In this document: positions 1-64,000 of the stretch, piece by piece | How the letters are laid out: each line of letters starts with the position of its first letter | Numbering within the stretch: the first letter of the stretch is position 1 | Source of the DNA: Alphaproteobacteria bacterium | GTDB taxonomy: Bacteria > Pseudomonadota > Alphaproteobacteria > UBA2136 > UBA6156 | Direction of reading: 5' to 3' | NCBI GenBank assembly: GCA_027485835.1 | Contig: JAIXQG010000002.1 | Coordinates: 880,681 to 944,680, forward strand | DNA length: 64,000 bases | The notes under the pieces: generated by a model | Told to the model about the DNA's origin: nothing | Database searches by the model: none | What the model saw: only the letters and a program-made list of their open reading frames with translations | Made by a program: the position numbers and the translations under genes

Positions 1-580
1 CGCTGTAGAGCAGGCCCAAGCTGTGCGGGTAGGCGATTTCGCGGATGATTTCCAGTTTCTCTGGCGTGCCGATGGCGACCGTCGTGGTAGCGAGTTCGCC
101 GAGGCCGTCTATCACCAGCACCACCGCCTTACTGTAGGGCGATGGATAGAAGGCGCTGGCGGCGTGCGACAAATGGTGTTGTGCGAAGAGGATTTTGGAC
201 GACGGAATGTTGGCGTGGTGGTGCTGCAATTCCTTGATCAGCTTTTGGCGTTGCAGGAACTTTTCGGCGAGCCAGTCTTCCGCGCTTTGAATGAAGCTGC
301 GGAAGCCTGCGGGGGCAATCGCCTTATAGGTTTGCAGCAGGCGTGTGAATTTGAGCAAGGGTTTGTCGTAGAACGCGACGTGGGTGACGTCTTCCAGCGT
401 GATGCCCGCTTGGGCGAGGCACCAGGCGATGGAGCTGTGCGGGAAGTTGGTGTCGTGGCGTTGGCGGGTGAAGCGTTCTTCCTGTGCGGCGGCAACGATT
501 TCGCCATCCTTCAGCAAAGCGGCTGCCGAGCTTTGATAGAGCCCTGAGATACCGAGGATATAAACCGGTGATGTGCTCAT
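1..580 (-). CDS. Carbamoyltransferase (NodU/CmcH/HypF-like family), N-terminal part; gene runs off the window start
   Basis: Reverse-complement translation from ATG at 580: MSTSPVYILGISGLYQSSAAALLKDGEIVAAAQEERFTRQRHDT, typical carbamoyltransferase N-terminus. Not in ORF track because there is no in-window stop. Confidence 0.6.
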   Translation of the reverse strand, partial: MSTSPVYILGISGLYQSSAAALLKDGEIVAAAQEERFTRQRHDTNFPHSSIAWCLAQAGITLEDVTHVAFYDKPLLKFTRLLQTYKAIAPAGFRSFIQSAEDWLAEKFLQRQKLIKELQHHHANIPSSKILFAQHHLSHAASAFYPSPYSKAVVLVIDGLGELATTTVAIGTPEKLEIIREIAYPHSLGLLYS

Positions 581-1041
581 TAGCCGAGTTTCCGCATATC
601 GGTGGGGGGTTGGGGGGGGTGCCAGTAGGTGGTGGATTTGGGGTCGAACTGGCGGTGGAGAGGGTCGTGTCCGCGCAGCTGCATGTAGAGGCCGGAGGGA
701 AGTATGTAGAACAACCAATAAAGGCTGAGCAGAACGCGGGCGCCGGCATTCAGCGTGCTGTACCACGCCGTGCTGAGGTGGATGAAGAGCTGGGGTTTCC
801 AGAGACCCAACAAAACACACCAGCAGGCTAGCATGAGGGGAATGGGTTGCGAGACGTTGGTAAGCCAAGTCAGAACACAGCTCAGCAACGCCAGCAGTGT
901 GGCGATGTAAAATGCCATGTCGGCCGCAAGCTCTTGCGCCGTGCCTTCGGCTTGTGAGGCTGAGTGGAAGACTCCCATAGCTATGGTTATGCGGTGGGGG
1001 AAGGGGAGCGTCAAGCATACAGTTTGGGGGATGTGTGTCAT
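580..1041 (-). CDS. Small hydrophobic membrane protein, hypothetical. Stop overlaps the carbamoyltransferase start (TAATG).
   Basis: 153-aa ORF with several hydrophobic segments. Translational coupling to the downstream gene. Contains a poly-C tract (PPQPP). Confidence 0.4.
   Translation of the reverse strand: MTHIPQTVCLTLPFPHRITIAMGVFHSASQAEGTAQELAADMAFYIATLLALLSCVLTWLTNVSQPIPLMLACWCVLLGLWKPQLFIHLSTAWYSTLNAGARVLLSLYWLFYILPSGLYMQLRGHDPLHRQFDPKSTTYWHPPQPPTDMRKLG
604..619. repeat. Homopolymeric G tracts (6 G and 8 G) near the 3' end of the membrane ORF, 25-40 bp upstream of the carbamoyltransferase start
   Basis: ggtggggggttggggggggt at 601-620. Confidence 0.9.
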
Positions 1042-1070
1042 TCCAAGGGCTTCATGGCCGGAGTGAGATG

Positions 1071-1079
1071 TTATCCACA
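1071..1079 (+). promoter_or_regulatory. Perfect DnaA box TTATCCACA
   Basis: Exact 9-mer match in an intergenic region. Confidence 0.5.
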
Positions 1080-1251
1080 GAAGGGGCGGTTTGAGGGTGG
1101 TTACGTATGATATTTGTAAGATTTGCGTGGATTTTGTGTTTAATATATTGATTTATAACAATGTCAGGAAGTGGTTAAAACGTGTGCAGAGGCGTCGGGG
1201 GTGAGGCTGGCTGGGCTTTAAGGGGGGTGGGATGGCGAGATGTCCCAAGAG

Positions 1252-1260
1252 TTATCCACA
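1252..1260 (+). promoter_or_regulatory. Perfect DnaA box TTATCCACA, 180 bp from the first box, flanking an AT-rich stretch
   Basis: Exact 9-mer match. AT-rich 1100-1180 between the boxes. Confidence 0.5.
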
Positions 1261-1335
1261 GATTTTGGGATAACTTGAAAAAGCATAAATATTTTTGGGG
1301 GTTAGAGGGAACAAAATGCAACCTTCTGCTAGCCG

Positions 1336-3285
1336 TTGGCAGACGCCGGGAAGTGTGCGAGTTTCGGCATGATGAATGGGAATGTGGCTGACGGTATTGA
1401 GGTGATTAAGGGACGGTTGGCCAACCTGCCAACTACACCTGGCGTGTACCGTATGCTCAATGCCAAAGGGGACGTGCTGTATGTGGGCAAGGCGCGCAAC
1501 CTGAAAGCACGCCTAACCAGTTATACGCAGCCGGAGCGGATGGTGGTGCGTATCCGCAAAATGGTGTTTGAAACCCGCGAACTGGTGGTGGTGGAAGTAC
1601 CTACCGAAGCCGAAGCGCTGCTGCTGGAAGCCAACCTGATTAAAAGCCTGAAGCCGCGGTATAATATTATTTTCCGTGACGATTCCAGTTATGTCTCAGT
1701 GCTAATTACCGATGAAGAGACGCCGATGATAAAGTCGCATCGGGGTGCGCGGCGGACCAAGGGCGATTATTTCGGGCCTTACCCGAGTGCGAGTGCGGTG
1801 TACCAGACTCTCGATTTGATGGAGCGGGCGTTTAGGTTGCGGACCTGTGTGGAGACGGTGTTTAAGAACCGCACGCGGCCGTGTTTGAAGTATGACATCA
1901 AGCGTTGTAGCGCACCGTGTGTGGGAAAAATTGACCATAAGGCCTATGCCGCGACGGTGACGCAGGCCAAAAAGTTTTTGCGCGGTGAGCGCGGTGAGGT
2001 GCTGAAGGATATGCAGCGCGCGATGGAGGCGGCATCGGCTGCTTTAGAATTTGAGCAGGCCGGTGTGATTCGCGACCGGATCAAGGCGCTGAGCCATGTG
2101 AGTGGTGGCAGTGCGTTGAGCCACGCTTTGGCGGAAGCGGATGTATTTGCGATTGTGCGTGAAGGCGGGCGGTTGGGGATTCAGGCGTTCTACTATCGCA
2201 ACGGCCAGCACGTGGGGAACCAGATGTACTACCCCAAGTTTGACATGGGGACGCGCGAGGACAGTGGTGAAGCGGAGGATGAACTGGCCGAAGCACTGCG
2301 GGTGTTTTTGGCGCTGCATTATACCCAGCGTGCGGCCGTGGGGCAGGTGGTGTGTAACTTGATTCCGGCCGATGTCGAGACTCTGAGTGAGGCGCTGAGT
2401 GTGAGCGCGGGGCGTAAGGTAAAAATTGAAGTACCGAAGAGCGGTGACAAGCGTGCGGTGGTGGACCATGCCGCAAAGAACGCGGTGAATGCGCTCCACC
2501 GTAAGAATGCCGAGAACGACGGCTGGGCGACGCAAATGGCGAGTTTTGGCGAGATGCTGAAGTTGCCGCGGAGTTTGGAATTGCTGGAGTGTTACGATAT
2601 TTCGAATATTTCCGGGCGTTTTCCGGTGGCCAGTTGTGTGGTGGCGGGCCGTGAGGGGATGCTGCGCCAGCGCTACCGGCGCTACCATATTAAAACCAAA
2701 AATACCCCCGACGATTACGCGATGTTGCGTGAGGTGCTGACGCGCCGTGTGGAGAAGGGTATGAAGGAGCTGGCGTTTGACGACGAGGGGCGTCCGCTTG
2801 GGTTGCCGGATGTGCTGCTGGTGGATGGCGGTAAGGGCCAGTTGAACGTGCTGGTGGATGTTGTGCGCAGCCTTGGGCTGTTGGGCCAGCCGGAGTGCCC
2901 CGCGCTGGTGGGCATTGCCAAGGGCGAGGAGCGTGACAAGGGTTTGGAAACGATTTTCCAAGCCAAGGTGGATGCGCAGGGAGACGTGGTGTTGGAAGAA
3001 CTGCCGGTAACCTTCAATAGCGCCTTGATTTTTGTGTTGCAGCGGATACGCGATGAAGCGCACCGATTTGCGATTACCTTCCACCGCGAAAGCCGTGGCA
3101 AGGCGTTAGCGGTAAGTCGGTTGGATGGCATCCCCGGTGTGGGGCCGACCAAGAAAAAGGCGTTGTTGCTGCACTTTGGCAGTGTGGAAGGTGTGCGTGG
3201 TGCGAGCCTTGAGGCGCTGAGTCATGTGAATGGGATTGGCGAGGAGTTGGCGCAGATAATCTATGATTATTTTAAGACGAGTTAG
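1336..3285 (+). CDS. uvrC: Excinuclease ABC subunit C
   Basis: GIY-YIG motif VYRMLNAKGDVLYVGKARNLKARLTSY. Full-length 649 aa with UvrC C-terminal HhH region. Start may be at 1366. Confidence 0.95.
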   Translation: MADAGKCASFGMMNGNVADGIEVIKGRLANLPTTPGVYRMLNAKGDVLYVGKARNLKARLTSYTQPERMVVRIRKMVFETRELVVVEVPTEAEALLLEANLIKSLKPRYNIIFRDDSSYVSVLITDEETPMIKSHRGARRTKGDYFGPYPSASAVYQTLDLMERAFRLRTCVETVFKNRTRPCLKYDIKRCSAPCVGKIDHKAYAATVTQAKKFLRGERGEVLKDMQRAMEAASAALEFEQAGVIRDRIKALSHVSGGSALSHALAEADVFAIVREGGRLGIQAFYYRNGQHVGNQMYYPKFDMGTREDSGEAEDELAEALRVFLALHYTQRAAVGQVVCNLIPADVETLSEALSVSAGRKVKIEVPKSGDKRAVVDHAAKNAVNALHRKNAENDGWATQMASFGEMLKLPRSLELLECYDISNISGRFPVASCVVAGREGMLRQRYRRYHIKTKNTPDDYAMLREVLTRRVEKGMKELAFDDEGRPLGLPDVLLVDGGKGQLNVLVDVVRSLGLLGQPECPALVGIAKGEERDKGLETIFQAKVDAQGDVVLEELPVTFNSALIFVLQRIRDEAHRFAITFHRESRGKALAVSRLDGIPGVGPTKKKALLLHFGSVEGVRGASLEALSHVNGIGEELAQIIYDYFKTS

Positions 3286-3337
3286 ATTGTACTTTGTGGC
3301 CGCCTGCATGGGGCCGAATTATTTTCTGAAAACAACG

Positions 3338-3358
3338 AAGGCCGCCATGATGGCGGCC
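3338..3358. terminator. Palindromic hairpin ggccgccatgatggcggcc, possible bidirectional terminator
   Basis: Perfect inverted repeat. Confidence 0.35.
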
Positions 3359-3373
3359 AACGAAGTATGTATA

Positions 3374-3562
3374 TTAACGTGTCAGGGTGCGAATGGGCAC
3401 TCTGGAGTTTTTAAAGTCGCGAATGGCGCGATTGACCATATCCCTGTTGGAATCGAGAAGAGCCTCGGGATTTTGGATTTTACGCTTTCTCAGCTCTTTC
3501 AGAATATCACTATCCCGAAAGTGCGGAGACGAAGCTTCAATCGCGCTTTTAAGCTTACTCAT
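3374..3562 (-). CDS. Hypothetical small protein (62 aa), low-GC. Second gene of an overlapping pair; possible toxin-antitoxin-like module.
   Basis: ATGA start/stop overlap with the upstream ORF. Local GC ~47% versus ~60% in flanking genes. Confidence 0.3.
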   Translation of the reverse strand: MSKLKSAIEASSPHFRDSDILKELRKRKIQNPEALLDSNRDMVNRAIRDFKNSRVPIRTLTR

Positions 3563-3840
3563 CAGATAAACTCAGCCCCCTGCATATGCGTGCCTGTGGC
3601 ACGAGCTGCCAGAAAGCATGACTCAGCGTAACCAATGAGTACATCGGCTGTGGGTTCGTGATGGTTCACAAATTCCATCAACGCACCGGACGAGCACATG
3701 CGACTCATGCTGTAGAGCAGTTCCGCATGGATCGATCGATCGGATCGAGTGAGAGAAGACAGGCTGTCTTCAGCCAAAAGTTCCCGCATTTCTTTTTTTC
3801 TAGATGTAGGCATGAACGTCCCCGTATGTCTGGAAAGCAC
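3562..3840 (-). CDS. Hypothetical small protein (92 aa), low-GC, first gene of the overlapping pair
   Basis: ORF with foreign-looking composition. No confident homology from memory. Confidence 0.3.
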   Translation of the reverse strand: MLSRHTGTFMPTSRKKEMRELLAEDSLSSLTRSDRSIHAELLYSMSRMCSSGALMEFVNHHEPTADVLIGYAESCFLAARATGTHMQGAEFI

Positions 3841-4233
3841 GGCACGAGACCTTCCCCCGTGATTGGTAGTAAAATAATAGAGATGTGCCGTTGGTTGAGG
3901 GTATAAGGCGATGTGGTTTGGTATGCAAGTCGTTTGGTGTCCGGTTTCGCTTGTAAGGCAATTTTGAGGGGCATATCATAAGGGTGTTGTGGGGGAGGGT
4001 GTCGTGCGAACGCCAGCCGCCCGCCCTAGGTGGAAGTCAGAGTTCTGCCATGGACACGCACAACGAAAGAACCGAACGTTTAGGATGCGTTACGTTATTG
4101 GCGGGTTACAAACCTGCGTTTGGCGGGAACCTGTAAGTGACGCATGTGTTGGCCTGTAGGGCCTGAGTTCGGGGACTAAGGCTCTGCCTGCCCGGTCGGG
4201 TAGGCGAGAAATGAAGAAAGAAAGATCGTTATC

Positions 4234-4833
4234 ATGCATCTCAGCATTGCAGGAGTTCATATGGAAACCAGTGAAGCGCTGCGCGCCCACACCGAGGAAC
4301 GTGTGAAGAGCATCAAGGCTTTCTTTGACCAAGTGATTGATGTGAATGTAAAGTTTGTACACGATACCAAGCATGCGCACATGCACCTTGCCGATGTGAC
4401 CGTGCAAGCCAGTGGCCTGATGCTGCGCGCCGAAGCGCAAGCCGCCGACTGGTATGCCGCCATTGATGCGGCGGTGGAAAAGCTGCAAAAGCAACTAAAG
4501 AAGTATAAAGGTAAGCTGGAACAGCGCAAAAGCCAGCAGCAGGAGTACAAAGAGCGCGTACGCGACCTTGGCCCGCTGGCGTTTGAGGAAGTGCCGATGG
4601 CCGATGGCCCTGACACTGGCCTAGAAGCGCAGTTTGCCGAATTTGCGCCGGATATTTCTAAGAAAGAAGTCAGCAAGATTTCTCCCATGACTGTGGATGA
4701 GGCTGTGATGCAGATGGATTTGCTGCATAAGCCTGCGTTTTTGTTCATGAATGTGGATACTAAGGAGCTGAATATGGTTTATAGAGAAGGCGAAAATTCG
4801 GTGAGATGGGTTGCGCCTAAGATGGCCGCTTAA
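4234..4833 (+). CDS. hpf: Ribosome hibernation promoting factor (long HPF/RaiA form)
   Basis: N-terminus MHLSIAGVHMETSEALRAH matches the HPF pattern. Has the C-terminal dimerisation domain. Confidence 0.85.
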   Translation: MHLSIAGVHMETSEALRAHTEERVKSIKAFFDQVIDVNVKFVHDTKHAHMHLADVTVQASGLMLRAEAQAADWYAAIDAAVEKLQKQLKKYKGKLEQRKSQQQEYKERVRDLGPLAFEEVPMADGPDTGLEAQFAEFAPDISKKEVSKISPMTVDEAVMQMDLLHKPAFLFMNVDTKELNMVYREGENSVRWVAPKMAA

Positions 4834-4854
4834 GTGAACAGTCGAAAGTGAACA

Positions 4855-4884
4855 GGAGGGCTCCGATTACGGGGCCCTTTTATT
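4855..4884 (+). terminator. Rho-independent terminator after hpf
   Basis: agggctccgattacggggccc hairpin followed by a T-run. Confidence 0.6.
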
Positions 4885-4971
4885 TAACGTAGAATAGTTA
4901 TGGGTAAACTTGGCTTGTGATGGGCGGATTTTTTTGTTGTGGGGGTTGGGGGATTGAGTGAGACTGACGGC

Positions 4972-6072
4972 ATGACAATGCAAAACAGTGGCCGGGTGAA
5001 AGCCCTTGGCATGATGAGTGGGACCAGCCTTGACGGTGTGGACGTATGTTTGGTGGACACTGATGGCGAGCAGGAGGTTGCGGTGCTGGGGCGGTATTAC
5101 CGGCAGTATCCGAGCCGTTTGCGCGAGCGCTTGTTGGAGGTATCACGCGGGGATATTCCGCTCGCCGACGTGTTGCGGTTGGAACGGGACGTGACCGAGC
5201 AGTATGCGCTGGCGCTGCTGGAAAGCAATTTGCTGGAACAGGCTGATGTGGTGGGGTGCCATGGCCAGACGGTGCGTCATATGCCGACCGAAGGGCTGAC
5301 CTGGCAGTTAGGCGACCCGAATTATCTGGCCGAGCGCATTACCGGTGTGAAGCCCGTGCCGGTGGTGATGGATTTCCGGCGGCGTGACATGGCGGCGGGA
5401 GGTGAGGGGGCACCGCTAGCCCCGTTGTTCCATGCGGTGATGCTGGGTAAGCGTGCTAAGGTGGCGTGTTTGCTGAATATCGGTGGCGTGGCGAATGTGA
5501 CGGTGGTGCACCCGGACGGGCGTGTGTTGGCGAGTGACTGCGGCCCAGGCATGGGCATGTTGGATACCTGGATGCAGGAGCAGGCCGGAGCTGAATTTGA
5601 CAAAGACGGTGCGGCGGCACGGCAGGGGATTGTGCAACAAGAATTGGTGGCACGCGCGTTGACTGAGATCGGGTTTTTTAGCCGACCTGTACCGTGCAGT
5701 GCTGATCGGTATGAATTTTACGGGATGTTCGATTGGATGAAAGGCCTGAATGTGGCCGATGGTGCCGCCACGCTGGGCGCACTGACCGTAGCGGGTATTG
5801 ACCGTACCCTGCGCGCGTTCGGCGTGGCGCCGGACGAAGTGGAGGGGCTGTATGTTTCCGGCGGTGGCAGCTACAACCCGGTGGTGATGGAAGGCCTTGC
5901 CGACCATGGTTGGCAGGTGGCCGATAGTACCGCCCTGGGATGGGAGCCTTTGGCCGTGGAAGCGGCGTGCTTTGGATGGCTGGCGGTGCGGCGGTTACGC
6001 GGTTTGCCGACGGCCCAGCCGAGTACGACGCATTGCACCCACCCCACCGTGGGCGGTGTTTTGACGGTATAA
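4972..6072 (+). CDS. anmK: Anhydro-N-acetylmuramic acid kinase
   Basis: GMMSGTSLDGVD motif and overall AnmK length. Confidence 0.85.
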   Translation: MTMQNSGRVKALGMMSGTSLDGVDVCLVDTDGEQEVAVLGRYYRQYPSRLRERLLEVSRGDIPLADVLRLERDVTEQYALALLESNLLEQADVVGCHGQTVRHMPTEGLTWQLGDPNYLAERITGVKPVPVVMDFRRRDMAAGGEGAPLAPLFHAVMLGKRAKVACLLNIGGVANVTVVHPDGRVLASDCGPGMGMLDTWMQEQAGAEFDKDGAAARQGIVQQELVARALTEIGFFSRPVPCSADRYEFYGMFDWMKGLNVADGAATLGALTVAGIDRTLRAFGVAPDEVEGLYVSGGGSYNPVVMEGLADHGWQVADSTALGWEPLAVEAACFGWLAVRRLRGLPTAQPSTTHCTHPTVGGVLTV

Positions 6073-6082
6073 GTGCAGGCGG

Positions 6083-6385
6083 ATGAAGACGTTTTTGCGG
6101 CAGGTGTGGAGCGGCAGCTGGATGTTGTTTTGGAGCGGTATGCTGGTGTGGCTGGCGTATGGCATCTGGCAAGGGGGTTGGTGGGTGGCCACGCACAAAT
6201 GGGAATTGACCGGTTTGGCGATTGTGGCGTTGGCTTTGGTACCGTTGCTTTCGGCGTGCCATGGTGCTTGGCTGGCGGTGCAGATTTTGCTGGGGAAGAC
6301 CAGCCCGCGGATGGCGCGGCGGAAGTTTAGAAACGGGATTGCGGATGTGTTGATGTATAGCAAAACGGGGCTCTGGAAAGAGTAG
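6083..6385 (+). CDS. Small membrane protein, hypothetical
   Basis: 100-aa ORF with two hydrophobic helices. Confidence 0.3.
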   Translation: MKTFLRQVWSGSWMLFWSGMLVWLAYGIWQGGWWVATHKWELTGLAIVALALVPLLSACHGAWLAVQILLGKTSPRMARRKFRNGIADVLMYSKTGLWKE

Positions 6386-6402
6386 GTTTGTGGCTGATTG
6401 AA

Positions 6403-6579
6403 GGCGCGAGCTAAAACGGCGCCATAGCACTTTTTCGCGTGGCTTATGTACCTTCGTTTTTGTACACCGCGCCACGCGAAAAAGCACTCTGCCACCGTTT
6501 ATAGCCTCGCGCGCAGGGGCTTCCGTGCTTTGCACTGTTGGCGCTGGGAGAGCTATGCGCTGAGCGCATATCTCGCGCC
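6403..6579. repeat. MITE/REP-like intergenic repeat, copy A. Conserved ends ggcgcgRgctaaaa ... tttatagcNNcNcgNgNgggg, with internal hairpins.
   Basis: Shares terminal motifs with copies at 10889-11020 and 46199-46334. Internal perfect inverted repeat gcactttttcgcgtggc / gccacgcgaaaaagcac. Confidence 0.55.
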
Positions 6580-6681
6580 AAAAGGAATGCCTGCGGCATG
6601 GGTTGGGTAGTTTAGGGGCACGGGGCTTTGTTTTTTGTGGCGGATTGGGGTAGTCTGGGAGCAAGAAAAAAGGGTTTGGCG

Positions 6682-7710
6682 ATGAACGGCGGTAAGATTG
6701 AATTTGAGGGCGATGAGGCGGATATTGTGGCCACCAGCTTGCTGCGCCGCGACCTGCCCGTGGTGATTGCCGGTACCGCCAGCCAGAGTTTGGGTGAAGA
6801 AATTGCGTGGGGGCTTGGCGGCTACGTTCACCCCGTGACCGTGGAGCGCTTTGCCGATGGTGAGATTGGCGTGGAGCTGGGTGCCAGCGTGCGGCGGCGG
6901 AATGTGTTTATCGTGCAGAGCCTGTACCGCCCGCAGGAGCACCTGATGGAGCTGATGCTGCTGATTGATGCGTGCCGGCGTGCCAGTGCTGCGGAAATTA
7001 CGATTGTGGTACCGTACCTTGCCTATAGTAGGCAGGACCGTAAGGCGCGCTTGCGCAGCCCGATTTCGGCCAAGGTAGTGGCGCGGATGCTGGAGACCGC
7101 CGGTGCTGACCGGATTATGACCTTTGACTTGCACAGCGGGCAGGTACAGGGTTTTTACGAGATACCCTGCGATAACCTGCCCGGTGCGGAGATTTTGGCG
7201 CCGGTGGTCCAGCGGGCGTTGTTGGGGGATGATATCTGTTTAGTGGCGCCGGATGCCAGCGGTTTGGACCGCGTGCGGCATTTTATGAAGCGGCTGGATG
7301 CCGATGGTGATGAGCGGCCGGATGATTACCCTGTAGCGGTGGTGGACAAGCGCAAGGCCAAGCAGAACCTTGGCGCGGAAGCGGTGGTGGGGAATGTGGA
7401 CGGTTGCCACTGCGTGATTGTGGACGACATGATTGATACCGCGGGGAGCTTGCTGGCAGCTGTAAATGCGTTGCGGAGTGCGGGGGCGAGCAGCATCAGC
7501 ATGGTAGTGACTCATGGTTTGTTTAACGGCGATGCCTTGCGGGTGGTGGCCGGTGCGGGGCTGAAAAACCTGTGGCTGACCGACAGCGTGCCGGTGAGTG
7601 AGGACATTAAGAGCCTGCGCGGCGTGAAGGTGGTGAGTGTGGCGCCGCTGTTGGTGAAGGTGATTAAGCGGGTGAGTTTGGGGGATTCTCTCGAAGAAAT
7701 TTACAGTTAA
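6682..7710 (+). CDS. prs: Ribose-phosphate pyrophosphokinase
   Basis: RFADGEI, VRRRNVFIVQS and DDMIDTAGS motifs. Confidence 0.9.
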   Translation: MNGGKIEFEGDEADIVATSLLRRDLPVVIAGTASQSLGEEIAWGLGGYVHPVTVERFADGEIGVELGASVRRRNVFIVQSLYRPQEHLMELMLLIDACRRASAAEITIVVPYLAYSRQDRKARLRSPISAKVVARMLETAGADRIMTFDLHSGQVQGFYEIPCDNLPGAEILAPVVQRALLGDDICLVAPDASGLDRVRHFMKRLDADGDERPDDYPVAVVDKRKAKQNLGAEAVVGNVDGCHCVIVDDMIDTAGSLLAAVNALRSAGASSISMVVTHGLFNGDALRVVAGAGLKNLWLTDSVPVSEDIKSLRGVKVVSVAPLLVKVIKRVSLGDSLEEIYS

Positions 7711-7762
7711 GGGTTTTTGGTATACGTACGGGTCAGTTTGTTTTGCTAAGAGGAGCAAGAGA

Positions 7763-8110
7763 ATGACCGAAGCATTTAATCATAAAGAACTTGAAGACTG
7801 GCGACAGGGCTTGGATATTCCGGCTTTGCGCAAAAGATTGGCCGAGGCGGCTGCGCCTGAAAAGGCTGCCAACCCGAATGCTCGGGCGACGTTGGCGGCT
7901 CTCTCGGCCGTTTACGGGCATATCGAGGCCGGTGAGTACACGAAGGCGCGAAGCTTTTTTTTGGGGCTGGAAGAGTTCTTGCGGGACACTACCGGCTGGG
8001 AGGAAGGACAGGGAAAGCCTTTGCCGAGCCCTCTGGACGAGGATGAACTTTCCAAGATGTTCTGGCAGGCTTCTAAGGCTTTGAGTAATCTCGCTTCGTC
8101 TGCAACTTAA
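7763..8110 (+). CDS. Hypothetical protein (115 aa)
   Basis: ORF with RBS aggag upstream. Confidence 0.45.
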   Translation: MTEAFNHKELEDWRQGLDIPALRKRLAEAAAPEKAANPNARATLAALSAVYGHIEAGEYTKARSFFLGLEEFLRDTTGWEEGQGKPLPSPLDEDELSKMFWQASKALSNLASSAT

Positions 8111-8149
8111 TGCTGCAGGTGGCTTGATAGCGCTAAATGATAAGCGAGT

Positions 8150-8178
8150 GGAGGGAGGGTGTGAGCCCTCCCTTTGCG
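8150..8178 (+). terminator. Hairpin terminator
   Basis: ggagggagggtgtgagccctccc followed by a T-rich stretch. Confidence 0.45.
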
Positions 8179-8259
8179 TTATCAGGAAATATCTTGCTTT
8201 TATGGCGGATTTGGGTATGGTGCGGGCGTTCAAAGTATTCACATAAAGAGGATAGCGCG

Positions 8260-9156
8260 ATGACCACCATTACTCCGCAAATGATTAAGGACCTCCGCGA
8301 CCGCAGCGCCGCCGGTCTGGCTGATGTTAAAAAGGCTCTGGAAGCCACCGACGGCAATATTGAAGCTGCCATGGACTGGCTGCGCGAAAAGGGTATCTCC
8401 AAGGCTGCCAAGAAGAGTGGCCGCGCCGCTGCCGAAGGTATCGTGTGGGCCGTTTCCAACGGTAAAACCGGTGTGATGGTGGAAATCAACAGCGAGACCG
8501 ACTTCGCTGCCCGTAACGAGAGCTTCTCCGGCTTCGTGAAAAAGGTTGCCGATATCGCCCTGCAAAACGCCTGCGGCGATGCCGAAGCCATCAAGGCCCT
8601 GCCGTTTGAAGGTGGCAAGACCGTGGGTGAAGCCCTGACCGACCTGATTGCAACCGTAGGTGAAAACATGCAGCTGCGCCGCGCCGCCAAGCTGGAAAGT
8701 GCCGATGGTAACGTGGGTGCCTACATCCACATGGGTGGTAAGATTGGTGCGCTGGTTGCCGTATCCGGTGGCGATGTAGGTGAAGTGGCCCGTCAAGTTG
8801 CCATGCACGTCGCTGCCAGCAACCCTGCTGCCCTGGACCGCGACAGCATCGACCAAGACGTACTGGCCCGTGAAAAGGCGATTTTTGAAGCCCAAGCTGC
8901 CGAGAGCGGCAAGCCGGCCGCCGTTGTGGAAAAGATGGTGGAAGGCCGTGTGAGCAAGTTCTTGGAAGAGAGCTGCCTTGTTGAGCAAGCCTTTGTGATG
9001 GACCCCGACCGTAAGGTTGCCAAGGTTGTGGCTGATGCCAAGGCCGGTGCCAAGGTTTCTGGTTTTGTACGCTTTGGCTTGGGTGAAGGTGTTGAGAAGG
9101 AAGAATCCAACTTCGCTGAAGAGGTTATGCGTACTGCTGCTGGTAACGCTGCTTAA
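8260..9156 (+). CDS. tsf: Elongation factor Ts
   Basis: MTTITPQMIKDLRDRSAAGLADVKKALEATDGNIEAAMDWLREKG. No rpsB upstream. Confidence 0.95.
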   Translation: MTTITPQMIKDLRDRSAAGLADVKKALEATDGNIEAAMDWLREKGISKAAKKSGRAAAEGIVWAVSNGKTGVMVEINSETDFAARNESFSGFVKKVADIALQNACGDAEAIKALPFEGGKTVGEALTDLIATVGENMQLRRAAKLESADGNVGAYIHMGGKIGALVAVSGGDVGEVARQVAMHVAASNPAALDRDSIDQDVLAREKAIFEAQAAESGKPAAVVEKMVEGRVSKFLEESCLVEQAFVMDPDRKVAKVVADAKAGAKVSGFVRFGLGEGVEKEESNFAEEVMRTAAGNAA

Positions 9157-9173
9157 TTCGGCCTTTCTGAATG

Positions 9174-9200
9174 AAAACCCCTTCGGGGGTTTTTGTTTTA
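9174..9200 (+). terminator. Rho-independent terminator after tsf
   Basis: aaaaccccttcgggggttttt. Confidence 0.65.
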
Positions 9201-9231
9201 TGTGTAGGATGCTGCTGTTGTTAAGGAGATT

Positions 9232-9594
9232 TTGAAAATGAAGCTTGAGCCGAAGATGGCGGAGATTGCACCGGACCAGTTTTTTGCGGTGGATGTGCGG
9301 GTGGGGGTTGTGGTGGATGCCAAGCCGTTCCCGGAGGCGCGGAAGCCTGCGTACCAGATTTGGGTGGATTTTGGTGAGGCGTATGGGGTGAAGAAGACCT
9401 CGGCTCAGGTAGCCGTGCATTACACGCCCGAGGGCCTGATAGGGCGCAAGGTGCTGGGTTGGGTGAATGCACCTGCGCGGCAAATTGGCCCTTTTATGAG
9501 CGAGTTTTTGATTTTGGGTGTGCATGACGTTGACGGCGCGGTGTGTTTGCTTCAGGTAGACAGGGACGTACCAACAGGCGGGAGAATGAGTTAA
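9232..9594 (+). CDS. tRNA-binding domain protein (CsaA/EMAP-like)
   Basis: ~115 aa OB-fold-like sequence typical of CsaA/YgjH. Confidence 0.65.
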   Translation: MKMKLEPKMAEIAPDQFFAVDVRVGVVVDAKPFPEARKPAYQIWVDFGEAYGVKKTSAQVAVHYTPEGLIGRKVLGWVNAPARQIGPFMSEFLILGVHDVDGAVCLLQVDRDVPTGGRMS

Positions 9595-10169
9595 TGAGTT
9601 TTGCAGAATTAAAGAAGATGGCCGCGCCTCTGGACGATACGTTTGCAGTGTGGGGCTTTGGTGGCGGTTGGGCGATTGACGGAACCATCGGTAAGGTGAC
9701 GCGTGAGCACCATGATGTGGATATTTTCATTTTACGTGAGGATTTGGCTGAGTGGCGCGAGGTATGGCCGGAGGCGCTCTGGTATAAAATGGTTAATGAC
9801 CGAGAAGTAGAACTTGCTGACGGGGAAGAACCAGATGCGAGTGTACGCACGCTGCATGTCCGCGACGGTGAGGCGTTTTATGAAATTCTGCTGATGGAAA
9901 CCGAGGGCGATAACTGGGTGTACGAGCATGACGCCCGCGTGAAAATGCCGGTGGAAGAGGTGTTTGTGGCCGGTGTGGAGCGACTCTCGTTTGTGAACCC
10001 CGCGATTGCGTTGCTGATTAAGAGCAAACAGTTGCGTGAGAAGGACGTGAAAGATTTTAAGGCGGTGCTGCCGTTTTTGTCGGATTTTGAGCGCCAATGG
10101 CTGTTGCTGGCGTTACAGACCATGTATGGTGAGCACATTTGGATGGATGCATTAAAGGGAGCTAAGTAA
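9594..10169 (+). CDS. Nucleotidyltransferase of the ANT(2'')/Lnu (aminoglycoside/lincosamide nucleotidyltransferase) family
   Basis: WGFGGGWAIDGTIGKVTREHHDVDI matches the AadB-type motif WIGGGWAID..GRVTRKHDDIDL. TAATG overlaps on both sides (csaA upstream, pyrH downstream). Confidence 0.6.
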   Translation: MSFAELKKMAAPLDDTFAVWGFGGGWAIDGTIGKVTREHHDVDIFILREDLAEWREVWPEALWYKMVNDREVELADGEEPDASVRTLHVRDGEAFYEILLMETEGDNWVYEHDARVKMPVEEVFVAGVERLSFVNPAIALLIKSKQLREKDVKDFKAVLPFLSDFERQWLLLALQTMYGEHIWMDALKGAK

Positions 10170-10870
10170 TGGATTATAAGCGTATTGTTGTGAAGGTTTC
10201 GGGCGAGCGATTTGCCGGAGACCAGCACGAAAAGGTATTTGATGTCCACGCGATTGAAGACATTGCCGGTGAGATTAAAGCACTGGTGGACATGGGCATT
10301 CAGGTAGGCGTGGTAATTGGTGGCGGGAACATTGTGCGTGGTAAGGAAGCCGCCGCCGCCGGGATTATTGCCGCCCAAGCCCACCAGATGGGGATGCTGG
10401 CGATTGTGATTAACGCCCTTGCGCTGCAAAGCGTGCTGGAAGGCCAAGGCGTGCAAACCCGCGTGATGAGCGCGTTGACGATTGATACTGTGGCCGAGCC
10501 GTATATTCGTCGTCGTGCCATGCGCCATATGGAAAAGGGCCGCGTGGTGCTGTTTGCCGCGGGGATTGGGAACCCGTTCTTCAGCAGCGACACGGCTGGT
10601 GCGTTGCGCGCGATTGAGATCGGTGCCGAGATTTACGTCAAGGCCACCAAGGTGGACGGCATTTACACCGCCGACCCCGTGAAGGACCCGAATGCCAAGC
10701 ACTTGGCGGACATCAGCTACAAAGACGTGTTGGTGGACGACCTGAAGGTAATGGATGGCGCGGCGATTTCTCTCTGCCGCGAGAACCATATGCCGCTGAT
10801 GGTGTGCAAGGTGGGTGATGTGGTCAAAGCCCTTAAGGGTGAGGCGAAGTGCACCATTGTGCATGAGTAG
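10169..10870 (+). CDS. pyrH: UMP kinase
   Basis: IVVKVSGE ... GGGNIVRG ... FAAGIGNPFFSSDTAGALRAIEIGA. Confidence 0.95.
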   Translation: MDYKRIVVKVSGERFAGDQHEKVFDVHAIEDIAGEIKALVDMGIQVGVVIGGGNIVRGKEAAAAGIIAAQAHQMGMLAIVINALALQSVLEGQGVQTRVMSALTIDTVAEPYIRRRAMRHMEKGRVVLFAAGIGNPFFSSDTAGALRAIEIGAEIYVKATKVDGIYTADPVKDPNAKHLADISYKDVLVDDLKVMDGAAISLCRENHMPLMVCKVGDVVKALKGEAKCTIVHE

Positions 10871-10888
10871 GCTTAGGGGCTGATTAAC

Positions 10889-11020
10889 GGCGCGGGCTAA
10901 AACACTCCCCCAGCACTTCTTGGCGGGTCTGAAATACTCTCTTGTATTCGGCGCCCCGCCAATAAGCACTGGGATGAGCGTTTATAGCTCCGCGCGCGGG
11001 GGCAACGGCGCGTGGCGCCG
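10889..11020. repeat. MITE/REP-like intergenic repeat, copy B
   Basis: ggcgcgggctaaaacactcccccagcac ... tttatagctccgcgcgcggggg. Confidence 0.55.
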
Positions 11021-11077
11021 TGTTTTTTTAGGGCAGGTGGGTTGTGGCGTTGGGGTGTGAGGCGTAGAAGGTTGGGT

Positions 11078-12865
11078 ATGGTACGACATTCCTCCGATAA
11101 AAAAGCGAAAACGTCAGTGGACAAGGCGACGCAGAAGCGGACGCAGCGGTTTTTGTGGGAGTTGGTACGGCCTTATAAGTGGCGGCTGCTGGGCGGGAGC
11201 CTGATGCTGGTGGTGAGTGCGGGGGCGATGCTGGCGTTGCCGCAGTATTTGCGGCACATGTTTGATACCGCGCTGCGCACCGGTGATAAGGCGCAGTTGG
11301 GCGTGCTGGCGGGCATGATGTTTGGCACTGTTTTGGTGATGGTGGTCAGTATTTTTGCGCGGACGTGGTTGATTCAGTACAGTTCGACGTCGATTTTGGC
11401 CGAATTGCGGCGCCGCCTTGCGAATACGCTGTTGATGCAGGACGTGCGTTTTTTTGAGAACCGTTCTTCGGGGGAATTGGTCAGCCGGATGGCGTCGGAT
11501 ACGACGTCGGTGCGGGAGTTTTTGCACATGGCGGCGCCGCAGTTGGTGCGGGGGATTTTTCTAGGATTAGGGACCTTGTTGGCGTTGCTTTATACTAGCC
11601 CGAGTTTGACGCTGGTGCTGGTGGTGGCGTGTTTGCCGATTGCGTTGATCGGGCGGTTTTTGGGGACCTCGATCCGTTCTACCGTACGGCAGCAGCAGGA
11701 TAACATGGCTGGGTTTGGTGGGGCTTTGGAAGAGGCCGTGGCTAATATCCGAACCATTTTAGCCTTTAACCAGCAGCCGCGCCTGATGGCGGATATGGAA
11801 GAGCGCACGCAGGATATGCAGCGCGTGGGCAACCGCTTGGCGACGATACGCTCGGGGTTTGTGGCGGTGAACGTAGTGGTCGGTTTTTCGGCACTGATTG
11901 GCGTAGTGTGGCTGGGCGGTGTGCGGGTGATGGAAGGGGCGATGAGCCTTGGCGATATGATGGCATTTTTGCTGTATTTAGCGTTTGCGGCGGATGCGGC
12001 GGGGAATATCACCAATTTTTGGCCGGCGTGGCAGGGGGTTTTAGGATCGACCGAGCGGATTATCGGGATTTTGGACAGCAAGCCGGAGATTGCCGAGCCG
12101 AAGAAGGCTAAGGCTTTGCCGGTGGCGAAGGGTGGGCGTGGGATTGTTTTGAAGAACGTGCGGTATGTTTACCCCGCACGGCCTGATACCGCGGCGCTGG
12201 ATGGCTTGGAGATGGCGATTGCGGCGGGGCAGAACGTGGCGGTGGTGGGGCCGAGTGGCGCTGGGAAATCGACGTTGTTTAGATTGTTTTTACGTTTGGA
12301 TGATGTGACCGAGGGTAAGTTGCTGTTGGACGGCGTGGACGTGCGTGAGGCCGGTTTGGCGGATTTGCGCCGGCAGTTTGCGCTGGTGGCGCAGGAAAGC
12401 CCGCTCTTCAGCGGTACGGTGGCGTTTAATGTGCGCTTTGCCAAGCCGGATGCCACCGATGATGAAGTGTGGGCTGCCTTGAAGGCGGCCCATGCTGATG
12501 GGTTTGTGAAGGCCTTGCCGAAGGGTTTAAAGACGCCGGTGGGTGAGAAGGGCGTGCAGCTAAGTGGCGGGCAACGTCAGCGGATTGCGATTGCGCGGGC
12601 GGTGCTGGCCGATGCACCGGTGCTGTTGCTGGATGAGGCCACCGCGCACTTGGATAGCGAGAGCGAGGCGGCGATTCAGGCCGCGCTAACGACCGTGGGC
12701 AAGGGGCGGACGGTGGTGACGATTGCGCATAGATTATCCACTGTGAAAAATGCCGATGTGATTTTTGTGATGGATAAGGGACGTGTGGTGGCTTCGGGGA
12801 CGCATGGCGAGTTGATGAAGAGTAGTTCGCTTTATAAGGCGTTGGCGGCTATTCAGCTTGGTTAA
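11078..12865 (+). CDS. ABC transporter, fused permease/ATPase (MsbA-like exporter)
   Basis: Six-TM N-terminal domain. Walker A GPSGAGKST, signature LSGGQRQR, Walker B LLLDEAT. Confidence 0.85.
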   Translation: MVRHSSDKKAKTSVDKATQKRTQRFLWELVRPYKWRLLGGSLMLVVSAGAMLALPQYLRHMFDTALRTGDKAQLGVLAGMMFGTVLVMVVSIFARTWLIQYSSTSILAELRRRLANTLLMQDVRFFENRSSGELVSRMASDTTSVREFLHMAAPQLVRGIFLGLGTLLALLYTSPSLTLVLVVACLPIALIGRFLGTSIRSTVRQQQDNMAGFGGALEEAVANIRTILAFNQQPRLMADMEERTQDMQRVGNRLATIRSGFVAVNVVVGFSALIGVVWLGGVRVMEGAMSLGDMMAFLLYLAFAADAAGNITNFWPAWQGVLGSTERIIGILDSKPEIAEPKKAKALPVAKGGRGIVLKNVRYVYPARPDTAALDGLEMAIAAGQNVAVVGPSGAGKSTLFRLFLRLDDVTEGKLLLDGVDVREAGLADLRRQFALVAQESPLFSGTVAFNVRFAKPDATDDEVWAALKAAHADGFVKALPKGLKTPVGEKGVQLSGGQRQRIAIARAVLADAPVLLLDEATAHLDSESEAAIQAALTTVGKGRTVVTIAHRLSTVKNADVIFVMDKGRVVASGTHGELMKSSSLYKALAAIQLG

Positions 12866-12903
12866 AACGAAACGCCCCGAACCATCATGGTTGGGGGCGT
12901 TCG
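12866..12903. terminator. Bidirectional hairpin terminator
   Basis: aacgccccgaacc / ggttgggggcgtt inverted repeat. Confidence 0.55.
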
Positions 12904-12994
12904 GTGGCGACATCATGTCGCCTTGCGTTTTTTGCTCCGCAGGTAAGCCAGCAGGGCGGCAATGTCATTGAAGTCGACATTGTCGTTTGCTGGT

Positions 12995-13300
12995 TTAAGC
13001 TGCATGGGCTTGCTCCTGCATCATTTCGATGAGGGCGCGGGCCCGGCGGACGTAGCGGGTCATGTCGTCAATATCGAACCTCGGGCGGGAGAGTTCGGGT
13101 GGGACGATAGGCACGATGCGGCCGTCTCGCACTTCCGTGCGGAGCGGGAAGCGGCGGATGTGCCGTTCTTCCCTGATTTCCTCGATCCGTTGGAGAATCC
13201 GTTGCTGTTCTTCCAAGTTGAATTCGAACGCGAGGCGTTCGGTTAACTTGGATTCAAGGGCTTTGAGATTCTCAAGGGAGTGAGAGGAGAGATTTGTCAT
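12995..13300 (-). CDS. Hypothetical charged protein (101 aa)
   Basis: ORF only. Confidence 0.35.
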   Translation of the reverse strand: MTNLSSHSLENLKALESKLTERLAFEFNLEEQQRILQRIEEIREERHIRRFPLRTEVRDGRIVPIVPPELSRPRFDIDDMTRYVRRARALIEMMQEQAHAA

Positions 13301-13421
13301 TGTTAAGAATCCTTATTAACGGATGTTAAAGGGGATCCCTGTTTTAAAATGGTCTTTTTATAGTTCGATAGTCGGTAGTAAGACCTTTGATATAGGGGCT
13401 GCGGAAGGGATTTACAAGGGG

Positions 13422-14207
13422 TTAGGCCTTGCGGGGGCCGGATTCGGCGAGGAGGGTGAAGCCGAGGACGGCAAGGATGATGGCGAGGCCGGGGAAGGTG
13501 ATGAGCCACCACGCGGCTTCAATCACGGCTTTGCCCTCGGTGAGCATAGCACCCCAGCTGGCGGTGGGCGGTTGTACGCCGAGGCCCAGGTAGCTGAGGC
13601 CGGCTTCGGTGAGGATGGCGCCAGCGAGGCCGAGGCTCATGCTGGTAATGACCGGTGGCAGGGCGTTGGGGAGGATGTGGCGCCACGCCTTATGGGTGTT
13701 GGAGGCGCCTGCCAAGGTTGCCGCCTCGACAAAGCTGCGGCCGCGAAGGGAGAGGACCTCGGCGCGGACGAGGCGGGCGATGCCCATCCAGCCGGTGGCG
13801 CCGATGACGACCATGACGTTCATGAGGCTGGGGGTTAGGAAGGCGATGACCGCCAAAATCAGGAAAATGGTGGGGAAGCAGAGCATGACGTCGGTGGCGC
13901 GCATCAGGGCGGCATCCAGCCAGCGCGGGCCCATGCCGGCGGCGGTGCCGATGACAATGCCGAGGCCGGTGGCAAGGCCGACGGCCACCAAACCGACCGA
14001 GAGGCTGGTGCGGGCGCCGTAGAGCAGGCGGGTGAGGACATCGCGGCCGAGGCCATCGGTGCCCAACAGGAAGGTGGCGCCGGGCTCGCGGAGGACGTCG
14101 TAGAGATGGAGGTCGTTTGGCCCAAACGGCGTGAGCCACGGTGCCAACAGCGCGGCCAGCAGGGTTATGCTTACCAGTATCAAACCTGCCACACGCCATT
14201 TGCTCAT
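13422..14207 (-). CDS. ABC peptide/nickel-type transporter permease (DppC/OppC-like)
   Basis: Binding-protein-dependent transport permease pattern. Six TM segments. Confidence 0.85.
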   Translation of the reverse strand: MSKWRVAGLILVSITLLAALLAPWLTPFGPNDLHLYDVLREPGATFLLGTDGLGRDVLTRLLYGARTSLSVGLVAVGLATGLGIVIGTAAGMGPRWLDAALMRATDVMLCFPTIFLILAVIAFLTPSLMNVMVVIGATGWMGIARLVRAEVLSLRGRSFVEAATLAGASNTHKAWRHILPNALPPVITSMSLGLAGAILTEAGLSYLGLGVQPPTASWGAMLTEGKAVIEAAWWLITFPGLAIILAVLGFTLLAESGPRKA

Positions 14208-14461
14208 GGACCTAACATAGCGGGTTGGGGGGTTGATGGCTAGGCCATCGCATCCCATAATAGCACCATGAACATAAGGCTATCTGGTAAAAGACTGATA
14301 CGACCTGAACGGGCTGAAAATGCGTCTGGATTCTGCTTTGCTTGGCGTCAAATAGTCCCCGCTATTAGCCGCCAATCCCAACACAACCAGTCGCCTTTTC
14401 ATCTCCGTCATCTCGCACCAGCCTTTCACCAGATAACCTTTCCTTACTGGTGTTGACTATG

Positions 14462-15115
14462 CGGGAGGTGCCTGACATGAACGGCGCTTCCCCTCCAAGC
14501 GTACCTGCGCACGTGTTTAACAGCCACCGCACGCTGCTGTTGAATGCCGATTATTCTCCCTTTAGTTACCCGCTGGAGCCGCTGAACGCGGAAGATACGA
14601 TTAAGGGCCTGTGTTTGGGCCGTTATGTGGTGGTGGAGTGGAGCGAGACGTTTGCGCATAGCCCGAGTTTGGAAATGCGGTTACCGAGCGTGGTGGCGGT
14701 GAAGGAGTATGTGACCGATGCGGGGCTGTATGGGGTGCCTGCGTGTAATATCGGGAACCTTTACGTGCGGGATAAGGGCCTGTGCCAGTACACGGGGCGG
14801 GAGCTGAAGCTGCATGGCGCAGGGACGCATACGCTGGCGACGATGGACCATGTGATCCCCAAAAGCCGGGGCGGGTTGCTGACGTGGGAGAATACCGTGT
14901 TGGCCAGCCAATACGCCAACAATGCCAAGGGCGATAAAAGCCTGAAGGATTTTGGGATGCCGCTGCTAAACACGCCGTGGGTGCCGCGGGGGGGGGATTT
15001 GCTGTACTTGTGGCTGACCGAAGAGCGTTTGGCCAGTTTGCCGCAAACGTGGCATGCGTTTTTGCAGGTGGTGCCGACACCTGCGCTGCGGCGGGTTTTG
15101 GAGGCGGCGGCGTAA
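14462..15115 (+). CDS. HNH endonuclease-domain protein
   Basis: DHVIPKSRGG..TWEN ... NNAKGDKSL HNH motif. Native-like codon usage. Confidence 0.7.
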   Translation, partial: REVPDMNGASPPSVPAHVFNSHRTLLLNADYSPFSYPLEPLNAEDTIKGLCLGRYVVVEWSETFAHSPSLEMRLPSVVAVKEYVTDAGLYGVPACNIGNLYVRDKGLCQYTGRELKLHGAGTHTLATMDHVIPKSRGGLLTWENTVLASQYANNAKGDKSLKDFGMPLLNTPWVPRGGDLLYLWLTEERLASLPQTWHAFLQVVPTPALRRVLEAAA

Positions 15116-15208
15116 GGGAGGAATTAGGAGGCGGAAGAGCTTTAATAACGCCGTTATGCCTCTAAAGACCGGATGACCATGGGTGGCCGGTCTTTTTTGT
15201 GTGGTGTG

Positions 15209-16171
15209 TTAGTTGGTGGTGCGGGGGTCGGCGTAGGCGTAGGCGAGGTCGGCCAGCAGGTTGCCGAGGAGGGTGAGGATGGCGCCGAGGGTGAGGAGGG
15301 CCATGATGGTGGGGTAGTCGCGCATCATCACCGCCGTGTAGAACAACTGGCCGAGGCCGGGGAGGGCGAAGAGGCTCTCGAGAATCACGCTACCGCCGAT
15401 GAGGCCGGGTACGCTGAGGCCGAGGATGGTGATGAGCGGCAGCAGCGAATTGCGCAGGGCGTGGGTGAGCGTGCGCAGTTGGCTGGCGCCTTTGGCGCGG
15501 GCGGTGAGGATGTAGTCTTGTTGCAGGGATTCTATCGTGCTGGCGCGGACAAAACGGGTGATGCCGGCGATGCTGCCGAGCACGCCGACGGCGAGCGGGA
15601 GGGCGAGGTGGTGCAAAAGGTCGAGTGTGCGGGGCAGGAACGACCAGTTTTCCGCGCCAAAGCTATACAGGCCCGAGAGCGGAACCCAGCCCAAGGTAAT
15701 GCCGAAGAACTGCATGCCAAGCAATGCCAGCCAGACGCCGGGGGCGGCGAGGAAGAGGTAGAGGACGAGGGTGGAGATACTATCGCGCAGGCTAAACGGT
15801 TTGGAGGCGACCCAGATGCCGAGGGGAATGGCGGGGAGCAGCGTGAGCAGCAGGCCGGAGAGGTTGAGCCAGAGGGTGAGGGGGAGGGCTTCCATCAGTT
15901 TGTCCCAGACCGGGCGGCCATCTGGCGCCAGAGAGGTGCCGAGGTTGCCTTGCAGCAGGTTGCCGAGCCAGAGGAGGTATTGCTGCCAGATGGGTTTGTC
16001 CAGCCCGTAGGCGGCCTGCATGGCGGCGTTGGCGTGGGCTTTGGGGTCGAGGTCGCCCATTAACTGCGTGGGGTCTCCCGGTGCCAAGTGCATGACGGCG
16101 AAGCAGAGGATGGTGACACCGAGGAGAAGCGGTAAAGCTGAAAGCAGGCGTTGAAGGGTGTAGGTGAGCAT
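15209..16171 (-). CDS. ABC peptide/nickel-type transporter permease (DppB/OppB-like)
   Basis: N-terminus MLTYTLQRLLSALPLLLGVTILCFAVMHLAPGDP is typical of DppB. Confidence 0.85.
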   Translation of the reverse strand: MLTYTLQRLLSALPLLLGVTILCFAVMHLAPGDPTQLMGDLDPKAHANAAMQAAYGLDKPIWQQYLLWLGNLLQGNLGTSLAPDGRPVWDKLMEALPLTLWLNLSGLLLTLLPAIPLGIWVASKPFSLRDSISTLVLYLFLAAPGVWLALLGMQFFGITLGWVPLSGLYSFGAENWSFLPRTLDLLHHLALPLAVGVLGSIAGITRFVRASTIESLQQDYILTARAKGASQLRTLTHALRNSLLPLITILGLSVPGLIGGSVILESLFALPGLGQLFYTAVMMRDYPTIMALLTLGAILTLLGNLLADLAYAYADPRTTN

Positions 16172-16217
16172 GGTAGCATCGTAGCGTTATTACCTGGCTC
16201 CGCCAAACAGAAAGACA

Positions 16218-16793
16218 GTGATCATGCGTACCGCTCCGGCAAGCTATAACCTGATTGATAAAACCCTGCACTGGGCGATGGCGCTGGTGATTGTGGGGAT
16301 GCTGGCAAGCGGTTTGCTGATGGATTATGTGCAGCCGCTGGCGCTGAAGTTTCAGGTGATCCAGTTGCATAAATCGTTTGGGATATTGGTGCTGGTGCTG
16401 GCGTTTACGCGGGTGTTCTGGCGCTTTACCAACCCGACGCCACGCCTGCCGCTGGGTATGCCACGTTGGCAGAATGCGATTGCACATGGCACCCACCTTG
16501 CGCTGTACGGCTTGATGTTTGTGATGCCGTTTAGCGGGTGGATGATGTCGGATGCCAAGGGGTATCACCCGAATTTCTTTGGGTTGCCGGTGCCGATGCT
16601 GGGTGAGGTAGACCGTGCGGCGGGGCGTGTGCTGGGGGATGTGCATGAGTATGGTGCCTACCTGCTGATGGCGTTGCTGGCGGCGCATATGGGTGCCGCG
16701 CTGTATCATCACTTTATTGTGAAGGATGATATTCTGGCGCGGATGTTACCGGCCCGTTGCGGTAAAGGTAGCGGTTGCTGCTGCAAGCATTAA
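16218..16793 (+). CDS. Cytochrome b561 family protein
   Basis: Four TM helices, conserved His residues, N-terminus typical of the b561 family. Confidence 0.75.
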   Translation: MIMRTAPASYNLIDKTLHWAMALVIVGMLASGLLMDYVQPLALKFQVIQLHKSFGILVLVLAFTRVFWRFTNPTPRLPLGMPRWQNAIAHGTHLALYGLMFVMPFSGWMMSDAKGYHPNFFGLPVPMLGEVDRAAGRVLGDVHEYGAYLLMALLAAHMGAALYHHFIVKDDILARMLPARCGKGSGCCCKH

Positions 16794-16830
16794 AGATATT
16801 CAATCAACAAAAAAACGAAAGGGTAGGGGT

Positions 16831-17385
16831 ATGCGTTACGGCATGATGATGGTAGCGGGTTTGATGGCGGTAAGCGCGCAGGGATTTGCGGCGACGCAAT
16901 GGGCGGTAGACCCTGCCGCGAGCAAACTGGAATGGCAGGCGGCGTTTAATGGTCAGGCCGTGAAAGGCGAGTTCAAGAGCTGGGTGGCGGCGATTGCGTT
17001 TGATGAGAAGGATTTGCAAACCTCCAAGATTAAGGTGGATGTGCAGCTTGGGAGTGTGGACAGCGGCGATGACGACCGTGATGGCACACTGAAGGGCGCC
17101 GAGTTTTTTAATGTGGCGGCGACCCCTGTGGCGGTGTTTGAGAGTTCGCACATCGTGAAAGAAGGCAACGGTTACGTGGCCGATGGTACCCTGACCCTTG
17201 CCGGTGTGAAAAAGGGTGTGAGCCTGCCGTTTACCGTTGTGATTGCGAATGGCAAGGCCGAGGCCAAGGGCAAGCTCACCCTCAGCCGTAAGGATTTTGG
17301 CGTAGGGAAAGGCCAGTGGGCGACCTCGACCGAAATTGCCGACAAAGTGGACGTGCTGGTGCATGTGAAGGCGAGCGCGAAGTAA
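16831..17385 (+). CDS. YceI-like periplasmic protein
   Basis: Signal peptide plus YceI-like sequence. Commonly paired with cytochrome b561. Confidence 0.75.
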   Translation: MRYGMMMVAGLMAVSAQGFAATQWAVDPAASKLEWQAAFNGQAVKGEFKSWVAAIAFDEKDLQTSKIKVDVQLGSVDSGDDDRDGTLKGAEFFNVAATPVAVFESSHIVKEGNGYVADGTLTLAGVKKGVSLPFTVVIANGKAEAKGKLTLSRKDFGVGKGQWATSTEIADKVDVLVHVKASAK

Positions 17386-17393
17386 GACATAGA

Positions 17394-17900
17394 ATGGCGG
17401 GTGTCGGGCGGACGATTATTTTAGGGCTCGACCCCGGGCTGGAGCATACCGGTTACGGTGTGATTGCTGTGGAAGGGAACCGCCATACCTTTATGGCGGC
17501 GGGGCGTGTGACGACCAAGGCCAGTGACCCGATACCCCTGCGGTTGGCGCAGTTGGCGGCGGGGATTGGTGAGGTTATTAAGGTGTATTCTCCGACCGAG
17601 GCGGCGGTGGAAGAGGTGTTTGTGAATGTGAATGCCCGCAGCAGCCTGAAATTGGGCCAGGCGCGTGGCGTGAGCCTGTTGGTGCCGAGCCAGCACGGGT
17701 TACCGGTGCATGAGTATGCGGCGCGGCTGGTGAAGCAGTCGGTAGTTGGCAAAGGTGGCGCCGAGAAAACGCAGGTGGCGCATATGGTGGGCGTGTTGTT
17801 GCCCGGCTGTGGCAAGTTGCCGGCCGATGCGACCGATGCACTGGCCGTGGCGCTGACGCATGCGCATCATCGGACATTTGCGCGGGTGTTGGCGGGCTAA
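17394..17900 (+). CDS. ruvC: Holliday junction resolvase RuvC
   Basis: ILGLDPGLEHTGYGVI. Confidence 0.9.
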   Translation: MAGVGRTIILGLDPGLEHTGYGVIAVEGNRHTFMAAGRVTTKASDPIPLRLAQLAAGIGEVIKVYSPTEAAVEEVFVNVNARSSLKLGQARGVSLLVPSQHGLPVHEYAARLVKQSVVGKGGAEKTQVAHMVGVLLPGCGKLPADATDALAVALTHAHHRTFARVLAG

Positions 17901-17919
17901 AAGCCTGTATTTAAGAATA

Positions 17920-17953
17920 AAAAAACGCACGTCTGGGGGACGTGCGTTTTTTC
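17920..17953 (+). terminator. Rho-independent terminator after ruvC
   Basis: aacgcacgtctgggggacgtgcgtttttt. Confidence 0.7.
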
Positions 17954-17959
17954 GGCTGA

Positions 17960-18200
17960 AAAGGTCACGGGGACACAACCTTTTCAGAATACAGGCCGAC
18001 GGGCCCTTTTGGGGGAAAGGTATTGGGCGGGGCTTCCAATAACCCGTCGGTTGCTTGGTGCGGCGGCACCAAACGGGGCGAGAAGGAGGTCCAGGAGATG
18101 CGGCGGACCTAGCACCTCCTTCTCGGGGAGTTACACGACACAGAGGCACGAGGAACCTCTTTTGATGTGTTGTGCGGTCTCCCAAAGGGAACAAAATTAT
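17960..18200 (+). ncRNA. Candidate structured RNA or regulatory leader in the 465-bp ruvC-ruvA spacer (speculative)
   Basis: Several extended stems, e.g. gagaaggaggt...acctccttctc (11 bp), ccgacggg...cccgtcgg, ctgaaaaggt...accttttcag. Confidence 0.15.
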
Positions 18201-18274
18201 GATTGTGAATATGTTTATGCGGTGTTCCTGCTTAAATAATTAAGCAACTATGTGTTGCAGGCTGTATAATGAAG

Positions 18275-18283
18275 TTATCCACA
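18275..18283 (+). promoter_or_regulatory. Perfect DnaA box TTATCCACA just downstream of a TATAAT -10-like hexamer (18265-18270) upstream of ruvA
   Basis: Exact motif match. Confidence 0.45.
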
Positions 18284-18365
18284 GGCGTCAAGTGGAGCCA
18301 AGCGGCTTTTTTACGAAAATGTGGGAATTCGTTGTCTCTTGCGTTAGTTGTGGTAGCTTTAGGGC

Positions 18366-18959
18366 ATGATTTCCCTTCTCTCGGGCCCCGTGTTGGCCGT
18401 TACCTCGACCTCTGCCATTATTGACTGTGCCGGTGTGGGCTATGAGGCCTTGTGCACCACCCGTACGCTGGCGACGCTGACAAGTGGCCAACCTGCCCGT
18501 GTGTTTACGGTTTTGAACGTGCGTGAAGATGCCTTGACACTGTTTGGATTTGCGACGGTGGAGGAGCGGAGCTTCTTCAACCAGTTAACCAGTGTGAGCG
18601 GGGTGGGGCCGAAGTTGGCGTTGTCGCTGCTTTCTAGTTTTTCTCCGGCGGAAGTGCAGCAGGCGATCAGCTTGAACCAGCCCGCGACTTTGGCGCGTGC
18701 GAGTGGTGTGGGCAAGCGCATGGCGGAGAAGATTATCGTCGAGCTGAAGGACAAGTTGGGCAAGATTACCGAGTTTGGTCCGCTGGGCGTGGCGGCGCAG
18801 GGCGCGGTGGCGATGCAAGCGGCGGATTTGGCCTCGGCGCTCATTAACCTTGGGTACCAGCCGAAGATTGCCGAAAGTGCCGCGACCGAGGCGTTGAAGG
18901 CCAACCCGAGTGCGCCGTTTGAGGAGTTGTTCAGGTTGGCGTTGCGTAAAGCTGCATAG
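18366..18959 (+). CDS. ruvA: Holliday junction DNA helicase RuvA
   Basis: MISLLSGPV...VGYE...GVGPKLALSLLS. Confidence 0.9.
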   Translation: MISLLSGPVLAVTSTSAIIDCAGVGYEALCTTRTLATLTSGQPARVFTVLNVREDALTLFGFATVEERSFFNQLTSVSGVGPKLALSLLSSFSPAEVQQAISLNQPATLARASGVGKRMAEKIIVELKDKLGKITEFGPLGVAAQGAVAMQAADLASALINLGYQPKIAESAATEALKANPSAPFEELFRLALRKAA

Positions 18960-19001
18960 GTTTTTAGTTTATACTCAGTATTAAGAATAAGAGGTATATC
19001 A

Positions 19002-19694
19002 ATGAAATTACAGTATTTGGGGCACAGTGGTTTCCGGCTGGAAGATGGAAGCTTTACGTTGTTGGTGGACCCGTTTTTGACGGGGAGCCACACCGCACCG
19101 ATGGAGTGGGAGAAAGCGGCAAAAGACGTGACCCATGTGGTGCTGACCCATGGCCATAGCGACCATGTGGGCGATACGGTGGCGATTGCGAAGGCGAATG
19201 ATATTCCGGTAGTGGCGATGGTGGAGCTGGCGCGTTGGTTGGGCCGCAGAGGTGTGACGGATACGATTGAGGCGAATTTTGGCGGCACGGTAGCGTTGGG
19301 CCATGGTGTGAGCGTGACGCTGGTACCGGCATGGCACACCAGTGCGAGTGATGAGGGTGAGTATTTGGGAGAACCGGCCGGGCTGGTGATTACCATGAGT
19401 AACACCACGATTTACCACGCCGGTGATACCGCGATTTTTGGCGATATGGCTTTAATTGATGAGCTGTATAAGCCCGATGTGGTGCTGTTGCCGATTGGCG
19501 GGACCTACACCATGGATGCCAAAACGGCGGCGATTGCGGCGGAGAAGTATTTTAAAAAGGCCAAGGTTGTGCCGATGCACTATGCGACCTTCCCCGTACT
19601 GGCGCCGGATTGCGACGTGTTTATGGCGGAATGCGAGCGTCGCGGTGTAGAGGCGCATCCACTGAAACCCGGTGACGTGATGCAGTTGGCTTAA
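19002..19694 (+). CDS. Metal-dependent hydrolase, beta-lactamase fold (UPF0173 family)
   Basis: MKLQYLGHSGF...THGHSDHVGD. Confidence 0.8.
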   Translation: MKLQYLGHSGFRLEDGSFTLLVDPFLTGSHTAPMEWEKAAKDVTHVVLTHGHSDHVGDTVAIAKANDIPVVAMVELARWLGRRGVTDTIEANFGGTVALGHGVSVTLVPAWHTSASDEGEYLGEPAGLVITMSNTTIYHAGDTAIFGDMALIDELYKPDVVLLPIGGTYTMDAKTAAIAAEKYFKKAKVVPMHYATFPVLAPDCDVFMAECERRGVEAHPLKPGDVMQLA

Positions 19695-19713
19695 GGGTAC
19701 TGCTTGCCGAGAC

Positions 19714-19744
19714 AAGGCGCCACCTTCGGGTGGCGTTTTTTTGG
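19714..19744 (+). terminator. Rho-independent terminator
   Basis: gcgccaccttcgggtggcgttttttt. Confidence 0.7.
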
Positions 19745-19799
19745 GCGATGGCTGCTATTGTTGTTACGATTATCAGAAAAATGGGTGTAAAGTGGCGGT

Positions 19800-20804
19800 A
19801 TGAGCGAACCGTTGCTGTCTCCCTTATTGTCTCCTGTGGCGTTACCTGAAGAACAGCAGGTGGACCATGCGTTGCGTCCACAGAGTTTGGCGGATTTTAC
19901 CGGTCAGCCGGAATTATGCGATAACCTGCAGGTGTTTATTGCCAGTGCCAAGGCGCGTGGCGGAGCGTTGGATCATGTGTTGCTGGCGGGGCCTCCGGGC
20001 TTGGGCAAGACCAGTTTGGCGCATATTCTGGCAAAGGAGTTGGGGGTGGGATTCCGCTCTACCAGCGGGCCGGTGATTGCCAAGGGCGGCGATTTGGCGG
20101 CGATTTTGACCAGTTTGCAGCCGCATGACGTGCTGTTTATCGATGAAATTCACCGTTTGAGTACCAGTGTGGAAGAAGTGCTGTACTCGGCGATGGAAGA
20201 CTTCAAGCTGGATATTATCATAGGCGAGGGGCCTGCGGCGCGGACGGTGCGGGTGGATATTCCGCCGTTTACACTTGTGGGCGCTACGACGCGGGCGGGG
20301 ATGCTGAGCAACCCGTTGCGTGACCGTTTTGGGGTGCATGGGCGGTTAGAGTTTTACACGGCCCCTGATTTGCAACGGATTGTGAGTCGTGCGGCGCATT
20401 TGCTGGGCGTGCCGATTGCCGACGATGCGGCGACCGAACTGGCGGCACGCAGCCGTGGCACGCCGCGGATTGCCAACCGCCTGCTGCGCCGTGTGCGTGA
20501 TTTTGCCACCGTGGCCGGTGAGACGGCACTTAACCTTGCGACAACGCGCCATGCGCTGATGCGGCTGGGTGTGGATGGTATTGGCTTGGATAAGAATGAC
20601 CTGCGTTACTTGCAGGCTTTGGTGAACAAGTTTGCCGGTGGGCCGGTGGGGCTTGGCACCTTGGCGGCGAGCACCGGTGAGAGCGAGGATACGCTGGAAG
20701 ATATGGTGGAGCCGTATTTGTTGCAGTTGGGGTTTGTGCAGCGGACGCCGAGAGGGCGGGTGGCGACCGAGGCGGGGACGCGGCACGTGCTGACGGGGGA
20801 ATAG
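19800..20804 (+). CDS. ruvB: Holliday junction DNA helicase RuvB
   Basis: [12 protein letters not shown] ... [11 protein letters not shown]. Confidence 0.95.
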
Positions 20805-20836
20805 AAAAAGGCGCCGGAGACCGGCGCCTTTTCGTT
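20804..20836. terminator. Bidirectional hairpin terminator, copy 1 of the repeated palindrome ggcgccggagaccggcgcc
   Basis: Hairpin flanked by an A-run and a T-run. Identical to the copy at 21743-21773. Confidence 0.7.
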
Positions 20837-20846
20837 TCAGAGGAGT

Positions 20847-21662
20847 TCAGACGTGAATCTGAAGTGTGCATGCCAGAGGTGGCAGGGGTTCGTTTGTTTC
20901 AATGTTGATAGGCTCGTTTTCGTCATGTCGGCGGGCATCGATGATGCGGTGATGCACTCCCATAAATTTCGAAAGTTCGCCGTTGGCCGTGTGCCACTTC
21001 AAGATGAGCTTGAAGTTACCATCCGGCATATTCTGCACTGTGAGCGTGCAGGTGTCGTTTTCACGGTCGGCATGCAGGATATGGACCACGAGTTGCAGAG
21101 GGAACTTCTGCAGTTCGACGGTATAGACCGGCATAGATTGCTTTCTGTTTTCAGCGGCTTGGGCCGCCTTGGCCGCAACCTTATCGAAGTGCAGGCGCAG
21201 CTTGCCGAGGCGTTCTGCAGAGCTGCCCTCGACATAGGTTTCTGGCGTAAGTGGCTCTTTCCATTCGATCTCGTCGTCGGAGTCGCGCGGAAAGGTGAAG
21301 TATTCCATGAAGGCGAACCAATTGTGCCAGCCGTGGTGAAAGGGTACCCAGACATGTGAGTATTCTCCGCTGCCCATGCTTTTGGAAGCAAAGATAGCGG
21401 TGCATTCGGCGAGTTGGCCGAGTTCATCCATCAGGGCACTTAAGCTGATTTCGCCATCCTGTTTGAGGGGATTGTAAAATGCTTCCAGGCTATCGGCGAT
21501 GCAGCGTTGAAAGTCGGTCTCGCAGGATTTGCCTGCCAGAACGTGATTCAGATTTTCGAGGAAGAGGGTGAAGTCTTCGTCACTGCAGTAGGCCGGATTT
21601 TCGGGGCGGAGTTCTTCGGCTTCGAAACAAATGACGGGGAGGGTGATGTGAGTGTCGGTCAT
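20847..21662 (-). CDS. Hypothetical protein (271 aa), low GC3, likely horizontally acquired
   Basis: Long ORF. Codon usage rich in AAT/GAT/TTT, unlike neighbours. Confidence 0.5.
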   Translation of the reverse strand: MTDTHITLPVICFEAEELRPENPAYCSDEDFTLFLENLNHVLAGKSCETDFQRCIADSLEAFYNPLKQDGEISLSALMDELGQLAECTAIFASKSMGSGEYSHVWVPFHHGWHNWFAFMEYFTFPRDSDDEIEWKEPLTPETYVEGSSAERLGKLRLHFDKVAAKAAQAAENRKQSMPVYTVELQKFPLQLVVHILHADRENDTCTLTVQNMPDGNFKLILKWHTANGELSKFMGVHHRIIDARRHDENEPINIETNEPLPPLACTLQIHV

Positions 21663-21740
21663 GGTGGTGCTCCTCTGAACAGACCGGGAAGTTAAAAAAA
21701 ATGGCTCGTGATTTTTGTATACCTATAGGTGGTGGGGAGC

Positions 21741-21774
21741 AAGAAAAAAGGCGCCGGAGACCGGCGCCTTTTTG
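21741..21774. terminator. Hairpin terminator, copy 2 of the ggcgccggagaccggcgcc palindrome
   Basis: gcaagaaaaaaggcgccggagaccggcgccttttt. Confidence 0.7.
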
Positions 21775-21789
21775 CGTGTGGGAGTGGTA

Positions 21790-22163
21790 TCAGCCTTTCA
21801 GGTAGCTGATGAAGAAGGGATCGGCTTCGGCGATACCGAGGGTAATGAGCGCTACGTAGACTAGTTTGCAGAGGATGTGCAGGATCTGGTCGGTGTGGAA
21901 GCCGAAGCGACCATCGTTTTTGCCGTAGTCGATGGCGGTATGGAGCACGAACTCGATCAGCGCCAGCGCGAAGTTGCCGGTGATGAGCCAGACGACGCCT
22001 GCGTGGGGCAGGGTGTGGCCGGTGAGGTTCCAGCCCCAGATGGTTTCCGGGATGTGCTCGAATTTCTTTTTGTGCGATTTGTAGATTGCGATGAATTCGT
22101 ACTGGTTGAAGTCGATGAAGGTGTGTCCGATAAGCAGGGCGAAGAGGAGTTGGATCTCAAACA
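21790..22163 (-). CDS. Small integral membrane protein (possibly DUF3307-like), hypothetical
   Basis: ORF with good RBS GGAGAAACCGAG before the ATG. Hydrophobic. Confidence 0.45.
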
Positions 22164-22219
22164 TCTCGGTTTCTCCTGTGGATAGTATCCTCTGTATACG
22201 TGGATGGTGGGATGCTTGC

Positions 22220-22253
22220 AAGAAAAAGGCGCCGCGGGGTGCGGCGCCTTTTA
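22220..22253. terminator. Hairpin terminator, variant copy 3 (ggcgccgcggggtgcggcgcc)
   Basis: gcaagaaaaaggcgccgcggggtgcggcgcctttt. Confidence 0.65.
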
Positions 22254-22277
22254 AGGTTGTCGTTCGAAGAATAGCGC

Positions 22278-23057
22278 TCAGGCTGTTTTTTGGGCCGGAG
22301 CGGTGAGGAGAGGGAGGTCGAGGGTCAGTGTGCCGAAGGCTTGGCAGCGTGCAATAAGCTCCTCTGTCCGAAAAGACGGATTCACTTTTGTAGTGATACT
22401 GCTCCAGCGAAACTTTACCTCGTAACCACTGGACGCGTCCCGATGAAACGGGGAGAGTCCGACGTAGGCCACACCTGTTTCGAGCTGAATGCTGAAATTC
22501 ATGTTACCTTCTTCTAAGCCTGCTCTCAGGGCGGAGCTAGAAGACAGACATATGAAATCTCCGTTGTCTGCACATTCCCGTATCATTTTGTAGTGCCAGC
22601 AAAGCCATTCCACAAGTAGATCGAAAAGCTCGTGAGGAGTCGTGCCGAAGTGATTCAGCATGAAGGGATCGATGGTCTTTATGTGGTCACCTGTTGCGAG
22701 TGCCGCGAGATGCGGTATCGCCGGATGAATCCCTTTTGCGTGATCAATCCGCCAGTTCTGGGTGAGAGTACCTTCTGCCATACGACCTTTGTAGATGCTC
22801 TGCGCATAAAGGGCGAGGTAGGCGATGAGAGTCTTGAGTTCTTGGCGTGTGATTTCGCCGCTATTGTAGAGGCTCCAGTAGCTGTTGTTACGCTCCTTGA
22901 TATAGAATTCGCCTGACTTTCGCAGTTCGTTCCGCAAGGTCCTGACGGCGGATGTTGCCGTAGCTGGTGCTACGCCGTTAGTGCGGAGAATCTCCGTGAG
23001 ATCCTTAATCAGGATTTCCGTTTTACGGGAGCGTTCTTCAAAAATTGCGTCGCCCAT
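22278..23057 (-). CDS. Hypothetical protein (259 aa) with a possible N-terminal HTH-like region
   Basis: ORF. Low GC3. Confidence 0.5.
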   Translation of the reverse strand: MGDAIFEERSRKTEILIKDLTEILRTNGVAPATATSAVRTLRNELRKSGEFYIKERNNSYWSLYNSGEITRQELKTLIAYLALYAQSIYKGRMAEGTLTQNWRIDHAKGIHPAIPHLAALATGDHIKTIDPFMLNHFGTTPHELFDLLVEWLCWHYKMIRECADNGDFICLSSSSALRAGLEEGNMNFSIQLETGVAYVGLSPFHRDASSGYEVKFRWSSITTKVNPSFRTEELIARCQAFGTLTLDLPLLTAPAQKTA

Positions 23058-23206
23058 GGGAGCGCCTTTCTGGACTATGCCGGTTAGGAATGAAGAGATT
23101 ACGAGATACTGCTTTGGGCGTGGTTTTAGGCGGAAGTTGCTGGTTTGGCAAGGAAAAGCATAAAGAAAAGCCCCTGTGACAGGGGCTTTGCAAGGTGGGC
23201 GTTAGC

Positions 23207-23950
23207 CTAGTTTTGGCTACCGATGGCTTTTTGTACGGCGCGGGTGCGGGAGTACAACGGAGTTTCATCGGTCATTTCGCCTTCGGTTACGGCGGGGATG
23301 GCGATCTTGCGGGTGGTCATCCAGCTGTTGATGGCGATGGTGGCCATTTGGCGCATGGTCTTCTCAGCAGCGTCGCCCTTTTTACGCTTGAGGGCGCCGA
23401 GCAGGGTGATGAGGTGGGTGTTCAGTTCCTTCTTCTGGCCGACAGAGGTTGCCCAGAGTTCAGACATGTTGGTGCGTCGCTTCACCATGCTGATAGCTTC
23501 GGACACGGTCGGGCTGAAGGCGGTCTTTTCCATCATTTCCAGAGCGATTTCCAGCGATTGCAGGTATTGGGTGCTTTGGAGAGAATCGTCTTGGGCAAAG
23601 GCGAAGGCGGTTTCGAGGTCCATCAGGGCTTCGATGCTGGCTTTTTCAGCGGCCAGTTTGGCAGCGAGGCCGAGGAACAGGCTGTAGGATTGCAGCTGGT
23701 CTACCTTGGTGCTGGTGGGGACGTGGGTGACGAAGGCACCGCGGTGGGGAACCATTTCGACCAGACCGTCGGCAGCGAGGGCGCACAGAGCTTCACGCAC
23801 CGGAGTACGGGACACGTTGTAGTCCTTGCTGATCTTCAGCTCGGACAGGTGGAAGCCACCATCCAGTTCACCATTGAGGATTTTGTCGCGGAGGGATTCG
23901 CGGACCATGGTGTCGAGATTGCTGTGTTGAGTCGTCATCTGCTTGCTCAT
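23207..23950 (-). CDS. GntR-family transcriptional regulator (FadR-like C-terminal domain)
   Basis: N-terminal wHTH ...SELKISKDYNVSRTPVREALCALAADGLVEMVPHRGAFV. Confidence 0.8.
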   Translation of the reverse strand: MSKQMTTQHSNLDTMVRESLRDKILNGELDGGFHLSELKISKDYNVSRTPVREALCALAADGLVEMVPHRGAFVTHVPTSTKVDQLQSYSLFLGLAAKLAAEKASIEALMDLETAFAFAQDDSLQSTQYLQSLEIALEMMEKTAFSPTVSEAISMVKRRTNMSELWATSVGQKKELNTHLITLLGALKRKKGDAAEKTMRQMATIAINSWMTTRKIAIPAVTEGEMTDETPLYSRTRAVQKAIGSQN

Positions 23951-24238
23951 TTCTGTTCGTCTTTCCCCTGTGGTTTTTATTATTCTGTTTTTTTATCAGG
24001 CGGGGCCACGGCACGGTGGATACCATTCGGGCCCTGTATTGGCTGCAACCTGCCATGCCTTTTCCTTAGGGTCAAGGGCTAAGTATACATATTGGGCAGC
24101 GAAAGATGCTTTTGCACGCAATTCTGTTTTTATCATATCTTTTAGTTGTGATGTTTAGGTGGCAGAGGGTTAGCACGAGTGGACTTGAACCCTGCATAGG
24201 CCATGCGTTTTGATGTTGGTTGGCCTATACTTTATGCT

Positions 24239-24742
24239 ATGCAGCGCTATATTGCCCTTGGATGTTGGATGACCTTTGCCACGGTAGCCGCCGTGCGTGC
24301 CCAAACGAATGAATGTGTTCCGCCGGATGCGGGGCTTGCGATTGCTGGGGCTGTACGGGATTTTAAACTGCCGCCGTCTCCGGCGTGTGTGGCTGCCGAT
24401 TATAGCCATAGCTACGGGCCGATTATTGATTACGAGGCTGCGACAAGGCCTGCCGCTGCTGCGCCGGCCACCCCAGCCGCACCCGCTGCGGTGCCGCAAG
24501 TACAACGCCCGCAGCCGACCGGGCCGGTACTGGGGGCGGGTGAAGGCATGGATTTATATGACCTTGAGGCAGGTACGGGAGGCAGTGCGACCCAGTATAA
24601 TGGCCGCGAGCTGGAGCGTTTAGGCCAACTGGATGCCATGCAGGGCAAACCCCTTAATATGGACCATGCCAGCGATATTAACTATGTGCGCGGTTACACC
24701 AAGGGTAACGAACGCCGGACGATGCCGACACCTTGGCGGTAG
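24239..24742 (+). CDS. Secreted hypothetical protein with an Ala/Pro-rich segment
   Basis: Signal peptide MQRYIALGCWMTFATVAAVRAQT. Confidence 0.4.
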   Translation: MQRYIALGCWMTFATVAAVRAQTNECVPPDAGLAIAGAVRDFKLPPSPACVAADYSHSYGPIIDYEAATRPAAAAPATPAAPAAVPQVQRPQPTGPVLGAGEGMDLYDLEAGTGGSATQYNGRELERLGQLDAMQGKPLNMDHASDINYVRGYTKGNERRTMPTPWR

Positions 24743-24845
24743 GTTTTTCTGTTTTTTATTGCATATCAATGTTCAAGTGCTGTCAGGTTGTTGATTGAAT
24801 ACAGTATTGGCGGGGTTTATAAAGGGGTAGAGAGGAACTGCCACC

Positions 24846-25469
24846 ATGATGCACGCAACCCGTACCCGTATGACCGGCCTTATGCTTGCCATGGCATTGG
24901 TTGTGGCGCCTGTAGCCGAGAGTTATGCCTTAACCGCCGCCGACTATAGTACCAGAAACCCGGGCTATGGCATGGACATGGCCAGTGTGATTGATGCGCA
25001 GAGTATGATTAGTGCGATGTCTCTGGCGCAGGCGAACGGGTTTAATATTCAGGGTTTGGCTTCAGCCAGTTTGGGCAGCATGATTGGCAGTGCCGTGACC
25101 AATGCCATGGGCATTGATGGCGTGCTGGGAGGAGTTGTGCAGGGCGTGATTACGGCCGGTGTGATGCAGGGGCTTGATAAGTTGAGTGCCGGCGGCAGCA
25201 TGGGGAATTTTGGGGGGTTGCTGAGTGCCTCGCTCAGCAGTGCATTGCTGCAGCAAGGCGGTATGCAGGGTGCTTTTGCGACAGCCAGCAATTCGTTTGG
25301 AGGTTCGTCCAATTCTATTCTGACGGCAGCGGTGAGCTCTGGTGCGCAGGCGGCGCTGGGTGCTGCGAGCAGTGGTTCCGGCAGTAATATGATTCAGACC
25401 GTGGCGACTGCGGCGGTTGTCGGTGGGATTCAGGGGGCCGTGGCTAATACGGCGAGTTTGACGCAGTAA
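24846..25469 (+). CDS. Secreted Gly/Ser/Ala/Met/Gln-rich low-complexity protein
   Basis: Signal peptide. Repetitive GGxxQG / SxxLSSALLQQGGMQG composition. Confidence 0.5.
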   Translation: MMHATRTRMTGLMLAMALVVAPVAESYALTAADYSTRNPGYGMDMASVIDAQSMISAMSLAQANGFNIQGLASASLGSMIGSAVTNAMGIDGVLGGVVQGVITAGVMQGLDKLSAGGSMGNFGGLLSASLSSALLQQGGMQGAFATASNSFGGSSNSILTAAVSSGAQAALGAASSGSGSNMIQTVATAAVVGGIQGAVANTASLTQ

Positions 25470-25515
25470 ACGTATTATTTACTCTAAAGATAAGCCCCCT
25501 TGTGAGGGGGCTTTG

Positions 25516-27150
25516 TTAGGGCACCAATAGTGGTCGAAGTTGCCAGGCTTTGGGGACGTACCATGCGTCGAAGTTATAGCTGATACCGGCGGGGGCGGGT
25601 TGGATGCCGACGATACGTTTGTGCACGGCCTCTAGTGCATAGGGTGCGTAGAGCCAGAGGTAGGGTTGTTCGTCGTGCAGAATTTCCTGCAGGCGGTCGA
25701 GGTGCTGTTTACGTTCGGCTTGGTTGAAGGTGCCGCGCGAGGCGACGATGGCGGCGTCGGCCTCTGAATTCTTAAAGCTGATGATGTTGAACTCGGCGGG
25801 GGCGGTTTTGCTGCTGTGCCAGACATCGTAGGGGTCGGGTTCGGCGGGGAGCGTCCAGCCCATCAGCAGGGTTTGGAACTTGCGTTGTTGCACGGTGTTG
25901 GTGAGGAAGGTGGACCATTCCTGCACGCGGATATCCATGACCACGCCGACATCTGCGAAGAATTTTTGCAGTATTTGAGCGGTTTTGAGGCGGACCTCGT
26001 TGCCTTGATTGGTGCTGAGGGTGAAGCGGAATTCCTCGCCCTTAGCATTCACCAGCACGCCGTTGGGGCCCATGGTCCAGCCTGCTTCGGCGAAGAGTTT
26101 GCGGGCTTTGGCGGTGTCGAATGGATAGGGCTGGAGTGCGGTATTATACGCCCACGTGCCGGGTTTGATGATGCTGGCGATGGGTTCGCCTTGGCCGAAC
26201 AGGGCGGCGTTGATGAGGCCTTGCCTATCGACGGCGTAGGAGAGCGCTTGGCGGACGCGCTTGTCGGCGAAGAGAGGGTCCTTCAGATTAAAACCCAGAT
26301 AGGTGTAGGCACTGCTGAGGTAGCGGTAGGTGGCGTAGTTGTTTTTGAACCAGTCGGCATCGGTGAGGCGGGTGTAGGCCAGTGGGGTGAGTGGGGCGGT
26401 GTCCAAGTTACCCGCTTTCATTTCCAGCCACTGGGTGGATTGGTCTGGCAGAATACGCAGGTATTGTTGCGCGATGAAGGGCGCCTTGGTGCTGGACGGA
26501 TTGCGGGTGAGGAGGAGGTCTTGGCCACGGCGCCAGCGCTCCAGCTGATAGGAGCCGCTGCCGAGGGGGTTGTCTTTCAGAGGAGTATCGTTGAACGACT
26601 TGGTTTGCGCGATGACCTTGGCGGGCATGACCAGCAGTCCTGCCCAACTGGAGAGGCCGGGGGCGAAGGCGTCTTTGTAACTGACGCGGACGGTGTGGGG
26701 GTCGGGGGTTTCGAACTTACTCACGCGGAGGTAGTCGTCGGCGTAGGGGGTTTTGGTGTCCGGGTTGGTCAATGCGTGGAAGGTGGCGGAGACGTCGGCG
26801 CTGGTGAGTGGTGAGCCGTCGGAGAAGGTGAGGCCTTGTTTCAGTTTGAAGGTGATCTGCAGGCCGTCCGGGCTGACGGTGAAGGACTCGGCGAGCTCCG
26901 GTACAAGATTGAGGTCTTTGTCGTAGGTGATCATCGCTTGGTAGATGTCTCCGGCGATGGCGGAGGCCGCCGTATCGGCCGCCAGATAGGGCACCAGATT
27001 GGCGGGGGAGGCGGTGAGGGCGGAATTGAGGACGTCTCCGACGGCGGCGGGGCCTGCGGGGGTGGAGTAGTCGGTGGCGGCTGTTTCCGGCTTACAGGCG
27101 CCGAGCGCGAGGAGGGCGCAGACCGCGCTGAGAGCGTGAAGACTACGCAT
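25516..27150 (-). CDS. ABC transporter substrate-binding protein, family 5 (peptide/nickel; DppA/OppA-like)
   Basis: 544 aa with signal peptide and SBP_bac_5-like sequence. Confidence 0.9.
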   Translation of the reverse strand: MRSLHALSAVCALLALGACKPETAATDYSTPAGPAAVGDVLNSALTASPANLVPYLAADTAASAIAGDIYQAMITYDKDLNLVPELAESFTVSPDGLQITFKLKQGLTFSDGSPLTSADVSATFHALTNPDTKTPYADDYLRVSKFETPDPHTVRVSYKDAFAPGLSSWAGLLVMPAKVIAQTKSFNDTPLKDNPLGSGSYQLERWRRGQDLLLTRNPSSTKAPFIAQQYLRILPDQSTQWLEMKAGNLDTAPLTPLAYTRLTDADWFKNNYATYRYLSSAYTYLGFNLKDPLFADKRVRQALSYAVDRQGLINAALFGQGEPIASIIKPGTWAYNTALQPYPFDTAKARKLFAEAGWTMGPNGVLVNAKGEEFRFTLSTNQGNEVRLKTAQILQKFFADVGVVMDIRVQEWSTFLTNTVQQRKFQTLLMGWTLPAEPDPYDVWHSSKTAPAEFNIISFKNSEADAAIVASRGTFNQAERKQHLDRLQEILHDEQPYLWLYAPYALEAVHKRIVGIQPAPAGISYNFDAWYVPKAWQLRPLLVP

Positions 27151-28462
27151 GAGTTGGTGCTTTGATTGAGGGGGTGATGCGGATTTTCTCGATTTTGTGG
27201 CCGCGTTTTGTGGCGACAGTGAGAGTGAGGGTGCCGTTTGAGGTGGTGATGATGTGGGACTGGCCTTGGGAGGGGAGGTGACCGAGTTGTTCGATCATCA
27301 GGCCCGCCAGCGTGACGGCGGAGTCGGTGGGGAGATCCCAACCATAGTCGCGGTTGGCGGTGCGTACGGGCAGGTTGCCGCGCAGCGTGATGGAGCCGCT
27401 GGCGTCGGCGTGCGGGGCGGCTTCCACGGGGTCGTGCTCGTCGGCGATTTCGCCGACGATTTCTTCCAGAATATCTTCTAACGTAATCAGGCCTTGCAGG
27501 TCGCCGTATTCATCGACCACTAGCGCCAAGTGGCGATGGAGTTTGAGGAACTCTAGCAGTTGGTGGCCGAGAGGGGTGGTTTCTGGCACGAAGTAGAGTG
27601 GGCGGAGAAGCTCTTTTAATGAGACATCGGCGCGGGATTTGACCTCGGCCAATGCGGTGAGATAGTCGCGGACATTGAGGATGCCGATGGGGTTTTCCGG
27701 ACGGTCCTGATAGACAATCACGCGGCTGTGCTTAAGTTGCCCGAGCATTTTGGGAAGGGTGGTGGCCGCGGTGGCGATATCGAGGCCCACAATCGCGCTG
27801 CGGTGGATCATCACGTCGGCGACGGTCATGGTGTCGAGGTCGAGCACGGCATCCAGCATGCGGTGTTGGGTGAGGCCGAGAGCGCCGGCCTCCAGCCCCA
27901 GATTGATGGCGCCGCGGAGGTCTGCTTCGGTAAAGCTGGGGCCGTTGTCTCCGCCCAGACCGATAAGGCGCAGCATGCCGGTATTGAACATTTTAATGGC
28001 CCATGTGGCCGGGCTGAGGGCTTTGACGATGAGGTTCATGGGCATAGCCAAGGCCAGCGTGATGCCGACGGGGTATTTGGTGCCGAGGGCTTTGGGCAAA
28101 GCTTCGGCCAGCAGCAGAATGGTAAGGCCGAGTGCCAAGGTGGCGTAGGCCATACCGACCGGCCCGAACAGGCTGACCAGCAGGTTGGTGGCCATGGCCG
28201 AGCTGGCGACGGGGATGATCGTCATCACAATAAGGATAGCGGCGAGGACTTGGTCCGGCTGCTTCAGCATGTTCAGGGCTACCAGCGCGCGGCGTTGGGT
28301 GGAGGGTGCGCCCTTACGCGCGGCTTGGTGCAGTTGGGCTTTGCTGGAGGAGAGCAGGGCGATTTCGGCGGCGCAGAAAATGGCCGAGATAACTAGCAGG
28401 ACGATGATAATAAGGATAGTCAGCCACGGGGCCATAAGGGGAGCGGTGAGGGTTGATTCCAT
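27143..28462 (-). CDS. HlyC/CorC (CNNM/TlyC) family transporter with CBS pair and CorC_HlyC domain
   Basis: DUF21 TM domain, CBS region, C-terminal transporter-associated domain. Confidence 0.85.
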   Translation of the reverse strand: MESTLTAPLMAPWLTILIIIVLLVISAIFCAAEIALLSSSKAQLHQAARKGAPSTQRRALVALNMLKQPDQVLAAILIVMTIIPVASSAMATNLLVSLFGPVGMAYATLALGLTILLLAEALPKALGTKYPVGITLALAMPMNLIVKALSPATWAIKMFNTGMLRLIGLGGDNGPSFTEADLRGAINLGLEAGALGLTQHRMLDAVLDLDTMTVADVMIHRSAIVGLDIATAATTLPKMLGQLKHSRVIVYQDRPENPIGILNVRDYLTALAEVKSRADVSLKELLRPLYFVPETTPLGHQLLEFLKLHRHLALVVDEYGDLQGLITLEDILEEIVGEIADEHDPVEAAPHADASGSITLRGNLPVRTANRDYGWDLPTDSAVTLAGLMIEQLGHLPSQGQSHIITTSNGTLTLTVATKRGHKIEKIRITPSIKAPTHA

Positions 28463-28492
28463 GCGGGTTCTTGTTGTTTTGAAATTGGGGCG

Positions 28493-28985
28493 TTAGAGGT
28501 CGGTCGACTCGATGGTCACGCTGCGGGCGGTGTTGGTGGTGGCTGCGATTTTAGCGCGGTTGATGTGGCGCATGGAGGGTGGGATGAGGTCGTGGCTATC
28601 GAGCCAGTCGAGGGCCGCTTCCTTAATACGTTCCCGCAGCCAGCCACCGGTGCGGCCTTGCGAGAAGTGCTGCGAGAGACTGGCGATGGTGGCGGTTTGC
28701 AGCCAGTTGTCCAGAATGGTTTGTTCGTCTTCGCTGAGGTGCTTACGCTCGGCGCTTTGGGCGATTTCGGTGAGGTAGCTCTCGGGCAGGGGTTCTAGTG
28801 GAAAGATGTTTTTGGCCGGAGCGTCGGTGGGGGCGGTGGTGGAGACGGTGCCGGTACGGGTATCCAGCACGCACGGCGCGGTGCCGCAGAGTGCGGCGAG
28901 GATGTCGTCGATATCGTACTTGTGGGTGAAGAGGTGCTCGGACATCAGGAAATTCATGAGGGCAGGATAATCGGTGGGTGACATT
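28493..28985 (-). CDS. Hypothetical protein (~164 aa), strongly C-ending codon usage (like ribosomal genes here)
   Basis: Long open frame. The N-terminal extension in the ORF track overlaps a better-supported + strand gene. Confidence 0.4.
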
Positions 28986-29050
28986 TGGGCAAGGTAGTTG
29001 CCCCTTGGACAGGCTGGTATTAACTTTAGCCAAAACAAGGGGAGAATGTT

Positions 29051-29234
29051 CATGATTCCGAGTGGTATTTCGCGTGGTCCGCGTGGCCGCGGCAACGGTG
29101 GCCTGCCGTTACCGTTGATGATTGCTGGTGGCATTGGCGCCGTGTTGCTAATTGTGTTTGGTTGGGTTGTGCTGACCATGGGCAGTGCTCCGGCCACTGA
29201 AACGGTGACGGCCGATGTGCCGGTTAAGCTTTAA
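29051..29234 (+). CDS. Small membrane protein (61 aa), hypothetical
   Basis: RBS AAGGGGAG 7 nt upstream. Single TM. Overlaps the next gene by 20 nt. Confidence 0.35.
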
Positions 29235-31071
29235 GCTTTTTGGCTTAGCAATAATGCTAACAGTGGGGCTGATGCCCCGCTTTGGCATTGCTGAGATTGT
29301 GCAGGAAAAGCTGGGGGCTGATGGGTTTCCAGTCAATTGGAAGGCTTCGGATTTTGCGGTGGGTGAGGTTTCGGCGACGGAGGCAGTGAGTGCCTCGGCT
29401 GCCCGTGTGAACCGTGCTCAGAATGGCTGGAATACCGATGCGGTGGGTGTGCTGAAGCCCGGAAAAGGCGGTTTAGCGCCGGACCTGTGGCGGCAGATGA
29501 GCCGAGCCGAGGCGGAAGTGGCGTTGCAGCGGTCTCTCAGTAAAGGTGGCGCGAGCCCCGCCTTGAAAGAGGCGTGGCGTGTTGTGTTGCTAACAGCTGC
29601 GGCGCCGCCGTTGATGCCGGAGCGTGGCACGATCAGCAGTTGGTTGGCGGTGCGCAGTGAGGCGTTGGATAAGCTGGGCCTGCAGGAAGCGGCATGGGCG
29701 ATGTGGCGCGAGGTTCCGGTTGAGGATTTGGGCGCGGACGAGGCCAGCCAATTGGCGTGGGTGAAACTGCGCATGTTGGCGGGGGATGGGGAAACCGCGT
29801 GTGCCTTTGCCAAAGCCGAGGCCGTGAAAGAAACGATGGGCAACCGCTGGGCGCCGGTGATGGCGGCGTGCCAGTTGGTGGGGCAGGGGAAGAATCCGGC
29901 TTCGGTGCAATTAAGTTTGCAGGTGGTGGAGCCGCAGTTGAAAGCGGAGAATCCGTCTTTGCTGCGGATACTTCAGGCGGTGACCGAGGGGCGGGTGGTG
30001 AGCTCGCTGCCGAATGGGAATATGAATATTGATGCGTTGGGAGGCTCGGTATTGGGACAATACCCTGCACTGATGGGGGCGGCGATACTGCCGCGCGTGC
30101 CGGACCTTGCGTTGCGGCGGGTGGTGAAGAGTGCGGAATTGCCGATGGATGTACGGGGGCAGGCGGCAGTAGCGCTGGCAGGGCAAAGCGGGTTGCTAGA
30201 CGATGGCGTGTTGGCGTGGAGCTTGGTGAGTGGCACCCAGTTGGCGGGGGATTTGCCGGACAGTGTGGTGGTGGCACGCGGGGCGAAGGTTTCGGAGAGT
30301 GAGGTAAAAGACTATGTAGAAGCGGCGCTGCGCATGGGGTTGGTGGACGACGCGGCGAAGGCCATGACGACATGGGGAGCGCCGAGCCCGACGGTGGCGG
30401 CGGCGGAGATGCGGCGCCATGTGCAGGCGCGGTTGGCGGTTCAGCTTTTGCAAGGGCGTGTGGCGGAGGATGTGTGGGATGAGTGGATTGTGGCGCAGAC
30501 GTTGGAGAACGGTGTAGGAGCCAAACAGGCTCAGCGCACATTGCTGGTGGCAGAGGCGTTGGGGGTTGCGGTGCCGCAGCGGATTTGGAGCCAGATGCGC
30601 ATGCGCGCCGTGCCGGTAAGTGTGGCGGTAGACCCCGCGTGGCAGCGCCTGTTGGCGGATGCCGTGGCCAAACGCAATGTGCCGCAGGTGATGTTGTTGT
30701 TGAGTGAAGCGTGGAATGGTCAGCCCGTAGCCGATGTGGCGCCGGTTGTGGCGGGCGCGAGTGTGGAGGCGTTGCGGCGGGTTGGGTTTGAGGCGATTGG
30801 GCGGCGGGTGGCGGCGGAAGCGTTGCTTGGTTTGCCGCGTAAGCCGCTGGTGGCGTTGCGGCCGGAGGGGACGTTTGGTGGAGAGGCGATTTCGTCTACC
30901 GTGTTGCCAACTATGGCGCATGATGCGAGCCGGACGGTGGTGCGCGGGCTGAATTCGGTGGGGTTGGCACCGAAGGTGAGTGAGAGTGGGTTTATATTGC
31001 CGCCGCCGCGTGTGGACGCCCCCAAAGTGACGGCGCCGACCAAGCCGACGCCGCCACGGATGGATAATTAA
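29215..31071 (+). CDS. Large Ala/Leu-rich secreted or periplasmic protein (618 aa), hypothetical
   Basis: Signal peptide. Helical composition. Immediately upstream of xerD. Confidence 0.55.
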   Translation: MCRLSFKLFGLAIMLTVGLMPRFGIAEIVQEKLGADGFPVNWKASDFAVGEVSATEAVSASAARVNRAQNGWNTDAVGVLKPGKGGLAPDLWRQMSRAEAEVALQRSLSKGGASPALKEAWRVVLLTAAAPPLMPERGTISSWLAVRSEALDKLGLQEAAWAMWREVPVEDLGADEASQLAWVKLRMLAGDGETACAFAKAEAVKETMGNRWAPVMAACQLVGQGKNPASVQLSLQVVEPQLKAENPSLLRILQAVTEGRVVSSLPNGNMNIDALGGSVLGQYPALMGAAILPRVPDLALRRVVKSAELPMDVRGQAAVALAGQSGLLDDGVLAWSLVSGTQLAGDLPDSVVVARGAKVSESEVKDYVEAALRMGLVDDAAKAMTTWGAPSPTVAAAEMRRHVQARLAVQLLQGRVAEDVWDEWIVAQTLENGVGAKQAQRTLLVAEALGVAVPQRIWSQMRMRAVPVSVAVDPAWQRLLADAVAKRNVPQVMLLLSEAWNGQPVADVAPVVAGASVEALRRVGFEAIGRRVAAEALLGLPRKPLVALRPEGTFGGEAISSTVLPTMAHDASRTVVRGLNSVGLAPKVSESGFILPPPRVDAPKVTAPTKPTPPRMDN

Positions 31072-31072
31072 G

Positions 31073-32017
31073 ATGGCTGCAACGCCTGTTATGTTGGAAG
31101 AGGCGGCGCGCGAGTGGCGGGCTTATACGGAGTATCTGACCGTGATGAAGGGGGCGAGCCCGAACACGGTGGCGGCCTATGGCCGCGATATTAAGGATTT
31201 TTTAAGCTACGTGCAGACCGTGCCTGCGGAGGTAAGTGTTGCGGATGTGGAAGGTTGGATGGTAAGGCTTTCCAAAAACGAAAACGGTGCGCGTAGCGTG
31301 GCGCGGAAATTGAGTGCCGTGCGTGGCTTTTACCGGTTTTTGATGGAGCGCGGCTGGGCGAAAGATGACCCGACGGAGACGGTACCTTTACCGAAACTGC
31401 CGCAAACACTGCCGAAGGCGTTGAGTGTTGCCGATGTGAAAAAGCTGTTGCTGGCGCCGTTGGGTAGTACGCCCGCGGAAGTGCGGTTGCGGCTGATCAT
31501 TCAGCTTTTGTACGCGACCGGCTTGCGGGTGAGTGAGCTGTGTAACTTGACGCTGGATGCGGTGGCGGATGGCGATGGCGTTGTGCTGCGTGTGACGGGG
31601 AAGGGTGGCAAAACCCGCATGGTGCCGCTGGGTGATGTGGCGGCGCATACGTTGCGGGGCTATTTGAATGATGCGCGCCCGAAAATGCGCGGCAGCACCG
31701 GCCAGTGGGTATTTGCTAGCCCCGATGGGCACACGCCGCTGACGCGGGTGCGGGTGTTTCAGCTTTTAAAGGAGGCGGGGCAACGCGTGGGGGTGGAGGT
31801 GGCGCCGCACCACCTGCGCCACACCTTTGCGACCCACCTGCTGCAAAATGATGCGGATTTACGCGCGGTTCAGGTTATGTTAGGACATGCCAGCTTGAAC
31901 ACGACGCAGATATATACGAAAGTCGCCGGTGAGCGATTGAGAGAGACCTTGGAAAAACATCACCCCCTGAGTAATTCTAAGCTGGGCGCGGCCTCCAAAC
32001 GGAGTGGCACGCGCTAA
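31073..32017 (+). CDS. xerD: Tyrosine recombinase XerD
   Basis: HHLRHTFATHLL...LGHASLNTTQIYT. Confidence 0.9.
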   Translation: MAATPVMLEEAAREWRAYTEYLTVMKGASPNTVAAYGRDIKDFLSYVQTVPAEVSVADVEGWMVRLSKNENGARSVARKLSAVRGFYRFLMERGWAKDDPTETVPLPKLPQTLPKALSVADVKKLLLAPLGSTPAEVRLRLIIQLLYATGLRVSELCNLTLDAVADGDGVVLRVTGKGGKTRMVPLGDVAAHTLRGYLNDARPKMRGSTGQWVFASPDGHTPLTRVRVFQLLKEAGQRVGVEVAPHHLRHTFATHLLQNDADLRAVQVMLGHASLNTTQIYTKVAGERLRETLEKHHPLSNSKLGAASKRSGTR

Positions 32018-32970
32018 TGGCACGTCAATTTTTAGACTTTGAGAAGCCTATTCTGGAGCTGGCGGCTCGCATTGAGGATATGCGTGTAGCCCATGCCGAA
32101 GGTGCGATTACCGCTGAAAAGAACCTGCCCGCCGAGATTGAGCGGCTGGAAGTGCGTTTGGCGCGTGTGACCCGCTTGCTGTACCGCCATTTGACGCCGC
32201 ACCAGAAGGTGCAGGTGGCGCGGCACCCGCAGCGGCCGCAGGGCTCGGATTACATCAATACCCTCTTCACGGATTTTGTGGCGATGGAAGGTGACCGTCG
32301 GTTTGGCTCGGACAAGGCGCTGGTTGGCGGTTTTGCCCGTTTGAATGGCCTGCCGGTGATGGTGCTGGCGAATGATAAGGGCAAGGATACTCCCGGCCGT
32401 TTGGCGCGGAATTTTGGGATGCCCAAGCCGGAAGGTTACCGCAAGGCGCAGCGTTTGATGCTGCTAGCTGACCGTTTGGGGATTCCGGTGGTGAGTTTTG
32501 TGGATACGCCGGGGGCTTTCCCCGGAATTGACGCCGAGGAGCGGGGTCAGGCCGAGGCGATTGCGACCTGTTTGGAAGTGCAACTGGCGCTGAAAGTGCC
32601 GTTTGTGAGCGTGATTACGGGCGAAGGCGGCAGTGGCGGTGCGCTGGCGATGGCCGTGGCCGACAAGGTGCTGATGCTGGAAAATAGCGTTTATTCGGTG
32701 ATTTCTCCGGAAGGCTGTGCCGCGATTTTGTGGAAGGAAGCCACGAAGGATACGATTCCGTTGGCCGCCGAAGCGTTGAAGATGACCGCGCCCGACCTGT
32801 TGGGCCTTGGGATTATTGACGAAGTGATTAAAGAGCCGGTGGGTGGCGCGCATGCCGACCCTGAGTTGGCGATGCGGCGTGTGGGTGCGGCGGTGTTGGG
32901 GCACCTTGGGGCGCTGCGGGGTAAGGATTGCAAGGCCTTGCGGCGGGAACGGTTCTTGAAGATGACTTAA
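32017..32970 (+). CDS. accA: Acetyl-CoA carboxylase carboxyltransferase alpha subunit
   Basis: MARQFLDFEKPILEL ... typical AccA. Confidence 0.95.
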   Translation: MARQFLDFEKPILELAARIEDMRVAHAEGAITAEKNLPAEIERLEVRLARVTRLLYRHLTPHQKVQVARHPQRPQGSDYINTLFTDFVAMEGDRRFGSDKALVGGFARLNGLPVMVLANDKGKDTPGRLARNFGMPKPEGYRKAQRLMLLADRLGIPVVSFVDTPGAFPGIDAEERGQAEAIATCLEVQLALKVPFVSVITGEGGSGGALAMAVADKVLMLENSVYSVISPEGCAAILWKEATKDTIPLAAEALKMTAPDLLGLGIIDEVIKEPVGGAHADPELAMRRVGAAVLGHLGALRGKDCKALRRERFLKMT

Positions 32971-33012
32971 AGGCTCTGTGAGGAGCCTTCTTTGTAAGAG
33001 GGAGATATATTC

Positions 33013-33426
33013 ATGAACCTCATTTCTGAGAATGATTACAAGGCCTTTGAGGCGGCTATTGGACCTTTGTGGGATGTGCAGAATGCTGCGGATGGCGCGG
33101 ATAATGGTAAGGAGCACTGGGCGTTTACGTTGCGGGATGAGGCGGGTGCTGTAGTTGGTGGTGTGGGTGGGCACTTCAAATGGGACTGGATGTATGTGCA
33201 GCACCTGATTGTAGCGCCGGAGTTGCGCGGCAAGGGGGTGGGGCGCGCGTTGATGCAGAAAGCGGAAGAGTTGGCGCGGAGTAAGGGCGTAGTGGGGATG
33301 TATTTGAAGACGTTGGGGTATCAGGCGCCGGAGTTTTACCAAAAATGTGGGTTTGAGGTGAATGGCGTGATTGCCGATATGCCGAAGGGGACGAGCCATT
33401 ACACGCTGGTGAAGCGGTTGGGATAA
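33013..33426 (+). CDS. GNAT family N-acetyltransferase
   Basis: LIVAPELRGKGVGRALM acetyl-CoA binding motif. Confidence 0.8.
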   Translation: MNLISENDYKAFEAAIGPLWDVQNAADGADNGKEHWAFTLRDEAGAVVGGVGGHFKWDWMYVQHLIVAPELRGKGVGRALMQKAEELARSKGVVGMYLKTLGYQAPEFYQKCGFEVNGVIADMPKGTSHYTLVKRLG

Positions 33427-33428
33427 GA

Positions 33429-33454
33429 CAAAACCGGCTGGAGCCGGTTTTTTT
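33429..33454. terminator. Bidirectional hairpin terminator
   Basis: aaaaccggctggagccggttttttt. Confidence 0.65.
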
Positions 33455-33459
33455 AGGAG

Positions 33460-33684
33460 TTAGGCTTTGCTGGGGTGGTATTCGAAGCGGACTTTTTGGC
33501 CGGCGATTTTGATTTTTTCCGGGAGATTGGCCGCTGTGGGGTTTGGGAGGAAGATATTAAGGACGGGGAGACCGTTTACTTCGGTTAGCTCGTAGCCCGT
33601 GTGGTCGGGAAAGAGGGGCGTGAGGCGCTCGGCGACGAAGTCGGCCTTTTTAATGGCGGCGCTTACTTTGGATGTGATTGTCAT
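33460..33684 (-). CDS. Hypothetical small protein (74 aa)
   Basis: ORF with C-ending codon usage. Confidence 0.35.
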   Translation of the reverse strand: MTITSKVSAAIKKADFVAERLTPLFPDHTGYELTEVNGLPVLNIFLPNPTAANLPEKIKIAGQKVRFEYHPSKA

Positions 33685-33728
33685 GAGAGGGATATAGGCA
33701 TCTTTTGATGTGTGTGCAAGTGAAACGC

Positions 33729-33755
33729 AAAAACCGGCTTTAGGAGCCGGTTTTT
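33729..33755. terminator. Bidirectional hairpin terminator
   Basis: aaaaccggctttaggagccggttttt. Confidence 0.6.
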
Positions 33756-33772
33756 GGGAGTTTGGGTTTAGG

Positions 33773-34276
33773 TTAGGCGGCTTTGCTGCTGGTGCTGGAC
33801 ATCAGCGGTTCGAGCGTGCCTTCGGATTGCATGGCGTCTTTCACCTTTTGGGGGATCGGGTACAGCGTACCTTCGCCTTCCAGCATGCGCTTGCCTTCAG
33901 AATCTTCCACCCAGGTTTCGAAGATACAGAACTTTTCGGCGACTTCCTTGCAGCGGGCGATGGCGGTGTAGGGTGTGTTCAGCTTCACCGGAGCGAGGAA
34001 CTTGGCGGTTTGGGCGCCCCAGATGGCACCGAGGCCGGGGAGGTCCATACCGAAAATACCGGAGAATTTGGCGACGGAGATCATGCCGTGGGCGATACGG
34101 CCGCGGAAGACGGTTTTGCTGGCGTAGTCGTCGTTGAAGTGGGCAGGGTTGAAGTCGCCGCTGATTTCCGCGAACTTTTGCACGTCGGCATCGGTCACTT
34201 GGTAGGTCTGGCGGATTTCGTCGCCGACCTTGATTTCGGCCAAAGACTTACAGCCGCGGGGCTTGGGGTTGGTCAT
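33773..34276 (-). CDS. MaoC-like (R)-specific enoyl-CoA hydratase/dehydratase
   Basis: Hot-dog fold motifs ...FAEISGDFNPAHFND... Confidence 0.85.
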   Translation of the reverse strand: MTNPKPRGCKSLAEIKVGDEIRQTYQVTDADVQKFAEISGDFNPAHFNDDYASKTVFRGRIAHGMISVAKFSGIFGMDLPGLGAIWGAQTAKFLAPVKLNTPYTAIARCKEVAEKFCIFETWVEDSEGKRMLEGEGTLYPIPQKVKDAMQSEGTLEPLMSSTSSKAA

Positions 34277-34403
34277 GGGTAGGATTCTCCGATTTTGTTT
34301 TGTTGTGTTGTTATGGTGACTGATTATAGCATGGAGTTGGAACTTTTCTGACGGGTGTCAGGAATGATATTGTATACTATAGTGGAATCGGCTATATAGG
34401 GTT

Positions 34404-35834
34404 ATGAAAATGAATCTTTCTTTGCGCGCGTTGCTGGGTTTCTCGGTTGTGGCTGTCTTATGTTTGGCCAATGAGGCGCGTGCGGCGGACGGCGGTGAAA
34501 CCACGACGATGGCGGATGGTTCGGAGCAGTTGAACAAAGCGGCGGAGCAGGCCACGGAGTGCCAAAAAGCCATTGCTGAGGTAAATGAAGCCTTAGAAAA
34601 AGGGCGATATGAACGTGCGGAAACCTTGAAGAAGAAGAAGGATGCGATTTGTGAGCAGACGTATTCCGCTGAGAAAGAGAATTTGGCGAAAGAGAAGCAA
34701 GTAGAAGCTGAAAAAACGGAAGAGACTCTTCCTGCCGCTGCCAACCCTATGGGGGCTGATGCCCGTAATCAAGACGCTTACAATCCGCCTAAAAATATTA
34801 TGATTAATGGCCAGGAGATGAGCTGGGCGAAGTATGAAAGTTTCCGCCAGGTTGGTGAGAGTTATGGATTTAGCGATCAGCAAATTGCCGGTATTGCGGG
34901 GCGCTTACAGGTAGAAAGTAATGCGTTTAGCCCTACTAAAGATGGCTCTACCGCGGTAGGTGATGGAGGTACGTCGTTTGGTCGTGCGCAATGGCACAAA
35001 GAGCGTGGTACCGCGATGGCTAACTACGTAAACCAGATGCGTGCGGAACGTGCGGATGCGAATAATACGAGCTATAACCAAGCGAACTTGTCGCATAACG
35101 GTAAAACGGCTAGTGGTTTGAAGTTTTCTGCGTTTGACCAAAATAACTATATTTTCAAAGAACTTCCGAGCCAGATGTCGAAGTCGAATTACGCCGCGCT
35201 GAAGAGCACGACGTCGGCGGAAGAAGCGGCGCGTATCTTTACGAAGTATTATGAGCGTCCGGCTAACCAAGCCGGGCAAGCCTGGGGGCTTGCCGGTGGT
35301 AATGCTACGGCGGCTTTTGCGACGGGTTTAGCCAATACCAATGGAAATACGGTAGTGCCGGATATGGGGCAGTGGGGCTCGCGCCAGCTGGCAACTTATA
35401 ATAGTACCGGTGGTACGGGTTCGGGCGGTAGCGGGAGCGGTACTGGTGGTACGTCTGTTAATGATTTGATCTCTCAATTGTTGGGAGGTAATGGATCTTC
35501 CCTGCTAGGTGGGGGGAGTGGGAATTCTATTGCCGATGCGTTGAGCGCGTTGTTTGGTGGAGACGATTCCTCGGATTCGGATGATAGCTCGGACAGTGAT
35601 AGCGAGGATTCCGAGAGCCGTACGTTGGTTTCGACTGTGACGACGATTAACATCGACGGCAGTATCAAGACGGTCAAAACGTACTCGGATGGTTTGGTAC
35701 TGACGAGCCAGACCGCCAGTAACAGTGAAATTGCTGCGACGAATATCCAGAACTTCTGTGGTGTGGATAGCACCACCTCGACGGATGCGTTCATGTTGAT
35801 GATTGACGCGTGTGTCGCGGCATTTACGAGCTAG
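34404..35834 (+). CDS. Secreted modular peptidoglycan hydrolase. Signal peptide, conserved coiled-coil N-module, lysozyme-like domain (phage tail lysozyme-like motif), Gly/Ser linker, conserved C-module.
   Basis: GIAGRLQVESNAFSPTKDGSTAVGDGGTSFGRAQWH motif. N- and C-termini shared with the next gene. Low GC3. Confidence 0.7.
   Translation: MKMNLSLRALLGFSVVAVLCLANEARAADGGETTTMADGSEQLNKAAEQATECQKAIAEVNEALEKGRYERAETLKKKKDAICEQTYSAEKENLAKEKQVEAEKTEETLPAAANPMGADARNQDAYNPPKNIMINGQEMSWAKYESFRQVGESYGFSDQQIAGIAGRLQVESNAFSPTKDGSTAVGDGGTSFGRAQWHKERGTAMANYVNQMRAERADANNTSYNQANLSHNGKTASGLKFSAFDQNNYIFKELPSQMSKSNYAALKSTTSAEEAARIFTKYYERPANQAGQAWGLAGGNATAAFATGLANTNGNTVVPDMGQWGSRQLATYNSTGGTGSGGSGSGTGGTSVNDLISQLLGGNGSSLLGGGSGNSIADALSALFGGDDSSDSDDSSDSDSEDSESRTLVSTVTTINIDGSIKTVKTYSDGLVLTSQTASNSEIAATNIQNFCGVDSTTSTDAFMLMIDACVAAFTS
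34523..34684 (+). repeat. ~160-bp direct repeat (copy 1), >90% identical to 35997-36157. Encodes the shared N-module.
   Basis: Direct nucleotide comparison. Confidence 0.85.
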
Positions 35835-35852
35835 ATGGAGAAGGACAACGTC

Positions 35853-37298
35853 ATGATGTACCGGATAGGCAAGAATGTACAAGTTGGCATGCTGGCAATT
35901 GGGTTTGCGGCGTTGTTGAGTGTTGCGCATGCGGCACTTGACCCTGATGTAAGCGATTTTGATGCGAGCACGACTGCTGCTGCTGCAGATGGCGTGGAAC
36001 AGTTGAACAAAGCGGCGGAACAGGCCACACAGTGCCAGAAAGCCATAGCTGAAGTGAATGAAGCCTTAGAAAAAGGACGATATGAACGCGCGGAAACCTT
36101 GAAGAAGAAGAAGGATGCGATTTGTGAGCAGACGTATTCCGCTGAGAAAGAGAATTTACCTAAGCCTGAGACTAAGGAAGAGACTGTTCCGGCCGCTACG
36201 AACCCTATGGGTGCCGATGCGCGGGATAGTGAAAATTACTATCAGGAAGGTTTTGCCGGGCGTCAGCGCAATACCAAGGAAATGACCTACGTGACCTTTG
36301 AGGAAGCTAAAGATAAGAACCTGCCGTATGGTTGGACCGAAAGTACGCGTACCAGCGATTTTGGACCGCGTACATCTGTGCCGACTGCGAATGGAGGATT
36401 TTCTTCGAGTGACCACAAAGGTGAGGATTACTCGATTGGTGGGGGATTGACCGAAGGGACGGATATTTACTCCAACCAGAACGGTAAAGTTGTTTATGCG
36501 GGTGAAAAAGGTGCTTATGGCAAGACAGTTATTGTTGAGGACGACAATGGTAACCAGACCCAATATAGCCACTTGAGCGATATTAACGTGAATGTGGGAG
36601 ACAAGGTGACAACCGGTTACCAGATTGGTGATGCCGGTGCGACCGGGAACTCTACTGCTGCCCACCTGCACTATGGTGAGATTGCGAATGGCAGCTACGT
36701 GAACCCTGCCACCAGCAGTGGGATTAAGAATTACGATGTCGCTTCGGTCAATGCGTGGGCCGATAACTCGGTGGCTTCCGGCGGGTATTCGGCAACGGCT
36801 GGTAGCGGCGGCTCGACCGGAAGTGGTACGGGTGGTTCGGGTGTCAGCGCCAACAGTGGCTTGGGGAGCGATTTGATAAGCTCGCTGACTGGTAGCGGGT
36901 CGTCCAGTGGGTTTGAGTCTTTGATCCAGCAATTGTTCGGCGGTGGTTCTTCGGGTGGTAGCGGCGGTAGTTCTGAGACGGCATCTTCGGGTACCTCCGG
37001 CAGCTCGTCTGACGGAACGGCGGCGTCGGAGTTAGTGGTGAAAACGGTGACGGAAGTGGCCGCCAATGGTGATACCACCCGCACGACCACCTACGCTGAC
37101 GGACGCACAGAAACGCTGACGGTGAAGGCCACGGCAAGTACCAGCGAACAGTTGAGCGCCTTGCTGGTGTCGGTATTGGGTGAGGAAAAGGCTGTGAGTG
37201 TTATGGAATCGATTCAGGCACTGTGCGGCAGTAACCTTTCTACCAGCGCGGATGCGGACATGTTGAAGGTGAGCCAGTGCCAGTCGTCTTCGGTATAG
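35853..37298 (+). CDS. Secreted modular peptidoglycan hydrolase. Signal peptide, conserved N-module, M23 (LytM) metallopeptidase domain, Gly/Ser linker, conserved C-module.
   Basis: M23 motifs HKGEDYSIGG ... GKVVYAGEKGAYGKTVIVEDDNGNQTQYSHL ... AAHLHYGE. RBS GGAGAAGGA upstream of ATG 35853. Confidence 0.75.
   Translation: MMYRIGKNVQVGMLAIGFAALLSVAHAALDPDVSDFDASTTAAAADGVEQLNKAAEQATQCQKAIAEVNEALEKGRYERAETLKKKKDAICEQTYSAEKENLPKPETKEETVPAATNPMGADARDSENYYQEGFAGRQRNTKEMTYVTFEEAKDKNLPYGWTESTRTSDFGPRTSVPTANGGFSSSDHKGEDYSIGGGLTEGTDIYSNQNGKVVYAGEKGAYGKTVIVEDDNGNQTQYSHLSDINVNVGDKVTTGYQIGDAGATGNSTAAHLHYGEIANGSYVNPATSSGIKNYDVASVNAWADNSVASGGYSATAGSGGSTGSGTGGSGVSANSGLGSDLISSLTGSGSSSGFESLIQQLFGGGSSGGSGGSSETASSGTSGSSSDGTAASELVVKTVTEVAANGDTTRTTTYADGRTETLTVKATASTSEQLSALLVSVLGEEKAVSVMESIQALCGSNLSTSADADMLKVSQCQSSSV
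35997..36157 (+). repeat. ~160-bp direct repeat (copy 2)
   Basis: Direct nucleotide comparison with 34523-34684. Confidence 0.85.
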
Positions 37299-37359
37299 CA
37301 TTGTGATGAGTTGAGAAGGGTGGCGTGGCCACCCTTCTTGTTAGGTGCTAGGATAGCCC

Positions 37360-37590
37360 ATGATGGAAGCCGGAACCCTTTTACAGGTGCGTGTGACGCC
37401 GAAGGCGGCGGCCGATAGGCTGGTTGTGGAGGAGGGGAATTATCGGATTTATGTGACCGCCGTGCCCGAGGATGGCAAGGCCAATAAAGCGGTGATAGCC
37501 CTGCTGGCGAAGCACCTGGGAATTGCCAAAAGCAAGCTGGAATTGGTGAGGGGCGAGACGGCGCGGGACAAGGTATTTCGGATTTTATGA
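37360..37590 (+). CDS. YggU/DUF167 family protein
   Basis: ...YRIYVTAVPEDGKANKAVIALLAKHLGIAKSKLELVRGETARDKVFRI. Confidence 0.7.
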   Translation: MMEAGTLLQVRVTPKAAADRLVVEEGNYRIYVTAVPEDGKANKAVIALLAKHLGIAKSKLELVRGETARDKVFRIL

Positions 37591-37677
37591 AGTATTCCGC
37601 AATTATTTGGTTGTGGGTGCTAGTATTTTAGGCAGATTGCCCTTATGTAGGGGGTAGTTAAATAGAGGATCTCCGAC

Positions 37678-39084
37678 ATGGTAGAGCGTAAAGGGCCTGC
37701 AAAGGGCAAATTTGGTGGCGGTTTTTCGGGTCCGCGTGCAGGCGGGGCCGGTGGCGCCCGTGGTGGTTACAAGGCTGGTGGCAGCCGTGAAGGTGGGTTT
37801 GACCGTAAACCCCGCGAAGGTGGTTACGACCGCAAGCCGCGCGAAGGTGGTGAGCGTAGCTACGCACCGCGCGCCGATGGTGAGCGCAAGCCTTATGTAA
37901 AGCGTGAAGGCGGTTTTGACCGCAAGCCGCGTGAAGGTGGTTACGAGCGCAAAAGCTTTGGTGATGGTGAGCGTAAGCCTTACGTGAAGCGCGAAGGCAG
38001 CAGCTACGAGCGTAAACCCCGTGAAGGCGGCGAGCGTAGCTATGCGCCGCGTGGCGATGGTGAGCGTCGCCCTTATACCCCGCGTGAAGGCGGTTACGAC
38101 CGTAAACCGCGTGAGGGTGGTTACGAGCGCAAGAGCTTTGGCGATGGCGAGCGTAAGCCTTACGTGAAGCGTGAGGGCGGTTTTGACCGTAAGCCGCGTG
38201 AAGGTGGTTATGAGCGCAAGAGCTTTGGCGACGGCGAGCGCAAGCCGTATGTGAAGCGTGAGGGTGGGTTTGACCGTGCTCCGCGTGAAAACCGCGGTGA
38301 AGGCAAGCCGGCGAATTTTTCGGAAAAGCGGACCATCAAGCGCGACCGCAGCACCCCTGACGAAAAGCTGCTGATGGGTGGCGACGGCTGGTTGGTAGGT
38401 TACCATGCCGTGCTGGCCGCCCTGACCGCCGGCCGCCGCAAGGTGCGCAAGGTATGGCTGTTGAGCGAAGCCCAAGGCGAACTGGCGACCCTTTTGGAAA
38501 AGCACAGTGATTGGGATGTTGAGATTAAGTCTAAGCCCGAATTTGAGCGTGAGTTTGGCGATGTGGTTCACCAAGGTGTGGCCGCGCTGGTGGGTAACCT
38601 GCCGCAGCCGAGCCTGCCCGAGTTGCTGAGCAGCAAGCCGAAGCTGATTATCGCGCTGGACCAGATTACCGACCCGCACAACTTGGGTGCCATTGTACGC
38701 AGTGCGGCTGCCTTTGGCGCTGCTGGCGTGCTGGTGACCGAGCACCGCGCAGCTGGCCTGAACCTGACCGCTGCCAAGGTGGCTGCCGGTGCCATGGAAG
38801 TGGTACCCGTGGTGGAAGTGACCAACCTTGTGCAAAGCCTGACCATGATGCAGGAAGCCGGTTACACCGTGCTGGGTATGGCCGGTGAAGCCGAGACCGA
38901 GATTGGTGACGTGAACGCCAAGGGCCCCGTGTGCTTGGTGATGGGCAGTGAAGGCGAAGGCCTGCGCCGCCTGACCCGCGAAACCTGCGACACGCTGGTG
39001 AAGATTCAGATTTCTGCCGCCATGGAGAGTTTGAATGTATCTGTCGCTACTGGCGTCGCGTTGTCGATTCTGACCCGCAAGTAA
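37678..39084 (+). CDS. rlmB: 23S rRNA (guanosine-2'-O)-methyltransferase RlmB with a long N-terminal Arg/Gly/Glu-rich repeat extension
   Basis: C-terminal SpoU methylase domain (VGYHAV ... LDQITDPHNLGAIVRSA ... LVMGSEGEGL). The N-terminus has ~5 imperfect 29-aa repeats. Confidence 0.85.
   Translation: MVERKGPAKGKFGGGFSGPRAGGAGGARGGYKAGGSREGGFDRKPREGGYDRKPREGGERSYAPRADGERKPYVKREGGFDRKPREGGYERKSFGDGERKPYVKREGSSYERKPREGGERSYAPRGDGERRPYTPREGGYDRKPREGGYERKSFGDGERKPYVKREGGFDRKPREGGYERKSFGDGERKPYVKREGGFDRAPRENRGEGKPANFSEKRTIKRDRSTPDEKLLMGGDGWLVGYHAVLAALTAGRRKVRKVWLLSEAQGELATLLEKHSDWDVEIKSKPEFEREFGDVVHQGVAALVGNLPQPSLPELLSSKPKLIIALDQITDPHNLGAIVRSAAAFGAAGVLVTEHRAAGLNLTAAKVAAGAMEVVPVVEVTNLVQSLTMMQEAGYTVLGMAGEAETEIGDVNAKGPVCLVMGSEGEGLRRLTRETCDTLVKIQISAAMESLNVSVATGVALSILTRK
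37770..38290 (+). repeat. Tandem ~87-bp coding repeats (EGGYERKSFGDGERKPYVKREGGFDRKPR units)
   Basis: Visible periodicity in the protein and the DNA. Confidence 0.8.
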
Positions 39085-39243
39085 GCTTTATAAGCGAGGA
39101 AACGGCGCCCTGTGGGGCGCTGTTTTTGGCTTGGGGTTGTTTTTTGGGGAGGTGGGGCCTATCTGATAGATAGGCACATTCTTTAATTGACCTTTTTGGC
39201 GCCCGTGATGGGAGGATGTGCAGTGGCTTCATGGCTAGGAGAT

Positions 39244-39654
39244 ATGAACATGAAGAGTGCTTTGATGACGGCTGTGGCCGTATTTTTTGTTGCTGGTTCG
39301 GTTTCGGTATTCGCGCAGGATGCGACGGTTTCGGCCTGCGAGTTCGAAGGGGCGAAAGGCTCTTCGAACTATGAATGCTTGGCGGCGGCACAGGTGACTT
39401 TCCAGAAACTGGCGGCTGATGCTGCAGAGGGTGATACGACCAAGGCTTCCGACGTCTACGTCGAGCTTCTCGAGAAGACCAAAAGCTTCCAAACCCTGGT
39501 GGCGTCGCTTGATACGGCGGAACTCGGCAAGGGCCAGCCACTCCGGCAGAATGTCGAGGCGGCTAACAAGGTTGTTGCCAAGGCGATCTCGGCCGTTGAT
39601 AAGCTGACGACGGCGGCCGTAAAGGCGCATGCGATTCAGCTGCCGAAGAAATAG
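39244..39654 (+). CDS. Small secreted protein, hypothetical
   Basis: Signal peptide MKSALMTAVAVFFVAGSVSVFAQ. Confidence 0.5.
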   Translation: MNMKSALMTAVAVFFVAGSVSVFAQDATVSACEFEGAKGSSNYECLAAAQVTFQKLAADAAEGDTTKASDVYVELLEKTKSFQTLVASLDTAELGKGQPLRQNVEAANKVVAKAISAVDKLTTAAVKAHAIQLPKK

Positions 39655-39671
39655 CTTTCGTTAACGTTTAT

Positions 39672-39712
39672 TAAAAAGGGCTGGGGTCATATGACTCCGG
39701 CCCCTTTTTTTG
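39672..39712 (+). terminator. Rho-independent terminator with a palindromic catatg loop
   Basis: aaaaagggctggggtcatatgactccggcccctttttttt. Confidence 0.6.
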
Positions 39713-39833
39713 GTGAGGGCTTGTTTTGCGGTGGATTGGGCCTATCTGGTTAGGGAAAACGCATCTTTAGTCCTTTTGGGCACCAATGAAGGGTGATGCG
39801 TGGCTATGTTCCGAAAAAAATGGAGATTCGGGA

Positions 39834-40439
39834 ATGTTTACTAAGTTTTTTATGGTTGCTGGTTTGGTGTTCGCGGCGTCTTCCTCGGCATTTGCGGGGA
39901 TTGGCACGTTCGCCGATGTCGGCGGCCTTTCTTCGAGGGACGCCGATTTGTCGAGCACTTACAATGCGCCGATGCCGAATAACGGCAATCCTCACTCGGA
40001 GGAATCCAGCGATGACATGGCTCTCGATGCGGATGACATTTGCTCTCTCAATGACGAGGGTACTCGCTTCACCTGCAGGCGTGAGTTCGTACCTGAGGGG
40101 GCTCCGAAGTTTTACGGAGAGTACGGTGGGACTTATAGCTGTTCGTTCAAGATCGAGCTCGACTTCTTCTCTTGCTGGCGGGAGGGGTTCCGCCTGATGG
40201 CCGACATCGAGCGTTTGCTTGAGACCGGCAAGGCATCGGGTAAGCTCGATGCCATCATCGCGCTCGACCTGATGGACGAGAACGCGCTCGCGTTCATGGC
40301 CAAGCGCTTCGACGGCGAGGCCGAGGAGAAGCGCATTATGTTCTTCAAGACTTACTTCACGCTGAAGGACAAAGTTAATGGTACGCGGGTGTATCTGGAT
40401 TTCAATGAAATGCAGAGGGCGTTCGGTCTTTATAATTAA
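39834..40439 (+). CDS. Secreted protein, hypothetical (Cys-containing)
   Basis: Signal peptide MFTKFFMVAGLVFAASSSAFA. RBS GGAG 8 nt upstream. Confidence 0.5.
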   Translation: MFTKFFMVAGLVFAASSSAFAGIGTFADVGGLSSRDADLSSTYNAPMPNNGNPHSEESSDDMALDADDICSLNDEGTRFTCRREFVPEGAPKFYGEYGGTYSCSFKIELDFFSCWREGFRLMADIERLLETGKASGKLDAIIALDLMDENALAFMAKRFDGEAEEKRIMFFKTYFTLKDKVNGTRVYLDFNEMQRAFGLYN

Positions 40440-40461
40440 CGCTTTGCGCGTTTGCGAATGG

Positions 40462-40502
40462 CAAAAGGGCCGGTACATGACGTACCGGCCCTTCGGCTTT
40501 TG
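40462..40502. terminator. Bidirectional hairpin terminator (catga loop)
   Basis: aaaagggccggtacatgacgtaccggccctt. Confidence 0.6.
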
Positions 40503-40509
40503 AGGAAGC

Positions 40510-40812
40510 TTAGGCTTGCTTGGCGAGGCGCTTGACGATCTCGTTACGCAGCTTGGTGGCGGCGGCGGAGAAGCCTTCGCGGACGCGTACGTTACGTACT
40601 TGAGCCATGTAACCATCGAAACCGTTGTACTTATCCAGAGTGCGGATAGCGCGGGCGGTGAGCGTAAGGGTTACGCTGCGGCCCAGAATCTCGCTCTGGT
40701 AGGTTTTGGTTTGCAGGTTGGGGCGGAAGGTACGCTTGGTACGACGGTTGGAGTGGGACACGTTGTTACCAACGCCCACTTTGCTTCCAGTAATTTCACA
40801 TACGCGCGACAT
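40510..40812 (-). CDS. rpmB: 50S ribosomal protein L28
   Basis: MSRVCEITGSKVGVGNNVSHSNRRTKRTFRPNLQ. Confidence 0.9.
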   Translation of the reverse strand: MSRVCEITGSKVGVGNNVSHSNRRTKRTFRPNLQTKTYQSEILGRSVTLTLTARAIRTLDKYNGFDGYMAQVRNVRVREGFSAAATKLRNEIVKRLAKQA

Positions 40813-40888
40813 GGCACTAATCCTCGTTAATTAGGGGCGATTTACGGGTTTGGGGACGGATTGTCAACAGTAAAATGCGCTTTTGGGG

Positions 40889-41911
40889 TTATTCCGCCGG
40901 TTGGGAGATGGTCGCGGAGCAGCGCAGGCTGTGATAAAGGCCGAGGTGAGTTTGTAAGCTAATGACATCGTTATATTTTACGAGCTCCAGGTTGCTGAGG
41001 GGGGCGCCGAAGCCGTGGAGGACCACGGTAAGTACGGGGGCGGTGAGCACGGGCTCGCCCTCGGCGACCACGGTGGTGGGCTGGCAGGGGAGGTCGATAC
41101 TGCGGAAGGGCTCGGTCAGCGGGTAGGTGAGAGTGAGGTTGTAGAAGAAATTGCCGAGAACGACGGCCAGAGCGCAGGTAAGGGTGCCCAACGCCAGTAT
41201 GTAGGCCGGAATGCGCGGAAAGCGCAGCATGACTTGCGTGAGGAGCGCGGCGCTGGAAAGGGCGATCGCACCGGCGATGAGGATGTCTGTGGGGAAATGC
41301 GCCCCCAGCATGATGCGTGAGAGACCGAGGACGAAGCCCATACCGAGGCCGGTGGCCAAAAAGGCTTTGGCGAGGCGCGGCTTGCGGCGGCGTAGCGGAA
41401 AGAACGGGGCGGCGAGCACGAAGCCTACGGCGGCGTGGCCGGAGGGCATGCTGTTGCCGCGGAAGCTGTCGGCCGTTAGGTCTTGCGGAGTTTGCGCGAC
41501 GATGACATCGCGCGGGCGGGGGCGGTCGGCGAGGTTTTTGACGAGAATTTGGTTGAACAGGCCGGTGCCGAGCACGAGGCTGAGAGTAAACACGGCCGCA
41601 ACTTGGTAGAGAGTGGGCCGTTTGCGCCAGAGGCCCGGCCAAAACAGGCAGATGAGGCCTGCGAGGCCGAGTATCATGGCGGGGTAGGGGCCGTAGCGGC
41701 GAAGGAGCTTGGTAAAAGTGTTGCCGCCGTCGATGTGCAGGGTGTGGACGAGGGTGTGGTCGAGCCCCGTGAGTGCCAATAGCAGTGCGGCACCGCCGAA
41801 AAGGCCCCAGATGAGGGCTTGCTCGCGGAGCATCTGTTGGGGTGTATGAACGGTTGCTTGGTGAGCAGAAGGGTTGACCAGACGGGGCGGGGTGGGCAGC
41901 ATGGTGGGCAT
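40889..41911 (-). CDS. PAP2-family membrane phosphatase with a C-terminal extension; candidate lipid A phosphatase (LpxE/LpxF-like)
   Basis: All three PAP2 motifs: KNLADRPRP, PSGH, SRIMLGAHFPTD. Confidence 0.7.
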   Translation of the reverse strand: MPTMLPTPPRLVNPSAHQATVHTPQQMLREQALIWGLFGGAALLLALTGLDHTLVHTLHIDGGNTFTKLLRRYGPYPAMILGLAGLICLFWPGLWRKRPTLYQVAAVFTLSLVLGTGLFNQILVKNLADRPRPRDVIVAQTPQDLTADSFRGNSMPSGHAAVGFVLAAPFFPLRRRKPRLAKAFLATGLGMGFVLGLSRIMLGAHFPTDILIAGAIALSSAALLTQVMLRFPRIPAYILALGTLTCALAVVLGNFFYNLTLTYPLTEPFRSIDLPCQPTTVVAEGEPVLTAPVLTVVLHGFGAPLSNLELVKYNDVISLQTHLGLYHSLRCSATISQPAE

Positions 41912-43472
41912 GATACGCACAAAACTCCAACAAAACCACCTGCCAACACCGAAAGCTGCCGCGCAAGTGAACTGGCAACGCACCCTGACCCAAGGCTGGG
42001 GGTTGGTGTGGCTGCTGACGTTGGCGGTGTTGCTGGTACGGGTGGCGTATGTGCAGTTTTACCACCCCTACGGATTGGCGCCGGATGAAGCCCAGTACTG
42101 GAGCTGGCTGGCGCATAACGACTGGAGTTTTTTGACCAAGCCGCCGCTGACGACGTGGTTGATAGGGATTTCGACTTTTTTACTCGGTGATACCTTATTA
42201 GGTGTGAAGCTGTTTGCTTTGCTGGGGCAGGCAACGGTGAGCGTGTTGGGGTACGCGATAGCGCGTAAGGTAGCCGGGCGTGAGGCCGGTTGGTGGGCGT
42301 GGATTTTGCTGACTACCGCGCCGTTGATTGCGGGGGGCGGGTTGATTATGAGCCCCGATGCGATTCTGTTACCGCTTTGGCTGGGTGTAATGTTGAGCAT
42401 GGTACGGGCGTTTGGTAAAAACGATGAGAAGGCGTTGTGCTGGGGCCGGTGGTTGCTGATTGGGGCTCTGATTGGGTTGGGTGGTTTGGCAAAGTACAGC
42501 GCGGCGGCATTTTACCCGTTGCTAGGTGTGTTTTTGCTGGTGTTTAAGCGCGAGTGGTTGTTGCGGCCACAGGTTTGGGTGAGTGGGCTGGTGGCGTTGG
42601 CGTTTCAGTTGCCGGTGCTCATTTGGAACATGCAGAACGATTGGGTTGGCCTAGGCCATGTGCTGTGGCAGGCCGGAGGGGCGAATGATGAGCGTCATGG
42701 CGGTTTGGCGACCTTGGGTGAGTATGTGGGCGCGCAGGCGCTGGTATTGGGGCCGGTGGTATTTTGCTTTGTGGTGTGGGCGCTGACGCGGTGCCTGAAG
42801 CGTGAAGATTTGGCGACGCGTTGGCTGGTGTGGGTGGCGGTGGCGATTCTGGCGGCCTTTGCAGTGCTTAGCCTGACCACTAAAGTGCAGGCCAACTGGC
42901 CGGTGTTGGGCAGTGTGGTGGCACTGATTGTGTTGGCTATCTGGCTTGGTAAGGCGGGGCAGGGCCGTGGCAAGCACTGGTGGGTGCTATGGGTGATGGG
43001 TTTTGGGATTGTGCTGAACAGCGTGTTGAGCGTGATGTTGATGGACACCTACCGTGCGCGGTACGCTGGGCTGTTGCCGCTGAAGCCGAAAAACGACCCG
43101 ACCAAGGACCTGCGTGGGTGGGAGGATATAGGTAATATTTTAGGATTATTGCTGTACAAGCTGGATAACCCGCTGGTGCTGAGCAGCCGCTACCAGACGC
43201 TGGCGCCCCTGATGTTCCATACCCCCGGCAGCCCCGAGTTTGCCTATATGAATGCCGAAGACAAGCGTTTGAACGAGTATGACCTGTGGCCGAAGCCTGA
43301 GCTGAAGGGGCGTTTGGTGGTGTATGTATCCGAAAAGAACGTGTTGCCCGAGAAGGTGAAGGCGCTGTTTACTACCTGTGCGCCGTGGCACACGTTGGGC
43401 GTGGAGGAGTATGGAGTGGAGACGCGGCGGATATCTACTTGGATATGTTGGGGTGGGCGTGGTTCTTACTAA
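41910..43472 (+). CDS. ArnT/PMT-like glycosyltransferase (GT83/GT39 family), candidate lipid A glycosyltransferase
   Basis: Multi-TM N-terminal domain of the ArnT family (...YHPYGLAPDEAQYWSW...). Divergent from the PAP2 gene. Confidence 0.7.
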   Translation: MIRTKLQQNHLPTPKAAAQVNWQRTLTQGWGLVWLLTLAVLLVRVAYVQFYHPYGLAPDEAQYWSWLAHNDWSFLTKPPLTTWLIGISTFLLGDTLLGVKLFALLGQATVSVLGYAIARKVAGREAGWWAWILLTTAPLIAGGGLIMSPDAILLPLWLGVMLSMVRAFGKNDEKALCWGRWLLIGALIGLGGLAKYSAAAFYPLLGVFLLVFKREWLLRPQVWVSGLVALAFQLPVLIWNMQNDWVGLGHVLWQAGGANDERHGGLATLGEYVGAQALVLGPVVFCFVVWALTRCLKREDLATRWLVWVAVAILAAFAVLSLTTKVQANWPVLGSVVALIVLAIWLGKAGQGRGKHWWVLWVMGFGIVLNSVLSVMLMDTYRARYAGLLPLKPKNDPTKDLRGWEDIGNILGLLLYKLDNPLVLSSRYQTLAPLMFHTPGSPEFAYMNAEDKRLNEYDLWPKPELKGRLVVYVSEKNVLPEKVKALFTTCAPWHTLGVEEYGVETRRISTWICWGGRGSY

Positions 43473-43474
43473 AA

Positions 43475-43508
43475 AAGAAACCCCTCTGTTGAGGGGCTTC
43501 TTTTTTTG
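43475..43508. terminator. Bidirectional hairpin terminator
   Basis: aagaaacccctctgttgaggggcttcttttttt. Confidence 0.7.
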
Positions 43509-43516
43509 CATTTGGA

Positions 43517-44128
43517 TTACGCGAGGCCGATGGTTTGGCTGCTGAAGTTGAGGGTGTTGAGGCCGAGGAGTTGGGTGGCGGCGTTGTAGCGCTCGGCGGG
43601 GGGGACGTGAAAGAGGATTTCCGGCGTGGCGGGCGTTATGAGCCAGCTGTTGCTGTGGAGTTCGTGCTCTAATTGTCCGTGGTTCCAGCCCGCGTAGCCG
43701 AGGCAGAAATTGGCGTGTTTGGGGCCGTTGCCTCGCGCCATGTCGGTGACGATATCGGACTGGGCCGAGAGGGAAATTTCGGGGGTGAGGTCGATGGTCG
43801 ACTTCAGGGTATAATCCGGGCTGTGGAGGACGAAGCCGCGGGTGTTTTCCACCGGTCCGCCGCGGTAGATGATGGGCAGTGAGCGGGTGGTGATGGGTGA
43901 TTCGCGCCCTGCGGCGAGGATGTCTTCGATCCCCATGCTTTTCGCGATATCGGTAAAGTTGACGCGGGGCAGGGGCTGGTTGATGACGAAGCCCATCGAG
44001 CCTTCTTCGCCCTGATTGGCGATGTAGATCACCGCACGCTCGAAGAACGTGCCGTTCATTTCGGCCGTGGCCACCAGCAGGTGGTTACGCAGGTTGGTGA
44101 TGACGCCTTCTTCGGTAACGATGCTCAT
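43517..44128 (-). CDS. YqgE/AlgH family protein (UPF0301)
   Basis: Sequence pattern typical of AlgH/YqgE. Confidence 0.75.
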   Translation of the reverse strand: MSIVTEEGVITNLRNHLLVATAEMNGTFFERAVIYIANQGEEGSMGFVINQPLPRVNFTDIAKSMGIEDILAAGRESPITTRSLPIIYRGGPVENTRGFVLHSPDYTLKSTIDLTPEISLSAQSDIVTDMARGNGPKHANFCLGYAGWNHGQLEHELHSNSWLITPATPEILFHVPPAERYNAATQLLGLNTLNFSSQTIGLA

Positions 44129-44230
44129 GGGTGTAGCGTGAGACGGCGGCGGCGGCCTGTCAATCAGGATATTTTACATTCCGGCAGGGAACTTTGGCGC
44201 CTGTAAGGTTTTGTGTGCTGAAGTATTTGG

Positions 44231-44701
44231 TTAGGACTTAAACTTAAGTGACTGGGCGACCGCGAGTTTATCCACCCGCTCGTTCTCGGCGTGGCCGGCG
44301 TGGCCTTTGACCCAGATCCAGTCGATTTTATGCGGTTTGGCGGCGGCGTCGAGGGCTTCCCAGTACTCGCGGTTTTCCACCGGCTTGTTCTGGCTGTTCT
44401 TCCAGCCCTTGCGTTTCCAGCCCGGCATCCATTCGGTGATGCCTTTGATGACGTATTGGCTGTCGGTGTGCAGCTTCACCTTACAGGGTTTGGTGAGGGC
44501 TTTGAGAGCCTCGGTGGCGGCGGTGAGCTCCATGCGGTTGTTGGTGGTTTCTTTTGCGCCGCCGGAGAGTTCTTTCTCTAAAGTGCCGAACCTTATGAGC
44601 GCGCCCCAGCCGCCCGGACCTGGGTTGCCGGAGCAGGCGCCGTCGGTAAATACATGGACTATTGGCAAATCGGTGGCGGTAAGGGCTGGTTTTTCAGTCA
44701 T
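44231..44701 (-). CDS. rnhA: Ribonuclease HI
   Basis: [20 protein letters not shown] ... [14 protein letters not shown]. Confidence 0.9.
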
Positions 44702-44722
44702 GCATCGTCTATATCATGACTT

Positions 44723-45370
44723 ATGACGCAAAAAACCCCCGCAAGCCTAAAGGTTAGGAAGAAATCGCTGAGCAAGAGCAGCAAGGCGTGGGTGCAGCGC
44801 CAGTTGCGCGACCCGTATGTGGCGAAGGCGCAGGCCGAGGGATTCCGGGCCCGTGCGGCGTATAAGTTGCTGGAAGTGGATGAGAAGTTTCATATTCTTA
44901 AACCCGGCCAGAGCGTGGTGGACCTTGGGTGTGCCCCGGGTAGCTGGTGCCAGATTGCCGCGAGCCGCGGCTGCCGCGTGGTAGGCATTGACCTGCTGGA
45001 GTGTGACGCGATGGCCGGTGTGACGTTTATTCAGGACGATTTTACCACCGAGCAAGGCTACGAGCAGGTGAAGCAGGCGATGAAGAGTGAGTTTGTGGAC
45101 CTTGTGCTCTGTGACATGGCCGCGAATACCGTGGGGCACAAGGAGACCGATGGCCTGCGCACCCAAGCCTTGAGCGAGCTGGCGGTGGACTTTGCGCTAA
45201 ACCACCTGCGCAAGGGTGGGAGTTTTTGTACCAAGCTGTTTATGAACGGCTACGAAGCCGAGGCGAAGAAAAAGATGGCCACGCTGTTTGAGCGGGTGCA
45301 GTTGTTCAAGCCCGAGAGTAGCCGTGCCGAGAGTCGGGAAATCTTTTTAGTGTGCGTGAATAAGAAGTAA
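44723..45370 (+). CDS. rlmE: 23S rRNA (uridine2552-2'-O)-methyltransferase RlmE/FtsJ
   Basis: RAAYKLLEVDEKFHILKPGQSVVDLGCAPGSW. Confidence 0.9.
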   Translation: MTQKTPASLKVRKKSLSKSSKAWVQRQLRDPYVAKAQAEGFRARAAYKLLEVDEKFHILKPGQSVVDLGCAPGSWCQIAASRGCRVVGIDLLECDAMAGVTFIQDDFTTEQGYEQVKQAMKSEFVDLVLCDMAANTVGHKETDGLRTQALSELAVDFALNHLRKGGSFCTKLFMNGYEAEAKKKMATLFERVQLFKPESSRAESREIFLVCVNKK

Positions 45371-45595
45371 GCTGTTAAGGGCTTATTAAACGTTTGTGTT
45401 TTTTAAATTAACCGTTTGGTTAGGCTTGGTTTCGCTTGGTTTTTGTGTGGCGTATGTGCCTCAGGGGTGTGCAGTCTTGGGGGCTTTTTTTACGTTTTTT
45501 GGGAACCTGCACCCCCAAAATGTATTACAGTGATGAAGTAGCGCCTGCCTAGGCGGTGCCTCTGACACGAACAACCTATTAATAGGAATAAGATA

Positions 45596-46147
45596 ATGAT
45601 CCGTACTTCTGTAATGACCCTGGCTTTGGCCGGTGCTGTAATCGTAACCGGTAACGCCGAAGGCTGGAGCCGTGATGGCCTGTACGCTGGTGTTAAGGCC
45701 GGTGCCACCCAAGCCCAAAACCAATCCTTCAACACCGAATACGACGCTGGTTTCACCGGTGGTGCTTTCGTTGGTAAGAAAATGGGTAACTACCGCGCTG
45801 AGCTGGAAGGTATCTATGAAGAATCCGACGTTGACGGTGCTGACCTGGCTACCAAGTTCTCTGGTGCCATGGTTAACGGTTACTACGACTTCAAGAACGC
45901 CAGCCGCTTCACCCCGTACGTAGGTGCCGGTATCGGTTACGGTAAGGTACGTTACAGCAGCGACGTTGCTGGTACCGACAGCTCCAGCGAAGACGCTTTG
46001 GCCTACCAAGGTGTAGCCGGTGTTGGTTACGAACTGAACCCGTGCTGGACCCTGACCGGTGAATACCGTTACCTGGGTACCACTGAAGCTGGCGACACCC
46101 GTTACCAGAGCCATAGTGCATTGGCCGGTGTTCGCTACTCCTTCTAA
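45596..46147 (+). CDS. Outer-membrane beta-barrel protein (OmpA-like/Omp25-like small barrel)
   Basis: Signal peptide. Alternating amphipathic strands. C-terminal ...VRYSF. Confidence 0.7.
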   Translation: MIRTSVMTLALAGAVIVTGNAEGWSRDGLYAGVKAGATQAQNQSFNTEYDAGFTGGAFVGKKMGNYRAELEGIYEESDVDGADLATKFSGAMVNGYYDFKNASRFTPYVGAGIGYGKVRYSSDVAGTDSSSEDALAYQGVAGVGYELNPCWTLTGEYRYLGTTEAGDTRYQSHSALAGVRYSF

Positions 46148-46156
46148 CTTGGGGTA

Positions 46157-46192
46157 AGCAAGAAAAAGGAGCCGGTTGGCTCCTTTTTCTTG
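46157..46192. terminator. Hairpin terminator gcaagaaaaaggagccggttggctcctttttcttgc
   Basis: Perfect extended palindrome. Confidence 0.7.
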
Positions 46193-46198
46193 CCGAAG

Positions 46199-46334
46199 GG
46201 CGCGGGCTAAAAGCTCCCCCTGCGACGCTTCGCCAAAGCTCGTGTACTTCTTGTACACGTCGCTTCGTCTCATCCTCTCAGGATGAAGCTTTATAGCCTC
46301 ACGTGTGGGGCCTCATCAAACGTCGCTTCGCGCC
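46199..46334. repeat. MITE/REP-like intergenic repeat, copy C
   Basis: ggcgcgggctaaaagctccccctgcgac ... tttatagcctcacgtgtgggg ... ttcgcgccgg. Confidence 0.55.
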
Positions 46335-46357
46335 GGACTCTTGTCTTTCTGGTTAGG

Positions 46358-46387
46358 AAAGCCTCCCTTGTGGGAGGCTTTTTGTTT
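46358..46387. terminator. Bidirectional hairpin terminator
   Basis: aaagcctcccttgtgggaggcttttt. Confidence 0.6.
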
Positions 46388-46394
46388 GGTGGAA

Positions 46395-46805
46395 TTAGTC
46401 GGCGAACTGGACTTGGACTTCGCTGCGGCGCGTGCCTTTGGTGACCCAGCCGATTTTACGTTGAAGCTCTTCTGAGGAGAACGGTTTGCAAATGTAGAGG
46501 TCTACCCCTTTTTTGCTGGCTTCCAGAACTGAGTCGGTGTCGCTGCGGGCGGTGACCATGATGAAGGGAGTGAGGTTGCCTTCGTGACGCAGGTGGCTGA
46601 GGAGGTCGATGCCCGTTTCTTCCGGCATGTTCCAATCGCAGACAATCAGGTTGATTTCCGGCATATCGGTTAGCATATGCCGCGCTTGGGGAACGTTGTT
46701 GGCGATATGCACCGTGCCCACCCCCATGTTTTTGAGCATGAGTTTCATCGTTTCCAATGTCTCATGGTTGTCGTCGATAATCAGAACGGTATCGGGTAAC
46801 TGCAT
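46395..46805 (-). CDS. Single-domain response regulator (CheY-like receiver)
   Basis: DD...D...K receiver residues. Confidence 0.8.
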   Translation of the reverse strand: MQLPDTVLIIDDNHETLETMKLMLKNMGVGTVHIANNVPQARHMLTDMPEINLIVCDWNMPEETGIDLLSHLRHEGNLTPFIMVTARSDTDSVLEASKKGVDLYICKPFSSEELQRKIGWVTKGTRRSEVQVQFAD

Positions 46806-46819
46806 GGGTCAGGTTCTCT

Positions 46820-47926
46820 CTACGCTACTGTTTTCGGGATAAATATTTGCACGCTGGTGCCTTTGCCGACTTCGCTGGCGATATCGACAAAACCGTTCAT
46901 GCTGCGGACCAGCCCGTGGACCATCGAGAGGCCGAGGCCGGTGCCTTCGCCTTCCTTTTTGGTGGTGTAGAACGGATCGAAAATGCGCGTCAGGTGCTCG
47001 GGCGGGATGCCGGTACCGAAGTCGGTGACGGTCAGTGACGCATAAAGACCGGGTTCGACGCTCATTGCTTGGGCGCGTTGAGGTTCGATACGTACGTTGT
47101 CGCAACTGATCACCACCGTACCTTGGTAGTCGGAAGCGTGGGCGCTGTTGGAGACAAGATTGTTGATGGCTTGAATGAGGCCCGTGCGGTTGATGGCGAG
47201 GGGGAAGTCGTTTGCGGGCGGTTTAATTTGTACGTCGATGCTTGGTGGCAGGAAGGTTTGGCAGAAGGCGGCGGTTTCTTGCAGCAGTTCGGTCACCGAT
47301 TCCACTTCCATTTTGGCGCGGCCGCCAACGGAGGAGAAGGTGAGGACGTTGTCGATAATACGCCGTGCGTGCAGGCTGCTGTTAATGGCGCGGTTGATGG
47401 CGCTGAGGCAGGCTTCGCGGTCGTCGATACGGTTGCGTGCAAGCTCGCAGCCCCCCAGAATGGACTGGAGGGCTGTATTGATTTCGTGTGAGATACCGGA
47501 CGCGATGGTGCCCAGAGATTCCAGGCGTTGGCGGCGGTTGTAGGATTCGGCCAGTTTGTCTTTTTCTTCCATCAGGTGGGTGATGTCGGCCTGAAGACGG
47601 TGGGCCTCGTGAATATAAACCATGAGGATTGCAACAATCCCGATAAGCGTGCAGCCGATGAGGAAAACGAGTGGGTCTTCGATTTCGCTGTGGCTTTCCA
47701 TAAATTCAAAGAGTTCTGAGAACCATTTGAAATGGTAAATCCCAACGATCATGGTGAGGAGGAACAGAGATACCCCGCCGAGGGTGAGCAGCATTTTGTG
47801 GCGCATGCGCTCGTTAAAGCTTTCGCGGTACTGGGTGGCGAGCGACGTGAAGGCATCGGCGGCCGCTGCTGAGGCCGCATCGGCAGCGGCGGTATTTTCG
47901 GTGTTCTGTTTGCCATAGCAGAGCAT
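46820..47926 (-). CDS. Sensor histidine kinase (two TM, HisKA, HATPase_c)
   Basis: H-box SHEINTALQSI. G-boxes GTGLGLSMV. Confidence 0.8.
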   Translation of the reverse strand: MLCYGKQNTENTAAADAASAAAADAFTSLATQYRESFNERMRHKMLLTLGGVSLFLLTMIVGIYHFKWFSELFEFMESHSEIEDPLVFLIGCTLIGIVAILMVYIHEAHRLQADITHLMEEKDKLAESYNRRQRLESLGTIASGISHEINTALQSILGGCELARNRIDDREACLSAINRAINSSLHARRIIDNVLTFSSVGGRAKMEVESVTELLQETAAFCQTFLPPSIDVQIKPPANDFPLAINRTGLIQAINNLVSNSAHASDYQGTVVISCDNVRIEPQRAQAMSVEPGLYASLTVTDFGTGIPPEHLTRIFDPFYTTKKEGEGTGLGLSMVHGLVRSMNGFVDIASEVGKGTSVQIFIPKTVA

Positions 47927-48106
47927 GTGGCGTACCCGTTGGTTCCTGTTGTCGGGAGATGGAACTCTCCTTAACTGTAGGTTAGCCCTTTATGGGTGCA
48001 ACACAAAGTGGTGAATGCCAAGAACCTGACAGGGGGCATTGGATAAAGATATGATGTGTGCTTTTTCAGCTATAGTTTTATAAAATCATAAATTTAGTGT
48101 GGTTTT

Positions 48107-48550
48107 TTAACCGGCTTTGGAGAGATGGCTGGTACTGCCAAAGCCGCCCTCGCCACGGTCGGTGTCCGAGAGGTTCTCTACGGAGTTGAACGTGACCTGC
48201 GTGAAGGGGATGATCGCCATTTGGAACAGGCGGTCTTGCGGGTTCAGCACCTCGGGCGTGGTGCCGATATTGCGGATGACGGTGAGGATTTCGCCGCGGT
48301 AGCCGCTATCGATAATCCCCAGCGTGTTGGCCATCATGAGATTGCGCTTGGAGAGGCTGCTGCGCGGCACGACCATACCGAAGTGTCCTTCGGGGATTTC
48401 CATGGCAATGCCACAGCCGATTTTGACGGTTTGATCTGGCTGCAGAGTGATGGCTTCTTCGATGTTCAGAAAGAGGTCGAAGGCGGCGTCGCCCTGCTTT
48501 GCATAGGCGGGGAAGGGGGAGCCGGTGAGTTTGATGTTCATGGTGGTCAT
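48107..48550 (-). CDS. dut: dUTP diphosphatase
   Basis: GIIDSGYRGEI motif. Confidence 0.9.
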   Translation of the reverse strand: MTTMNIKLTGSPFPAYAKQGDAAFDLFLNIEEAITLQPDQTVKIGCGIAMEIPEGHFGMVVPRSSLSKRNLMMANTLGIIDSGYRGEILTVIRNIGTTPEVLNPQDRLFQMAIIPFTQVTFNSVENLSDTDRGEGGFGSTSHLSKAG

Positions 48551-48564
48551 GAAAAGGCTTTCGG

Positions 48565-50076
48565 TTACGGTTCGAACGGGGCGTCGCCGGGGACGTTGTA
48601 GTGGGAGGGGGCCATGTTGTGGAAGGTGGTGGTTTCGCCATGGAACATGAGCGTGACCACGCCGGTTGGGCCCTTACGGTTTTTGCTGAAGAGGACTTCG
48701 GCACGGCCGCGCACTTGCTCCAGCTTTTCCTTCATTTTCATGGTCTTTTCGTCCATGCCTTCTTCGGCACCCAGTTGGCGGGAGAGGTAGTAGTCTTCGC
48801 GGTACAAGAACACCACCAAGTCGGCATCTTGCTCGATCGAGCCGGATTCACGGAGGTCGGATAGCTGGGGGCGTTTGTTGTCGCGGTTTTCGACCGAACG
48901 CGACAGCTGTGAGAGGGCGATGACCGGAATGTTGAGCTCCCGCGCGATGGTTTTGAGACCTTGCGAGATTTCCGAGACCTCTTGCACGCGGTTGTCGGCA
49001 CTGCTGGCTTTGCTACCGGACATGAGCTGCAAATAATCGACCACCAAAAGGCCGATGCCGTAGAGGCGCTTCATGCGGCGGGCGCGCGCGCGCAGGGCAT
49101 TCACCGAGAGTTGGGGGGTGTCGTCGATGTACATCGGCAGTTCGGCGAGCTGGCCTGCGGCCTCAGACAGGCGGCGGAAGTCGGCGTCTGACAAATGGCC
49201 GTTGGTGAGCTGGTGGGAGGAAATGCCTGCGGCGGAGGAGAGCATACGCGCGGCGAGCTGGTCGGCCGACATTTCGAGACTAAACACACCGACTGCGGCA
49301 CCGTTGGCGCCGCCGGTGAGCATGCGCGTGGCGGCGTTTTGCGCGACGTTGATGGCGAACGAGGTTTTACCCATAGATGGACGCGCGGCGAGAATGATGA
49401 GGTCGGACTTGTGAAGACCGCCGAGGAGGTGGTCGATATCGATAAAGCCCGTGCTGACGCCCGAGACGCCGCCGCCATCTTTACGGGCTTGCTCGGCGCG
49501 TTTGATGACCTCAATTAGGGGATCGCGCAGGTTTTTGGCGCTGCTGCTGCCACTGCCGGATTCCGCCAGTTTAAACAGTTCGCCGCTGACGGCGTCGAGC
49601 ACTTCCTTGGCTTCGTCGGGCCGGTGGGCGGCACCGGCTTGGCTGCGCAGGGAGTCTCCCAGCGTGATAAGCTGGCGCTGGAGGTAGGTGGTGTGGATGA
49701 CTTCGGCCAGTGAGCGGACATCGCCACCCAAGCCTGCGTTTTCGAACATCTGGCTGAGGTGGGTGAGCAGGGTTTGCTCGTCGTCGTAGGGGGTGCCGCG
49801 GAGGATTTCGCGTAATGTAATTGGGTTAGCCTCGCGCCCGCGGTTGACCAGCGTTTGCAGGCCTTCGAAAATCGCGGCGTGGAGGGGCACGTAGAAGTGC
49901 TCGGCCATAATGGCGCCTGCGAGGTCGTCGAGCTGGCGGTTATTCACCATGAGGAGGCCGAGAATCGCTTGCTCGGCCGCGACGCTGTGCGGCACCTGCA
50001 CGGTGGAGGCGGCCGCCGTGTTGGCGTTGGTGAGGGCAGTTTCGGTCGCTTTGGCGAGGGGTACAATGTTGGCCAT
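48565..50076 (-). CDS. dnaB: Replicative DNA helicase
   Basis: Walker A GARPSMGKTSFA. DnaB N- and C-terminal domains. Confidence 0.95.
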   Translation of the reverse strand: MANIVPLAKATETALTNANTAAASTVQVPHSVAAEQAILGLLMVNNRQLDDLAGAIMAEHFYVPLHAAIFEGLQTLVNRGREANPITLREILRGTPYDDEQTLLTHLSQMFENAGLGGDVRSLAEVIHTTYLQRQLITLGDSLRSQAGAAHRPDEAKEVLDAVSGELFKLAESGSGSSSAKNLRDPLIEVIKRAEQARKDGGGVSGVSTGFIDIDHLLGGLHKSDLIILAARPSMGKTSFAINVAQNAATRMLTGGANGAAVGVFSLEMSADQLAARMLSSAAGISSHQLTNGHLSDADFRRLSEAAGQLAELPMYIDDTPQLSVNALRARARRMKRLYGIGLLVVDYLQLMSGSKASSADNRVQEVSEISQGLKTIARELNIPVIALSQLSRSVENRDNKRPQLSDLRESGSIEQDADLVVFLYREDYYLSRQLGAEEGMDEKTMKMKEKLEQVRGRAEVLFSKNRKGPTGVVTLMFHGETTTFHNMAPSHYNVPGDAPFEP

Positions 50077-50140
50077 AGCCCAGAGTATAGCGTTTTACCG
50101 GGGTGGGGGTAGGGGAAAGAGTCCTTTTTTGCCCACAGGG

Positions 50141-50149
50141 TTATCCACA
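50141..50149 (+). promoter_or_regulatory. Perfect DnaA box TTATCCACA in the dnaB upstream region
   Basis: Exact 9-mer 65 bp upstream of the dnaB start. Confidence 0.5.
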
Positions 50150-50159
50150 AAGGAGAAGC

Positions 50160-50190
50160 TCAAAAAAAATGGCCACCCGAAGGTGGCCGA
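50160..50190 (-). terminator. Rho-independent terminator for the upstream small gene
   Basis: ggccaccttcgggtggcc hairpin plus T-run on the minus strand. Confidence 0.65.
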
Positions 50191-50222
50191 CGCAATACTG
50201 TTACGCAGTACTCATTCAAGAA

Positions 50223-50465
50223 TCAGCTGGCGGCGGATTGGGCCCTAACCCATGATGCAATTTCTTGAAATTCATCCCGGTGGCCGAATGTGGATTCGGC
50301 TGTTTCGGTGGAGGCGACCAGCACCAAATCGACACCGCTGCGGTGAGGATCGGGGTCGGAATGTTCCGTACTCTCGGGTTCCCAGTGGGTGCGATCGCGC
50401 TCGGCGAGCTTTTCCTTCTTCGCGTTGCGGGATTGCGCACTACTCATGAAACGTCCGTTGGACAT
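50223..50465 (-). CDS. Hypothetical small charged protein (~80 aa)
   Basis: ORF followed by its own terminator. Confidence 0.35.
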   Translation of the reverse strand: MSNGRFMSSAQSRNAKKEKLAERDRTHWEPESTEHSDPDPHRSGVDLVLVASTETAESTFGHRDEFQEIASWVRAQSAAS

Positions 50466-50536
50466 ATATATCCCCCTCTTTGGAGTTAGATGTTTCAATT
50501 AACAAACCGAATGTATCGGAAAACACGATTGAAATC

Positions 50537-50569
50537 AAAAGAAACCCGCCGGTATAGGCGGGTTTCTTT
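50537..50569. terminator. Bidirectional terminator after rplI
   Basis: aagaaacccgccggtataggcgggtttcttt. Confidence 0.7.
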
Positions 50570-50585
50570 GTGTGTGCCTTAGCTA

Positions 50586-51044
50586 TTAAGCGCTTTGGCG
50601 GGTGATGGTCACCGGAACGGTGATGATCACTTCCGGGTGGAGGGCCACACGGATGCTGGTTTCGCCTACTTCCTTGAGCGGGTTCGCGATCAGGATTTGC
50701 GAGGCGTTGGCGGTGATGCCCTTGGCGGACAGCTCGGATACCAGATCCTTCGCCTTCACGCTACCGTAGAGTTGGCCGGTTTCGGATGCGAAACGGGACA
50801 GTTCCAGCTTAACGCCTTCCAGTTCGGCAGCCTTCTTCTCGGCAGCTGATTTGGCGGCTGCGGACTTGGCTTCCAGTTCGGCCTTTTGAGCCGCGAACTT
50901 TTCGGTGTTCAGCTTGGTGGCTACCAGCGCCTTACCGCGCGGCAGCAGGAAGTTGCGGGCAAAGCCGCCCTTCACGCGCACGGTGTCGCCGATTTTGCCG
51001 ACGCCCTGGAGGGCTTCCAGCAGGATAACTTGCATGTTTGCCAT
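50586..51044 (-). CDS. rplI: 50S ribosomal protein L9
   Basis: MQVILLE...GKIGD...VKGGFARNFLLP. Confidence 0.9.
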   Translation of the reverse strand: MANMQVILLEALQGVGKIGDTVRVKGGFARNFLLPRGKALVATKLNTEKFAAQKAELEAKSAAAKSAAEKKAAELEGVKLELSRFASETGQLYGSVKAKDLVSELSAKGITANASQILIANPLKEVGETSIRVALHPEVIITVPVTITRQSA

Positions 51045-51070
51045 GATGTCTATTCCTTCTCTTCTACCGA

Positions 51071-51499
51071 CTATTCAGCGGCTTCGGTGCTGGCTTCAGC
51101 ACGCGGTTCGCGGGGTTCGCGCGGCTCACGGCCTTCACGCGGGCCACGCGGGGTGCGGGCCGGACGGTCGTTTTGCGGGTCGAACTTAACGGTGTAGGGC
51201 AGCAGGGCGAGCATACGGGCGCGCTTGATGGCCTGAGTCAGTTCACGTTGCTTTTCAGCGCACACGCCAGTGATGTGACGGGGCAGGATTTTGCCGTACT
51301 CGGACAGGTATTTGCCCAGCAGGCGTACGTCCTTGTAGTCAATCTTCGGAGCCTTCGGGCCGCTGAAGGGGCAGCCGCGGCGACGTTGGAAGTAAGCCTT
51401 GCCCAACAGCTTGGGGGTGTACTTACCGCCGGTGCGGAATTCGTCGCGGGGTTTACGCTCGGTCTTTTCGCCGCGCTTACGGGGTTGTTCCATAGCCAT
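51071..51499 (-). CDS. rpsR: 30S ribosomal protein S18 (with an extended C-terminal tail)
   Basis: CPFSG...[26 protein letters not shown]. Confidence 0.9.
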
Positions 51500-51530
51500 G
51501 ATAGAATCTTTCTCTACAAACTAAATTGAA

Positions 51531-51893
51531 TTACGCGTTGGCGCCGGCTTCGCCGTCTTCCATGCGGTTTTTGGCCTTCAGCATAGCGGAGGGCTCTTTG
51601 CTGATGTCTTCTACCTTGATGGTCATGAAGCGGATCACGTCATCGGCAAGCTTGAGCTGGTATTCGATGTCGTTGATGGCTTCTTGGCCGGACAGGCTCA
51701 GGCCGCTCATGGTGTAGTAACCCTTGCGGTGCTTGCTGATCGGGTAGGACAGGGTGCGGAGGCCCCATTGTTCGGTCTTTATGACCTTGCCCTTGTGCTT
51801 CTTCACAAGGTCGGCCACTTTGCCGGCCACGACTTCGACCTGCGTGGTCGGAACGTCGGGACGGATGATGTAGGTGAGTTCGTAGAACGCCAT
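51531..51893 (-). CDS. rpsF: 30S ribosomal protein S6
   Basis: MAFYELTYIIRPD. Confidence 0.9.
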   Translation of the reverse strand: MAFYELTYIIRPDVPTTQVEVVAGKVADLVKKHKGKVIKTEQWGLRTLSYPISKHRKGYYTMSGLSLSGQEAINDIEYQLKLADDVIRFMTIKVEDISKEPSAMLKAKNRMEDGEAGANA

Positions 51894-52029
51894 AGCGTGT
51901 CATCTTTCCTCTTGGTTAGTGGGACTTACATCTGTTTTTACAGACTTGGGACCCGTTACGGCCACTTGCGTGACCAAGGTTGTGAGGTGCGTATTGCATG
52001 TTCTTGTTAAGTATGCAAGACCTTTGGCT

Positions 52030-52953
52030 ATGAAAAAGCTGTGTTTTGTTTTTCCCGGTCAGGGAAGTCAGGTGCCCGGAATGGGCAAGGATTTTGCTGA
52101 AGAATCCTTTGCAAAAGAATTGTTTGAGCAGGCCGATGACGCCTTGGGCTTTGGTTTGACCAAGCTGATGTGGGGCGAGGATGCCGCTGCGCTGACCCAA
52201 ACTGAGAATGCTCAGCCCGCCCTTTTGGTAACCGGTTTGGTGGCGTTGGAGTATCTGAAGCGGCAGTCTGGCAAAACCGTTGCCGAGCTGGTGGCATGTG
52301 TGGCCGGACATAGTTTGGGCGAGTACACCGCCATGGCCGCCGCCGGTGGCATGGACTTTGAAACCGCGGTGAAGCTGGTGCGCCTGCGTGGGGAAGCCAT
52401 GCGTGATTGCGGCCAAGAGGGGAGCATGAGCGCGATTTTGGGTCTCGACCCCGAAGTGGTTGATAAGGTGGCGAAGGAATCGGGTGTGGTGTTTGCCAAT
52501 GACAATGGCCCCGGTCAGGCGATTTTCAGTGGGCCGGTGGCGGCGCTGGAAAAGGCCGAAGAAGCTGCCAAGGCTGCCGGTGCCAAGCGTGCGTTGCGGT
52601 TGAATGTGAGCGGGCCGTTCCATACCCCCGTGATGACCGGTGCGGCCGGTGAGGTGCGTGACTTTTTGAAGAGCCACCCGCTGCGCGAGCTGGAGGTGCC
52701 GTGCGTGATGAATGTTCATGCGTCGGGCAAAATGGCTCCGGATGAGGTGGCTGAGGGTTTGGTGGCGCAGGTGACCGGCCGTGTGCGTTGGCGCGAGAGT
52801 ATGATGTATGTGGCCGAGCAAGGCGTGGACACGGTTGTGGAGCTGGGGGTTGGTAAGGTGTTGACGGGTATGGCGTCGCGTTGCGATTCTCGGTTAACCG
52901 GCGTAAGCTTAAGCAACCGTGCCGAGGTGGATGCTTGGGTGGCGGCTCTTTAA
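52030..52953 (+). CDS. fabD: Malonyl-CoA:ACP transacylase
   Basis: FVFPGQGSQ ... GHSLGEY. Confidence 0.9.
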   Translation: MKKLCFVFPGQGSQVPGMGKDFAEESFAKELFEQADDALGFGLTKLMWGEDAAALTQTENAQPALLVTGLVALEYLKRQSGKTVAELVACVAGHSLGEYTAMAAAGGMDFETAVKLVRLRGEAMRDCGQEGSMSAILGLDPEVVDKVAKESGVVFANDNGPGQAIFSGPVAALEKAEEAAKAAGAKRALRLNVSGPFHTPVMTGAAGEVRDFLKSHPLRELEVPCVMNVHASGKMAPDEVAEGLVAQVTGRVRWRESMMYVAEQGVDTVVELGVGKVLTGMASRCDSRLTGVSLSNRAEVDAWVAAL

Positions 52954-53018
52954 CCGACTTACTCGGAACAGGGCGCCCTACGGGGGGTTTTGTTGTTAAT
53001 AACAGAAAGGGTAACATC

Positions 53019-53411
53019 ATGTTACTGGCATATTGGATAGTGTTACTGGCGGCGTTGATGCCGTTTGGATTGGTGCAGATTGCACGGGGGCCGAACTTTA
53101 ATAACGCAAAGCCCCGCGATACGTATGCGAATGCCGAAGGGCGCCAGAAGCGGGCGTATAATGCACATGTGAACAGCTTGGAAGCGTTTCCGATTTTTGC
53201 CGCCGCCGTGTTGGTGGCTGTGCAGGGCGGGGCGGCGAGCTGGGTACTGAGCGTGCTGGCAGTTGTCTGGCTGTTGCTGCGTTGTGGTTTTATTTATGCC
53301 TATTTGAAAGACATGCCGCGTGAGCGTAGTGCGCTGTGGGCGTTGGCGATGATTGTGAATGTGGCGATCTTCACTTTGCCGCTGTGGGGGCCGCGTGCGA
53401 GCTTTTATTAG
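53019..53411 (+). CDS. MAPEG-family membrane protein (inserted between fabD and fabG)
   Basis: ~130 aa with four TM and a MAPEG-like pattern. Confidence 0.5.
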   Translation: MLLAYWIVLLAALMPFGLVQIARGPNFNNAKPRDTYANAEGRQKRAYNAHVNSLEAFPIFAAAVLVAVQGGAASWVLSVLAVVWLLLRCGFIYAYLKDMPRERSALWALAMIVNVAIFTLPLWGPRASFY

Positions 53412-53552
53412 AGTGTTGTGAGTGAAGGAAAGGGCTTTGAAGGGAGCCCTTTTTGGTTTTGTGCGCTGCGTGCGGACGTGTTGACGCCGCAAGAAGGACT
53501 GTTACAACTGCGGCATAGTTTTGAAGAAACACGACAACATAAGTAAAAAAGG

Positions 53553-54284
53553 ATGTTCAGGATGGCGTTTGGTGATTTGACCGGTATGCGGGCGTTGGTA
53601 ACCGGTGGGAGCCGTGGGATTGGCCGTGCGACGGCGGAAATGCTGATGGCGCATGGGGCGGAAGTGGTGATTCATGGCAGCAGCGACGAGACCGTGCAAA
53701 AGGCGGCGGCCGAGCTGGGTGTGAAGGGGATTGCCGCCAACCTGCTGGATGACAGCAGCGTGGGCAAGATTGTGGCCGAAGCCGGTGAGATTGATATTCT
53801 GGTCAACAACGCCGGTATTACCCGCGACGCCCTGTTTGTACGCCAAAACGAGCAGCAGTGGGATGACGTGATGCTGGTGAACGTGAGCCGTGTGGTGGCC
53901 CTGAGCCGCGCCGTGTTGCCGCACATGATGAGCAAGGGCCATGGCCGCATTATTAACATGACCAGCATTGTGGCCCACATGGGCAACGTTGGCCAAACCA
54001 ACTACGTGACTGCCAAAAGCGCGTTGGGTGGTTTTACCAAGGCTTTGGCCAAGGAAACTGCCCGCAAGGGCGTGACCGTGAATGCGGTGGCGCCGGGCTT
54101 TATCAATACCGACATGACGGCGGTGATACCCGACAACCTGAAAGAGGCGTTTGTGAAGCAGATACCCGCCCAGCGCTTTGGTGAGGCAAAGGATATTGCG
54201 GCTGCGGTGGCTTTCCTTGCGAGCAAAGAAGCCGGTTATGTGACGGGTACGACGCTGCATGTGAATGGCGGGATGTACGTATAG
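53553..54284 (+). CDS. fabG: 3-oxoacyl-ACP reductase
   Basis: ALVTGGSRGIG ... YVTAKSAL SDR motifs. Confidence 0.9.
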   Translation: MFRMAFGDLTGMRALVTGGSRGIGRATAEMLMAHGAEVVIHGSSDETVQKAAAELGVKGIAANLLDDSSVGKIVAEAGEIDILVNNAGITRDALFVRQNEQQWDDVMLVNVSRVVALSRAVLPHMMSKGHGRIINMTSIVAHMGNVGQTNYVTAKSALGGFTKALAKETARKGVTVNAVAPGFINTDMTAVIPDNLKEAFVKQIPAQRFGEAKDIAAAVAFLASKEAGYVTGTTLHVNGGMYV

Positions 54285-54315
54285 GTAACTAGGGATTTAG
54301 GTTGCTAGGAACGAG

Positions 54316-54347
54316 AAAAGGCTCCCGATGGAAGCCTTTTTCGTTTT
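54316..54347. terminator. Hairpin terminator between fabG and the divergent ACP-like gene
   Basis: aaaaggctcccgatggaagcctttttcgtttt. Confidence 0.5.
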
Positions 54348-54369
54348 ACGAGCGTGGCTCGTCCCGCCT

Positions 54370-54615
54370 CTAAGCGGCGATCAGTCGGATTCGGGATTTC
54401 ACTTTCACCAGTTCATGAACGTCGCCAACAGTTTGAAGGCGGTTCATTTCGGCGTCTGAAATCTGCTCGATTCCGAGTTCGTCTTCCAGCTTCATGCACA
54501 TGAGTGTGCGGGCGATGCTGGATGGCGAGATTGAGGAAAGGGTGGTTGTCGCGTTGAACTTGAAGTCAGCTCTCAGTTCCTCGCGGATGATGTCGTCTAT
54601 GCGATGCGGATTCAT
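54370..54615 (-). CDS. Acyl carrier protein-like (PP-binding) small protein, divergent from the fab genes
   Basis: ACP-like helix pattern ...SISPSSIARTLMCMKLEDELGIEQ.. Confidence 0.45.
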   Translation of the reverse strand: MNPHRIDDIIREELRADFKFNATTTLSSISPSSIARTLMCMKLEDELGIEQISDAEMNRLQTVGDVHELVKVKSRIRLIAA

Positions 54616-54776
54616 AATTCCTCCAAGGTGTCGGCGTTTGATGACCGGTATAAGTAAGTTACGTAAAGATTTGTATGCTTATTTCGCAGGCAGTTGCTAT
54701 GCCTGCTTGGAGAGGGGGTTGTCAACCCCAAGTGGCCGGTGCAAGGTGCCGCCGAGCTTAATTTAAGGTGATATGT

Positions 54777-64000: not shown

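Follow-up and report, generated by a model that had tools for sequence, protein, structure and literature searches.

Three intergenic elements in the stretch of DNA analysed here (the window, 64,000 nucleotides) belong to a genuine REP/MITE-like repeat family, as a sequence-only reading of this DNA had proposed. The family is new, yet it is a member of an established class, the interspersed palindromic repeats (REP/BIME, ERIC, Correia, PATE), and it is distinguished by strict replication-strand polarity, TAG-tagged adjacency to stop codons, a single hairpin of 110 nt with many compensatory changes, and additional modules, a terminator among them. It has apparently not been described before and occurs in a narrow clade of uncultured Alphaproteobacteria. 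In our judgement, it is probably a selfish, non-autonomous repeat of the REP/ERIC/MITE-like kind with a BIME-style mosaic build, inserted strand-specifically beside TAG via single-stranded DNA.

Within the window, GGCGCGRGCTAAAA matches exactly only at positions 6403, 10889, and 46199, each time on the plus strand, while TTTATAGCYYCRCGYG, expected 0.38 times by chance, is found exactly three times, 77–81 nt 3′ of each GGCGCGRGCTAAAA. The elements so marked, termed copies A, B, and C, have a mean identity of 67% in a three-way alignment and score 116, 117, and 91 bits against a covariance model (E 1e-28 to 1e-21). Three homologous plus-strand elements with conserved 5′ and 3′ motifs are therefore real. 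Applied to 270 kb of sequence, made up of the window and 19 related loci, the covariance model retrieves 25 distinct strong copies (81–131 bits) from the window and seven other assemblies or metagenome samples; further copies, for which the sequence-only reading had proposed a search as its first check, thus exist elsewhere. The strong copies also cast a palindromic echo of 24–51 bits on the opposite strand. A scan of species-representative genomes gave 10 true homologues in three alphaproteobacterial MAGs together with four chance matches, and a pattern scan of metagenomes gave two further homologues; matches L001, L005, L008, L010, and L015 from these genome and metagenome pattern scans were dropped by eye as chance or unrelated. 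The nearest available relatives of the source genome share 83–94% identity in PyrH, and local copy density ranges from 0 to 3 per 20 kb. Rfam at the gathering threshold returns no match in the window, where only generic hairpin or terminator matches occur below threshold. Likewise, insert A has no match among plasmids and phages by blastn, the pattern scan none among viral contigs, and the motif strings none in the searchable literature.

In each element, the 5′ motif pairs with the 3′ TTTATAGC..CGCGC motif and thereby closes one long imperfect hairpin of about 110 nt, termed M1, which spans about 105–112 nt in 25/25 copies. At the conserved foot of M1, (TAG)GGCGCGGGCTAAAAC lies opposite GTTT(A)TAGCC(T)CGCGC; the 3′ arm contains two bulged bases. 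Between foot and apex, the stems differ between copies but remain complementary, a GCAC/GCAC internal loop is conserved, and the apex, conserved like the foot, takes one of two forms, CTTATGTAC..GTACAC or CTGAAATAC..GTATTC. The GGCGCG...CGCGCC ends, initially taken for short terminal inverted repeats, had been matched with the wrong partners: the conserved ends close the M1 foot, and the distal CGCGCC is part of other modules, namely M3, whose end it forms in copy A, and the M2 hairpin in the other two copies. Folding confirms the palindromic centres on both strands, with energies of −54.7 (A), −60.0 (B), and −46.2 kcal/mol (C) for M1 on the plus strand (z −3.8 to −6.3) and −70.2 (A), −68.9 (B), and −52.7 kcal/mol (C) on the minus strand (z −5.2 to −8.0). 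The perfect 17-bp inverted repeat ascribed to copy A comes down to 14 perfect pairs, the rest being a GCAC/GCAC segment that contains two C·A mismatches.

This secondary structure is conserved across the family. In the 25-copy alignment, which was fitted to the covariance model and hence favours the structure, 93.6% of cells are standard pairs, versus 79.8% in shuffles and 29–48% with slid register. Changes on both sides of a pair compensate each other in 29/39 stem pairs (128 cells), and 0/500 shuffles reach any of the main covariation measures. An independent run of MAFFT and RNAalifold gives the same picture, with 22/45 pairs compensatory. The folding check on which the proposal of a repeat family had been made to depend is thus upheld with heavy covariation. 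In a DNA palindrome, covariation gives no indication whether selection acts on pairing in the RNA or in the DNA.

The minus strand of M1 is the better fold in 24/24 copies tested, with mean energies of −68.2 versus −55.1 kcal/mol for the plus strand under RNA parameters and −37.7 versus −31.7 kcal/mol under DNA parameters. Among the modelled pairs, the plus strand holds 34 A·C oppositions versus 11 G·U, with more added by the conserved CA/AC loop, and these A·C oppositions read as G·U on the minus strand. Eighteen of the 34 are concentrated in three columns beside two conserved internal loops, and the count elsewhere is 16 versus 11. As about half of the asymmetry lies in these three loop-side columns, it is a local conserved feature rather than a stem-wide trend. 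Mutation bias was rejected as the cause of the A·C excess, since the genome skew, with G and T enriched on the plus strand, predicts the opposite. The loop features themselves, whether viewed as A/C loops on the top strand or as tandem G·U/G·T on the bottom strand, are plausibly a strand-discrimination signal. The stronger minus-strand fold does not simply fit with the plus strand as the active hairpin.

Optional modules, termed M0, M2, and M3, surround M1 and give the elements a mosaic build like that of BIMEs. M0 is a 17–18-nt leader of the form G[TC]TT..GGCTGATT.A., located 5′ of M1 in copies A (GTTTGTGGCTGATTGAA, 6386–6402) and B (GCTTAGGGGCTGATTAAC, 10871–10888), and it recurs in the related loci L021 after pyrH and L028 after yjdM. 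On the 3′ side of M1 stands M2, a small terminator-like hairpin with the typical sequence ACGTCGC-TTC-GCGACG. M3, a 64-nt three-helix module of the general form TTGGCGC..hairpin..GCGCCAAAAGGAATGCC.GCGGCATGG, follows M2 in copy A and six other copies (7/25).

The whole composite insert of copy A (M0, M1, M2, M3, and a tail) extends over 6386–6610 on the plus strand, as bounded by an empty site in the related locus L019, instead of the 6403–6579 first assigned to it. On its 5′ side, it is flanked by the TAG stop (6383–6385) of a small conserved ORF of 87–100 aa that is located between anmK and prs, so that the element does not follow anmK itself as had been stated; on its 3′ side lie the native terminator and leader of prs. 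M0, the flanking TAG, and the TAA inside GCTAAAA together place stops in all three frames. M1 of copy A (6403–6513, plus strand; defined by folding, 116 bits) pairs GGCGCGAGCTAAAAC with GTTT(A)TAGCC(T)CGCGC at its base and forms its apex from GGCTTATGTAC..GTACACCGCGCC. It is followed by M2 (6520–6537, plus strand), here GTGC-TTT-GCAC, and by M3 (6538–6601, plus strand), for which the consensus fold gives TTGGCGC..[TATGCGC-TGA-GCGCATA]..GCGCCAAAAGGAATGCC-TGC-GGCATGG. The last hairpin of M3 together with TCCTTTT has a terminator-like score on the minus strand. A candidate sigma-54 promoter inside M3, also on the minus strand, was rejected: the GG/GC spacing seen in copy A is suitable, yet L004 and L013 do not conserve it.

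In copy B, the M0 leader directly abuts the pyrH TAG stop (10868–10870), in accordance with the placement after pyrH in the sequence-only reading. M1 (10889–10998, plus strand; folding, 117.5 bits) is succeeded by M2, ACGGCGC-GTG-GCGCCGT followed by GTTTTTTT (11005–11030, plus strand), which is the intrinsic terminator of the pyrH transcript; its hairpin (11005–11021) with the T7 run scores as a textbook intrinsic terminator. M1 of copy C (46199–46306, plus strand; 91 bits) is the most diverged of the strong copies and is placed after the terminator belonging to the OMP gene and before the following one, with M2, ACGTCGC-TTC-GCGCCGG, at 46320–46336 on the plus strand. Hairpin and T-run of an intrinsic terminator come together in M2 of copy B only, M1 is without a T-run, and copies A and C depend on separate downstream terminators. 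A terminator role, as suggested earlier for all three elements, is thus borne out by M2 of copy B with its T-run, while general roles as terminator or mRNA stabiliser can at most be inferred.

Inside the window, there is also a fourth, decayed copy (D) that had previously been missed. Its probable M1 lies at about 14304–14417 on the plus strand (20.3 bits, E 0.011), in a divergent intergenic region between a permease gene (minus strand) and an HNH gene (plus strand), and it retains CGGGCTGAAAATGCG, AAATAG..CTATT, and GCCGCCAA as M1 landmarks. In this segment, the window is ~140–190 nt longer than L019.

Orthologous sites record the coming and going of the element. Site A is empty in L019 (PyrH 93% identical), which reads ...GGAGTAG|TTTAAGGGCA... 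with nothing between; in the window, the same site is filled and reads ...AGAGTAG[225 nt ending GGGTAG]TTTAGGGGCA..., and both flanks can be aligned with L019. This is the single clean filled/empty pair, from which right end and target are defined. GTAG is found at both junctions of the copy A insert. With regard to a target-site duplication, which had been named as a further check, this pair offers GTAG on either side of A rather than a clearly generic duplication. Site B, after pyrH, carries no copy in L019 and L024, and a copy with M3 in L021. The site after tsf in L021 and the PMT_2 and DLH sites in L028 are filled there and empty in other relatives; at the filled/empty sites other than A, the native terminator is replaced and not split, the flanks are not alignable, and the boundaries are indistinct. 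At site C, L026 (OMP 96% identical) has a deletion of the 5′ 96 nt but keeps the 3′ foot, TTTATAGCC...M2. Moreover, one 19-kb contig of the D8 MAG bears three copies that are 92–98% identical within unrelated flanks, which points to recent amplification or conversion. The copies are therefore polymorphic between relatives, as the sequence-only reading had thought worth checking, with sites A and B filled or empty and copy C partly deleted. Gain, loss, and decay are independent of the flanking genes, a pattern typical of a dispensable element that proliferates. The idea of a mobile miniature element holds insofar as the family is REP/MITE-like and polymorphic; it does not extend to a classical MITE, as insert A lacks an outer TIR pair and its junctions show GTAG rather than a clearly generic duplication.

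The copies are tied to the ends of genes. In 23/25 copies, an open frame on the same strand, 100 codons or longer, ends −12 to +25 nt from the foot (51 nt for copy C), the two unscored ones being L003, which lies at a contig end, and the copy at yjdM in L028, a gene of 71 aa only whose called end is 5 nt upstream. TAG makes up 15/23 of these stops, versus a rough background of about 29% (p = 3e-4), and a TAG is positioned −1 to +5 nt from GGCGCG in 13/25 copies (p about 2e-11). Among these 13, the tag is GTAG in six copies only (6/25 overall) and ATAG, TTAG, or CTAG in the rest. In L017 and at the DLH gene of L028, the reading frame extends into the element itself and is terminated by the TAA within GCTAAAA. 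No common function links the host genes.

A second constraint is polarity. GC skew is extreme in the window (+0.18 to +0.26) and, taken in element orientation, amounts to +0.15 to +0.28 at 16/16 loci (0.5^16 = 1.5e-5), with 25/25 copies on the G-rich strand. At the four loci with gene calls, 35/105 genes belong to the opposite strand, without a single copy behind them (0.667^25 = 4e-5). Since no copies stand behind genes of the C-rich strand, polarity follows the replication strand, with replication direction read from GC skew alone, and not merely the direction of the genes.

Insertion of a single strand beside TAG would explain all of these features together, namely exclusivity for the G-rich strand, co-orientation with genes, adjacency to stop codons, and the enrichment of TAG. 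We propose that the element would move through a hairpin of single-stranded DNA as intermediate, formed on the template of the lagging strand, and that a trans-acting enzyme of the HUH/Y1 type may handle the hairpin, as in IS200/IS605 and REP/RAYT. The TAG stop codons of leading-strand genes would then be the main harmless targets. Once inserted, the element would be co-transcribed into the 3′ UTR of the upstream gene, where M1 is predicted to form a very stable hairpin and M2 could serve as a terminator of the upstream transcript. Any effect on the stability of mRNA 3′ ends would be a side effect and not the element's reason for existing. No Y1 transposase, RAYT, or integron integrase was seen in the 64-kb window, for which the Pfam survey was partial over 20–64 kb; its recombination-type genes are a XerD-like recombinase and the HNH gene only.

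The closest precedent for such a movement is IS200/IS605, which insert 3′ of a fixed tetranucleotide on the lagging-strand template, with an orientation bias, by “peel and paste” (PMC5027513). Like these elements and the PATEs, their transposase-less derivatives, the family lacks TIRs, is rich in hairpins, and is oriented with respect to the lagging-strand template, and it may likewise be inserted 3′ of a short fixed sequence (PMC5027513, PMC6006769). The orientation bias is complete, with 25/25 copies (16/16 loci) on the G-rich strand, replication direction being deduced from skew; TAG occurs in excess at the 5′ junction, and the one clean empty site, A, is consistent with such a target. In contrast to IS200/IS605, whose ends are two short subterminal hairpins, M1 is one 110-nt hairpin, neither tnpA nor tnpB is found nearby, and of the two M1 strands, the one presumed to lie on the lagging-strand template folds less stably.

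Going further, M1 might be the substrate of an unrecognised single-stranded DNA mobilisation system that is aimed at leading-strand TAG stops and uses either a Y1/HUH enzyme or a tyrosine recombinase that acts, as at attC, on the folded bottom strand, a possibility that we regard as doubtful. If it were true, the A/C-versus-G·U internal loops and the two bulged bases would be the strand-discrimination signal, and the hairpin element would be intermediate between the biology of REP/RAYT, IS200/IS605, and attC. Such an element would install its own terminator modules behind housekeeping genes and promote the turnover of terminators and breaks in synteny.

Selection on the sense transcript offers a different account, according to which the element is a functional cis-acting 3′-UTR RNA (a stabiliser, terminator enhancer, or protein-binding hairpin) whose spread is secondary; we consider this unlikely. 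Position speaks for it, as the copies are co-oriented with the upstream gene and sit between its stop codon and an intrinsic terminator, and so does M2, with plus-strand G·U pairs, T-runs after several copies, and the scored terminator in B. The strong covariation of the stems, which would also be expected of such an RNA, is equally compatible with DNA pairing. Against selection on the transcript, the sense RNA is the weaker fold in every tested copy and has A·C, not G·U, at non-Watson–Crick positions. Further, orthologous sites behind the essential genes pyrH and tsf are empty in close relatives, copies decay, the functions of the host genes are unrelated, and an RNA role gives no cause for avoiding the third of genes on the C-rich strand.

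It is improbable that the family is a classical MITE, i.e., an internally deleted IS of the DDE-transposase type with TIRs that moves by cut-and-paste and leaves a target-site duplication. The elements are indeed small, multi-copy, and polymorphic for presence or absence of the insertion, their conserved ends are complementary, and the GTAG that flanks copy A on either side might be a 4-bp duplication. However, the outer ends of insert A (GTTTGTGG... / ...GGTTGGGTAG) are not complementary and thus are not inverted repeats; the complementary motifs are the foot of the internal hairpin, and complementarity and compensatory changes run over its whole length instead of being confined to the termini. 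The element is also asymmetric, with M0 on the 5′ side and M2 and M3 on the 3′ side, its absolute strand polarity is unexpected for double-strand cut-and-paste, and a parent IS was not seen in the 270 kb.

Less probable still is that the hairpins are attC-like sites, recognised as folded single-stranded DNA by a tyrosine recombinase, with each gene and its hairpin forming a cassette. The likeness to attC sites, e.g., VCRs, lies in the size range, the location of M1 directly after a co-oriented ORF, the conserved ends with a variable centre that keeps structure more than sequence, and the bulged bases on one arm (PMC5371416). As in sedentary chromosomal integrons, the bottom strand is the more stable one and lies on the inferred leading-strand template (PMC5371416), and AAAC...GTTT resembles RYYYAAC/GTTRRRY. 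Yet the R boxes are off consensus (CTAAAAC / GTTTATA, no R″/R′ consensus), with the C-G pair of AAC/GTT not invariant but varying in 4/25 copies, and the most conserved part (GGCGCGGG/CCTCGCGC) lies outside the expected R-box position. The flanked genes are housekeeping genes in synteny (rpoN, tsf, pyrH, uvrC) and not cassette arrays, neither attI nor integrase is found, and the sole recombinase of the window scores as XerD (311–313 bits) and as an integron integrase reaches 114 bits versus a cutoff of 265. Least credible of all are independent small-RNA genes or minus-strand antisense RNAs: the minus strand folds 5–24 kcal/mol better with conserved tandem G·U, M3 has a weak terminator-like site on this strand, and copy C stands between two terminators like a separate unit, but no promoter-like site surrounds A, B, or C on either strand, no minus-strand terminator follows M1, Rfam is without a match, and polymorphism and decay count against such genes as they do against a 3′-UTR RNA.

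As a selfish repeat inserted via single-stranded DNA, which is the reading we prefer, the family joins other palindromic repeats of bacteria. ERIC/IRU elements of enterobacteria and Correia/NEMIS elements of Neisseria are imperfect palindromes of 100–150 nt that reside in transcribed intergenic regions, give rise to long RNA hairpins within 3′ UTRs, and vary from strain to strain. Both orientations are known for ERIC and Correia elements, the latter of which also possess defined TIRs and a TA duplication. The family is like them in size, palindromic build, transcribed position, and polymorphism, but it has no sequence similarity to either, is strictly polar, and abuts stop codons.

Among REPs, those of the GTAG type are located 3′ of ORFs, which in many cases take their TAG stop from the repeat (Di Nocera et al. 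2013, PMC3733652). The resemblance to REP/BIME is considerable: the palindromes are extragenic and mainly 3′ of ORFs, a TAG, where it lies at the foot, is often the ORF stop, and two copies donate the TAA of GCTAAAA instead. In addition, modules combine into mosaics, the elements are probably co-transcribed, and movement as single-stranded DNA has been proposed. Unlike REPs, with palindromes of 20–40 bp, M1 measures about 110 nt, the tag is NTAG, and the elements are single asymmetric hairpins instead of head-to-head dimers or REPINs, all with the same polarity with respect to GC skew. Unlike in the REP/RAYT system, no RAYT was found in the 64-kb window. Two more specific assignments were rejected. 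M1 is not an inverted dimer of the REPIN type, as its arms are not palindromic themselves and the tag is on the 5′ side only. Nor is M2 a CGTC-tagged REP: its CGTC is located only within the stem, where it is paired, and stem and loop sizes are unlike those of published families.

Interspersed palindromic repeats such as REP, ERIC, and Correia shape 3′ UTRs, terminators, and rearrangements, and how most of them move is unclear. The family provides unusually clean material on this question, with one-strand polarity, TAG-enriched stop adjacency, and covarying stems all readable from sequence. It is also a marker of a clade of uncultured Alphaproteobacteria that has been little studied and shows extreme GC skew. 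In practical terms, the element could be used as a marker for strain typing, and its ends can mislead gene callers at the 3′ ends of genes.

A second hairpin family, M1b, was observed alongside M1. It combines the M1 apex with another foot and is represented at L006:403–516 and L021:3819–3932.

The position directly behind the pyrH stop codon is occupied by different inserts among relatives. In the window it carries copy B of the repeat family, whose core M1 is a long imperfect hairpin of ~110 nt (10889-10998), and in the related locus L021 it carries a copy composed of M1 and the optional 3' three-helix module M3. A different hairpin sits at the same site in L022 (L022:6893-7030), where the insert starts with GGTGCGGGCTAACGG after GAGTAG and includes CCCGGGTCTGGGCGGTC...GACCGCCGCAGCCCGGG.

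A second hairpin repeat family, which we term M1b, is found at L006:403-516 and, behind hpf, at L021:3819-3932. Its apex, GGCTTATGTAC..GTACACCGCGCC, is identical to that of copy A, the composite insert at 6386-6610 of the window, and may represent a shared recognition core. The paired base of the hairpin, CTG(G)AGCGGGGTG.../...CCCTCCCGC(T/C)CAG, is unlike the M1 foot.

The decayed copy D (14304-14417) is immediately followed by a gene for an HNH endonuclease of 212 aa (14477-15115). As this gene is conserved in L019, a relative without the copy D insert, it is probably unrelated to copy D. The window further encodes a XerD-like tyrosine recombinase (31031-32017; recomb_XerD, 311 bits), which scored far under the model cutoff when compared with the integron-integrase model.

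Other small repeats were also observed. Short inverted repeats of the types GTCTCTCG.ATA.GAGAGAC and TGTCAGATATGACAG adjoin small ORFs in two related loci (L024:1290-1420 and L026:2990-3090), either beside M1 copies or replacing them, and may be a further small mobile or regulatory unit. An identical pair of 28-nt palindromic terminators (AAAAAGGCGCCGGAGACCGGCGCCTTTT) lies 940 nt apart at 20805-20832 and 21745-21772 of the window, with a third copy (71%) at 22225.

Repeats also occur within genes. A SpoU/RlmB-type rRNA methylase ORF (37678-39084) carries coding tandem repeats in its N-terminal region (37754-38290), with periods of 27, 87, and 180 nt and up to 4.7 copies, which specify a repetitive Arg/Gly/Lys-rich extension. 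Two neighboring genes (34404-37298), one with a Phage_lysozyme2 and the other with a Peptidase_M23 domain, share two direct repeats near their 5' ends, one of 173 nt (92%) and one of 78 nt (74%), at a spacing of 1.46-1.47 kb, which points to duplication of an N-terminal module in two cell-wall hydrolases.

Finally, the plus strand shows a uniform and extreme GC skew of +0.18 to +0.26 in each 8-kb bin of the window (1-64000), despite the opposite strand holding about one-third of the genes. All related loci (L002-L028) display a skew of +0.15 to +0.28; for Alphaproteobacteria, these values are unusually strong.

Follow-up and report, generated by a model that had tools for sequence, protein, structure and literature searches.

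A PF10706 nucleotidyltransferase gene in a variable slot between csaA and pyrH of an uncultured alphaproteobacterium, related to but placed by profile searches outside the ANT(2'') and Lnu resistance families

What is a nucleotidyltransferase with a signature known from antibiotic-modifying enzymes doing between a gene for a CsaA-like tRNA-binding protein and the gene for UMP kinase? The question arises from a stretch of 64,000 nucleotides of an uncultured alphaproteobacterium (part of contig JAIXQG010000002.1; we call this stretch as a whole the window), where a 191-aa protein, here X, carries at residues 23-43 the segment GGGWAIDGTIGKVTREHHDVD (GGGWAID...TR.H.D.D). A previous, sequence-only reading had pointed out this motif as well as the position of X between csaA and pyrH with TAATG overlaps on both sides. 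It was correct on both counts: upon re-reading the sequence, residues 23-43 align to residues 27-46 of ANT(2'')-Ia, and profiles and coordinates confirm the gene order (Table 1). What that reading made of it - an intrinsic antibiotic-modifying enzyme or an enzyme co-regulated with translation factors - is another matter. To our minds, and with a probability of roughly 0.55, X is an accessory, two-domain and Mg-dependent NMP-transferase of the ANT(2'')/Lnu(A) superfamily that acts on a small molecule and whose location is incidental.

Table 1. Genes and predicted structural elements at the csaA-X-pyrH locus (window positions)
Feature	Position	Strand	Basis or remark
tsf (elongation factor Ts)	8260..9156	+	TIGR00116 321.7 bits; PF00889
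intrinsic-terminator-like hairpin with U-run after tsf	9173..9199	+	fold of 9150-9245
csaA / tRNA-binding protein	9238..9594	+	NF007495, TIGR02222, PF01588
X, PF10706 nucleotidyltransferase, 191 aa	9594..10169	+	
pyrH (UMP kinase)	10169..10870	+	TIGR02075 280 bits; start overlaps X stop
palindromic REP/MITE-like intergenic element, 3' of pyrH	10886..11000	.	long hairpin
terminator-like hairpin with T-run closing csaA-X-pyrH	11005..11031	+	consensus scan

Both junctions of X share a single base, with the csaA stop TAA (9592-9594) running into the X ATG (9594-9596) and the X stop TAA (10167-10169) into the pyrH ATG (10169-10171), and a GGAG-type Shine-Dalgarno sequence is found 8-9 nt 5' of each start at the locus. 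The csaA product has 118 aa if read from the ATG at 9238 (the open reading frame itself opens with a TTG at 9232) and passes its profiles (NF007495: 161.2 bits, cut-off 117; TIGR02222: 130.7 bits, cut-off 119.65), while the next-longest start for X, an upstream GTG at 9543, is used by no orthologue. As for the neighbouring tsf, it is 96% identical to that of L001 and L002 and 86% to that of L004. The REP/MITE-like hairpin behind pyrH (dG -76 kcal/mol, z -6.4) has related copies at window positions ~6395-6515 and, in L168 and L001, also after tsf; an ABC exporter is encoded downstream of the locus. An Rfam scan of the whole window yielded nothing that reaches a gathering score, and no leader or riboswitch was found. 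Composition was considered as a sign of recent horizontal transfer of X and yields no clear signal: GC (0.517) and GC3 (0.594) are the lowest among the neighbour genes, but X still shares the G3 bias of the strand.

X is a real gene under purifying selection. Its 11 orthologues (69-88% identity), all of which come from uncultured alphaproteobacterial assemblies, give dN/dS ratios of 0.11 against the nearest relatives and of 0.09-0.25 across all pairs, which is about double what tsf, pyrH and prs show and still indicates clear purifying selection.

A single tsf-csaA-X-pyrH operon, as assumed in the sequence-only reading, is not borne out. Located 17 nt past the tsf stop, the sequence GAAAACCCC-UUCG-GGGGUUUUU is predicted to form a textbook intrinsic terminator with a 9-bp GC-cored stem and a U-run (dG -27.2, z -3.0 for the folded region), which is absent from a simple consensus terminator scan and was found by folding. 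An equivalent hairpin is kept in the relatives L168 and L001. Moreover, in L001 and L170 tsf and csaA are parted by a gene on the opposite strand so that, at least there, the tsf transcript cannot cover csaA-X-pyrH. Terminator and opposite-strand genes together therefore leave csaA-X-pyrH as the tight unit, which a second terminator-like hairpin (7-bp stem, 6 GC pairs, tail GTTTTTTT) closes. A promoter for csaA was found neither on the + strand by consensus scan nor, convincingly, in the 40 nt that lead from the first terminator to csaA, and an alignment of csaA upstream regions shows the Shine-Dalgarno sequence and the terminator as the only conserved elements. Read-through of the terminator from tsf into csaA is possible in the genome of the window.

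Does it matter, then, where X is located? Linkage of tsf to pyrH is conserved as had been claimed, since 43 of 45 metagenome loci with tsf upstream have gaps of 22-236 nt between the two genes; csaA or X occurs in none. These 45 control loci stem from a metagenome scan, have pyrH genes that are 51-58% identical and include no relatives from the lineage of the window. Judged by such short gaps, the 1,012-nt content seen here is an insertion. Within the lineage, csaA follows tsf in every relative examined, with or without X, and the backbone reads tsf-csaA-[slot]-pyrH, with a slot that is occupied by X in some genomes and by a DUF6314 gene or a small ORF in others. Three sister lineages located through csaA bear this out: in L172 (csaA 78% identical) the csaA stop is overlapped by a DUF6314 gene, after which comes pyrH, L173 (71%) has a 75-aa ORF and then pyrH, and L174 (69%) has no pyrH after csaA. 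The gap between tsf and csaA, too, carries unrelated insertions (L001, L170, L173). When the tsf-pyrH intergenic content is compared among relatives, the order tsf-csaA is kept but what comes after csaA differs.

The tight junctions of X do not alter this picture. At position 32017 of the window, a tyrosine recombinase gene and accA meet in a TAATG overlap as well, which shows that functionally unrelated genes overlap in this manner in the window; insertion into a variable slot can give a gene close start/stop overlaps with essential neighbours, and junctions of this kind should not be taken as a sign of functional coupling. The 6-kb surroundings of distant homologues at 79 loci (from named genomes) contain none of csaA, tsf and pyrH. 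With the terminator behind tsf, the variable slot, these 79 loci and the recombinase-accA junction all pointing the same way, the proposal that X is co-regulated with translation factors because it works with them is unsupported. Rather, X seems to have come to lie next to translation genes through an insertion specific to the lineage.

Which family does X belong to? It matches Pfam PF10706 (Aminoglyc_resit) at 34.4 bits (cut-off 21), with residues 6-125 covering profile positions 2-121 of 149, and the same domain is annotated in all X orthologues and in the members of a wider subfamily (see below). Models dedicated to resistance, on the other hand, all failed. The NCBIfam model of ANT(2'')-Ia (NF000064) gives X 26.5 bits against a cut-off of 350 and over residues 10-52 only, and those of Lnu(A), (AN2), (C), (D), (E) and (P) all remain below their cut-offs of 300-350, the best being Lnu(C) with 22.6 bits against 300 and the remaining ones reaching 13-22 bits; NCBIfam resistance scores of X thus are more than 10-fold under the cut-offs. 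Nevertheless, homology to both enzymes exceeds the generic fold. A profile of the subfamily finds ANT(2'')-Ia with an E-value of 3.6e-8, though over residues 6-46 only, and Lnu(A) with 1e-7 over residues 8-160, which takes in both domains. In hhalign, X and ANT(2'')-Ia (the sequence used is identical to 4WQK) align with 97% probability across residues 6-65 only, and as similarity stops at about residue 65, acceptor-binding residues are not comparable. So the previous ANT(2'')/Lnu-like call holds for the superfamily, with PF10706 passed and homology found, but not for the two antibiotic-resistance families, ANT(2'') and Lnu, outside of which these profile scores place X.

These findings bear on whether X provides intrinsic resistance by adenylylating aminoglycosides or lincosamides and so protects the ribosome, which would make sense of its translation-gene neighbours. 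We consider this improbable, even though the only characterised relatives of X are ANT(2'')-Ia and Lnu(A), its strongly acidic surface is what one would expect for binding of polycationic aminoglycosides and the ABC exporter downstream may be added in its favour. Scores of 13-27 bits with NCBIfam models whose cut-offs are 300-350, identities of 13-16% to the solved enzymes and a C-terminal acceptor domain that cannot be aligned to ANT(2'')-Ia all speak against it, the latter in particular because specificity is set by the C-terminal domains (PMC4313920). In addition, sister lineages do without X at the same locus, and members of the family are annotated only as hypothetical proteins.

An AF2 model of X built from a 61-sequence input (pLDDT 94, pTM 0.89) shows a nucleotidyltransferase fold followed by beta-hairpins and a 4-helix bundle, a layout as described for ANT(2'')-Ia. 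Searched against the PDB with Foldseek, the model retrieves, in rank order, ANT(2'')-Ia (TM 0.58-0.62), the tRNA-nucleotidyltransferase toxin MenT1 (0.51-0.54), Lnu(A) (0.56-0.66) and TM1012 (0.50-0.62), all at 13-16% identity. In the hhalign alignment, R37, H39, D41 and D43 of X fall on R40, H42, D44 and D46 of ANT(2'')-Ia, which mutagenesis and crystallography have identified as NTP contacts and Mg ligands (PMC4313920). D41, D/E43 and E97 are invariant among 61 subfamily members and so are R37 and H39. Less straightforward is the catalytic base, which is Asp86 in ANT(2'')-Ia, where Tyr74 and Tyr134 stack on the aminoglycoside (PMC4313920). By strand order, the strand with H85-E86 in the subfamily is the counterpart of that with the base in ANT(2'')-Ia (D86) and Lnu(A) (D90), so by this criterion - rather than by sequence alignment - D86 corresponds to positions 85-86, which are H-E in the subfamily and R-T in X. 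If E86, not E97, matches D86, X may lack the catalytic base. However, position 86 is Glu in only ~60% of a more diverse representative set while E97 is invariant, and it is for this reason that we take E97 as the likely third carboxylate. With a net charge of -15 and a pI of 4.7 (subfamily median 6.0), X would suit a cationic ligand, and its charge argues against direct RNA binding.

Replacement of H85-E86 extends to a second pair, R111-R112. Outside the X clade, H85, E86, R111 and R112 are conserved in 48-50 of 50 subfamily members (alignment A2), but the window's X has R85/T86 and E111/H112. Both pairs are replaced in 6/11 clade members including the window, with others keeping all or part of them, and the replacements are assorted: RT, TT, ET or GT at 85-86 and EH, ED, EG, DG or GA at 111-112. 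This suggests that constraint has been released at precisely those sites, with the remainder of the protein still constrained. Relaxed selection upon loss of the two pairs was considered as well, yet the gap in dN/dS between losers (0.13-0.15) and keepers (0.09) is too small to call. One may thus envisage that X in the sub-lineage of the window has lost ancestral catalysis or acceptor binding and is kept for a different purpose, for instance to bind nucleotides, to serve a new acceptor or to act as a structural partner. Near-invariance of the four residues outside the clade and their varied replacement within it, in proteins otherwise as constrained as the dN/dS values between motif-losing members show, are what this scenario can claim. 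It nonetheless seems unlikely to us, given that D41, D43, E97, R37, H39, K143, R148, D151 and D154 - the DxD pair among them - are intact in all X orthologues, and that position 86, with its Glu, varies anyway once more diverse subfamily members are considered. Furthermore, Lnu(A) is active with Q-N in place of R-R, and R-R therefore is dispensable for catalysis in the superfamily.

How widespread is this type of protein? Using HMMER against 1.84 billion cluster representatives, we found at least 1,270 clusters (formed at 50% identity) with E<=1e-3, 493 of which have E<=1e-10, and most consist of full-length proteins of ~190 aa that are 30-42% identical to X. They share the motifs W-x-[FY]-x-x-D-x-R, P-x-x-x-L-L-x-K-x-K-x-x-R-x-K-D-x-x-D-F and W-L...H-x-W, are common in Bacillales and Acidobacteriota and are found on 85 plasmids, among them megaplasmids of Priestia and Bacillus and the pAt plasmid of Agrobacterium. 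The 1,158 proteins from a profile search have generic names ('nucleotidyltransferase domain-containing protein', 'hypothetical protein' or names copied from Pfam), a characterised member with known substrate was not found in the databases searched, and the literature on PF10706 or Aminoglyc_resit that we found comes down to incidental mentions. Neither is there a recurrent partner, as the 142 genes directly flanking 71 distant homologues represent 125 Pfam families, the commonest of which include GNAT (11/142), the glyoxalase/bleomycin-resistance fold (5) and NUDIX (5). One plasmid copy lies behind MarR among GST, SDR and hydrolase genes, another follows MerR, with genes for an MFS efflux pump and a GNAT protein nearby; these two contexts fit a xenobiotic-handling role.

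There are weak hints, nevertheless, that the location of X may carry meaning. The 1-nt overlap between csaA and X is kept in 7/7 orthologue loci, where the junction between X and pyrH varies (an overlap of 1 or 11 nt, or a gap of 4 nt). L173 has a second subfamily member, a 34% identical paralogue encoded in the tsf-csaA gap on the opposite strand, which is somewhat unexpected if location were a pure accident. And P0011, the closest outgroup of the X clade (41% identity), sits between two RNA methyltransferase genes. Kept overlap and P0011 context can both be read to mean that X acts on RNA together with CsaA by adding nucleotides to the 3' ends of tRNA or repairing them, much as MenT toxins or CCA-adding enzymes do. 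Also along this line, the subfamily motif W-x-[FY]-R-R-D resembles motif B (RRD) of the CCA-adding enzymes of class II. MenT1, whose activity as a tRNA nucleotidyltransferase toxin has been described (PMC10435456), is among the top fold matches of X. Its match with the subfamily profile, however, has an E-value of 0.12 and is confined to the N-terminal motif (48 residues), and X has no DUF1814/AbiEii match (PF08843, E<=1) and no PADLOC match. As well as this, X is strongly negatively charged and in the window is devoid of the R-R pair, csaA is present at the same locus without X, and none of the 79 distant homologue loci is near csaA. No RNA or translation family is among the most frequent neighbours (25 of the 125 families inspected, for 142 neighbours), and stand-alone homologues are without a conserved antitoxin-like partner. 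All this makes an RNA-directed role very improbable, and a more specific version, in which X, as a diverged ANT(2'')/Lnu-type enzyme whose fold is close to that of MenT1, has become a partner of CsaA, CsaA presents tRNA or the 3' end of another RNA for nucleotidylation and loss of H-E and R-R marks a change of acceptor, is slightly less probable still. A toxin reading of X was likewise disfavoured in view of the missing DUF1814 and PADLOC matches, the lack of a conserved partner gene and the strongly acidic protein; libraries of defence and phage genes gave no match for X, csaA, the L173 paralogue or P0011.

We thus return to X as an accessory NMP-transferase, for which we infer the chemistry and the small-molecule nature of the acceptor as follows. 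D41, D43 and a third carboxylate, probably that of E97, would coordinate two Mg2+ ions, and the NTP would be positioned with contacts from R37, H39 and, from the helical C-terminal domain, probably K143 and R148. A small molecule bound in the interdomain cleft would then serve as acceptor and receive the NMP directly on one of its hydroxyls. In the variant encoded by the window, the ancestral acceptor may have shifted or been lost. Expression of X with csaA and pyrH would follow from the site of insertion and not from shared work. If this is true, little changes in that X is one more uncharacterised PF10706 nucleotidyltransferase. Resistome pipelines, though, should not label it as ANT(2'') or Lnu, and a single biochemical characterisation would provide annotation for thousands of subfamily genes in soil bacteria and on megaplasmids. 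Were the partnership with CsaA true instead, the ANT(2'')/Lnu family would be a source of housekeeping RNA-modifying enzymes.

Among known systems, ANT(2'')-Ia (AadB; 4WQK/4WQL, 5CFS) is the best fold match of X, belongs to the same Pfam family and has a similar size. The two have in common the N-terminal helix, the G-G-G-W-A-I-D...T-R-x-H-x-D-x-D segment and the two-domain layout. Yet they are only ~14% identical, sequence similarity is limited to residues 6-65, and Tyr74/Tyr134 and Asp86 have no confident counterpart in X. Also, ANT(2'')-Ia is found on integrons whereas X is chromosomal and comes from an uncultured alphaproteobacterium. Lnu(A)/LinA (4FO1, 4WH5) shares with X, in the profile alignment, the C-terminal P-x-x-x-L-L...D-x-x-D stretch but differs in having Q-N at the R-R positions of the subfamily and in lacking the last helix.

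MenT1/AbiEii (DUF1814) toxins are of the same size class as X and have a comparable fold score, and, as in their toxin-antitoxin operons, the start of X is overlapped by the upstream gene. Unlike X, for which a significant sequence match to them is missing and which is acidic rather than RNA-binding in character, the toxins come with a cognate antitoxin gene, while the csaA neighbour of X is of housekeeping type and present without X in sister lineages. The DUF1814 family has four motifs, of which motif IV is unique to it (PMC10435456). Finally, compared with the ~190-aa PF10706 subfamily to which it belongs, X is without H85-E86 and R111-R112 and is more acidic, and its clade is the only one of the subfamily that we found beside csaA and pyrH.

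Our comparison of loci from relatives and sister lineages shows that, in the alphaproteobacterial lineage that carries X (the 191-aa PF10706 nucleotidyltransferase encoded between csaA and pyrH), the interval from tsf to pyrH is a hotspot at which unrelated accessory genes have inserted. Among the insertions is a DUF6314 gene that overlaps the csaA stop codon, and several of the inserted ORFs neither matched Pfam nor resembled one another. In the sister lineage L173, the slot that X fills between csaA and pyrH holds only a 75-aa ORF, and a PF10706 gene with 34% identity to X lies instead in the tsf-csaA gap, in reverse orientation. The PF10706 subfamily recurs at the tsf-csaA-pyrH locus, in L173 at a position and in an orientation other than those of X.

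Coordinates of features at the tsf-pyrH locus, elsewhere in the window and in related loci
Feature	Locus	Position	Remark
prs	window	6682-7710	precedes tsf
115-aa ORF	window	7763-8110	between prs and tsf
MsbA-like ABC exporter gene	window	11081-12865	after pyrH
Palindromic element, copy 1	window	10886-11000	after pyrH
Palindromic element, copy 2	window	~6395-6515	upstream of prs
Palindromic element	L168	3342-3540	after tsf
Palindromic element	L001	2998-3105	after tsf
Accessory insertion	L172	5351-5746	tsf...pyrH interval
Accessory insertion	L001	3199-3840	tsf...pyrH interval
Accessory insertion	L170	1608-2159	tsf...pyrH interval
Accessory insertion	L173	2590-4939	tsf...pyrH interval
Second PF10706 member	L173	1833-2561	minus strand
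P0011 with both methyltransferase genes	L164	582-2924	
XerC/D-like recombinase and accA	window	31073-32970	TAATG overlap
SpoU-type methyltransferase	window	37678-39084	long N-terminal extension

An intergenic, REP/MITE-like palindromic element of ~110-130 nt is present in the window and in the relatives L168 and L001. Folding gave a single long hairpin (dG -76 kcal/mol, z -6.4), and the end motif GCGCGNGCTAAAAC occurs three times as opposed to 0.28 expected.

Some subfamily members (P0198, P0266 and the plasmid matches H6, H20 and H25) bear the NCBI/UniRef name 'amino acid transporter', which looks like a propagated misannotation since these are soluble NTase-fold proteins of ~190 aa. In two fusion proteins of ~365 aa (P0160, P0161), the subfamily domain is joined to PF14907, a separate nucleotidyltransferase family. 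The nearest outgroup to the X clade, P0011 (41% identity), lies on the same strand as its two neighbours, which encode a SAM methyltransferase resembling RlmI/RsmD and a SpoU-type RNA 2'-O-methyltransferase. The window also encodes a SpoU-type enzyme, whose N-terminal extension consists of coding repeats (27/87/90/180 nt) rich in R-E-G-G-[YF]-D-R-K-P.

A stop/start overlap of the TAATG type seen in csaA/X/pyrH also links a XerC/D-like tyrosine recombinase gene to accA. Across the entire window (1-64000), GC skew is extreme, even and positive (+0.14 to +0.29 in all 4-kb bins), far above typical bacterial replication skew, despite identified coding genes on both strands; plus-strand genes are strongly enriched in G at third-codon positions.

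The prs-tsf gap measures 547 nt in the window versus ~240 nt in the relatives L001, L002 and L004. The 115-aa ORF within it matched no Pfam family and lacked a counterpart in these three loci; it may be a small gene specific to the lineage, or it may not code for a protein. L001 shares the prs-tsf and pyrH-ABC exporter arrangement of the window; L004 has another gene downstream. Compared with the usual order rpsB-tsf-pyrH-frr, the cluster in the window is disrupted, with prs before tsf and the MsbA-like exporter gene after pyrH.

Follow-up and report, generated by a model that had tools for sequence, protein, structure and literature searches.

An ancient HNH nuclease gene maintained between the permease genes of a dispersed ABC importer operon in uncultured Alphaproteobacteria

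The locus raises the question whether the nuclease gene found between two ABC importer permease genes is a recent selfish insertion or a long-established resident. The window, i.e. the whole stretch of 64,000 nucleotides that was analysed, was found to contain a dppC-like permease gene on the minus strand (13422-14207, with an alternative upstream start at 14258), followed by a stand-alone HNH (beta-beta-alpha-Me) nuclease gene on the plus strand (14477-15115) and a dppB-like permease gene on the minus strand (15209-16171). ORFs and Pfam agree with the coordinates given for the two permease genes in an earlier note, which had placed an HNH gene between them. The dppC-like product contained BPD_transp_1 (6.6e-28) and OppC_N, with an EAA-type loop seen in its translation, and the dppB-like product contained BPD_transp_1 (3.9e-36) and BPD_transp_1_N. 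The presence of BPD_transp_1 together with family-specific N-terminal segments in both products is that of Dpp/Opp/Nik permeases. The best NCBIfam matches, Opp4C for the dppC-like product (256 bits, cutoff 350) and Opp4B for the dppB-like product (260 bits, cutoff 450), were below cutoff, as were all the others, and none of the matches thus scored as an equivalog of a particular substrate class. The dN/dS was 0.07-0.09 for the dppC-like gene (against the related loci L012 and L001) and 0.09-0.13 for the dppB-like gene.

Dpp/Opp/Nik importer operons have the order SBP_bac_5-permease B-permease C-ATPases. The permeases and the substrate-binding protein (SBP) of the window are clear members of this family, whereas its operon is dispersed: the SBP gene lies 9.3 kb off, an antisense nuclease gene parts B from C, and no importer ATPase gene is found in the 64 kb. 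The canonical operon was seen in outgroups only. A six-frame motif scan of the 64 kb found a single gene with Walker A and LSGGQ motifs, and because this gene (11012-12865) encodes an MsbA-like exporter, no DppD/F-type ATPase is present in the window, which widens the earlier observation that none is adjacent. A small ORF downstream of dppC (12995-13300) was rejected as a part of the system; an ORF recurs at this position in relatives, but the ORFs found there are not alignable.

The nuclease ORF can start at 14450 or at the ATG at 14477. The latter, 8 nt past a GGGAGG Shine-Dalgarno sequence (14463-14468), is most likely the start; the exact 212-aa product with the ATG start is on record at NCBI, and the 221-aa product with the GTG start was rejected as an exact look-up gave no match. 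The 212-aa protein was found to contain an N-terminal beta-rich domain, followed by an HNH core and a helical C-terminal extension with an Ala-Ala end. Its matches to PF01844 (28.0 bits, cutoff 21.4) and to PF13395, HNH_4 (24.6 bits, cutoff 22) were above cutoff and that to PF14279 (23.8) was under the cutoff of 27.5. The HNH motif quoted earlier, MDHVIPKSRGGLLTWENTVLASQYANNAKGDKSL, is present in the translation, and D133, H134, N148 and N157 were invariant in all 31 aligned sequences. Since 29 orthologues of 48-91% identity were found and the dN/dS is about 0.05 (0.048-0.054 against L012 and L001; 0.02 for RuvA, for comparison), the gene is not a chance ORF; it is under strong purifying selection. 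Its GC3 of 0.74 is similar to that of the neighbouring genes and, together with the dN/dS, bears out the earlier description of the nuclease as an old resident with native codon usage.

The AlphaFold2 (AF2) model of the protein had a pLDDT of 89.8, and its top Foldseek matches were the HNH domains of Cas9 and the Gme HNH (probability 0.99-1.0, rmsd 2.6-3.1 over 61-68 columns). The PDB sequence and Foldseek searches matched the HNH core only, the N-terminal domain and the C-terminal extension being unmatched. Residues 1-100 had no match in Pfam, PADLOC or PDB and contained no recognised modification-reader domain, and a signal peptide was absent from the N-terminus by sequence. In PADLOC the protein showed a generic similarity to the Cas9 HNH (E about 1e-5) and a match to PtuB at E = 0.007, with no partner genes, and membership of a defence system was rejected. 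The protein is predicted to cleave or nick DNA with an HNH site of the Cas9 type that has no zinc (D-H...N...N).

The relatives sampled were contigs from MAGs and metagenomes, and their taxonomy is uncertain. In the outgroups, dppB and dppC were found to be contiguous on one strand in 12 genome loci and about 70 metagenome loci, usually after an SBP5 gene, the order being SBP5-dppB-dppC with nothing between the two permease genes; in L024, the one outgroup checked, the operon continues with a fused ABC ATPase gene at 9270-10754 of that locus. Because the permease genes are contiguous in about 80 outgroup loci, something was inserted between them. An HNH gene of one derived subfamily was found beside dppC in 16 of the 17 related uncultured alphaproteobacterial lineages, and an empty dppB-dppC junction was found in none of the 17. 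The occupancy of this slot by an HNH gene is not absolute, since the remaining lineage (L018) carries a non-homologous ORF there. The order dppC (minus), HNH (plus), dppB (minus), in some loci with further ORFs before dppB, was shared by the window, L001-L003, L004-L007, L008-L009 together with a 428-kb contig, L010, L012-L017, L174 and L177-L180. L177 and L179, which had been chosen by HNH sequence only, nonetheless mapped to the slot, and in L175 dppB was found to be relocated with the HNH gene remaining beside dppC. All matches to the HNH in the phage and plasmid collections were distant (below 45% identity), and recent mobility by phage or plasmid was rejected on this ground.

The earlier reading of the locus as an operon split by insertion of a selfish or stand-alone nuclease thus stands for the split, as the outgroups are contiguous, and finds no support for a selfish or recent insertion, given an HNH gene in 16 of 17 lineages and no close phage or plasmid copy. 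The possibility raised in the same note that relatives always carry the same HNH gene at this junction was borne out for its presence, with another ORF in the 17th lineage, and not for its sameness, as divergent HNH lineages alternate. The HNH gene of the window is intact, an ancient resident maintained by selection and not a recent selfish insertion.

The family-5 SBP gene that had been noticed about 10 kb away is real (25516-27150, minus strand; PF00496, 5.2e-83) and forms part of an orf234-CNNM/CorC-SBP block (25516-29197, minus strand, assigned with Pfam). Its product was 38-45% identical to the SBPs of the outgroups whose genes lie immediately upstream of dppB and 58-60% identical to the dppB-adjacent SBPs of L174 and L179, in which the SBP gene is preceded by CNNM (54%) and orf (35%) as in the window. 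The SBP gene together with the same CNNM neighbour adjoins dppB in L174, L179 and L180. A block of about 9.3 kb on the plus strand (16218-25469), containing cytb561, yceI, ruvC, ruvA, an MBL hydrolase gene, ruvB, a GntR regulator gene and unassigned ORFs (assigned with Pfam), now stands between dppB and the SBP gene of the window; its genes are also present in relatives and are not located between SBP and dppB in L174, L179 and L180. The SBP is the cognate partner of the permeases, displaced here by about 9.3 kb, and the permeases are therefore not the orphans that they had been taken for.

The HNH proteins of the slot were compared with the canonical two-domain family of about 185 aa (COG1403, annotated 'McrA'), which contains an 'LNADYxPL' N-terminal domain followed by a Cys4 HNH and occurs in Alphaproteobacteria, Actinobacteria, cyanobacteria and jumbo phages (587 clusters of 50% identity at E <= 1e-30). 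Both groups have the same domain order and the same D-H...N...N, and both domains align at 38-45% identity. L29, L31, N32, D34, P37, L78 and P79 were invariant in the slot and canonical groups, the N-terminal domain being present as 'LNADYxP...RLPSV'. The slot proteins clustered apart from the canonical family in an NJ tree and were found to share the loss of the zinc cysteines, an insert of 6-7 residues before the DH motif and a C-terminal extension, which speaks for a single origin. The CxxC...CxxC zinc site is missing, with CQYTG and ASQYAN in the place of C.YCG and AC..CN (three of four Cys lost), and the place of the canonical 'YWDxELE' tail is taken by a helical extension some 40 residues long with an Ala-Ala end. 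Canonical members sit elsewhere, for instance in L011 and S. meliloti, and unlike the slot subfamily are not adjacent to dppB or dppC. The HNH subfamily is thus zinc-less, C-terminally extended and Ala-Ala-terminated, and was at this one chromosomal position in every case examined; at least ten further clusters of 50% identity belong to it. A tested function was found neither for the slot subfamily nor for the canonical family.

The best matches of the catalytic core were the Cas9-type HNH (PF13395) and the Gme HNH nicking endonuclease (PDB 4H9D). The Cas9 HNH likewise has no zinc-binding cysteines, whereas the nuclease of the window, unlike Cas9, has no RuvC domain, guide RNA or CRISPR context, and its NCBIfam scores were far from the cutoffs for Cas9 (29, cutoff 375) and IscB (18, cutoff 175). 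The type IV restriction endonuclease EcoKMcrA (PDB 6GHC) likewise has an accessory domain at the N-terminus and the HNH at the C-terminus, although the similarity is weak and does not extend beyond the core (Foldseek E = 0.014, TM 0.25), and the N-terminal domains have no relationship in sequence. HNH homologues carry the label 'McrA' at JGI. The free-standing homing endonucleases of T4-like phages comprise the HNH enzymes mobA-E and the GIY-YIG seg enzymes (PMC2988022, PMC2790892). The slot resembles mob and seg in having a stand-alone nuclease between conserved genes and differing nucleases at one place in related genomes, and differs from them in its bacterial chromosome, the absence of empty sites among the loci found, strong purifying selection and the vertical inheritance of one lineage.

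The slot was found to be variable in its contents. Along the host tree, HNHs of two deep lineages are interleaved: DppB of L013 is 91% identical to that of the window with HNHs 42% identical, and DppB of L015 is 84-86% identical to those of L004 and L006, yet L015 carries a B-type HNH. The branching of the A lineage agrees with that of the hosts. The tree of the B-group HNHs, which are 42-45% identical among hosts with permeases 80-90% identical, was not clearly congruent with the host tree. The catalytic D-H...N...N is kept in the B, C and E variants, with EH in L016. The nucleotide identity between the window and L013 was about 50% across the slot and rises to 87-94% at the dppB stop; the replacement boundaries in L013 are sharp, and its dppC 5' end is more diverged. 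Tandem HNH pairs were found in L001-L003 and L174. L001 and L012 have HNHs 97% identical and different second genes in the slot. Differential loss of paralogues and lateral exchange of alleles fit the present data alike.

Unrelated ORFs of the slot also turn over, including an Avd/23S_rRNA_IVP-like gene and an orphan in which a PD..ExK-like motif is found. In L012 and L006 (8777-9517 in the latter) the second ORF of the slot may, from its PD...E.K motif, encode a PD-(D/E)xK nuclease, a tentative lead for which Pfam was empty and the homologue search returned the query only; its single-sequence AF2 model (pLDDT 47.7) was unusable, and the 224-aa slot ORF of L018 had no detectable relation to it (hhalign probability 0.8%). 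The dS of the permease genes in clade I was about half of that of the neighbouring genes. Their GC3 was raised in clade I, L016, L017 and L174 and not in L004, L006 and L010, and GC-biased gene conversion was rejected as a general feature of the slot on the latter account.

The spacer between dppC and the HNH gene was found to contain a candidate sigma-70-like promoter of the HNH gene on the plus strand (TTGATG-17-CATAAT, 14233-14261), a consensus match that is the sole promoter-like site in 12800-16400 and lies in a block conserved in the alignment with L001, L002 and L012. It is followed by an imperfect palindrome of about 165 bp in the HNH leader (14276-14440), which is MITE-like and specific to this genome, being missing from L001, L002 and L012; its self reverse-complement match was 71% over 166 nt and its hairpin energy -67.7 kcal/mol (z = -7.2). 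No Rfam family was found in the palindrome or in the region 12800-16400, and no LexA box of the GAACN7GAAC type was seen in the spacer by eye. In L001 and L012, dppC and the HNH gene are separated by some 60-110 bp only. A terminator-like hairpin, AAAGACCGG...CCGGTCTTTTTT (15164-15198, plus strand), is located between the convergent stops of the HNH gene and dppB, and has 9-10 pairs in its stem, T6 after the stem and an energy of -19.7 kcal/mol; with a z of -1.8, it is a putative terminator. The promoter-like site stands back-to-back with dppC and the hairpin faces dppB. As the HNH gene has its own Shine-Dalgarno sequence, promoter-like site and terminator-like hairpin, dppB and dppC are most likely no longer simply co-transcribable, and dppC most likely has its own promoter.

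The C-terminal Ala-Ala was conserved in 25 of 25 type-A sequences and in most other variants, against a background of about 6% of ORF ends. A terminal Ala-Ala is critical in ClpXP degrons, being necessary and not sufficient for recognition (PMC10862746). Because it is nearly invariant in the slot HNHs, this end suggests a candidate ClpXP degron, through which ClpXP would keep the level of the nuclease low.

These observations are probably best explained by a single ancient acquisition of an HNH gene in an importer operon, followed by its maintenance as a functional cellular gene in a variable islet. The ancestral operon would have had the order orf-CNNM-SBP5-dppB-dppC with an ATPase. A stand-alone two-domain HNH gene would have been gained once, on the opposite strand, in the dppB-dppC spacer of the ancestor shared by a lineage of uncultured Alphaproteobacteria and then inherited in place as a functional cellular gene. 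Around it the operon would have broken up further, the ATPase becoming unlinked and the SBP gene displaced by about 9.3 kb in this genome. HNH paralogues may have arisen in the slot by tandem duplication; different hosts may then have lost different copies, or recombination in the permease flanks, which are conserved, may have swapped them, with unrelated ORFs gained and lost beside them.

That the slot HNHs are, now or until recently, free-standing homing endonucleases, cutting the junction or a rival allele and being copied in by repair together with the permease flanks, is considered quite improbable. None of the 17 related lineages has an empty site, the A lineage follows the host tree under a constraint likened to that of RuvA, the composition of the HNH gene is native, and the phage and plasmid matches all fall below 45% identity; in favour of homing stand the intergenic position between conserved genes, the different nucleases held in one slot by close relatives, the sharp replacement boundaries and diverged dppC 5' end of L013, the tandem copies and the phage precedents of intergenic mob and seg genes (PMC2988022, PMC2790892). 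The halved dS and raised GC3 of the clade I permeases are as co-conversion or biased gene conversion could give, but the GC3 rise is absent in L004, L006 and L010 and codon bias may explain the low dS. A miniature defence islet in the slot, with HNHs that are restriction-like (e.g. modification-dependent, McrA-like) and diversify under phage pressure with accessory genes, also appears distinctly unlikely. The strong divergence of the B-group variants (42-45% identity, against 80-90% for the host permeases), the turnover of unrelated ORFs such as the Avd/23S_rRNA_IVP-like gene and the PD..ExK-like orphan, the ten or more further subfamily clusters and the EcoKMcrA-like layout (weak Foldseek match, 6ghc) would fit such an islet, whereas the generic Cas9-HNH similarity in PADLOC, the lack of a recognised modification-reader domain and a window slot without a methyltransferase or partner gene would not, and a fixed and slowly evolving A lineage is unlike typical accessory defence genes.

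A functional tie between the nuclease and the transporter or the expression of dppC, such as a shared divergent regulation that keeps the linkage, has very little probability: no mechanism is known by which an HNH nuclease would be joined with an importer of the peptide or nickel type, canonical members have no transporter genes next to them except in L159 (probably fortuitous), and the HNH N-terminus has no signal peptide. The adjacency of HNH and dppC does outlast changes of the flanks (recX/nuoN/msbA on one side, ruvC-secA/cytb561 on the other) and the relocation of dppB in L175, and the spacer is very short in L001 and L012, but synteny inertia accounts for the linkage equally well. Unlikely, finally, is a dppC-dppB spacer that is a long-lived chromosomal 'nuclease cassette' locus, in which zinc-less HNHs with a ClpXP-type Ala-Ala end, joined at times by other nuclease-like ORFs, would duplicate, compete and replace each other through permease-flank recombination, as a cellular counterpart of the T4-like mob/seg cassettes or as an unrecognised protease-gated defence nuclease. 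The single ancient acquisition with subsequent maintenance is the preferred reading.

The loci show a stepwise dismantling of an ABC importer operon, in which the order SBP-B-C-ATPase is still intact in the outgroups, the nuclease gene is present in L174 and L179 with the SBP gene still attached, and the SBP gene lies 9.3 kb away in the window; the inserted nuclease turned into a conserved cellular gene instead of decaying. For annotation, local context alone should not make permeases 'orphan' or HNH genes 'mobile'. If the variants are of homing or defence type, the slot would offer a compact model of how nucleases turn over in a bacterial chromosome, and if the Ala-Ala end is a ClpXP degron, the subfamily would be a natural case of proteolysis restraining a nuclease that is potentially genotoxic.

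The dppC-like permease gene was found at 13422-14207 on the minus strand (a longer ORF reaches 14258; Pfam BPD_transp_1 and OppC_N), followed by the HNH gene at 14477-15115 on the plus strand (Pfam HNH and HNH_4, each above the curated cutoff) and the dppB-like permease gene at 15209-16171 on the minus strand (BPD_transp_1 and BPD_transp_1_N), an arrangement described in the earlier note and confirmed here by ORF analysis and Pfam. On inspection of the sequence, the best start of the HNH gene was ATG at 14477, 8 nt 3′ of GGGAGG, and the product on record at NCBI is the 212-aa ATG form, not the 221-aa GTG form. The stop codons of HNH and dppB were separated by 93 bp and no second gene was present in the dppC-dppB spacer (the slot) of the window. 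Two consensus matches may act as signals, namely a putative promoter TTGATG-17-CATAAT (14233-14261), the sole such match in the region and part of a conserved block shared with the closest relatives, and a putative hairpin followed by T6 (15164-15198) between the convergent HNH and dppB stops; any transcription units drawn here would be putative as well. The dppC-HNH spacer contained an imperfect, MITE-like palindrome of ~165 bp (14276-14440), found in this genome alone among the relatives compared and as a single copy in the window. The palindrome has no match in Rfam and folds as a long hairpin with an energy of -67.7 kcal/mol (z = -7.2). With the conserved promoter-like site on one side of it and the HNH start on the other, it could alter the expression of HNH or dppC.

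Related loci (L-numbers, from other genomes and metagenomes) were gathered by a DppB scan of a genome collection and a DppC scan of metagenomes, and two kinds of locus were found. In the outgroups (Desulfomonilaceae, Deferribacteraceae, Nitrospirae and others; 45-61% identity), dppB and dppC were adjacent on one strand and usually preceded by a substrate-binding protein (SBP) gene, the product of which was 38-45% identical to the window SBP; in outgroup locus L024 a fused double ABC ATPase gene followed dppB-dppC. In a small group of uncultured Alphaproteobacteria (DppB 62-97% identical), the order and orientation of dppB-dppC were kept and 0.8-1.8 kb with opposite-strand genes separated the two. 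Sixteen independent lineages contained an HNH homologue next to dppC and on the strand opposite to it (the window, L001-3, L004-5, L006-7, L008-9 with a 428-kb contig, L010, L012-L017, L174, L175, L177-178 and L179-180). For L177 and L179, the sole criterion of selection, from a protein library that carries no gene context, was the C-terminal extension of the subfamily, and their HNH genes were nonetheless located in the slot. In L175, dppB had moved ~4 kb off and was inverted, with HNH still next to dppC, and in the most distant relative, L018 (DppB 63%), an unrelated 224-aa ORF was found in place of HNH. No empty dppB-dppC junction was found among the related lineages examined. The insertion proposed in the earlier note therefore stands in a deep evolutionary sense, since the outgroup genes are contiguous, and is not supported as a selfish one, since HNH occupies the slot in 16 lineages with no empty junction. 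Among the closest relatives, L012, L014 and L017 are metagenome-assembled genomes (MAGs), and their loci shared synteny with MAGs of unclassified Alphaproteobacteria.

Within the HNH superfamily, the window nuclease gene represents a derived branch of a large two-domain family of ~185-aa Cys4 proteins, which comprises 587 clusters at 50% identity (E <= 1e-30). The AlphaFold model was confident (pLDDT 89.8) and contained three parts, an N-terminal beta-rich domain (~residues 20-100), the HNH core (~residues 101-170) and four C-terminal helices. Matches by Foldseek and by PDB sequence search were confined to the core (Cas9 HNH domains and the Gme nicking HNH); the nuclease activity is a predicted one. 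By NCBIfam, the gene is no relative of Cas9/IscB in any meaningful sense, and it cannot be assigned to McrA. Unlike the canonical family, the slot subfamily lacked three of the four zinc cysteines and contained a short insert ahead of the DH motif, a new C-terminal extension, and a C-terminal Ala-Ala in 25/25 type-A (window-like) sequences and most other variants, against a background of ~6% of ORFs in these loci. Terminal Ala-Ala is the critical element of ssrA-like ClpXP degrons, not sufficient alone (PMC10862746; PMC7652416), and ClpXP may therefore hold the nuclease at a low level. A 101-aa ORF downstream of dppC (12995-13300, minus strand), of doubtful coding status, likewise terminated in Ala-Ala; relatives contained small ORFs at this position that were not alignable. 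Canonical members elsewhere were not beside these permeases, as in L011 and in Sinorhizobium, where the gene adjoins a 3-methyladenine glycosylase gene. In an outgroup metagenome contig (L159, 5309-5896), a canonical Cys4 195-aa HNH was found convergent with dppC and 14 bp after it, the only other HNH-permease adjacency seen (~1 in 80 loci) and probably due to chance.

Type-A proteins were 52-97% identical to the window copy (window, L001, L004, L006, L008, L010, L012 and L175), whereas those of the B group (L013, L014, L015, L016, L177 and the second gene of L001) were 30-43% identical to type A and 42-45% among themselves. In the NJ tree, all slot HNHs formed a monophyletic lineage separate from the canonical family. 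A split with bootstrap 90 divided them into A, together with L017, and the B/C/D lineages, and the branching of A agreed with the host tree. On the permease tree, A and B groups were interleaved: DppB of L013 (B) was 91% identical to that of the window (A), L015 (B) was 84-86% identical to L004 and L006 (A), and L177 (B-like) and L010 (A) were equally distant from the window. When the window was compared with L013, nucleotide identity was 68-89% in dppC, dropped to ~50% in the slot and rose again to 87-94% precisely where dppB stops. HNH tandem pairs were present in L001-3 and L174, and L001 and L012 contained type-A genes 97% identical next to different second slot genes. The simplest history would be one ancient HNH insertion into the dppB-dppC spacer, duplication in place, and then differential loss or recombinational exchange via the conserved flanks, both of which fit the data equally.

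Other slot genes were also found. An orphan ORF beside HNH was common to L006 (8777-9517) and L012 (P0108), with 38% identity by BLASTP and 39% by MAFFT, no Pfam match, a motif resembling 'PD...(E)xK' and secondary-structure elements predicted in the order alpha-beta-beta-beta-alpha-beta; its single-sequence structure model was too poor for judging a PD-(D/E)xK nuclease fold. A 23S_rRNA_IVP/Avd-like four-helix-bundle orthologue was present in L010 (5951-6322) and in the L015 slot (minus strand, adjoining dppB), hosts with the different deep HNH types A and B. The slot of the 428-kb contig contained two further unassigned ORFs.

The permeases were nearest to Opp4B/Opp4C and NikB/NikC in NCBIfam, yet under every equivalog cutoff, and hence no substrate class was assigned; both were under purifying selection (dN/dS 0.07-0.13). 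A six-frame motif scan (Walker A and LSGGQ) of the 64-kb window bore out the reported lack of a DppD/F ATPase near the permeases, the sole matching gene being an MsbA-like exporter (11012-12865). The family-5 SBP at 25516-27150 is real (SBP_bac_5) and adjoins a CNNM/CorC gene in an orf234-CNNM-SBP5 block (25516-29197). The deeper members L174, L179 and L180 retained an intermediate state, orf-CNNM-SBP5-dppB, HNH, dppC, with 10-700 bp between SBP and dppB. In the window, ~9.3 kb containing cytb561, yceI, ruvC, ruvA, an MBL hydrolase gene, ruvB, a GntR regulator gene and unassigned ORFs lay between the same block and dppB. Because these members keep the block beside dppB, the SBP is the cognate partner of the permeases, which are thus not the orphans they had been called, and the ATPase is the sole importer component unaccounted for.

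The compositional outliers were the permease genes and not HNH, with GC3 of 0.85 against 0.66-0.74 in neighbours, and their synonymous divergence to clade-I (close) relatives was ~0.5, about half the 0.75-1.2 of neighbouring genes. Raised permease GC3 was also found in L012, L001, L013, L017 and L174 and not in L004, L006 and L010; codon bias, gene conversion or exchange between relatives could explain these features. The plus strand of the window showed an unusually strong GC skew, +0.22 overall with 400-nt windows reaching 0.38, and carried nearly all of the genes, the permeases and SBP block being among the few on the minus strand. A XerC/D-type tyrosine recombinase gene (31073-32017) was followed by accA (32017-32970) and by phage-tail-lysozyme and M23 peptidase domain genes (34404-37298); all of these are unrelated to the HNH slot.

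The window HNH was strongly constrained: dN/dS was 0.048-0.054 in comparisons with L012 and L001, at a dS (0.9-1.0) similar to that of neighbouring genes, and GC3 (0.74) was in line with the neighbourhood. This constraint, the inheritance of type A along the host tree and the absence of close copies from phage or plasmid collections do not support the selfish nuclease of the earlier note. Together with the lack of an empty site, they also make an active homing endonuclease unlikely, even though intergenic cassette behaviour, sharp boundaries and a synonymous divergence that, within clade I, is lower by a factor of ~2 in the flanking permeases would fit homing. The diversification of HNH and the gene turnover in the slot would suit a defence islet, a reading of similarly low probability given that neither PADLOC support nor a reader domain was found. 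Functional coupling of HNH with the transporter is very improbable, the one observation in its favour being the persistent linkage. A limited literature search found no counterpart of this arrangement, in which a split ABC operon contains a lineage-wide nuclease slot whose occupants alternate between deep paralogues and have a conserved Ala-Ala tail. The data establish the position of the HNH gene, its age, its constraint and the monophyly of the slot HNHs. The HNH gene, which may serve a physiological role in its hosts, is thus probably a domesticated, vertically inherited stand-alone nuclease gene, the ancient insertion site of which is likely to have become a small variable islet in a since-dispersed importer operon.

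Follow-up and report, generated by a model that had tools for sequence, protein, structure and literature searches.

A variable gene array between gntR and ruvB in an alphaproteobacterial lineage, with a predicted terminator and a promoter-like element at each unit

Introduction

A phage moron is a gene flanked by a sigma-70-like promoter and, at its other end, by a factor-independent terminator (PMC3714127). Here, we describe a chromosomal locus with a comparable layout. Three minus-strand open reading frames, coding for proteins of 271, 124 and 259 amino acids, lie between the 3′ end of ruvB and a gene for a GntR-family regulator, in a 64,000 nt long stretch of alphaproteobacterial DNA (the window). 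An initial annotation described the locus as a set of individually terminated gene units. This layout is right, and in addition each gene is preceded by a promoter-like element of its own, joined to the predicted terminator before it. The observation could be partly confirmed. Its interpretation is partly supported, in layout and accessory nature but not in the horizontal acquisition of a module. We favor, with moderate confidence, a lineage-specific variable array that evolves in place, with units duplicating and being deleted, and that is probably controlled by GntR, over an imported low-GC island.

Results

Gene content of the locus

All three minus-strand genes reported downstream of ruvB are present with the lengths given above, and the regulator gene indeed lies immediately upstream of them. 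Related loci are designated by L numbers, L002 being that of the sister species.

19800–20804, plus strand: ruvB, 334 aa; convergent with the array, stop codon abutting hairpin h1
20847–21662, minus strand: P1, 271 aa, soluble and acidic; by profile comparison a divergent paralog of the P3 family
21790–22164, minus strand: gene for a small membrane protein with DUF3307, 124 aa; start codon ATG at 22164, preceded by a GGAG ribosome-binding site
22278–23057, minus strand: P3, 259 aa; the member that defines, within this window, a hyper-divergent family restricted to one clade and always located downstream of gntR
23207–23950, minus strand: GntR-family regulator; immediately upstream of the array, 95% identical to its L002 counterpart

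RuvB has the domains RuvB_N, AAA and WHD_RuvB and is 94–95% identical to the L002 protein. The 124-aa protein matches Pfam DUF3307 (PF11750; 26.6 bits at a cut-off of 23, positions 1–108 of 127 in the profile) and phrog_2470 (E = 1.1e-16). It contains three hydrophobic segments and is 74% identical to its L002 counterpart; tblastn found related sequences in 151 phage records (best identity 49.5%). It is the sole array unit with relatives outside the locus, and those are in phages. The three proteins had been reported to lack recognizable domains, which does not apply to this one and holds for P1 and P3, for which Pfam, NCBIfam, PHROGs, PADLOC and PDB sequences gave no match. PADLOC returned no family at E ≤ 0.1 with eight P3-family members, nor at E ≤ 1 with P1 and P3.

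P1 and P3 form a clade-restricted family

Profile methods identify the 271-aa and 259-aa proteins as remote paralogs, both belonging to a new clade-restricted family of soluble proteins. Comparison of P1 with the P3 family by hhalign gave a probability of 96.6% (E = 6.4e-10). A P3-family HMM run against 959 ORF segments retrieved all three P1 proteins with E values of 3e-12 to 5e-8, the next best hit having 0.62. In a shuffle control, P1 proteins scored 19–30 bits, and none of 900 shuffled sequences exceeded 5.7 bits. Identity between P1 and P3 is about 17%; the relationship comes from profile methods applied to a small number of sequences, with AlphaFold models (pLDDT 42 and 50) too poor to confirm a common fold. 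According to alignments, HMM scores and gene context, members of the family are about 260–280 aa long and located next to gntR; we propose GEIS-x2-L...G-x5-W-x-P-x1-3-GWH and (Y/F)(R/K)L-x3-W-(H/N)-T as family motifs.

Only three P1 homologues were found among 5.8 billion proteins; the P3 family was recovered by profile search. Neither protein has relatives outside this locus in sets of 5.8 billion and 1.8 billion proteins or in phage records, and a search of IMG/VR with P1 yielded none. Pairwise identity of P3 between genomes is 23–46%, while the flanking genes of the same genomes are 88–96% identical. Between the sister species, the three array genes are 26%, 74% and 75% identical, compared to 82–96% for the flanks. 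The dN/dS ratios are 0.10 for P1, 0.23 for the DUF3307 gene and 0.24 for two closely related P3 genes (gntR: 0.05). The array genes are thus under purifying selection and therefore real. The extreme divergence of P3 might speculatively be taken as a sign that the protein takes part in a conflict or an interaction.

Base composition is native

The initial annotation had ascribed to the three genes an AT3-rich codon usage unlike that of their neighbors. GC3 is 0.64 for P1, 0.81 for the DUF3307 gene and 0.58 for P3 (35th, 92nd and 12th percentile of the 60 window genes); ruvB has 0.68 and the window a mean of 0.68 with a standard deviation of 0.08. Codon usage is likewise unremarkable, with distances at the 22nd, 87th and 57th percentile of the same 60 genes. 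Only total GC is mildly low in the array (0.52–0.55 vs. 0.58). The apparent low-GC3 island, judged by eye, was thus not real. Neither an integrase, a tRNA nor a direct repeat marking an island boundary was found at the array, and the whole 64 kb contains no tRNA. The nearest and only tyrosine recombinase gene (31073–32017) is 8 kb away. Its product fits the XerD/XerC-type model (314 vs. 279 bits) and fails the integron-integrase (IntI) model (114 bits at a cut-off of 265).

Gene order is conserved and unit content varies

The order gntR-P3-DUF3307-P1-ruvB is kept in L002–L004, so that the genes occur in conserved synteny with native codon usage. Nine related loci extend to this point, and in eight of them the gene after gntR is of the P3 type. 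Among these is the distant relative L112, with rpoZ and not ruvB as the next gene. Judged from this gene order, the association of gntR with a P3-type gene is old. Outgroups do not have the three genes at these places: ruvB is followed by tolQRAB in L007, and gntR by rpoZ in L094.

Content between P3 and ruvB differs. L006 has P3 and P1, L093 P3 and the DUF3307 gene, and L089/L090 and L092 only P3; L087 combines P3 with an unrelated orphan gene of 249 aa. Some or all of the DUF3307 gene and P1 are thus missing from L006, L087, L089 and L092, where P3 is present. The distribution is patchy when set against the similarity of the ruvB 3′ ends (330 nt, a weak proxy), and most of the relatives are metagenomic contigs of 1–5 kb. 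The array is accessory: number and identity of the units between gntR/P3 and ruvB vary among close relatives.

Hairpins at the unit boundaries

Each gene had been described as being followed by the same hairpin. We found three such hairpins, two of them identical over 28 of 28 nucleotides including loop and flanks, and the third a variant with the shared GGCGCCG stem. A different hairpin follows gntR.

20805–20832, no strand assigned: h1 (AAAAAGGCGCCGGAGACCGGCGCCTTTT), common to ruvB and P1; probably bidirectional predicted intrinsic terminator
21745–21773, no strand assigned: h2, 28/28 nt identical to h1; predicted terminator of the DUF3307 gene
22224–22252, no strand assigned: h3 (GGCGCCGC-GGGGT-GCGGCGCC, flanked by an A and a T run); predicted P3 terminator
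23167–23189, no strand assigned: h4 (AAAGCCCCTGTGACAGGGGCTTT); predicted gntR terminator, stem differing from h1–h3, kept in relatives

With their A/T runs, h1–h3 are perfect palindromes of 27–29 nt, with perfect G+C-rich stems of 7–8 bp (12–13 bp including flanking A/T pairs) and loops of 3–5 nt. On the minus strand, each starts 1–25 nt past the stop codon of its gene; on the plus strand, h1 directly adjoins that of ruvB. Folding energies lie between −22 and −24 kcal/mol and z scores between −2.9 and −6.1; h1 has −22.3 kcal/mol on the minus and −24.2 kcal/mol on the plus strand, with z near −5. Since A4–6 and T4–6 runs flank all three hairpins, termination in both directions, as proposed initially, is plausible; however, the U-tracts are short (canonical: 7–9 nt), with 4–6 T per strand and T-rich sequence beyond. 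A generic terminator scan that requires five T in eight nucleotides did not call h1–h3.

The 19-nt palindrome occurs in the 64 kb as two exact copies and one variant, all at this locus, and GGCGCCG-N3-9-CGGCGCC three times (0.04 expected). All hairpins of the window with a GGCGCCG stem are consecutive. The scan covered 64 kb of the genome, whose size is at least 1 Mb, plus the 20-kb loci of relatives, which contain no copy elsewhere. In all DNA scanned, the palindrome is confined to this locus and does not behave as a generic terminator of the genome. Hairpins consisting of A-run, GC stem and T-run are the general terminator style here (about 20 in the window), and two terminators 30 kb apart have a 16-nt core in common.

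The GGCGCC stem is kept at every unit boundary across seven related loci, with genome-specific loops. The h3 stem is found at the orthologous position in L002, L006, L087 and L093, and the h1 sequence also at the ruvB stop in L089/L090. The hairpins flanking P1 resemble each other within the window and within L002, where they share a genome-specific loop.

Promoter-like modules and a candidate GntR box

Upstream of each gene, the T-tract of the predicted terminator abuts a candidate promoter of the form CTTGY-N16-18-TATACA (TAAAAC for P3).

21716–21749, minus strand: P1 promoter-like module; T-run, CTTGCT (21743–21738), 16-nt spacer, TATACA (21721–21716) inside a GTATAC box
22193–22227, minus strand: DUF3307 promoter-like module; T-run, CTTGCA (22222–22217), 18-nt spacer, TATACA (22198–22193) inside a GTATAC box
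23123–23157, minus strand: P3 promoter-like module; T-run, CTTGCC (23152–23147), 18-nt spacer, TAAAAC (23128–23123)
24071–24094, minus strand: GTATAC-centred 16-nt box (24079–24094) immediately 5′ of CTTGAC (24076–24071); candidate GntR operator and gntR promoter

The pattern TTTT-N0-3-CTTGY-N15-19-TAWAMH is present three times in 64 kb, where 0.03 occurrences are expected, and only upstream of P3, the DUF3307 gene and P1. The generic scan did not call these elements either. The terminator-promoter geometry recurs in L002, L006, L093 and L087 (for the P1 module, in L002 and L006), and the P3 module is kept in L002, L087, L089, L091 and L092. Likeness among the units runs about 35 nt past the hairpin into the promoter (TTTTTCTTGC...CCACC...GTATACA). 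CTTG-N17-20-TATAC is found at two further places in the window.

The regulator has an N-terminal winged helix-turn-helix GntR domain (PF00392, E = 1.9e-15, positions 4–64 of 64). Past residue 74, no Pfam match to an effector domain (FCD, UTRA or other) was found, and NCBIfam matches cover only the N-terminal 100–130 residues, with scores far under the cut-offs. Operators of the FadR and HutC subfamilies are of the GT...AC type. The GTATAC box upstream of gntR is near-identical in the window, L002, L091, L092, L112 and L094, and reappears in the array promoters; three of the five GTATAC sites in the 64 kb are within this locus. TATACA may also simply be the −10 hexamer.

Discussion

Proposed organization and history of the array

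A sigma-70-type promoter (CTTGY, 16–18 nt, TATACA or TAAAAC) would begin right at the T-run of the preceding terminator, followed by a short leader that contains a GGAG ribosome-binding site, the gene and a G+C-rich hairpin that would stop transcription; the ruvB-proximal hairpin h1 would end both convergent genes. P1 probably arose when a gene unit was duplicated as a whole, terminator and promoter module included. This duplication would be the main reason why the hairpin recurs behind every gene. Gene conversion might later have homogenized h1 and h2 within a genome; alternatively, their identity could stem from duplication at insertion. The DUF3307 gene would be a moron-like unit in the array, of a type common in phages. 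Recombination between the directly repeated terminator-promoter modules may lead to loss or gain of units, which would explain why close relatives have one, two or three of them. GntR probably binds the GTATAC-centred boxes, located at its own promoter and at the −10 elements of P1 and the DUF3307 gene; since the candidate boxes overlap these −10 elements, it would repress the two genes.

One could go further and regard P3 and P1 as the variable parts of a hitherto undescribed GntR-controlled conflict or interaction system (defence, exclusion or prey/host interaction in a Micavibrio-like lineage) with diversifying allele turnover. The modules would then serve as recombination joints that swap self-expressing units, the phage-derived DUF3307 gene included, in an integrase-free analogue of a cassette array. 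This extension is speculative and in our view improbable.

Alternative explanations

The hairpins might resemble each other without common history, as convergent, independently formed terminators (A-run, GGCGCC stem, T-run) behind three unrelated hypothetical genes. Several observations fit this. Such hairpins are the general style of the genome, with about 20 in the window; GGCGCC is self-complementary, so that two copies form a stem; and a hairpin with a GGCGCCGG stem is found at an unrelated site in L094. The 16-nt core shared by two distant terminators indicates that terminator similarity can arise by convergence, and without h1–h3, neighboring terminators are no more similar than random pairs (p = 0.43). 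We nevertheless consider convergence unlikely, given the identity of h1 and h2 in loop and flanks, the consecutive position of all GGCGCCG-stem hairpins of the window, the likeness extending about 35 nt into the promoter, the homology of P1 and P3, and the genome-specific loop that is again common to the P1-flanking hairpins of L002. Still less likely are recombination sites or small mobile palindromes (integron attC-like, REP/BIME-like or Xer-site-like) that capture and excise cassettes, and among the alternatives we give this the least credit. In favor of this, one palindrome of roughly 28 nt recurs at the borders of every variable unit, the difference between empty and filled loci (L006 or L089 compared to the window) is exactly one unit with one hairpin, and the P1-flanking copies are identical within and different between genomes, like a duplicated target or att core. 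Yet no integron integrase was found (the only candidate fails the IntI model), the short perfect palindromes are not the 57–141-nt imperfect attC sites with GTTRRRY cores, the units carry promoter-like elements, and the three copies in 64 kb are all here, while beyond the array the 20-kb loci of relatives have none. The hairpin sequence is also unlike the consensus of dif-type Xer sites. Homologous recombination between repeats is enough for the pattern.

Recent horizontal acquisition of a three-gene islet of foreign cassettes downstream of ruvB, as proposed by the initial annotation, would fit the low identity of the array genes between sister species compared to the flanks, the differing content of relatives, the absence of all three genes at ruvB or gntR in the nearest outgroups, the phage homologues of the DUF3307 protein and the slightly low total GC. 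Against it stand native GC3 and codon usage, the gene order kept in L002, a recombinase that is XerD/C-type and 8 kb away, and the absence of an integrase, tRNA or direct-repeat boundary. Moreover, the link between P3 and gntR is old and extends to a distant relative, and with P1 and P3 having no relatives outside the locus in protein sets, phage records or (P1) IMG/VR, no donor pool is visible. The paralogy of P1 and P3 points to duplication in situ rather than import of a three-gene module. Acquisition is therefore an improbable explanation, and the array evolving in place remains our preferred one.

If this is true, the locus is a compact natural case of accessory genes packaged as self-sufficient promoter-gene-terminator units, in which duplicating units with their terminators makes repeats that then drive gene gain and loss between close relatives. 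The new P3/P1 family is limited to an alphaproteobacterial clade with sparse sampling. It shows tight linkage to one conserved gntR gene and a divergence about ten times as fast as that of the neighboring genes. This combination of features often marks genes of biological conflict; practical impact is small for now.

Comparison with known systems

The array is ordinary in kind. As with intrinsic terminators in general, G+C-rich stems follow the stop codons, T-runs are present on both strands and h1 lies between convergent genes; the predicted T-runs of h1–h3 are short, however (4–6 nt), and one stem sequence across three neighbors is not general in the window. REP/BIME repeats differ by having dispersed copies, whereas the three in 64 kb are all at this locus. 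Integron cassette arrays likewise consist of co-oriented single-gene units, each with a 3′ palindrome and varying in number between relatives, but here there is no IntI, no attI or attC and no common Pc promoter, each unit having a promoter-like element instead. Autoregulated GntR regulons share the winged-helix GntR domain and a conserved palindromic GT-N-AC-type box at their own and neighboring promoters. Here, the C-terminal domain has no Pfam match and the putative target genes are orphans, so that no ligand or pathway can be proposed. Tandem paralogs by a conserved regulator, copy-number variation, 23–46% identity and purifying selection are reminiscent of polymorphic immunity/effector arrays; the locus differs in that no toxin, secretion or defence component was found with PADLOC and Pfam and that the P3/P1 family is limited to one narrow alphaproteobacterial clade. 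Unlike phage morons, the array is chromosomal, between gntR and ruvB, without surrounding prophage or compositional deviation, and P1 and P3 are without phage relatives. It shares with them a promoter-like element and a predicted terminator per gene and units that are present or absent between collinear relatives, and its DUF3307 protein matches phrog_2470, which PHROGs places in the class "moron, auxiliary metabolic gene and host takeover".

Gene layout and base composition

In this uncultured alphaproteobacterium three minus-strand ORFs lie downstream of ruvB, each followed by a hairpin and with a GntR-family gene as neighbour, all as described in the initial annotation:

19800-20804, plus strand: ruvB
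20805-20832: hairpin h1, 3′ of P1; identical to h2 in 28 of 28 nt (AAAAAGGCGCCGGAGACCGGCGCCTTTT)
20847-21662, minus strand: P1 ORF, 271 aa
21745-21773: hairpin h2, 3′ of the DUF3307 gene; identical to h1 in 28 of 28 nt (AAAAAGGCGCCGGAGACCGGCGCCTTTT)
21790-22164, minus strand: DUF3307 ORF, 124 aa
22224-22252: hairpin h3, 3′ of P3; GGCGCCG stem as in h1 and h2, one pair longer, other loop
22278-23057, minus strand: P3 ORF, 259 aa
23207-23950: GntR-family gene, next after P3

The low GC3 claimed for all three genes was not confirmed: their values (P1 0.64, 35th percentile; 124-aa gene 0.81, 92nd percentile; P3 0.58, 12th percentile) are within the spread of 60 window genes (mean 0.68, sd 0.08; ruvB 0.68), and none of the three stands out in codon-usage distance. 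Modular, variable units are supported, an imported island is not.

GC skew is never negative in any 500-nt segment of the window (1-64000), whatever the gene orientation; it is mostly +0.1 to +0.4, with one segment at 0, which makes the strand asymmetry unusually strong and uniform. Neither a tRNA gene nor an Rfam family reaching gathering score was found in the 64 kb. The ruv cluster is broken up: between ruvC and ruvA lie about 460 bp in which no gene is called (17900-18366) and which contain a minus-strand CTTGAC-N-TATAC promoter-like site (18264-18292), and a metallo-beta-lactamase-fold gene is located between ruvA and ruvB (19002-19694), a placement kept as far as L007, the closest ruvB outgroup. 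A stand-alone HNH protein of 212 aa (14477-15115) is weakly similar to the Cas9 HNH domain. A further small indel separates the window from the sister species (L002) at this point: beside the HNH gene L002 carries an additional 253-aa gene (16550-17311 of L002) that the window lacks.

P1 and P3 are predicted paralogs

The key new result is that P1 is, judged by profile comparison, a paralog of P3. Alignment of the two small families with hhalign gave 96.6% probability (E 6.4e-10). The P3-family HMM matched all three P1 proteins with E 3e-12 to 5e-8 among 959 ORF segments, in which the strongest decoy had E 0.62; the alignment spans up to positions 9-230 of 262, and the P1 proteins reached 19-30 bits versus at most 5.7 bits in 900 shuffled controls. 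Common to both proteins are the motifs GEIS..L, W.P..GWH and (Y/F)(R/K)L...W(H/N)T.

Only three P1 homologues were found among 5.8 billion proteins. The first P3 search returned the self-match alone; a profile built from two P3 proteins then found five clear new members and one distant member in 1.8 billion representatives. P3 proteins are only 23-46% identical in pairwise comparisons; across the same relatives RuvB and GntR are mostly 88-95% identical (L087 GntR: 80% over a 49-residue C-terminal fragment). The statement that P1 and P3 have no known domain was upheld, since profile searches of Pfam, NCBIfam, PADLOC, PHROGs and PDB sequences with P1, P3 and the eight-member family gave noise only. 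The family likewise matched no known defence system, and its AlphaFold models were too poor for use. A phage origin was rejected for both proteins, as tblastn against 50,697 phage records gave no match; for P1 no relatives were found in IMG/VR either, a scan that covers P1 alone because the P3 alignment is too divergent. P1 and P3 appear to form a new clade-restricted paralog family.

The middle gene encodes a DUF3307 protein

The 124-aa protein, previously also described as lacking recognisable domains, scores above threshold against Pfam DUF3307 and matches phrog_2470 with E 1e-16. It has three hydrophobic segments. With tblastn it matched 151 phage records, the top match being Sulfitobacter temperate phages (49.5% identity). 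In the literature we found a single passing mention of DUF3307.

Gene content and gene order in relatives

Gene content between gntR and ruvB.
Window, L002 (sister species): P3, DUF3307, P1
L006: P3, P1
L087: P3, unrelated 249-aa orphan
L089/L090, L092: P3 alone
L093: P3, DUF3307 after gntR, then end of contig

The sister MAG GCA_005768725.1 (L002), with RuvB and GntR about 95% identical to those of the window, keeps the order gntR-P3-DUF3307-P1-ruvB. The three array genes are 26%, 74% and 75% identical between the two, versus 82-96% for flanking genes. Despite this divergence they are real genes: P1 has a dN/dS of 0.10 and the DUF3307 gene one of 0.23, versus 0.02-0.19 in the flanks.

Distribution of the units is patchy against ruvB 3′-end similarity: L089 is the closest relative of the window by this measure (89% nt), yet contains only P3. 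In L087 the slot of DUF3307 and P1, between P3 and ruvB, is filled by the 249-aa gene (1228-1977), which is unrelated to P1, matches nothing in Pfam and comes with its own CTTGTA-N17-TATACC promoter-like site and GGCGCC hairpin.

A P3-type gene directly follows gntR on every contig of the profile-found P3 members. In the distant L112 rpoZ instead of ruvB comes next, in L094 rpoZ follows gntR directly, and in L007 ruvB is followed by tolQRAB. These gene orders suggest that gntR-P3 is an old pair, and that its move beside ruvB would have come later by rearrangement. In a ruvB scan of GTDB species (REPRESENTATIVES), whose scanned set excluded the source genome and the sister species, the nearest match, at 78% RuvB identity, shows this ruvB-tolQRAB order.

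Two ORFs divergent from gntR (24203-24742 and 24846-25469) encode Gly/Ser/Ala-rich proteins with signal-peptide-like N-termini and no Pfam match. Compared with the sister species their identity is only 63-69%, at dN/dS of 0.17-0.19, and their linkage to gntR is kept even in the distant L094 and L112.

Each gene ends in a terminator-like hairpin

The pattern GGCGCCG-N3-9-CGGCGCC (also written AAAAGGCGCCG-N3-9-CGGCGCCTTTT) occurs three times in 64 kb versus 0.04 expected, and the three sites are h1-h3; the suggested check for further palindrome copies revealed none besides these in the window. Stabilities are -22 to -24 kcal/mol, with z down to -6. A and T runs flank all three on both sides, so h1 could serve ruvB and P1 alike. 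Their T-runs span just 4-6 nt, and none of the three was listed by a generic terminator scan; we therefore consider h1-h3 putative terminators, judged by position and form. Rfam gave sub-threshold matches only at h2, to terminator ends of sRNA models.

At seven related loci a hairpin with A-run, GGCGCC stem and T-run is located at every unit boundary, with genome-specific loops. In the window h1 and h2 share a GGTCTCC core (minus strand) and h3 has the loop ACCCC; in L002 h1 and h2 are near-identical (loop TACTCA) and h3 has CCCT. Both hairpins of L006 have GGCGCCGC stems, the sole hairpin of L089 is identical to h1/h2 of the window, and in L112 GGCGCC hairpins putatively also terminate the GntR and P3-like genes.

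On a smaller scale, neighbouring co-directional genes that share one terminator-like hairpin recur at 33430-33756. There, near-identical hairpins (33430-33451 and 33728-33756; AAAACCGGC...GCCGGTTTT) flank a 74-aa minus-strand ORF (33460-33684), with a 167-aa ORF (33773-34276) as upstream neighbour on the same strand.

Promoter-like modules and a candidate GntR box

Upstream of P1 and the DUF3307 gene the T-run of the preceding terminator adjoins CTTGY, with TATACA 16-18 nt further on; P3 has the same design with TAAAAC instead. The window has three matches to TTTT-N0-3-CTTGY-N15-19-TAWAMH, precisely at P3, DUF3307 and P1, versus 0.03 expected, and the geometry is kept in relatives. The DUF3307 and P1 modules are alike for about 35 nt past the hairpin (TTTTTCTTGC..CCACC..GTATACA), which indicates that the repeated unit extends past the hairpin and comprises terminator and promoter together.

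Of the five GTATAC sites in the 64 kb, three are at this locus. The third locus copy sits in a 16-nt box, CTAAGTATACATATTG, adjoining CTTGAC upstream of gntR (24071-24094). Almost invariant in six genomes, distant ones included (window, L002, L091, L092, L112, L094), box and CTTGAC are likely candidates for the GntR operator and promoter. A conserved CCATGGCA(G/A)GTTGC follows about 20 nt downstream; a -10 element is not obvious in the candidate promoter. We put the odds at slightly under even that this box serves as the GntR operator and that GntR also controls P1 and DUF3307, through the GTATAC boxes over their -10 elements. Alternatively, TATACA is just a -10 hexamer; CTTG-N17-20-TATAC is also found at two other intergenic sites of the window and looks like an ordinary housekeeping promoter type.

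A possible history of the array

Because P1 and P3 are homologous, the simplest history would have three steps. A P3 unit would have been duplicated along with its terminator-promoter module, a phage-type DUF3307 unit would then have been inserted, and nearby copies would have been homogenised, with deletions through recombination between direct repeats. Loss as well as gain, and conversion as well as duplication at insertion, are compatible with it.

The hairpins might instead have become alike through convergence alone. Non-neighbouring terminators of this genome can look alike, since two terminator-like hairpins 30 kb apart (19718-19735 and 50171-50188) have a 16-nt core, CCACC-TTCG-GGTGG, in common in opposite orientation. 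Moreover, neighbouring terminators show no general resemblance once h1-h3 are set aside: in a permutation test p was 0.04 with the three hairpins and 0.43 without them, and genome-wide likeness of neighbours was rejected because the significance comes from h1-h3 themselves. Against convergence, the likeness extends beyond the hairpin, and P1 and P3 are probable paralogs. We regard convergence alone as unlikely but not negligible, and favour the duplication history.

Comparison with known systems

In general kind the locus is a known one, a small array that appears to remodel itself. Integron cassettes were rejected, as IntI and attC are missing and each unit has its own promoter-like element. 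REP-like dispersed repeats were rejected within the DNA scanned, where the palindrome is confined to the locus, and a reading of the hairpins as Xer sites was rejected as well. Phage morons are defined as units with a sigma-70-like promoter at one end and, at the opposite end, a factor-independent terminator (PMC3714127). Whereas the array differs from morons in being chromosomal, without a prophage, and of native composition, its units, with their predicted promoters and terminators, fit this definition and are present or absent between collinear relatives.
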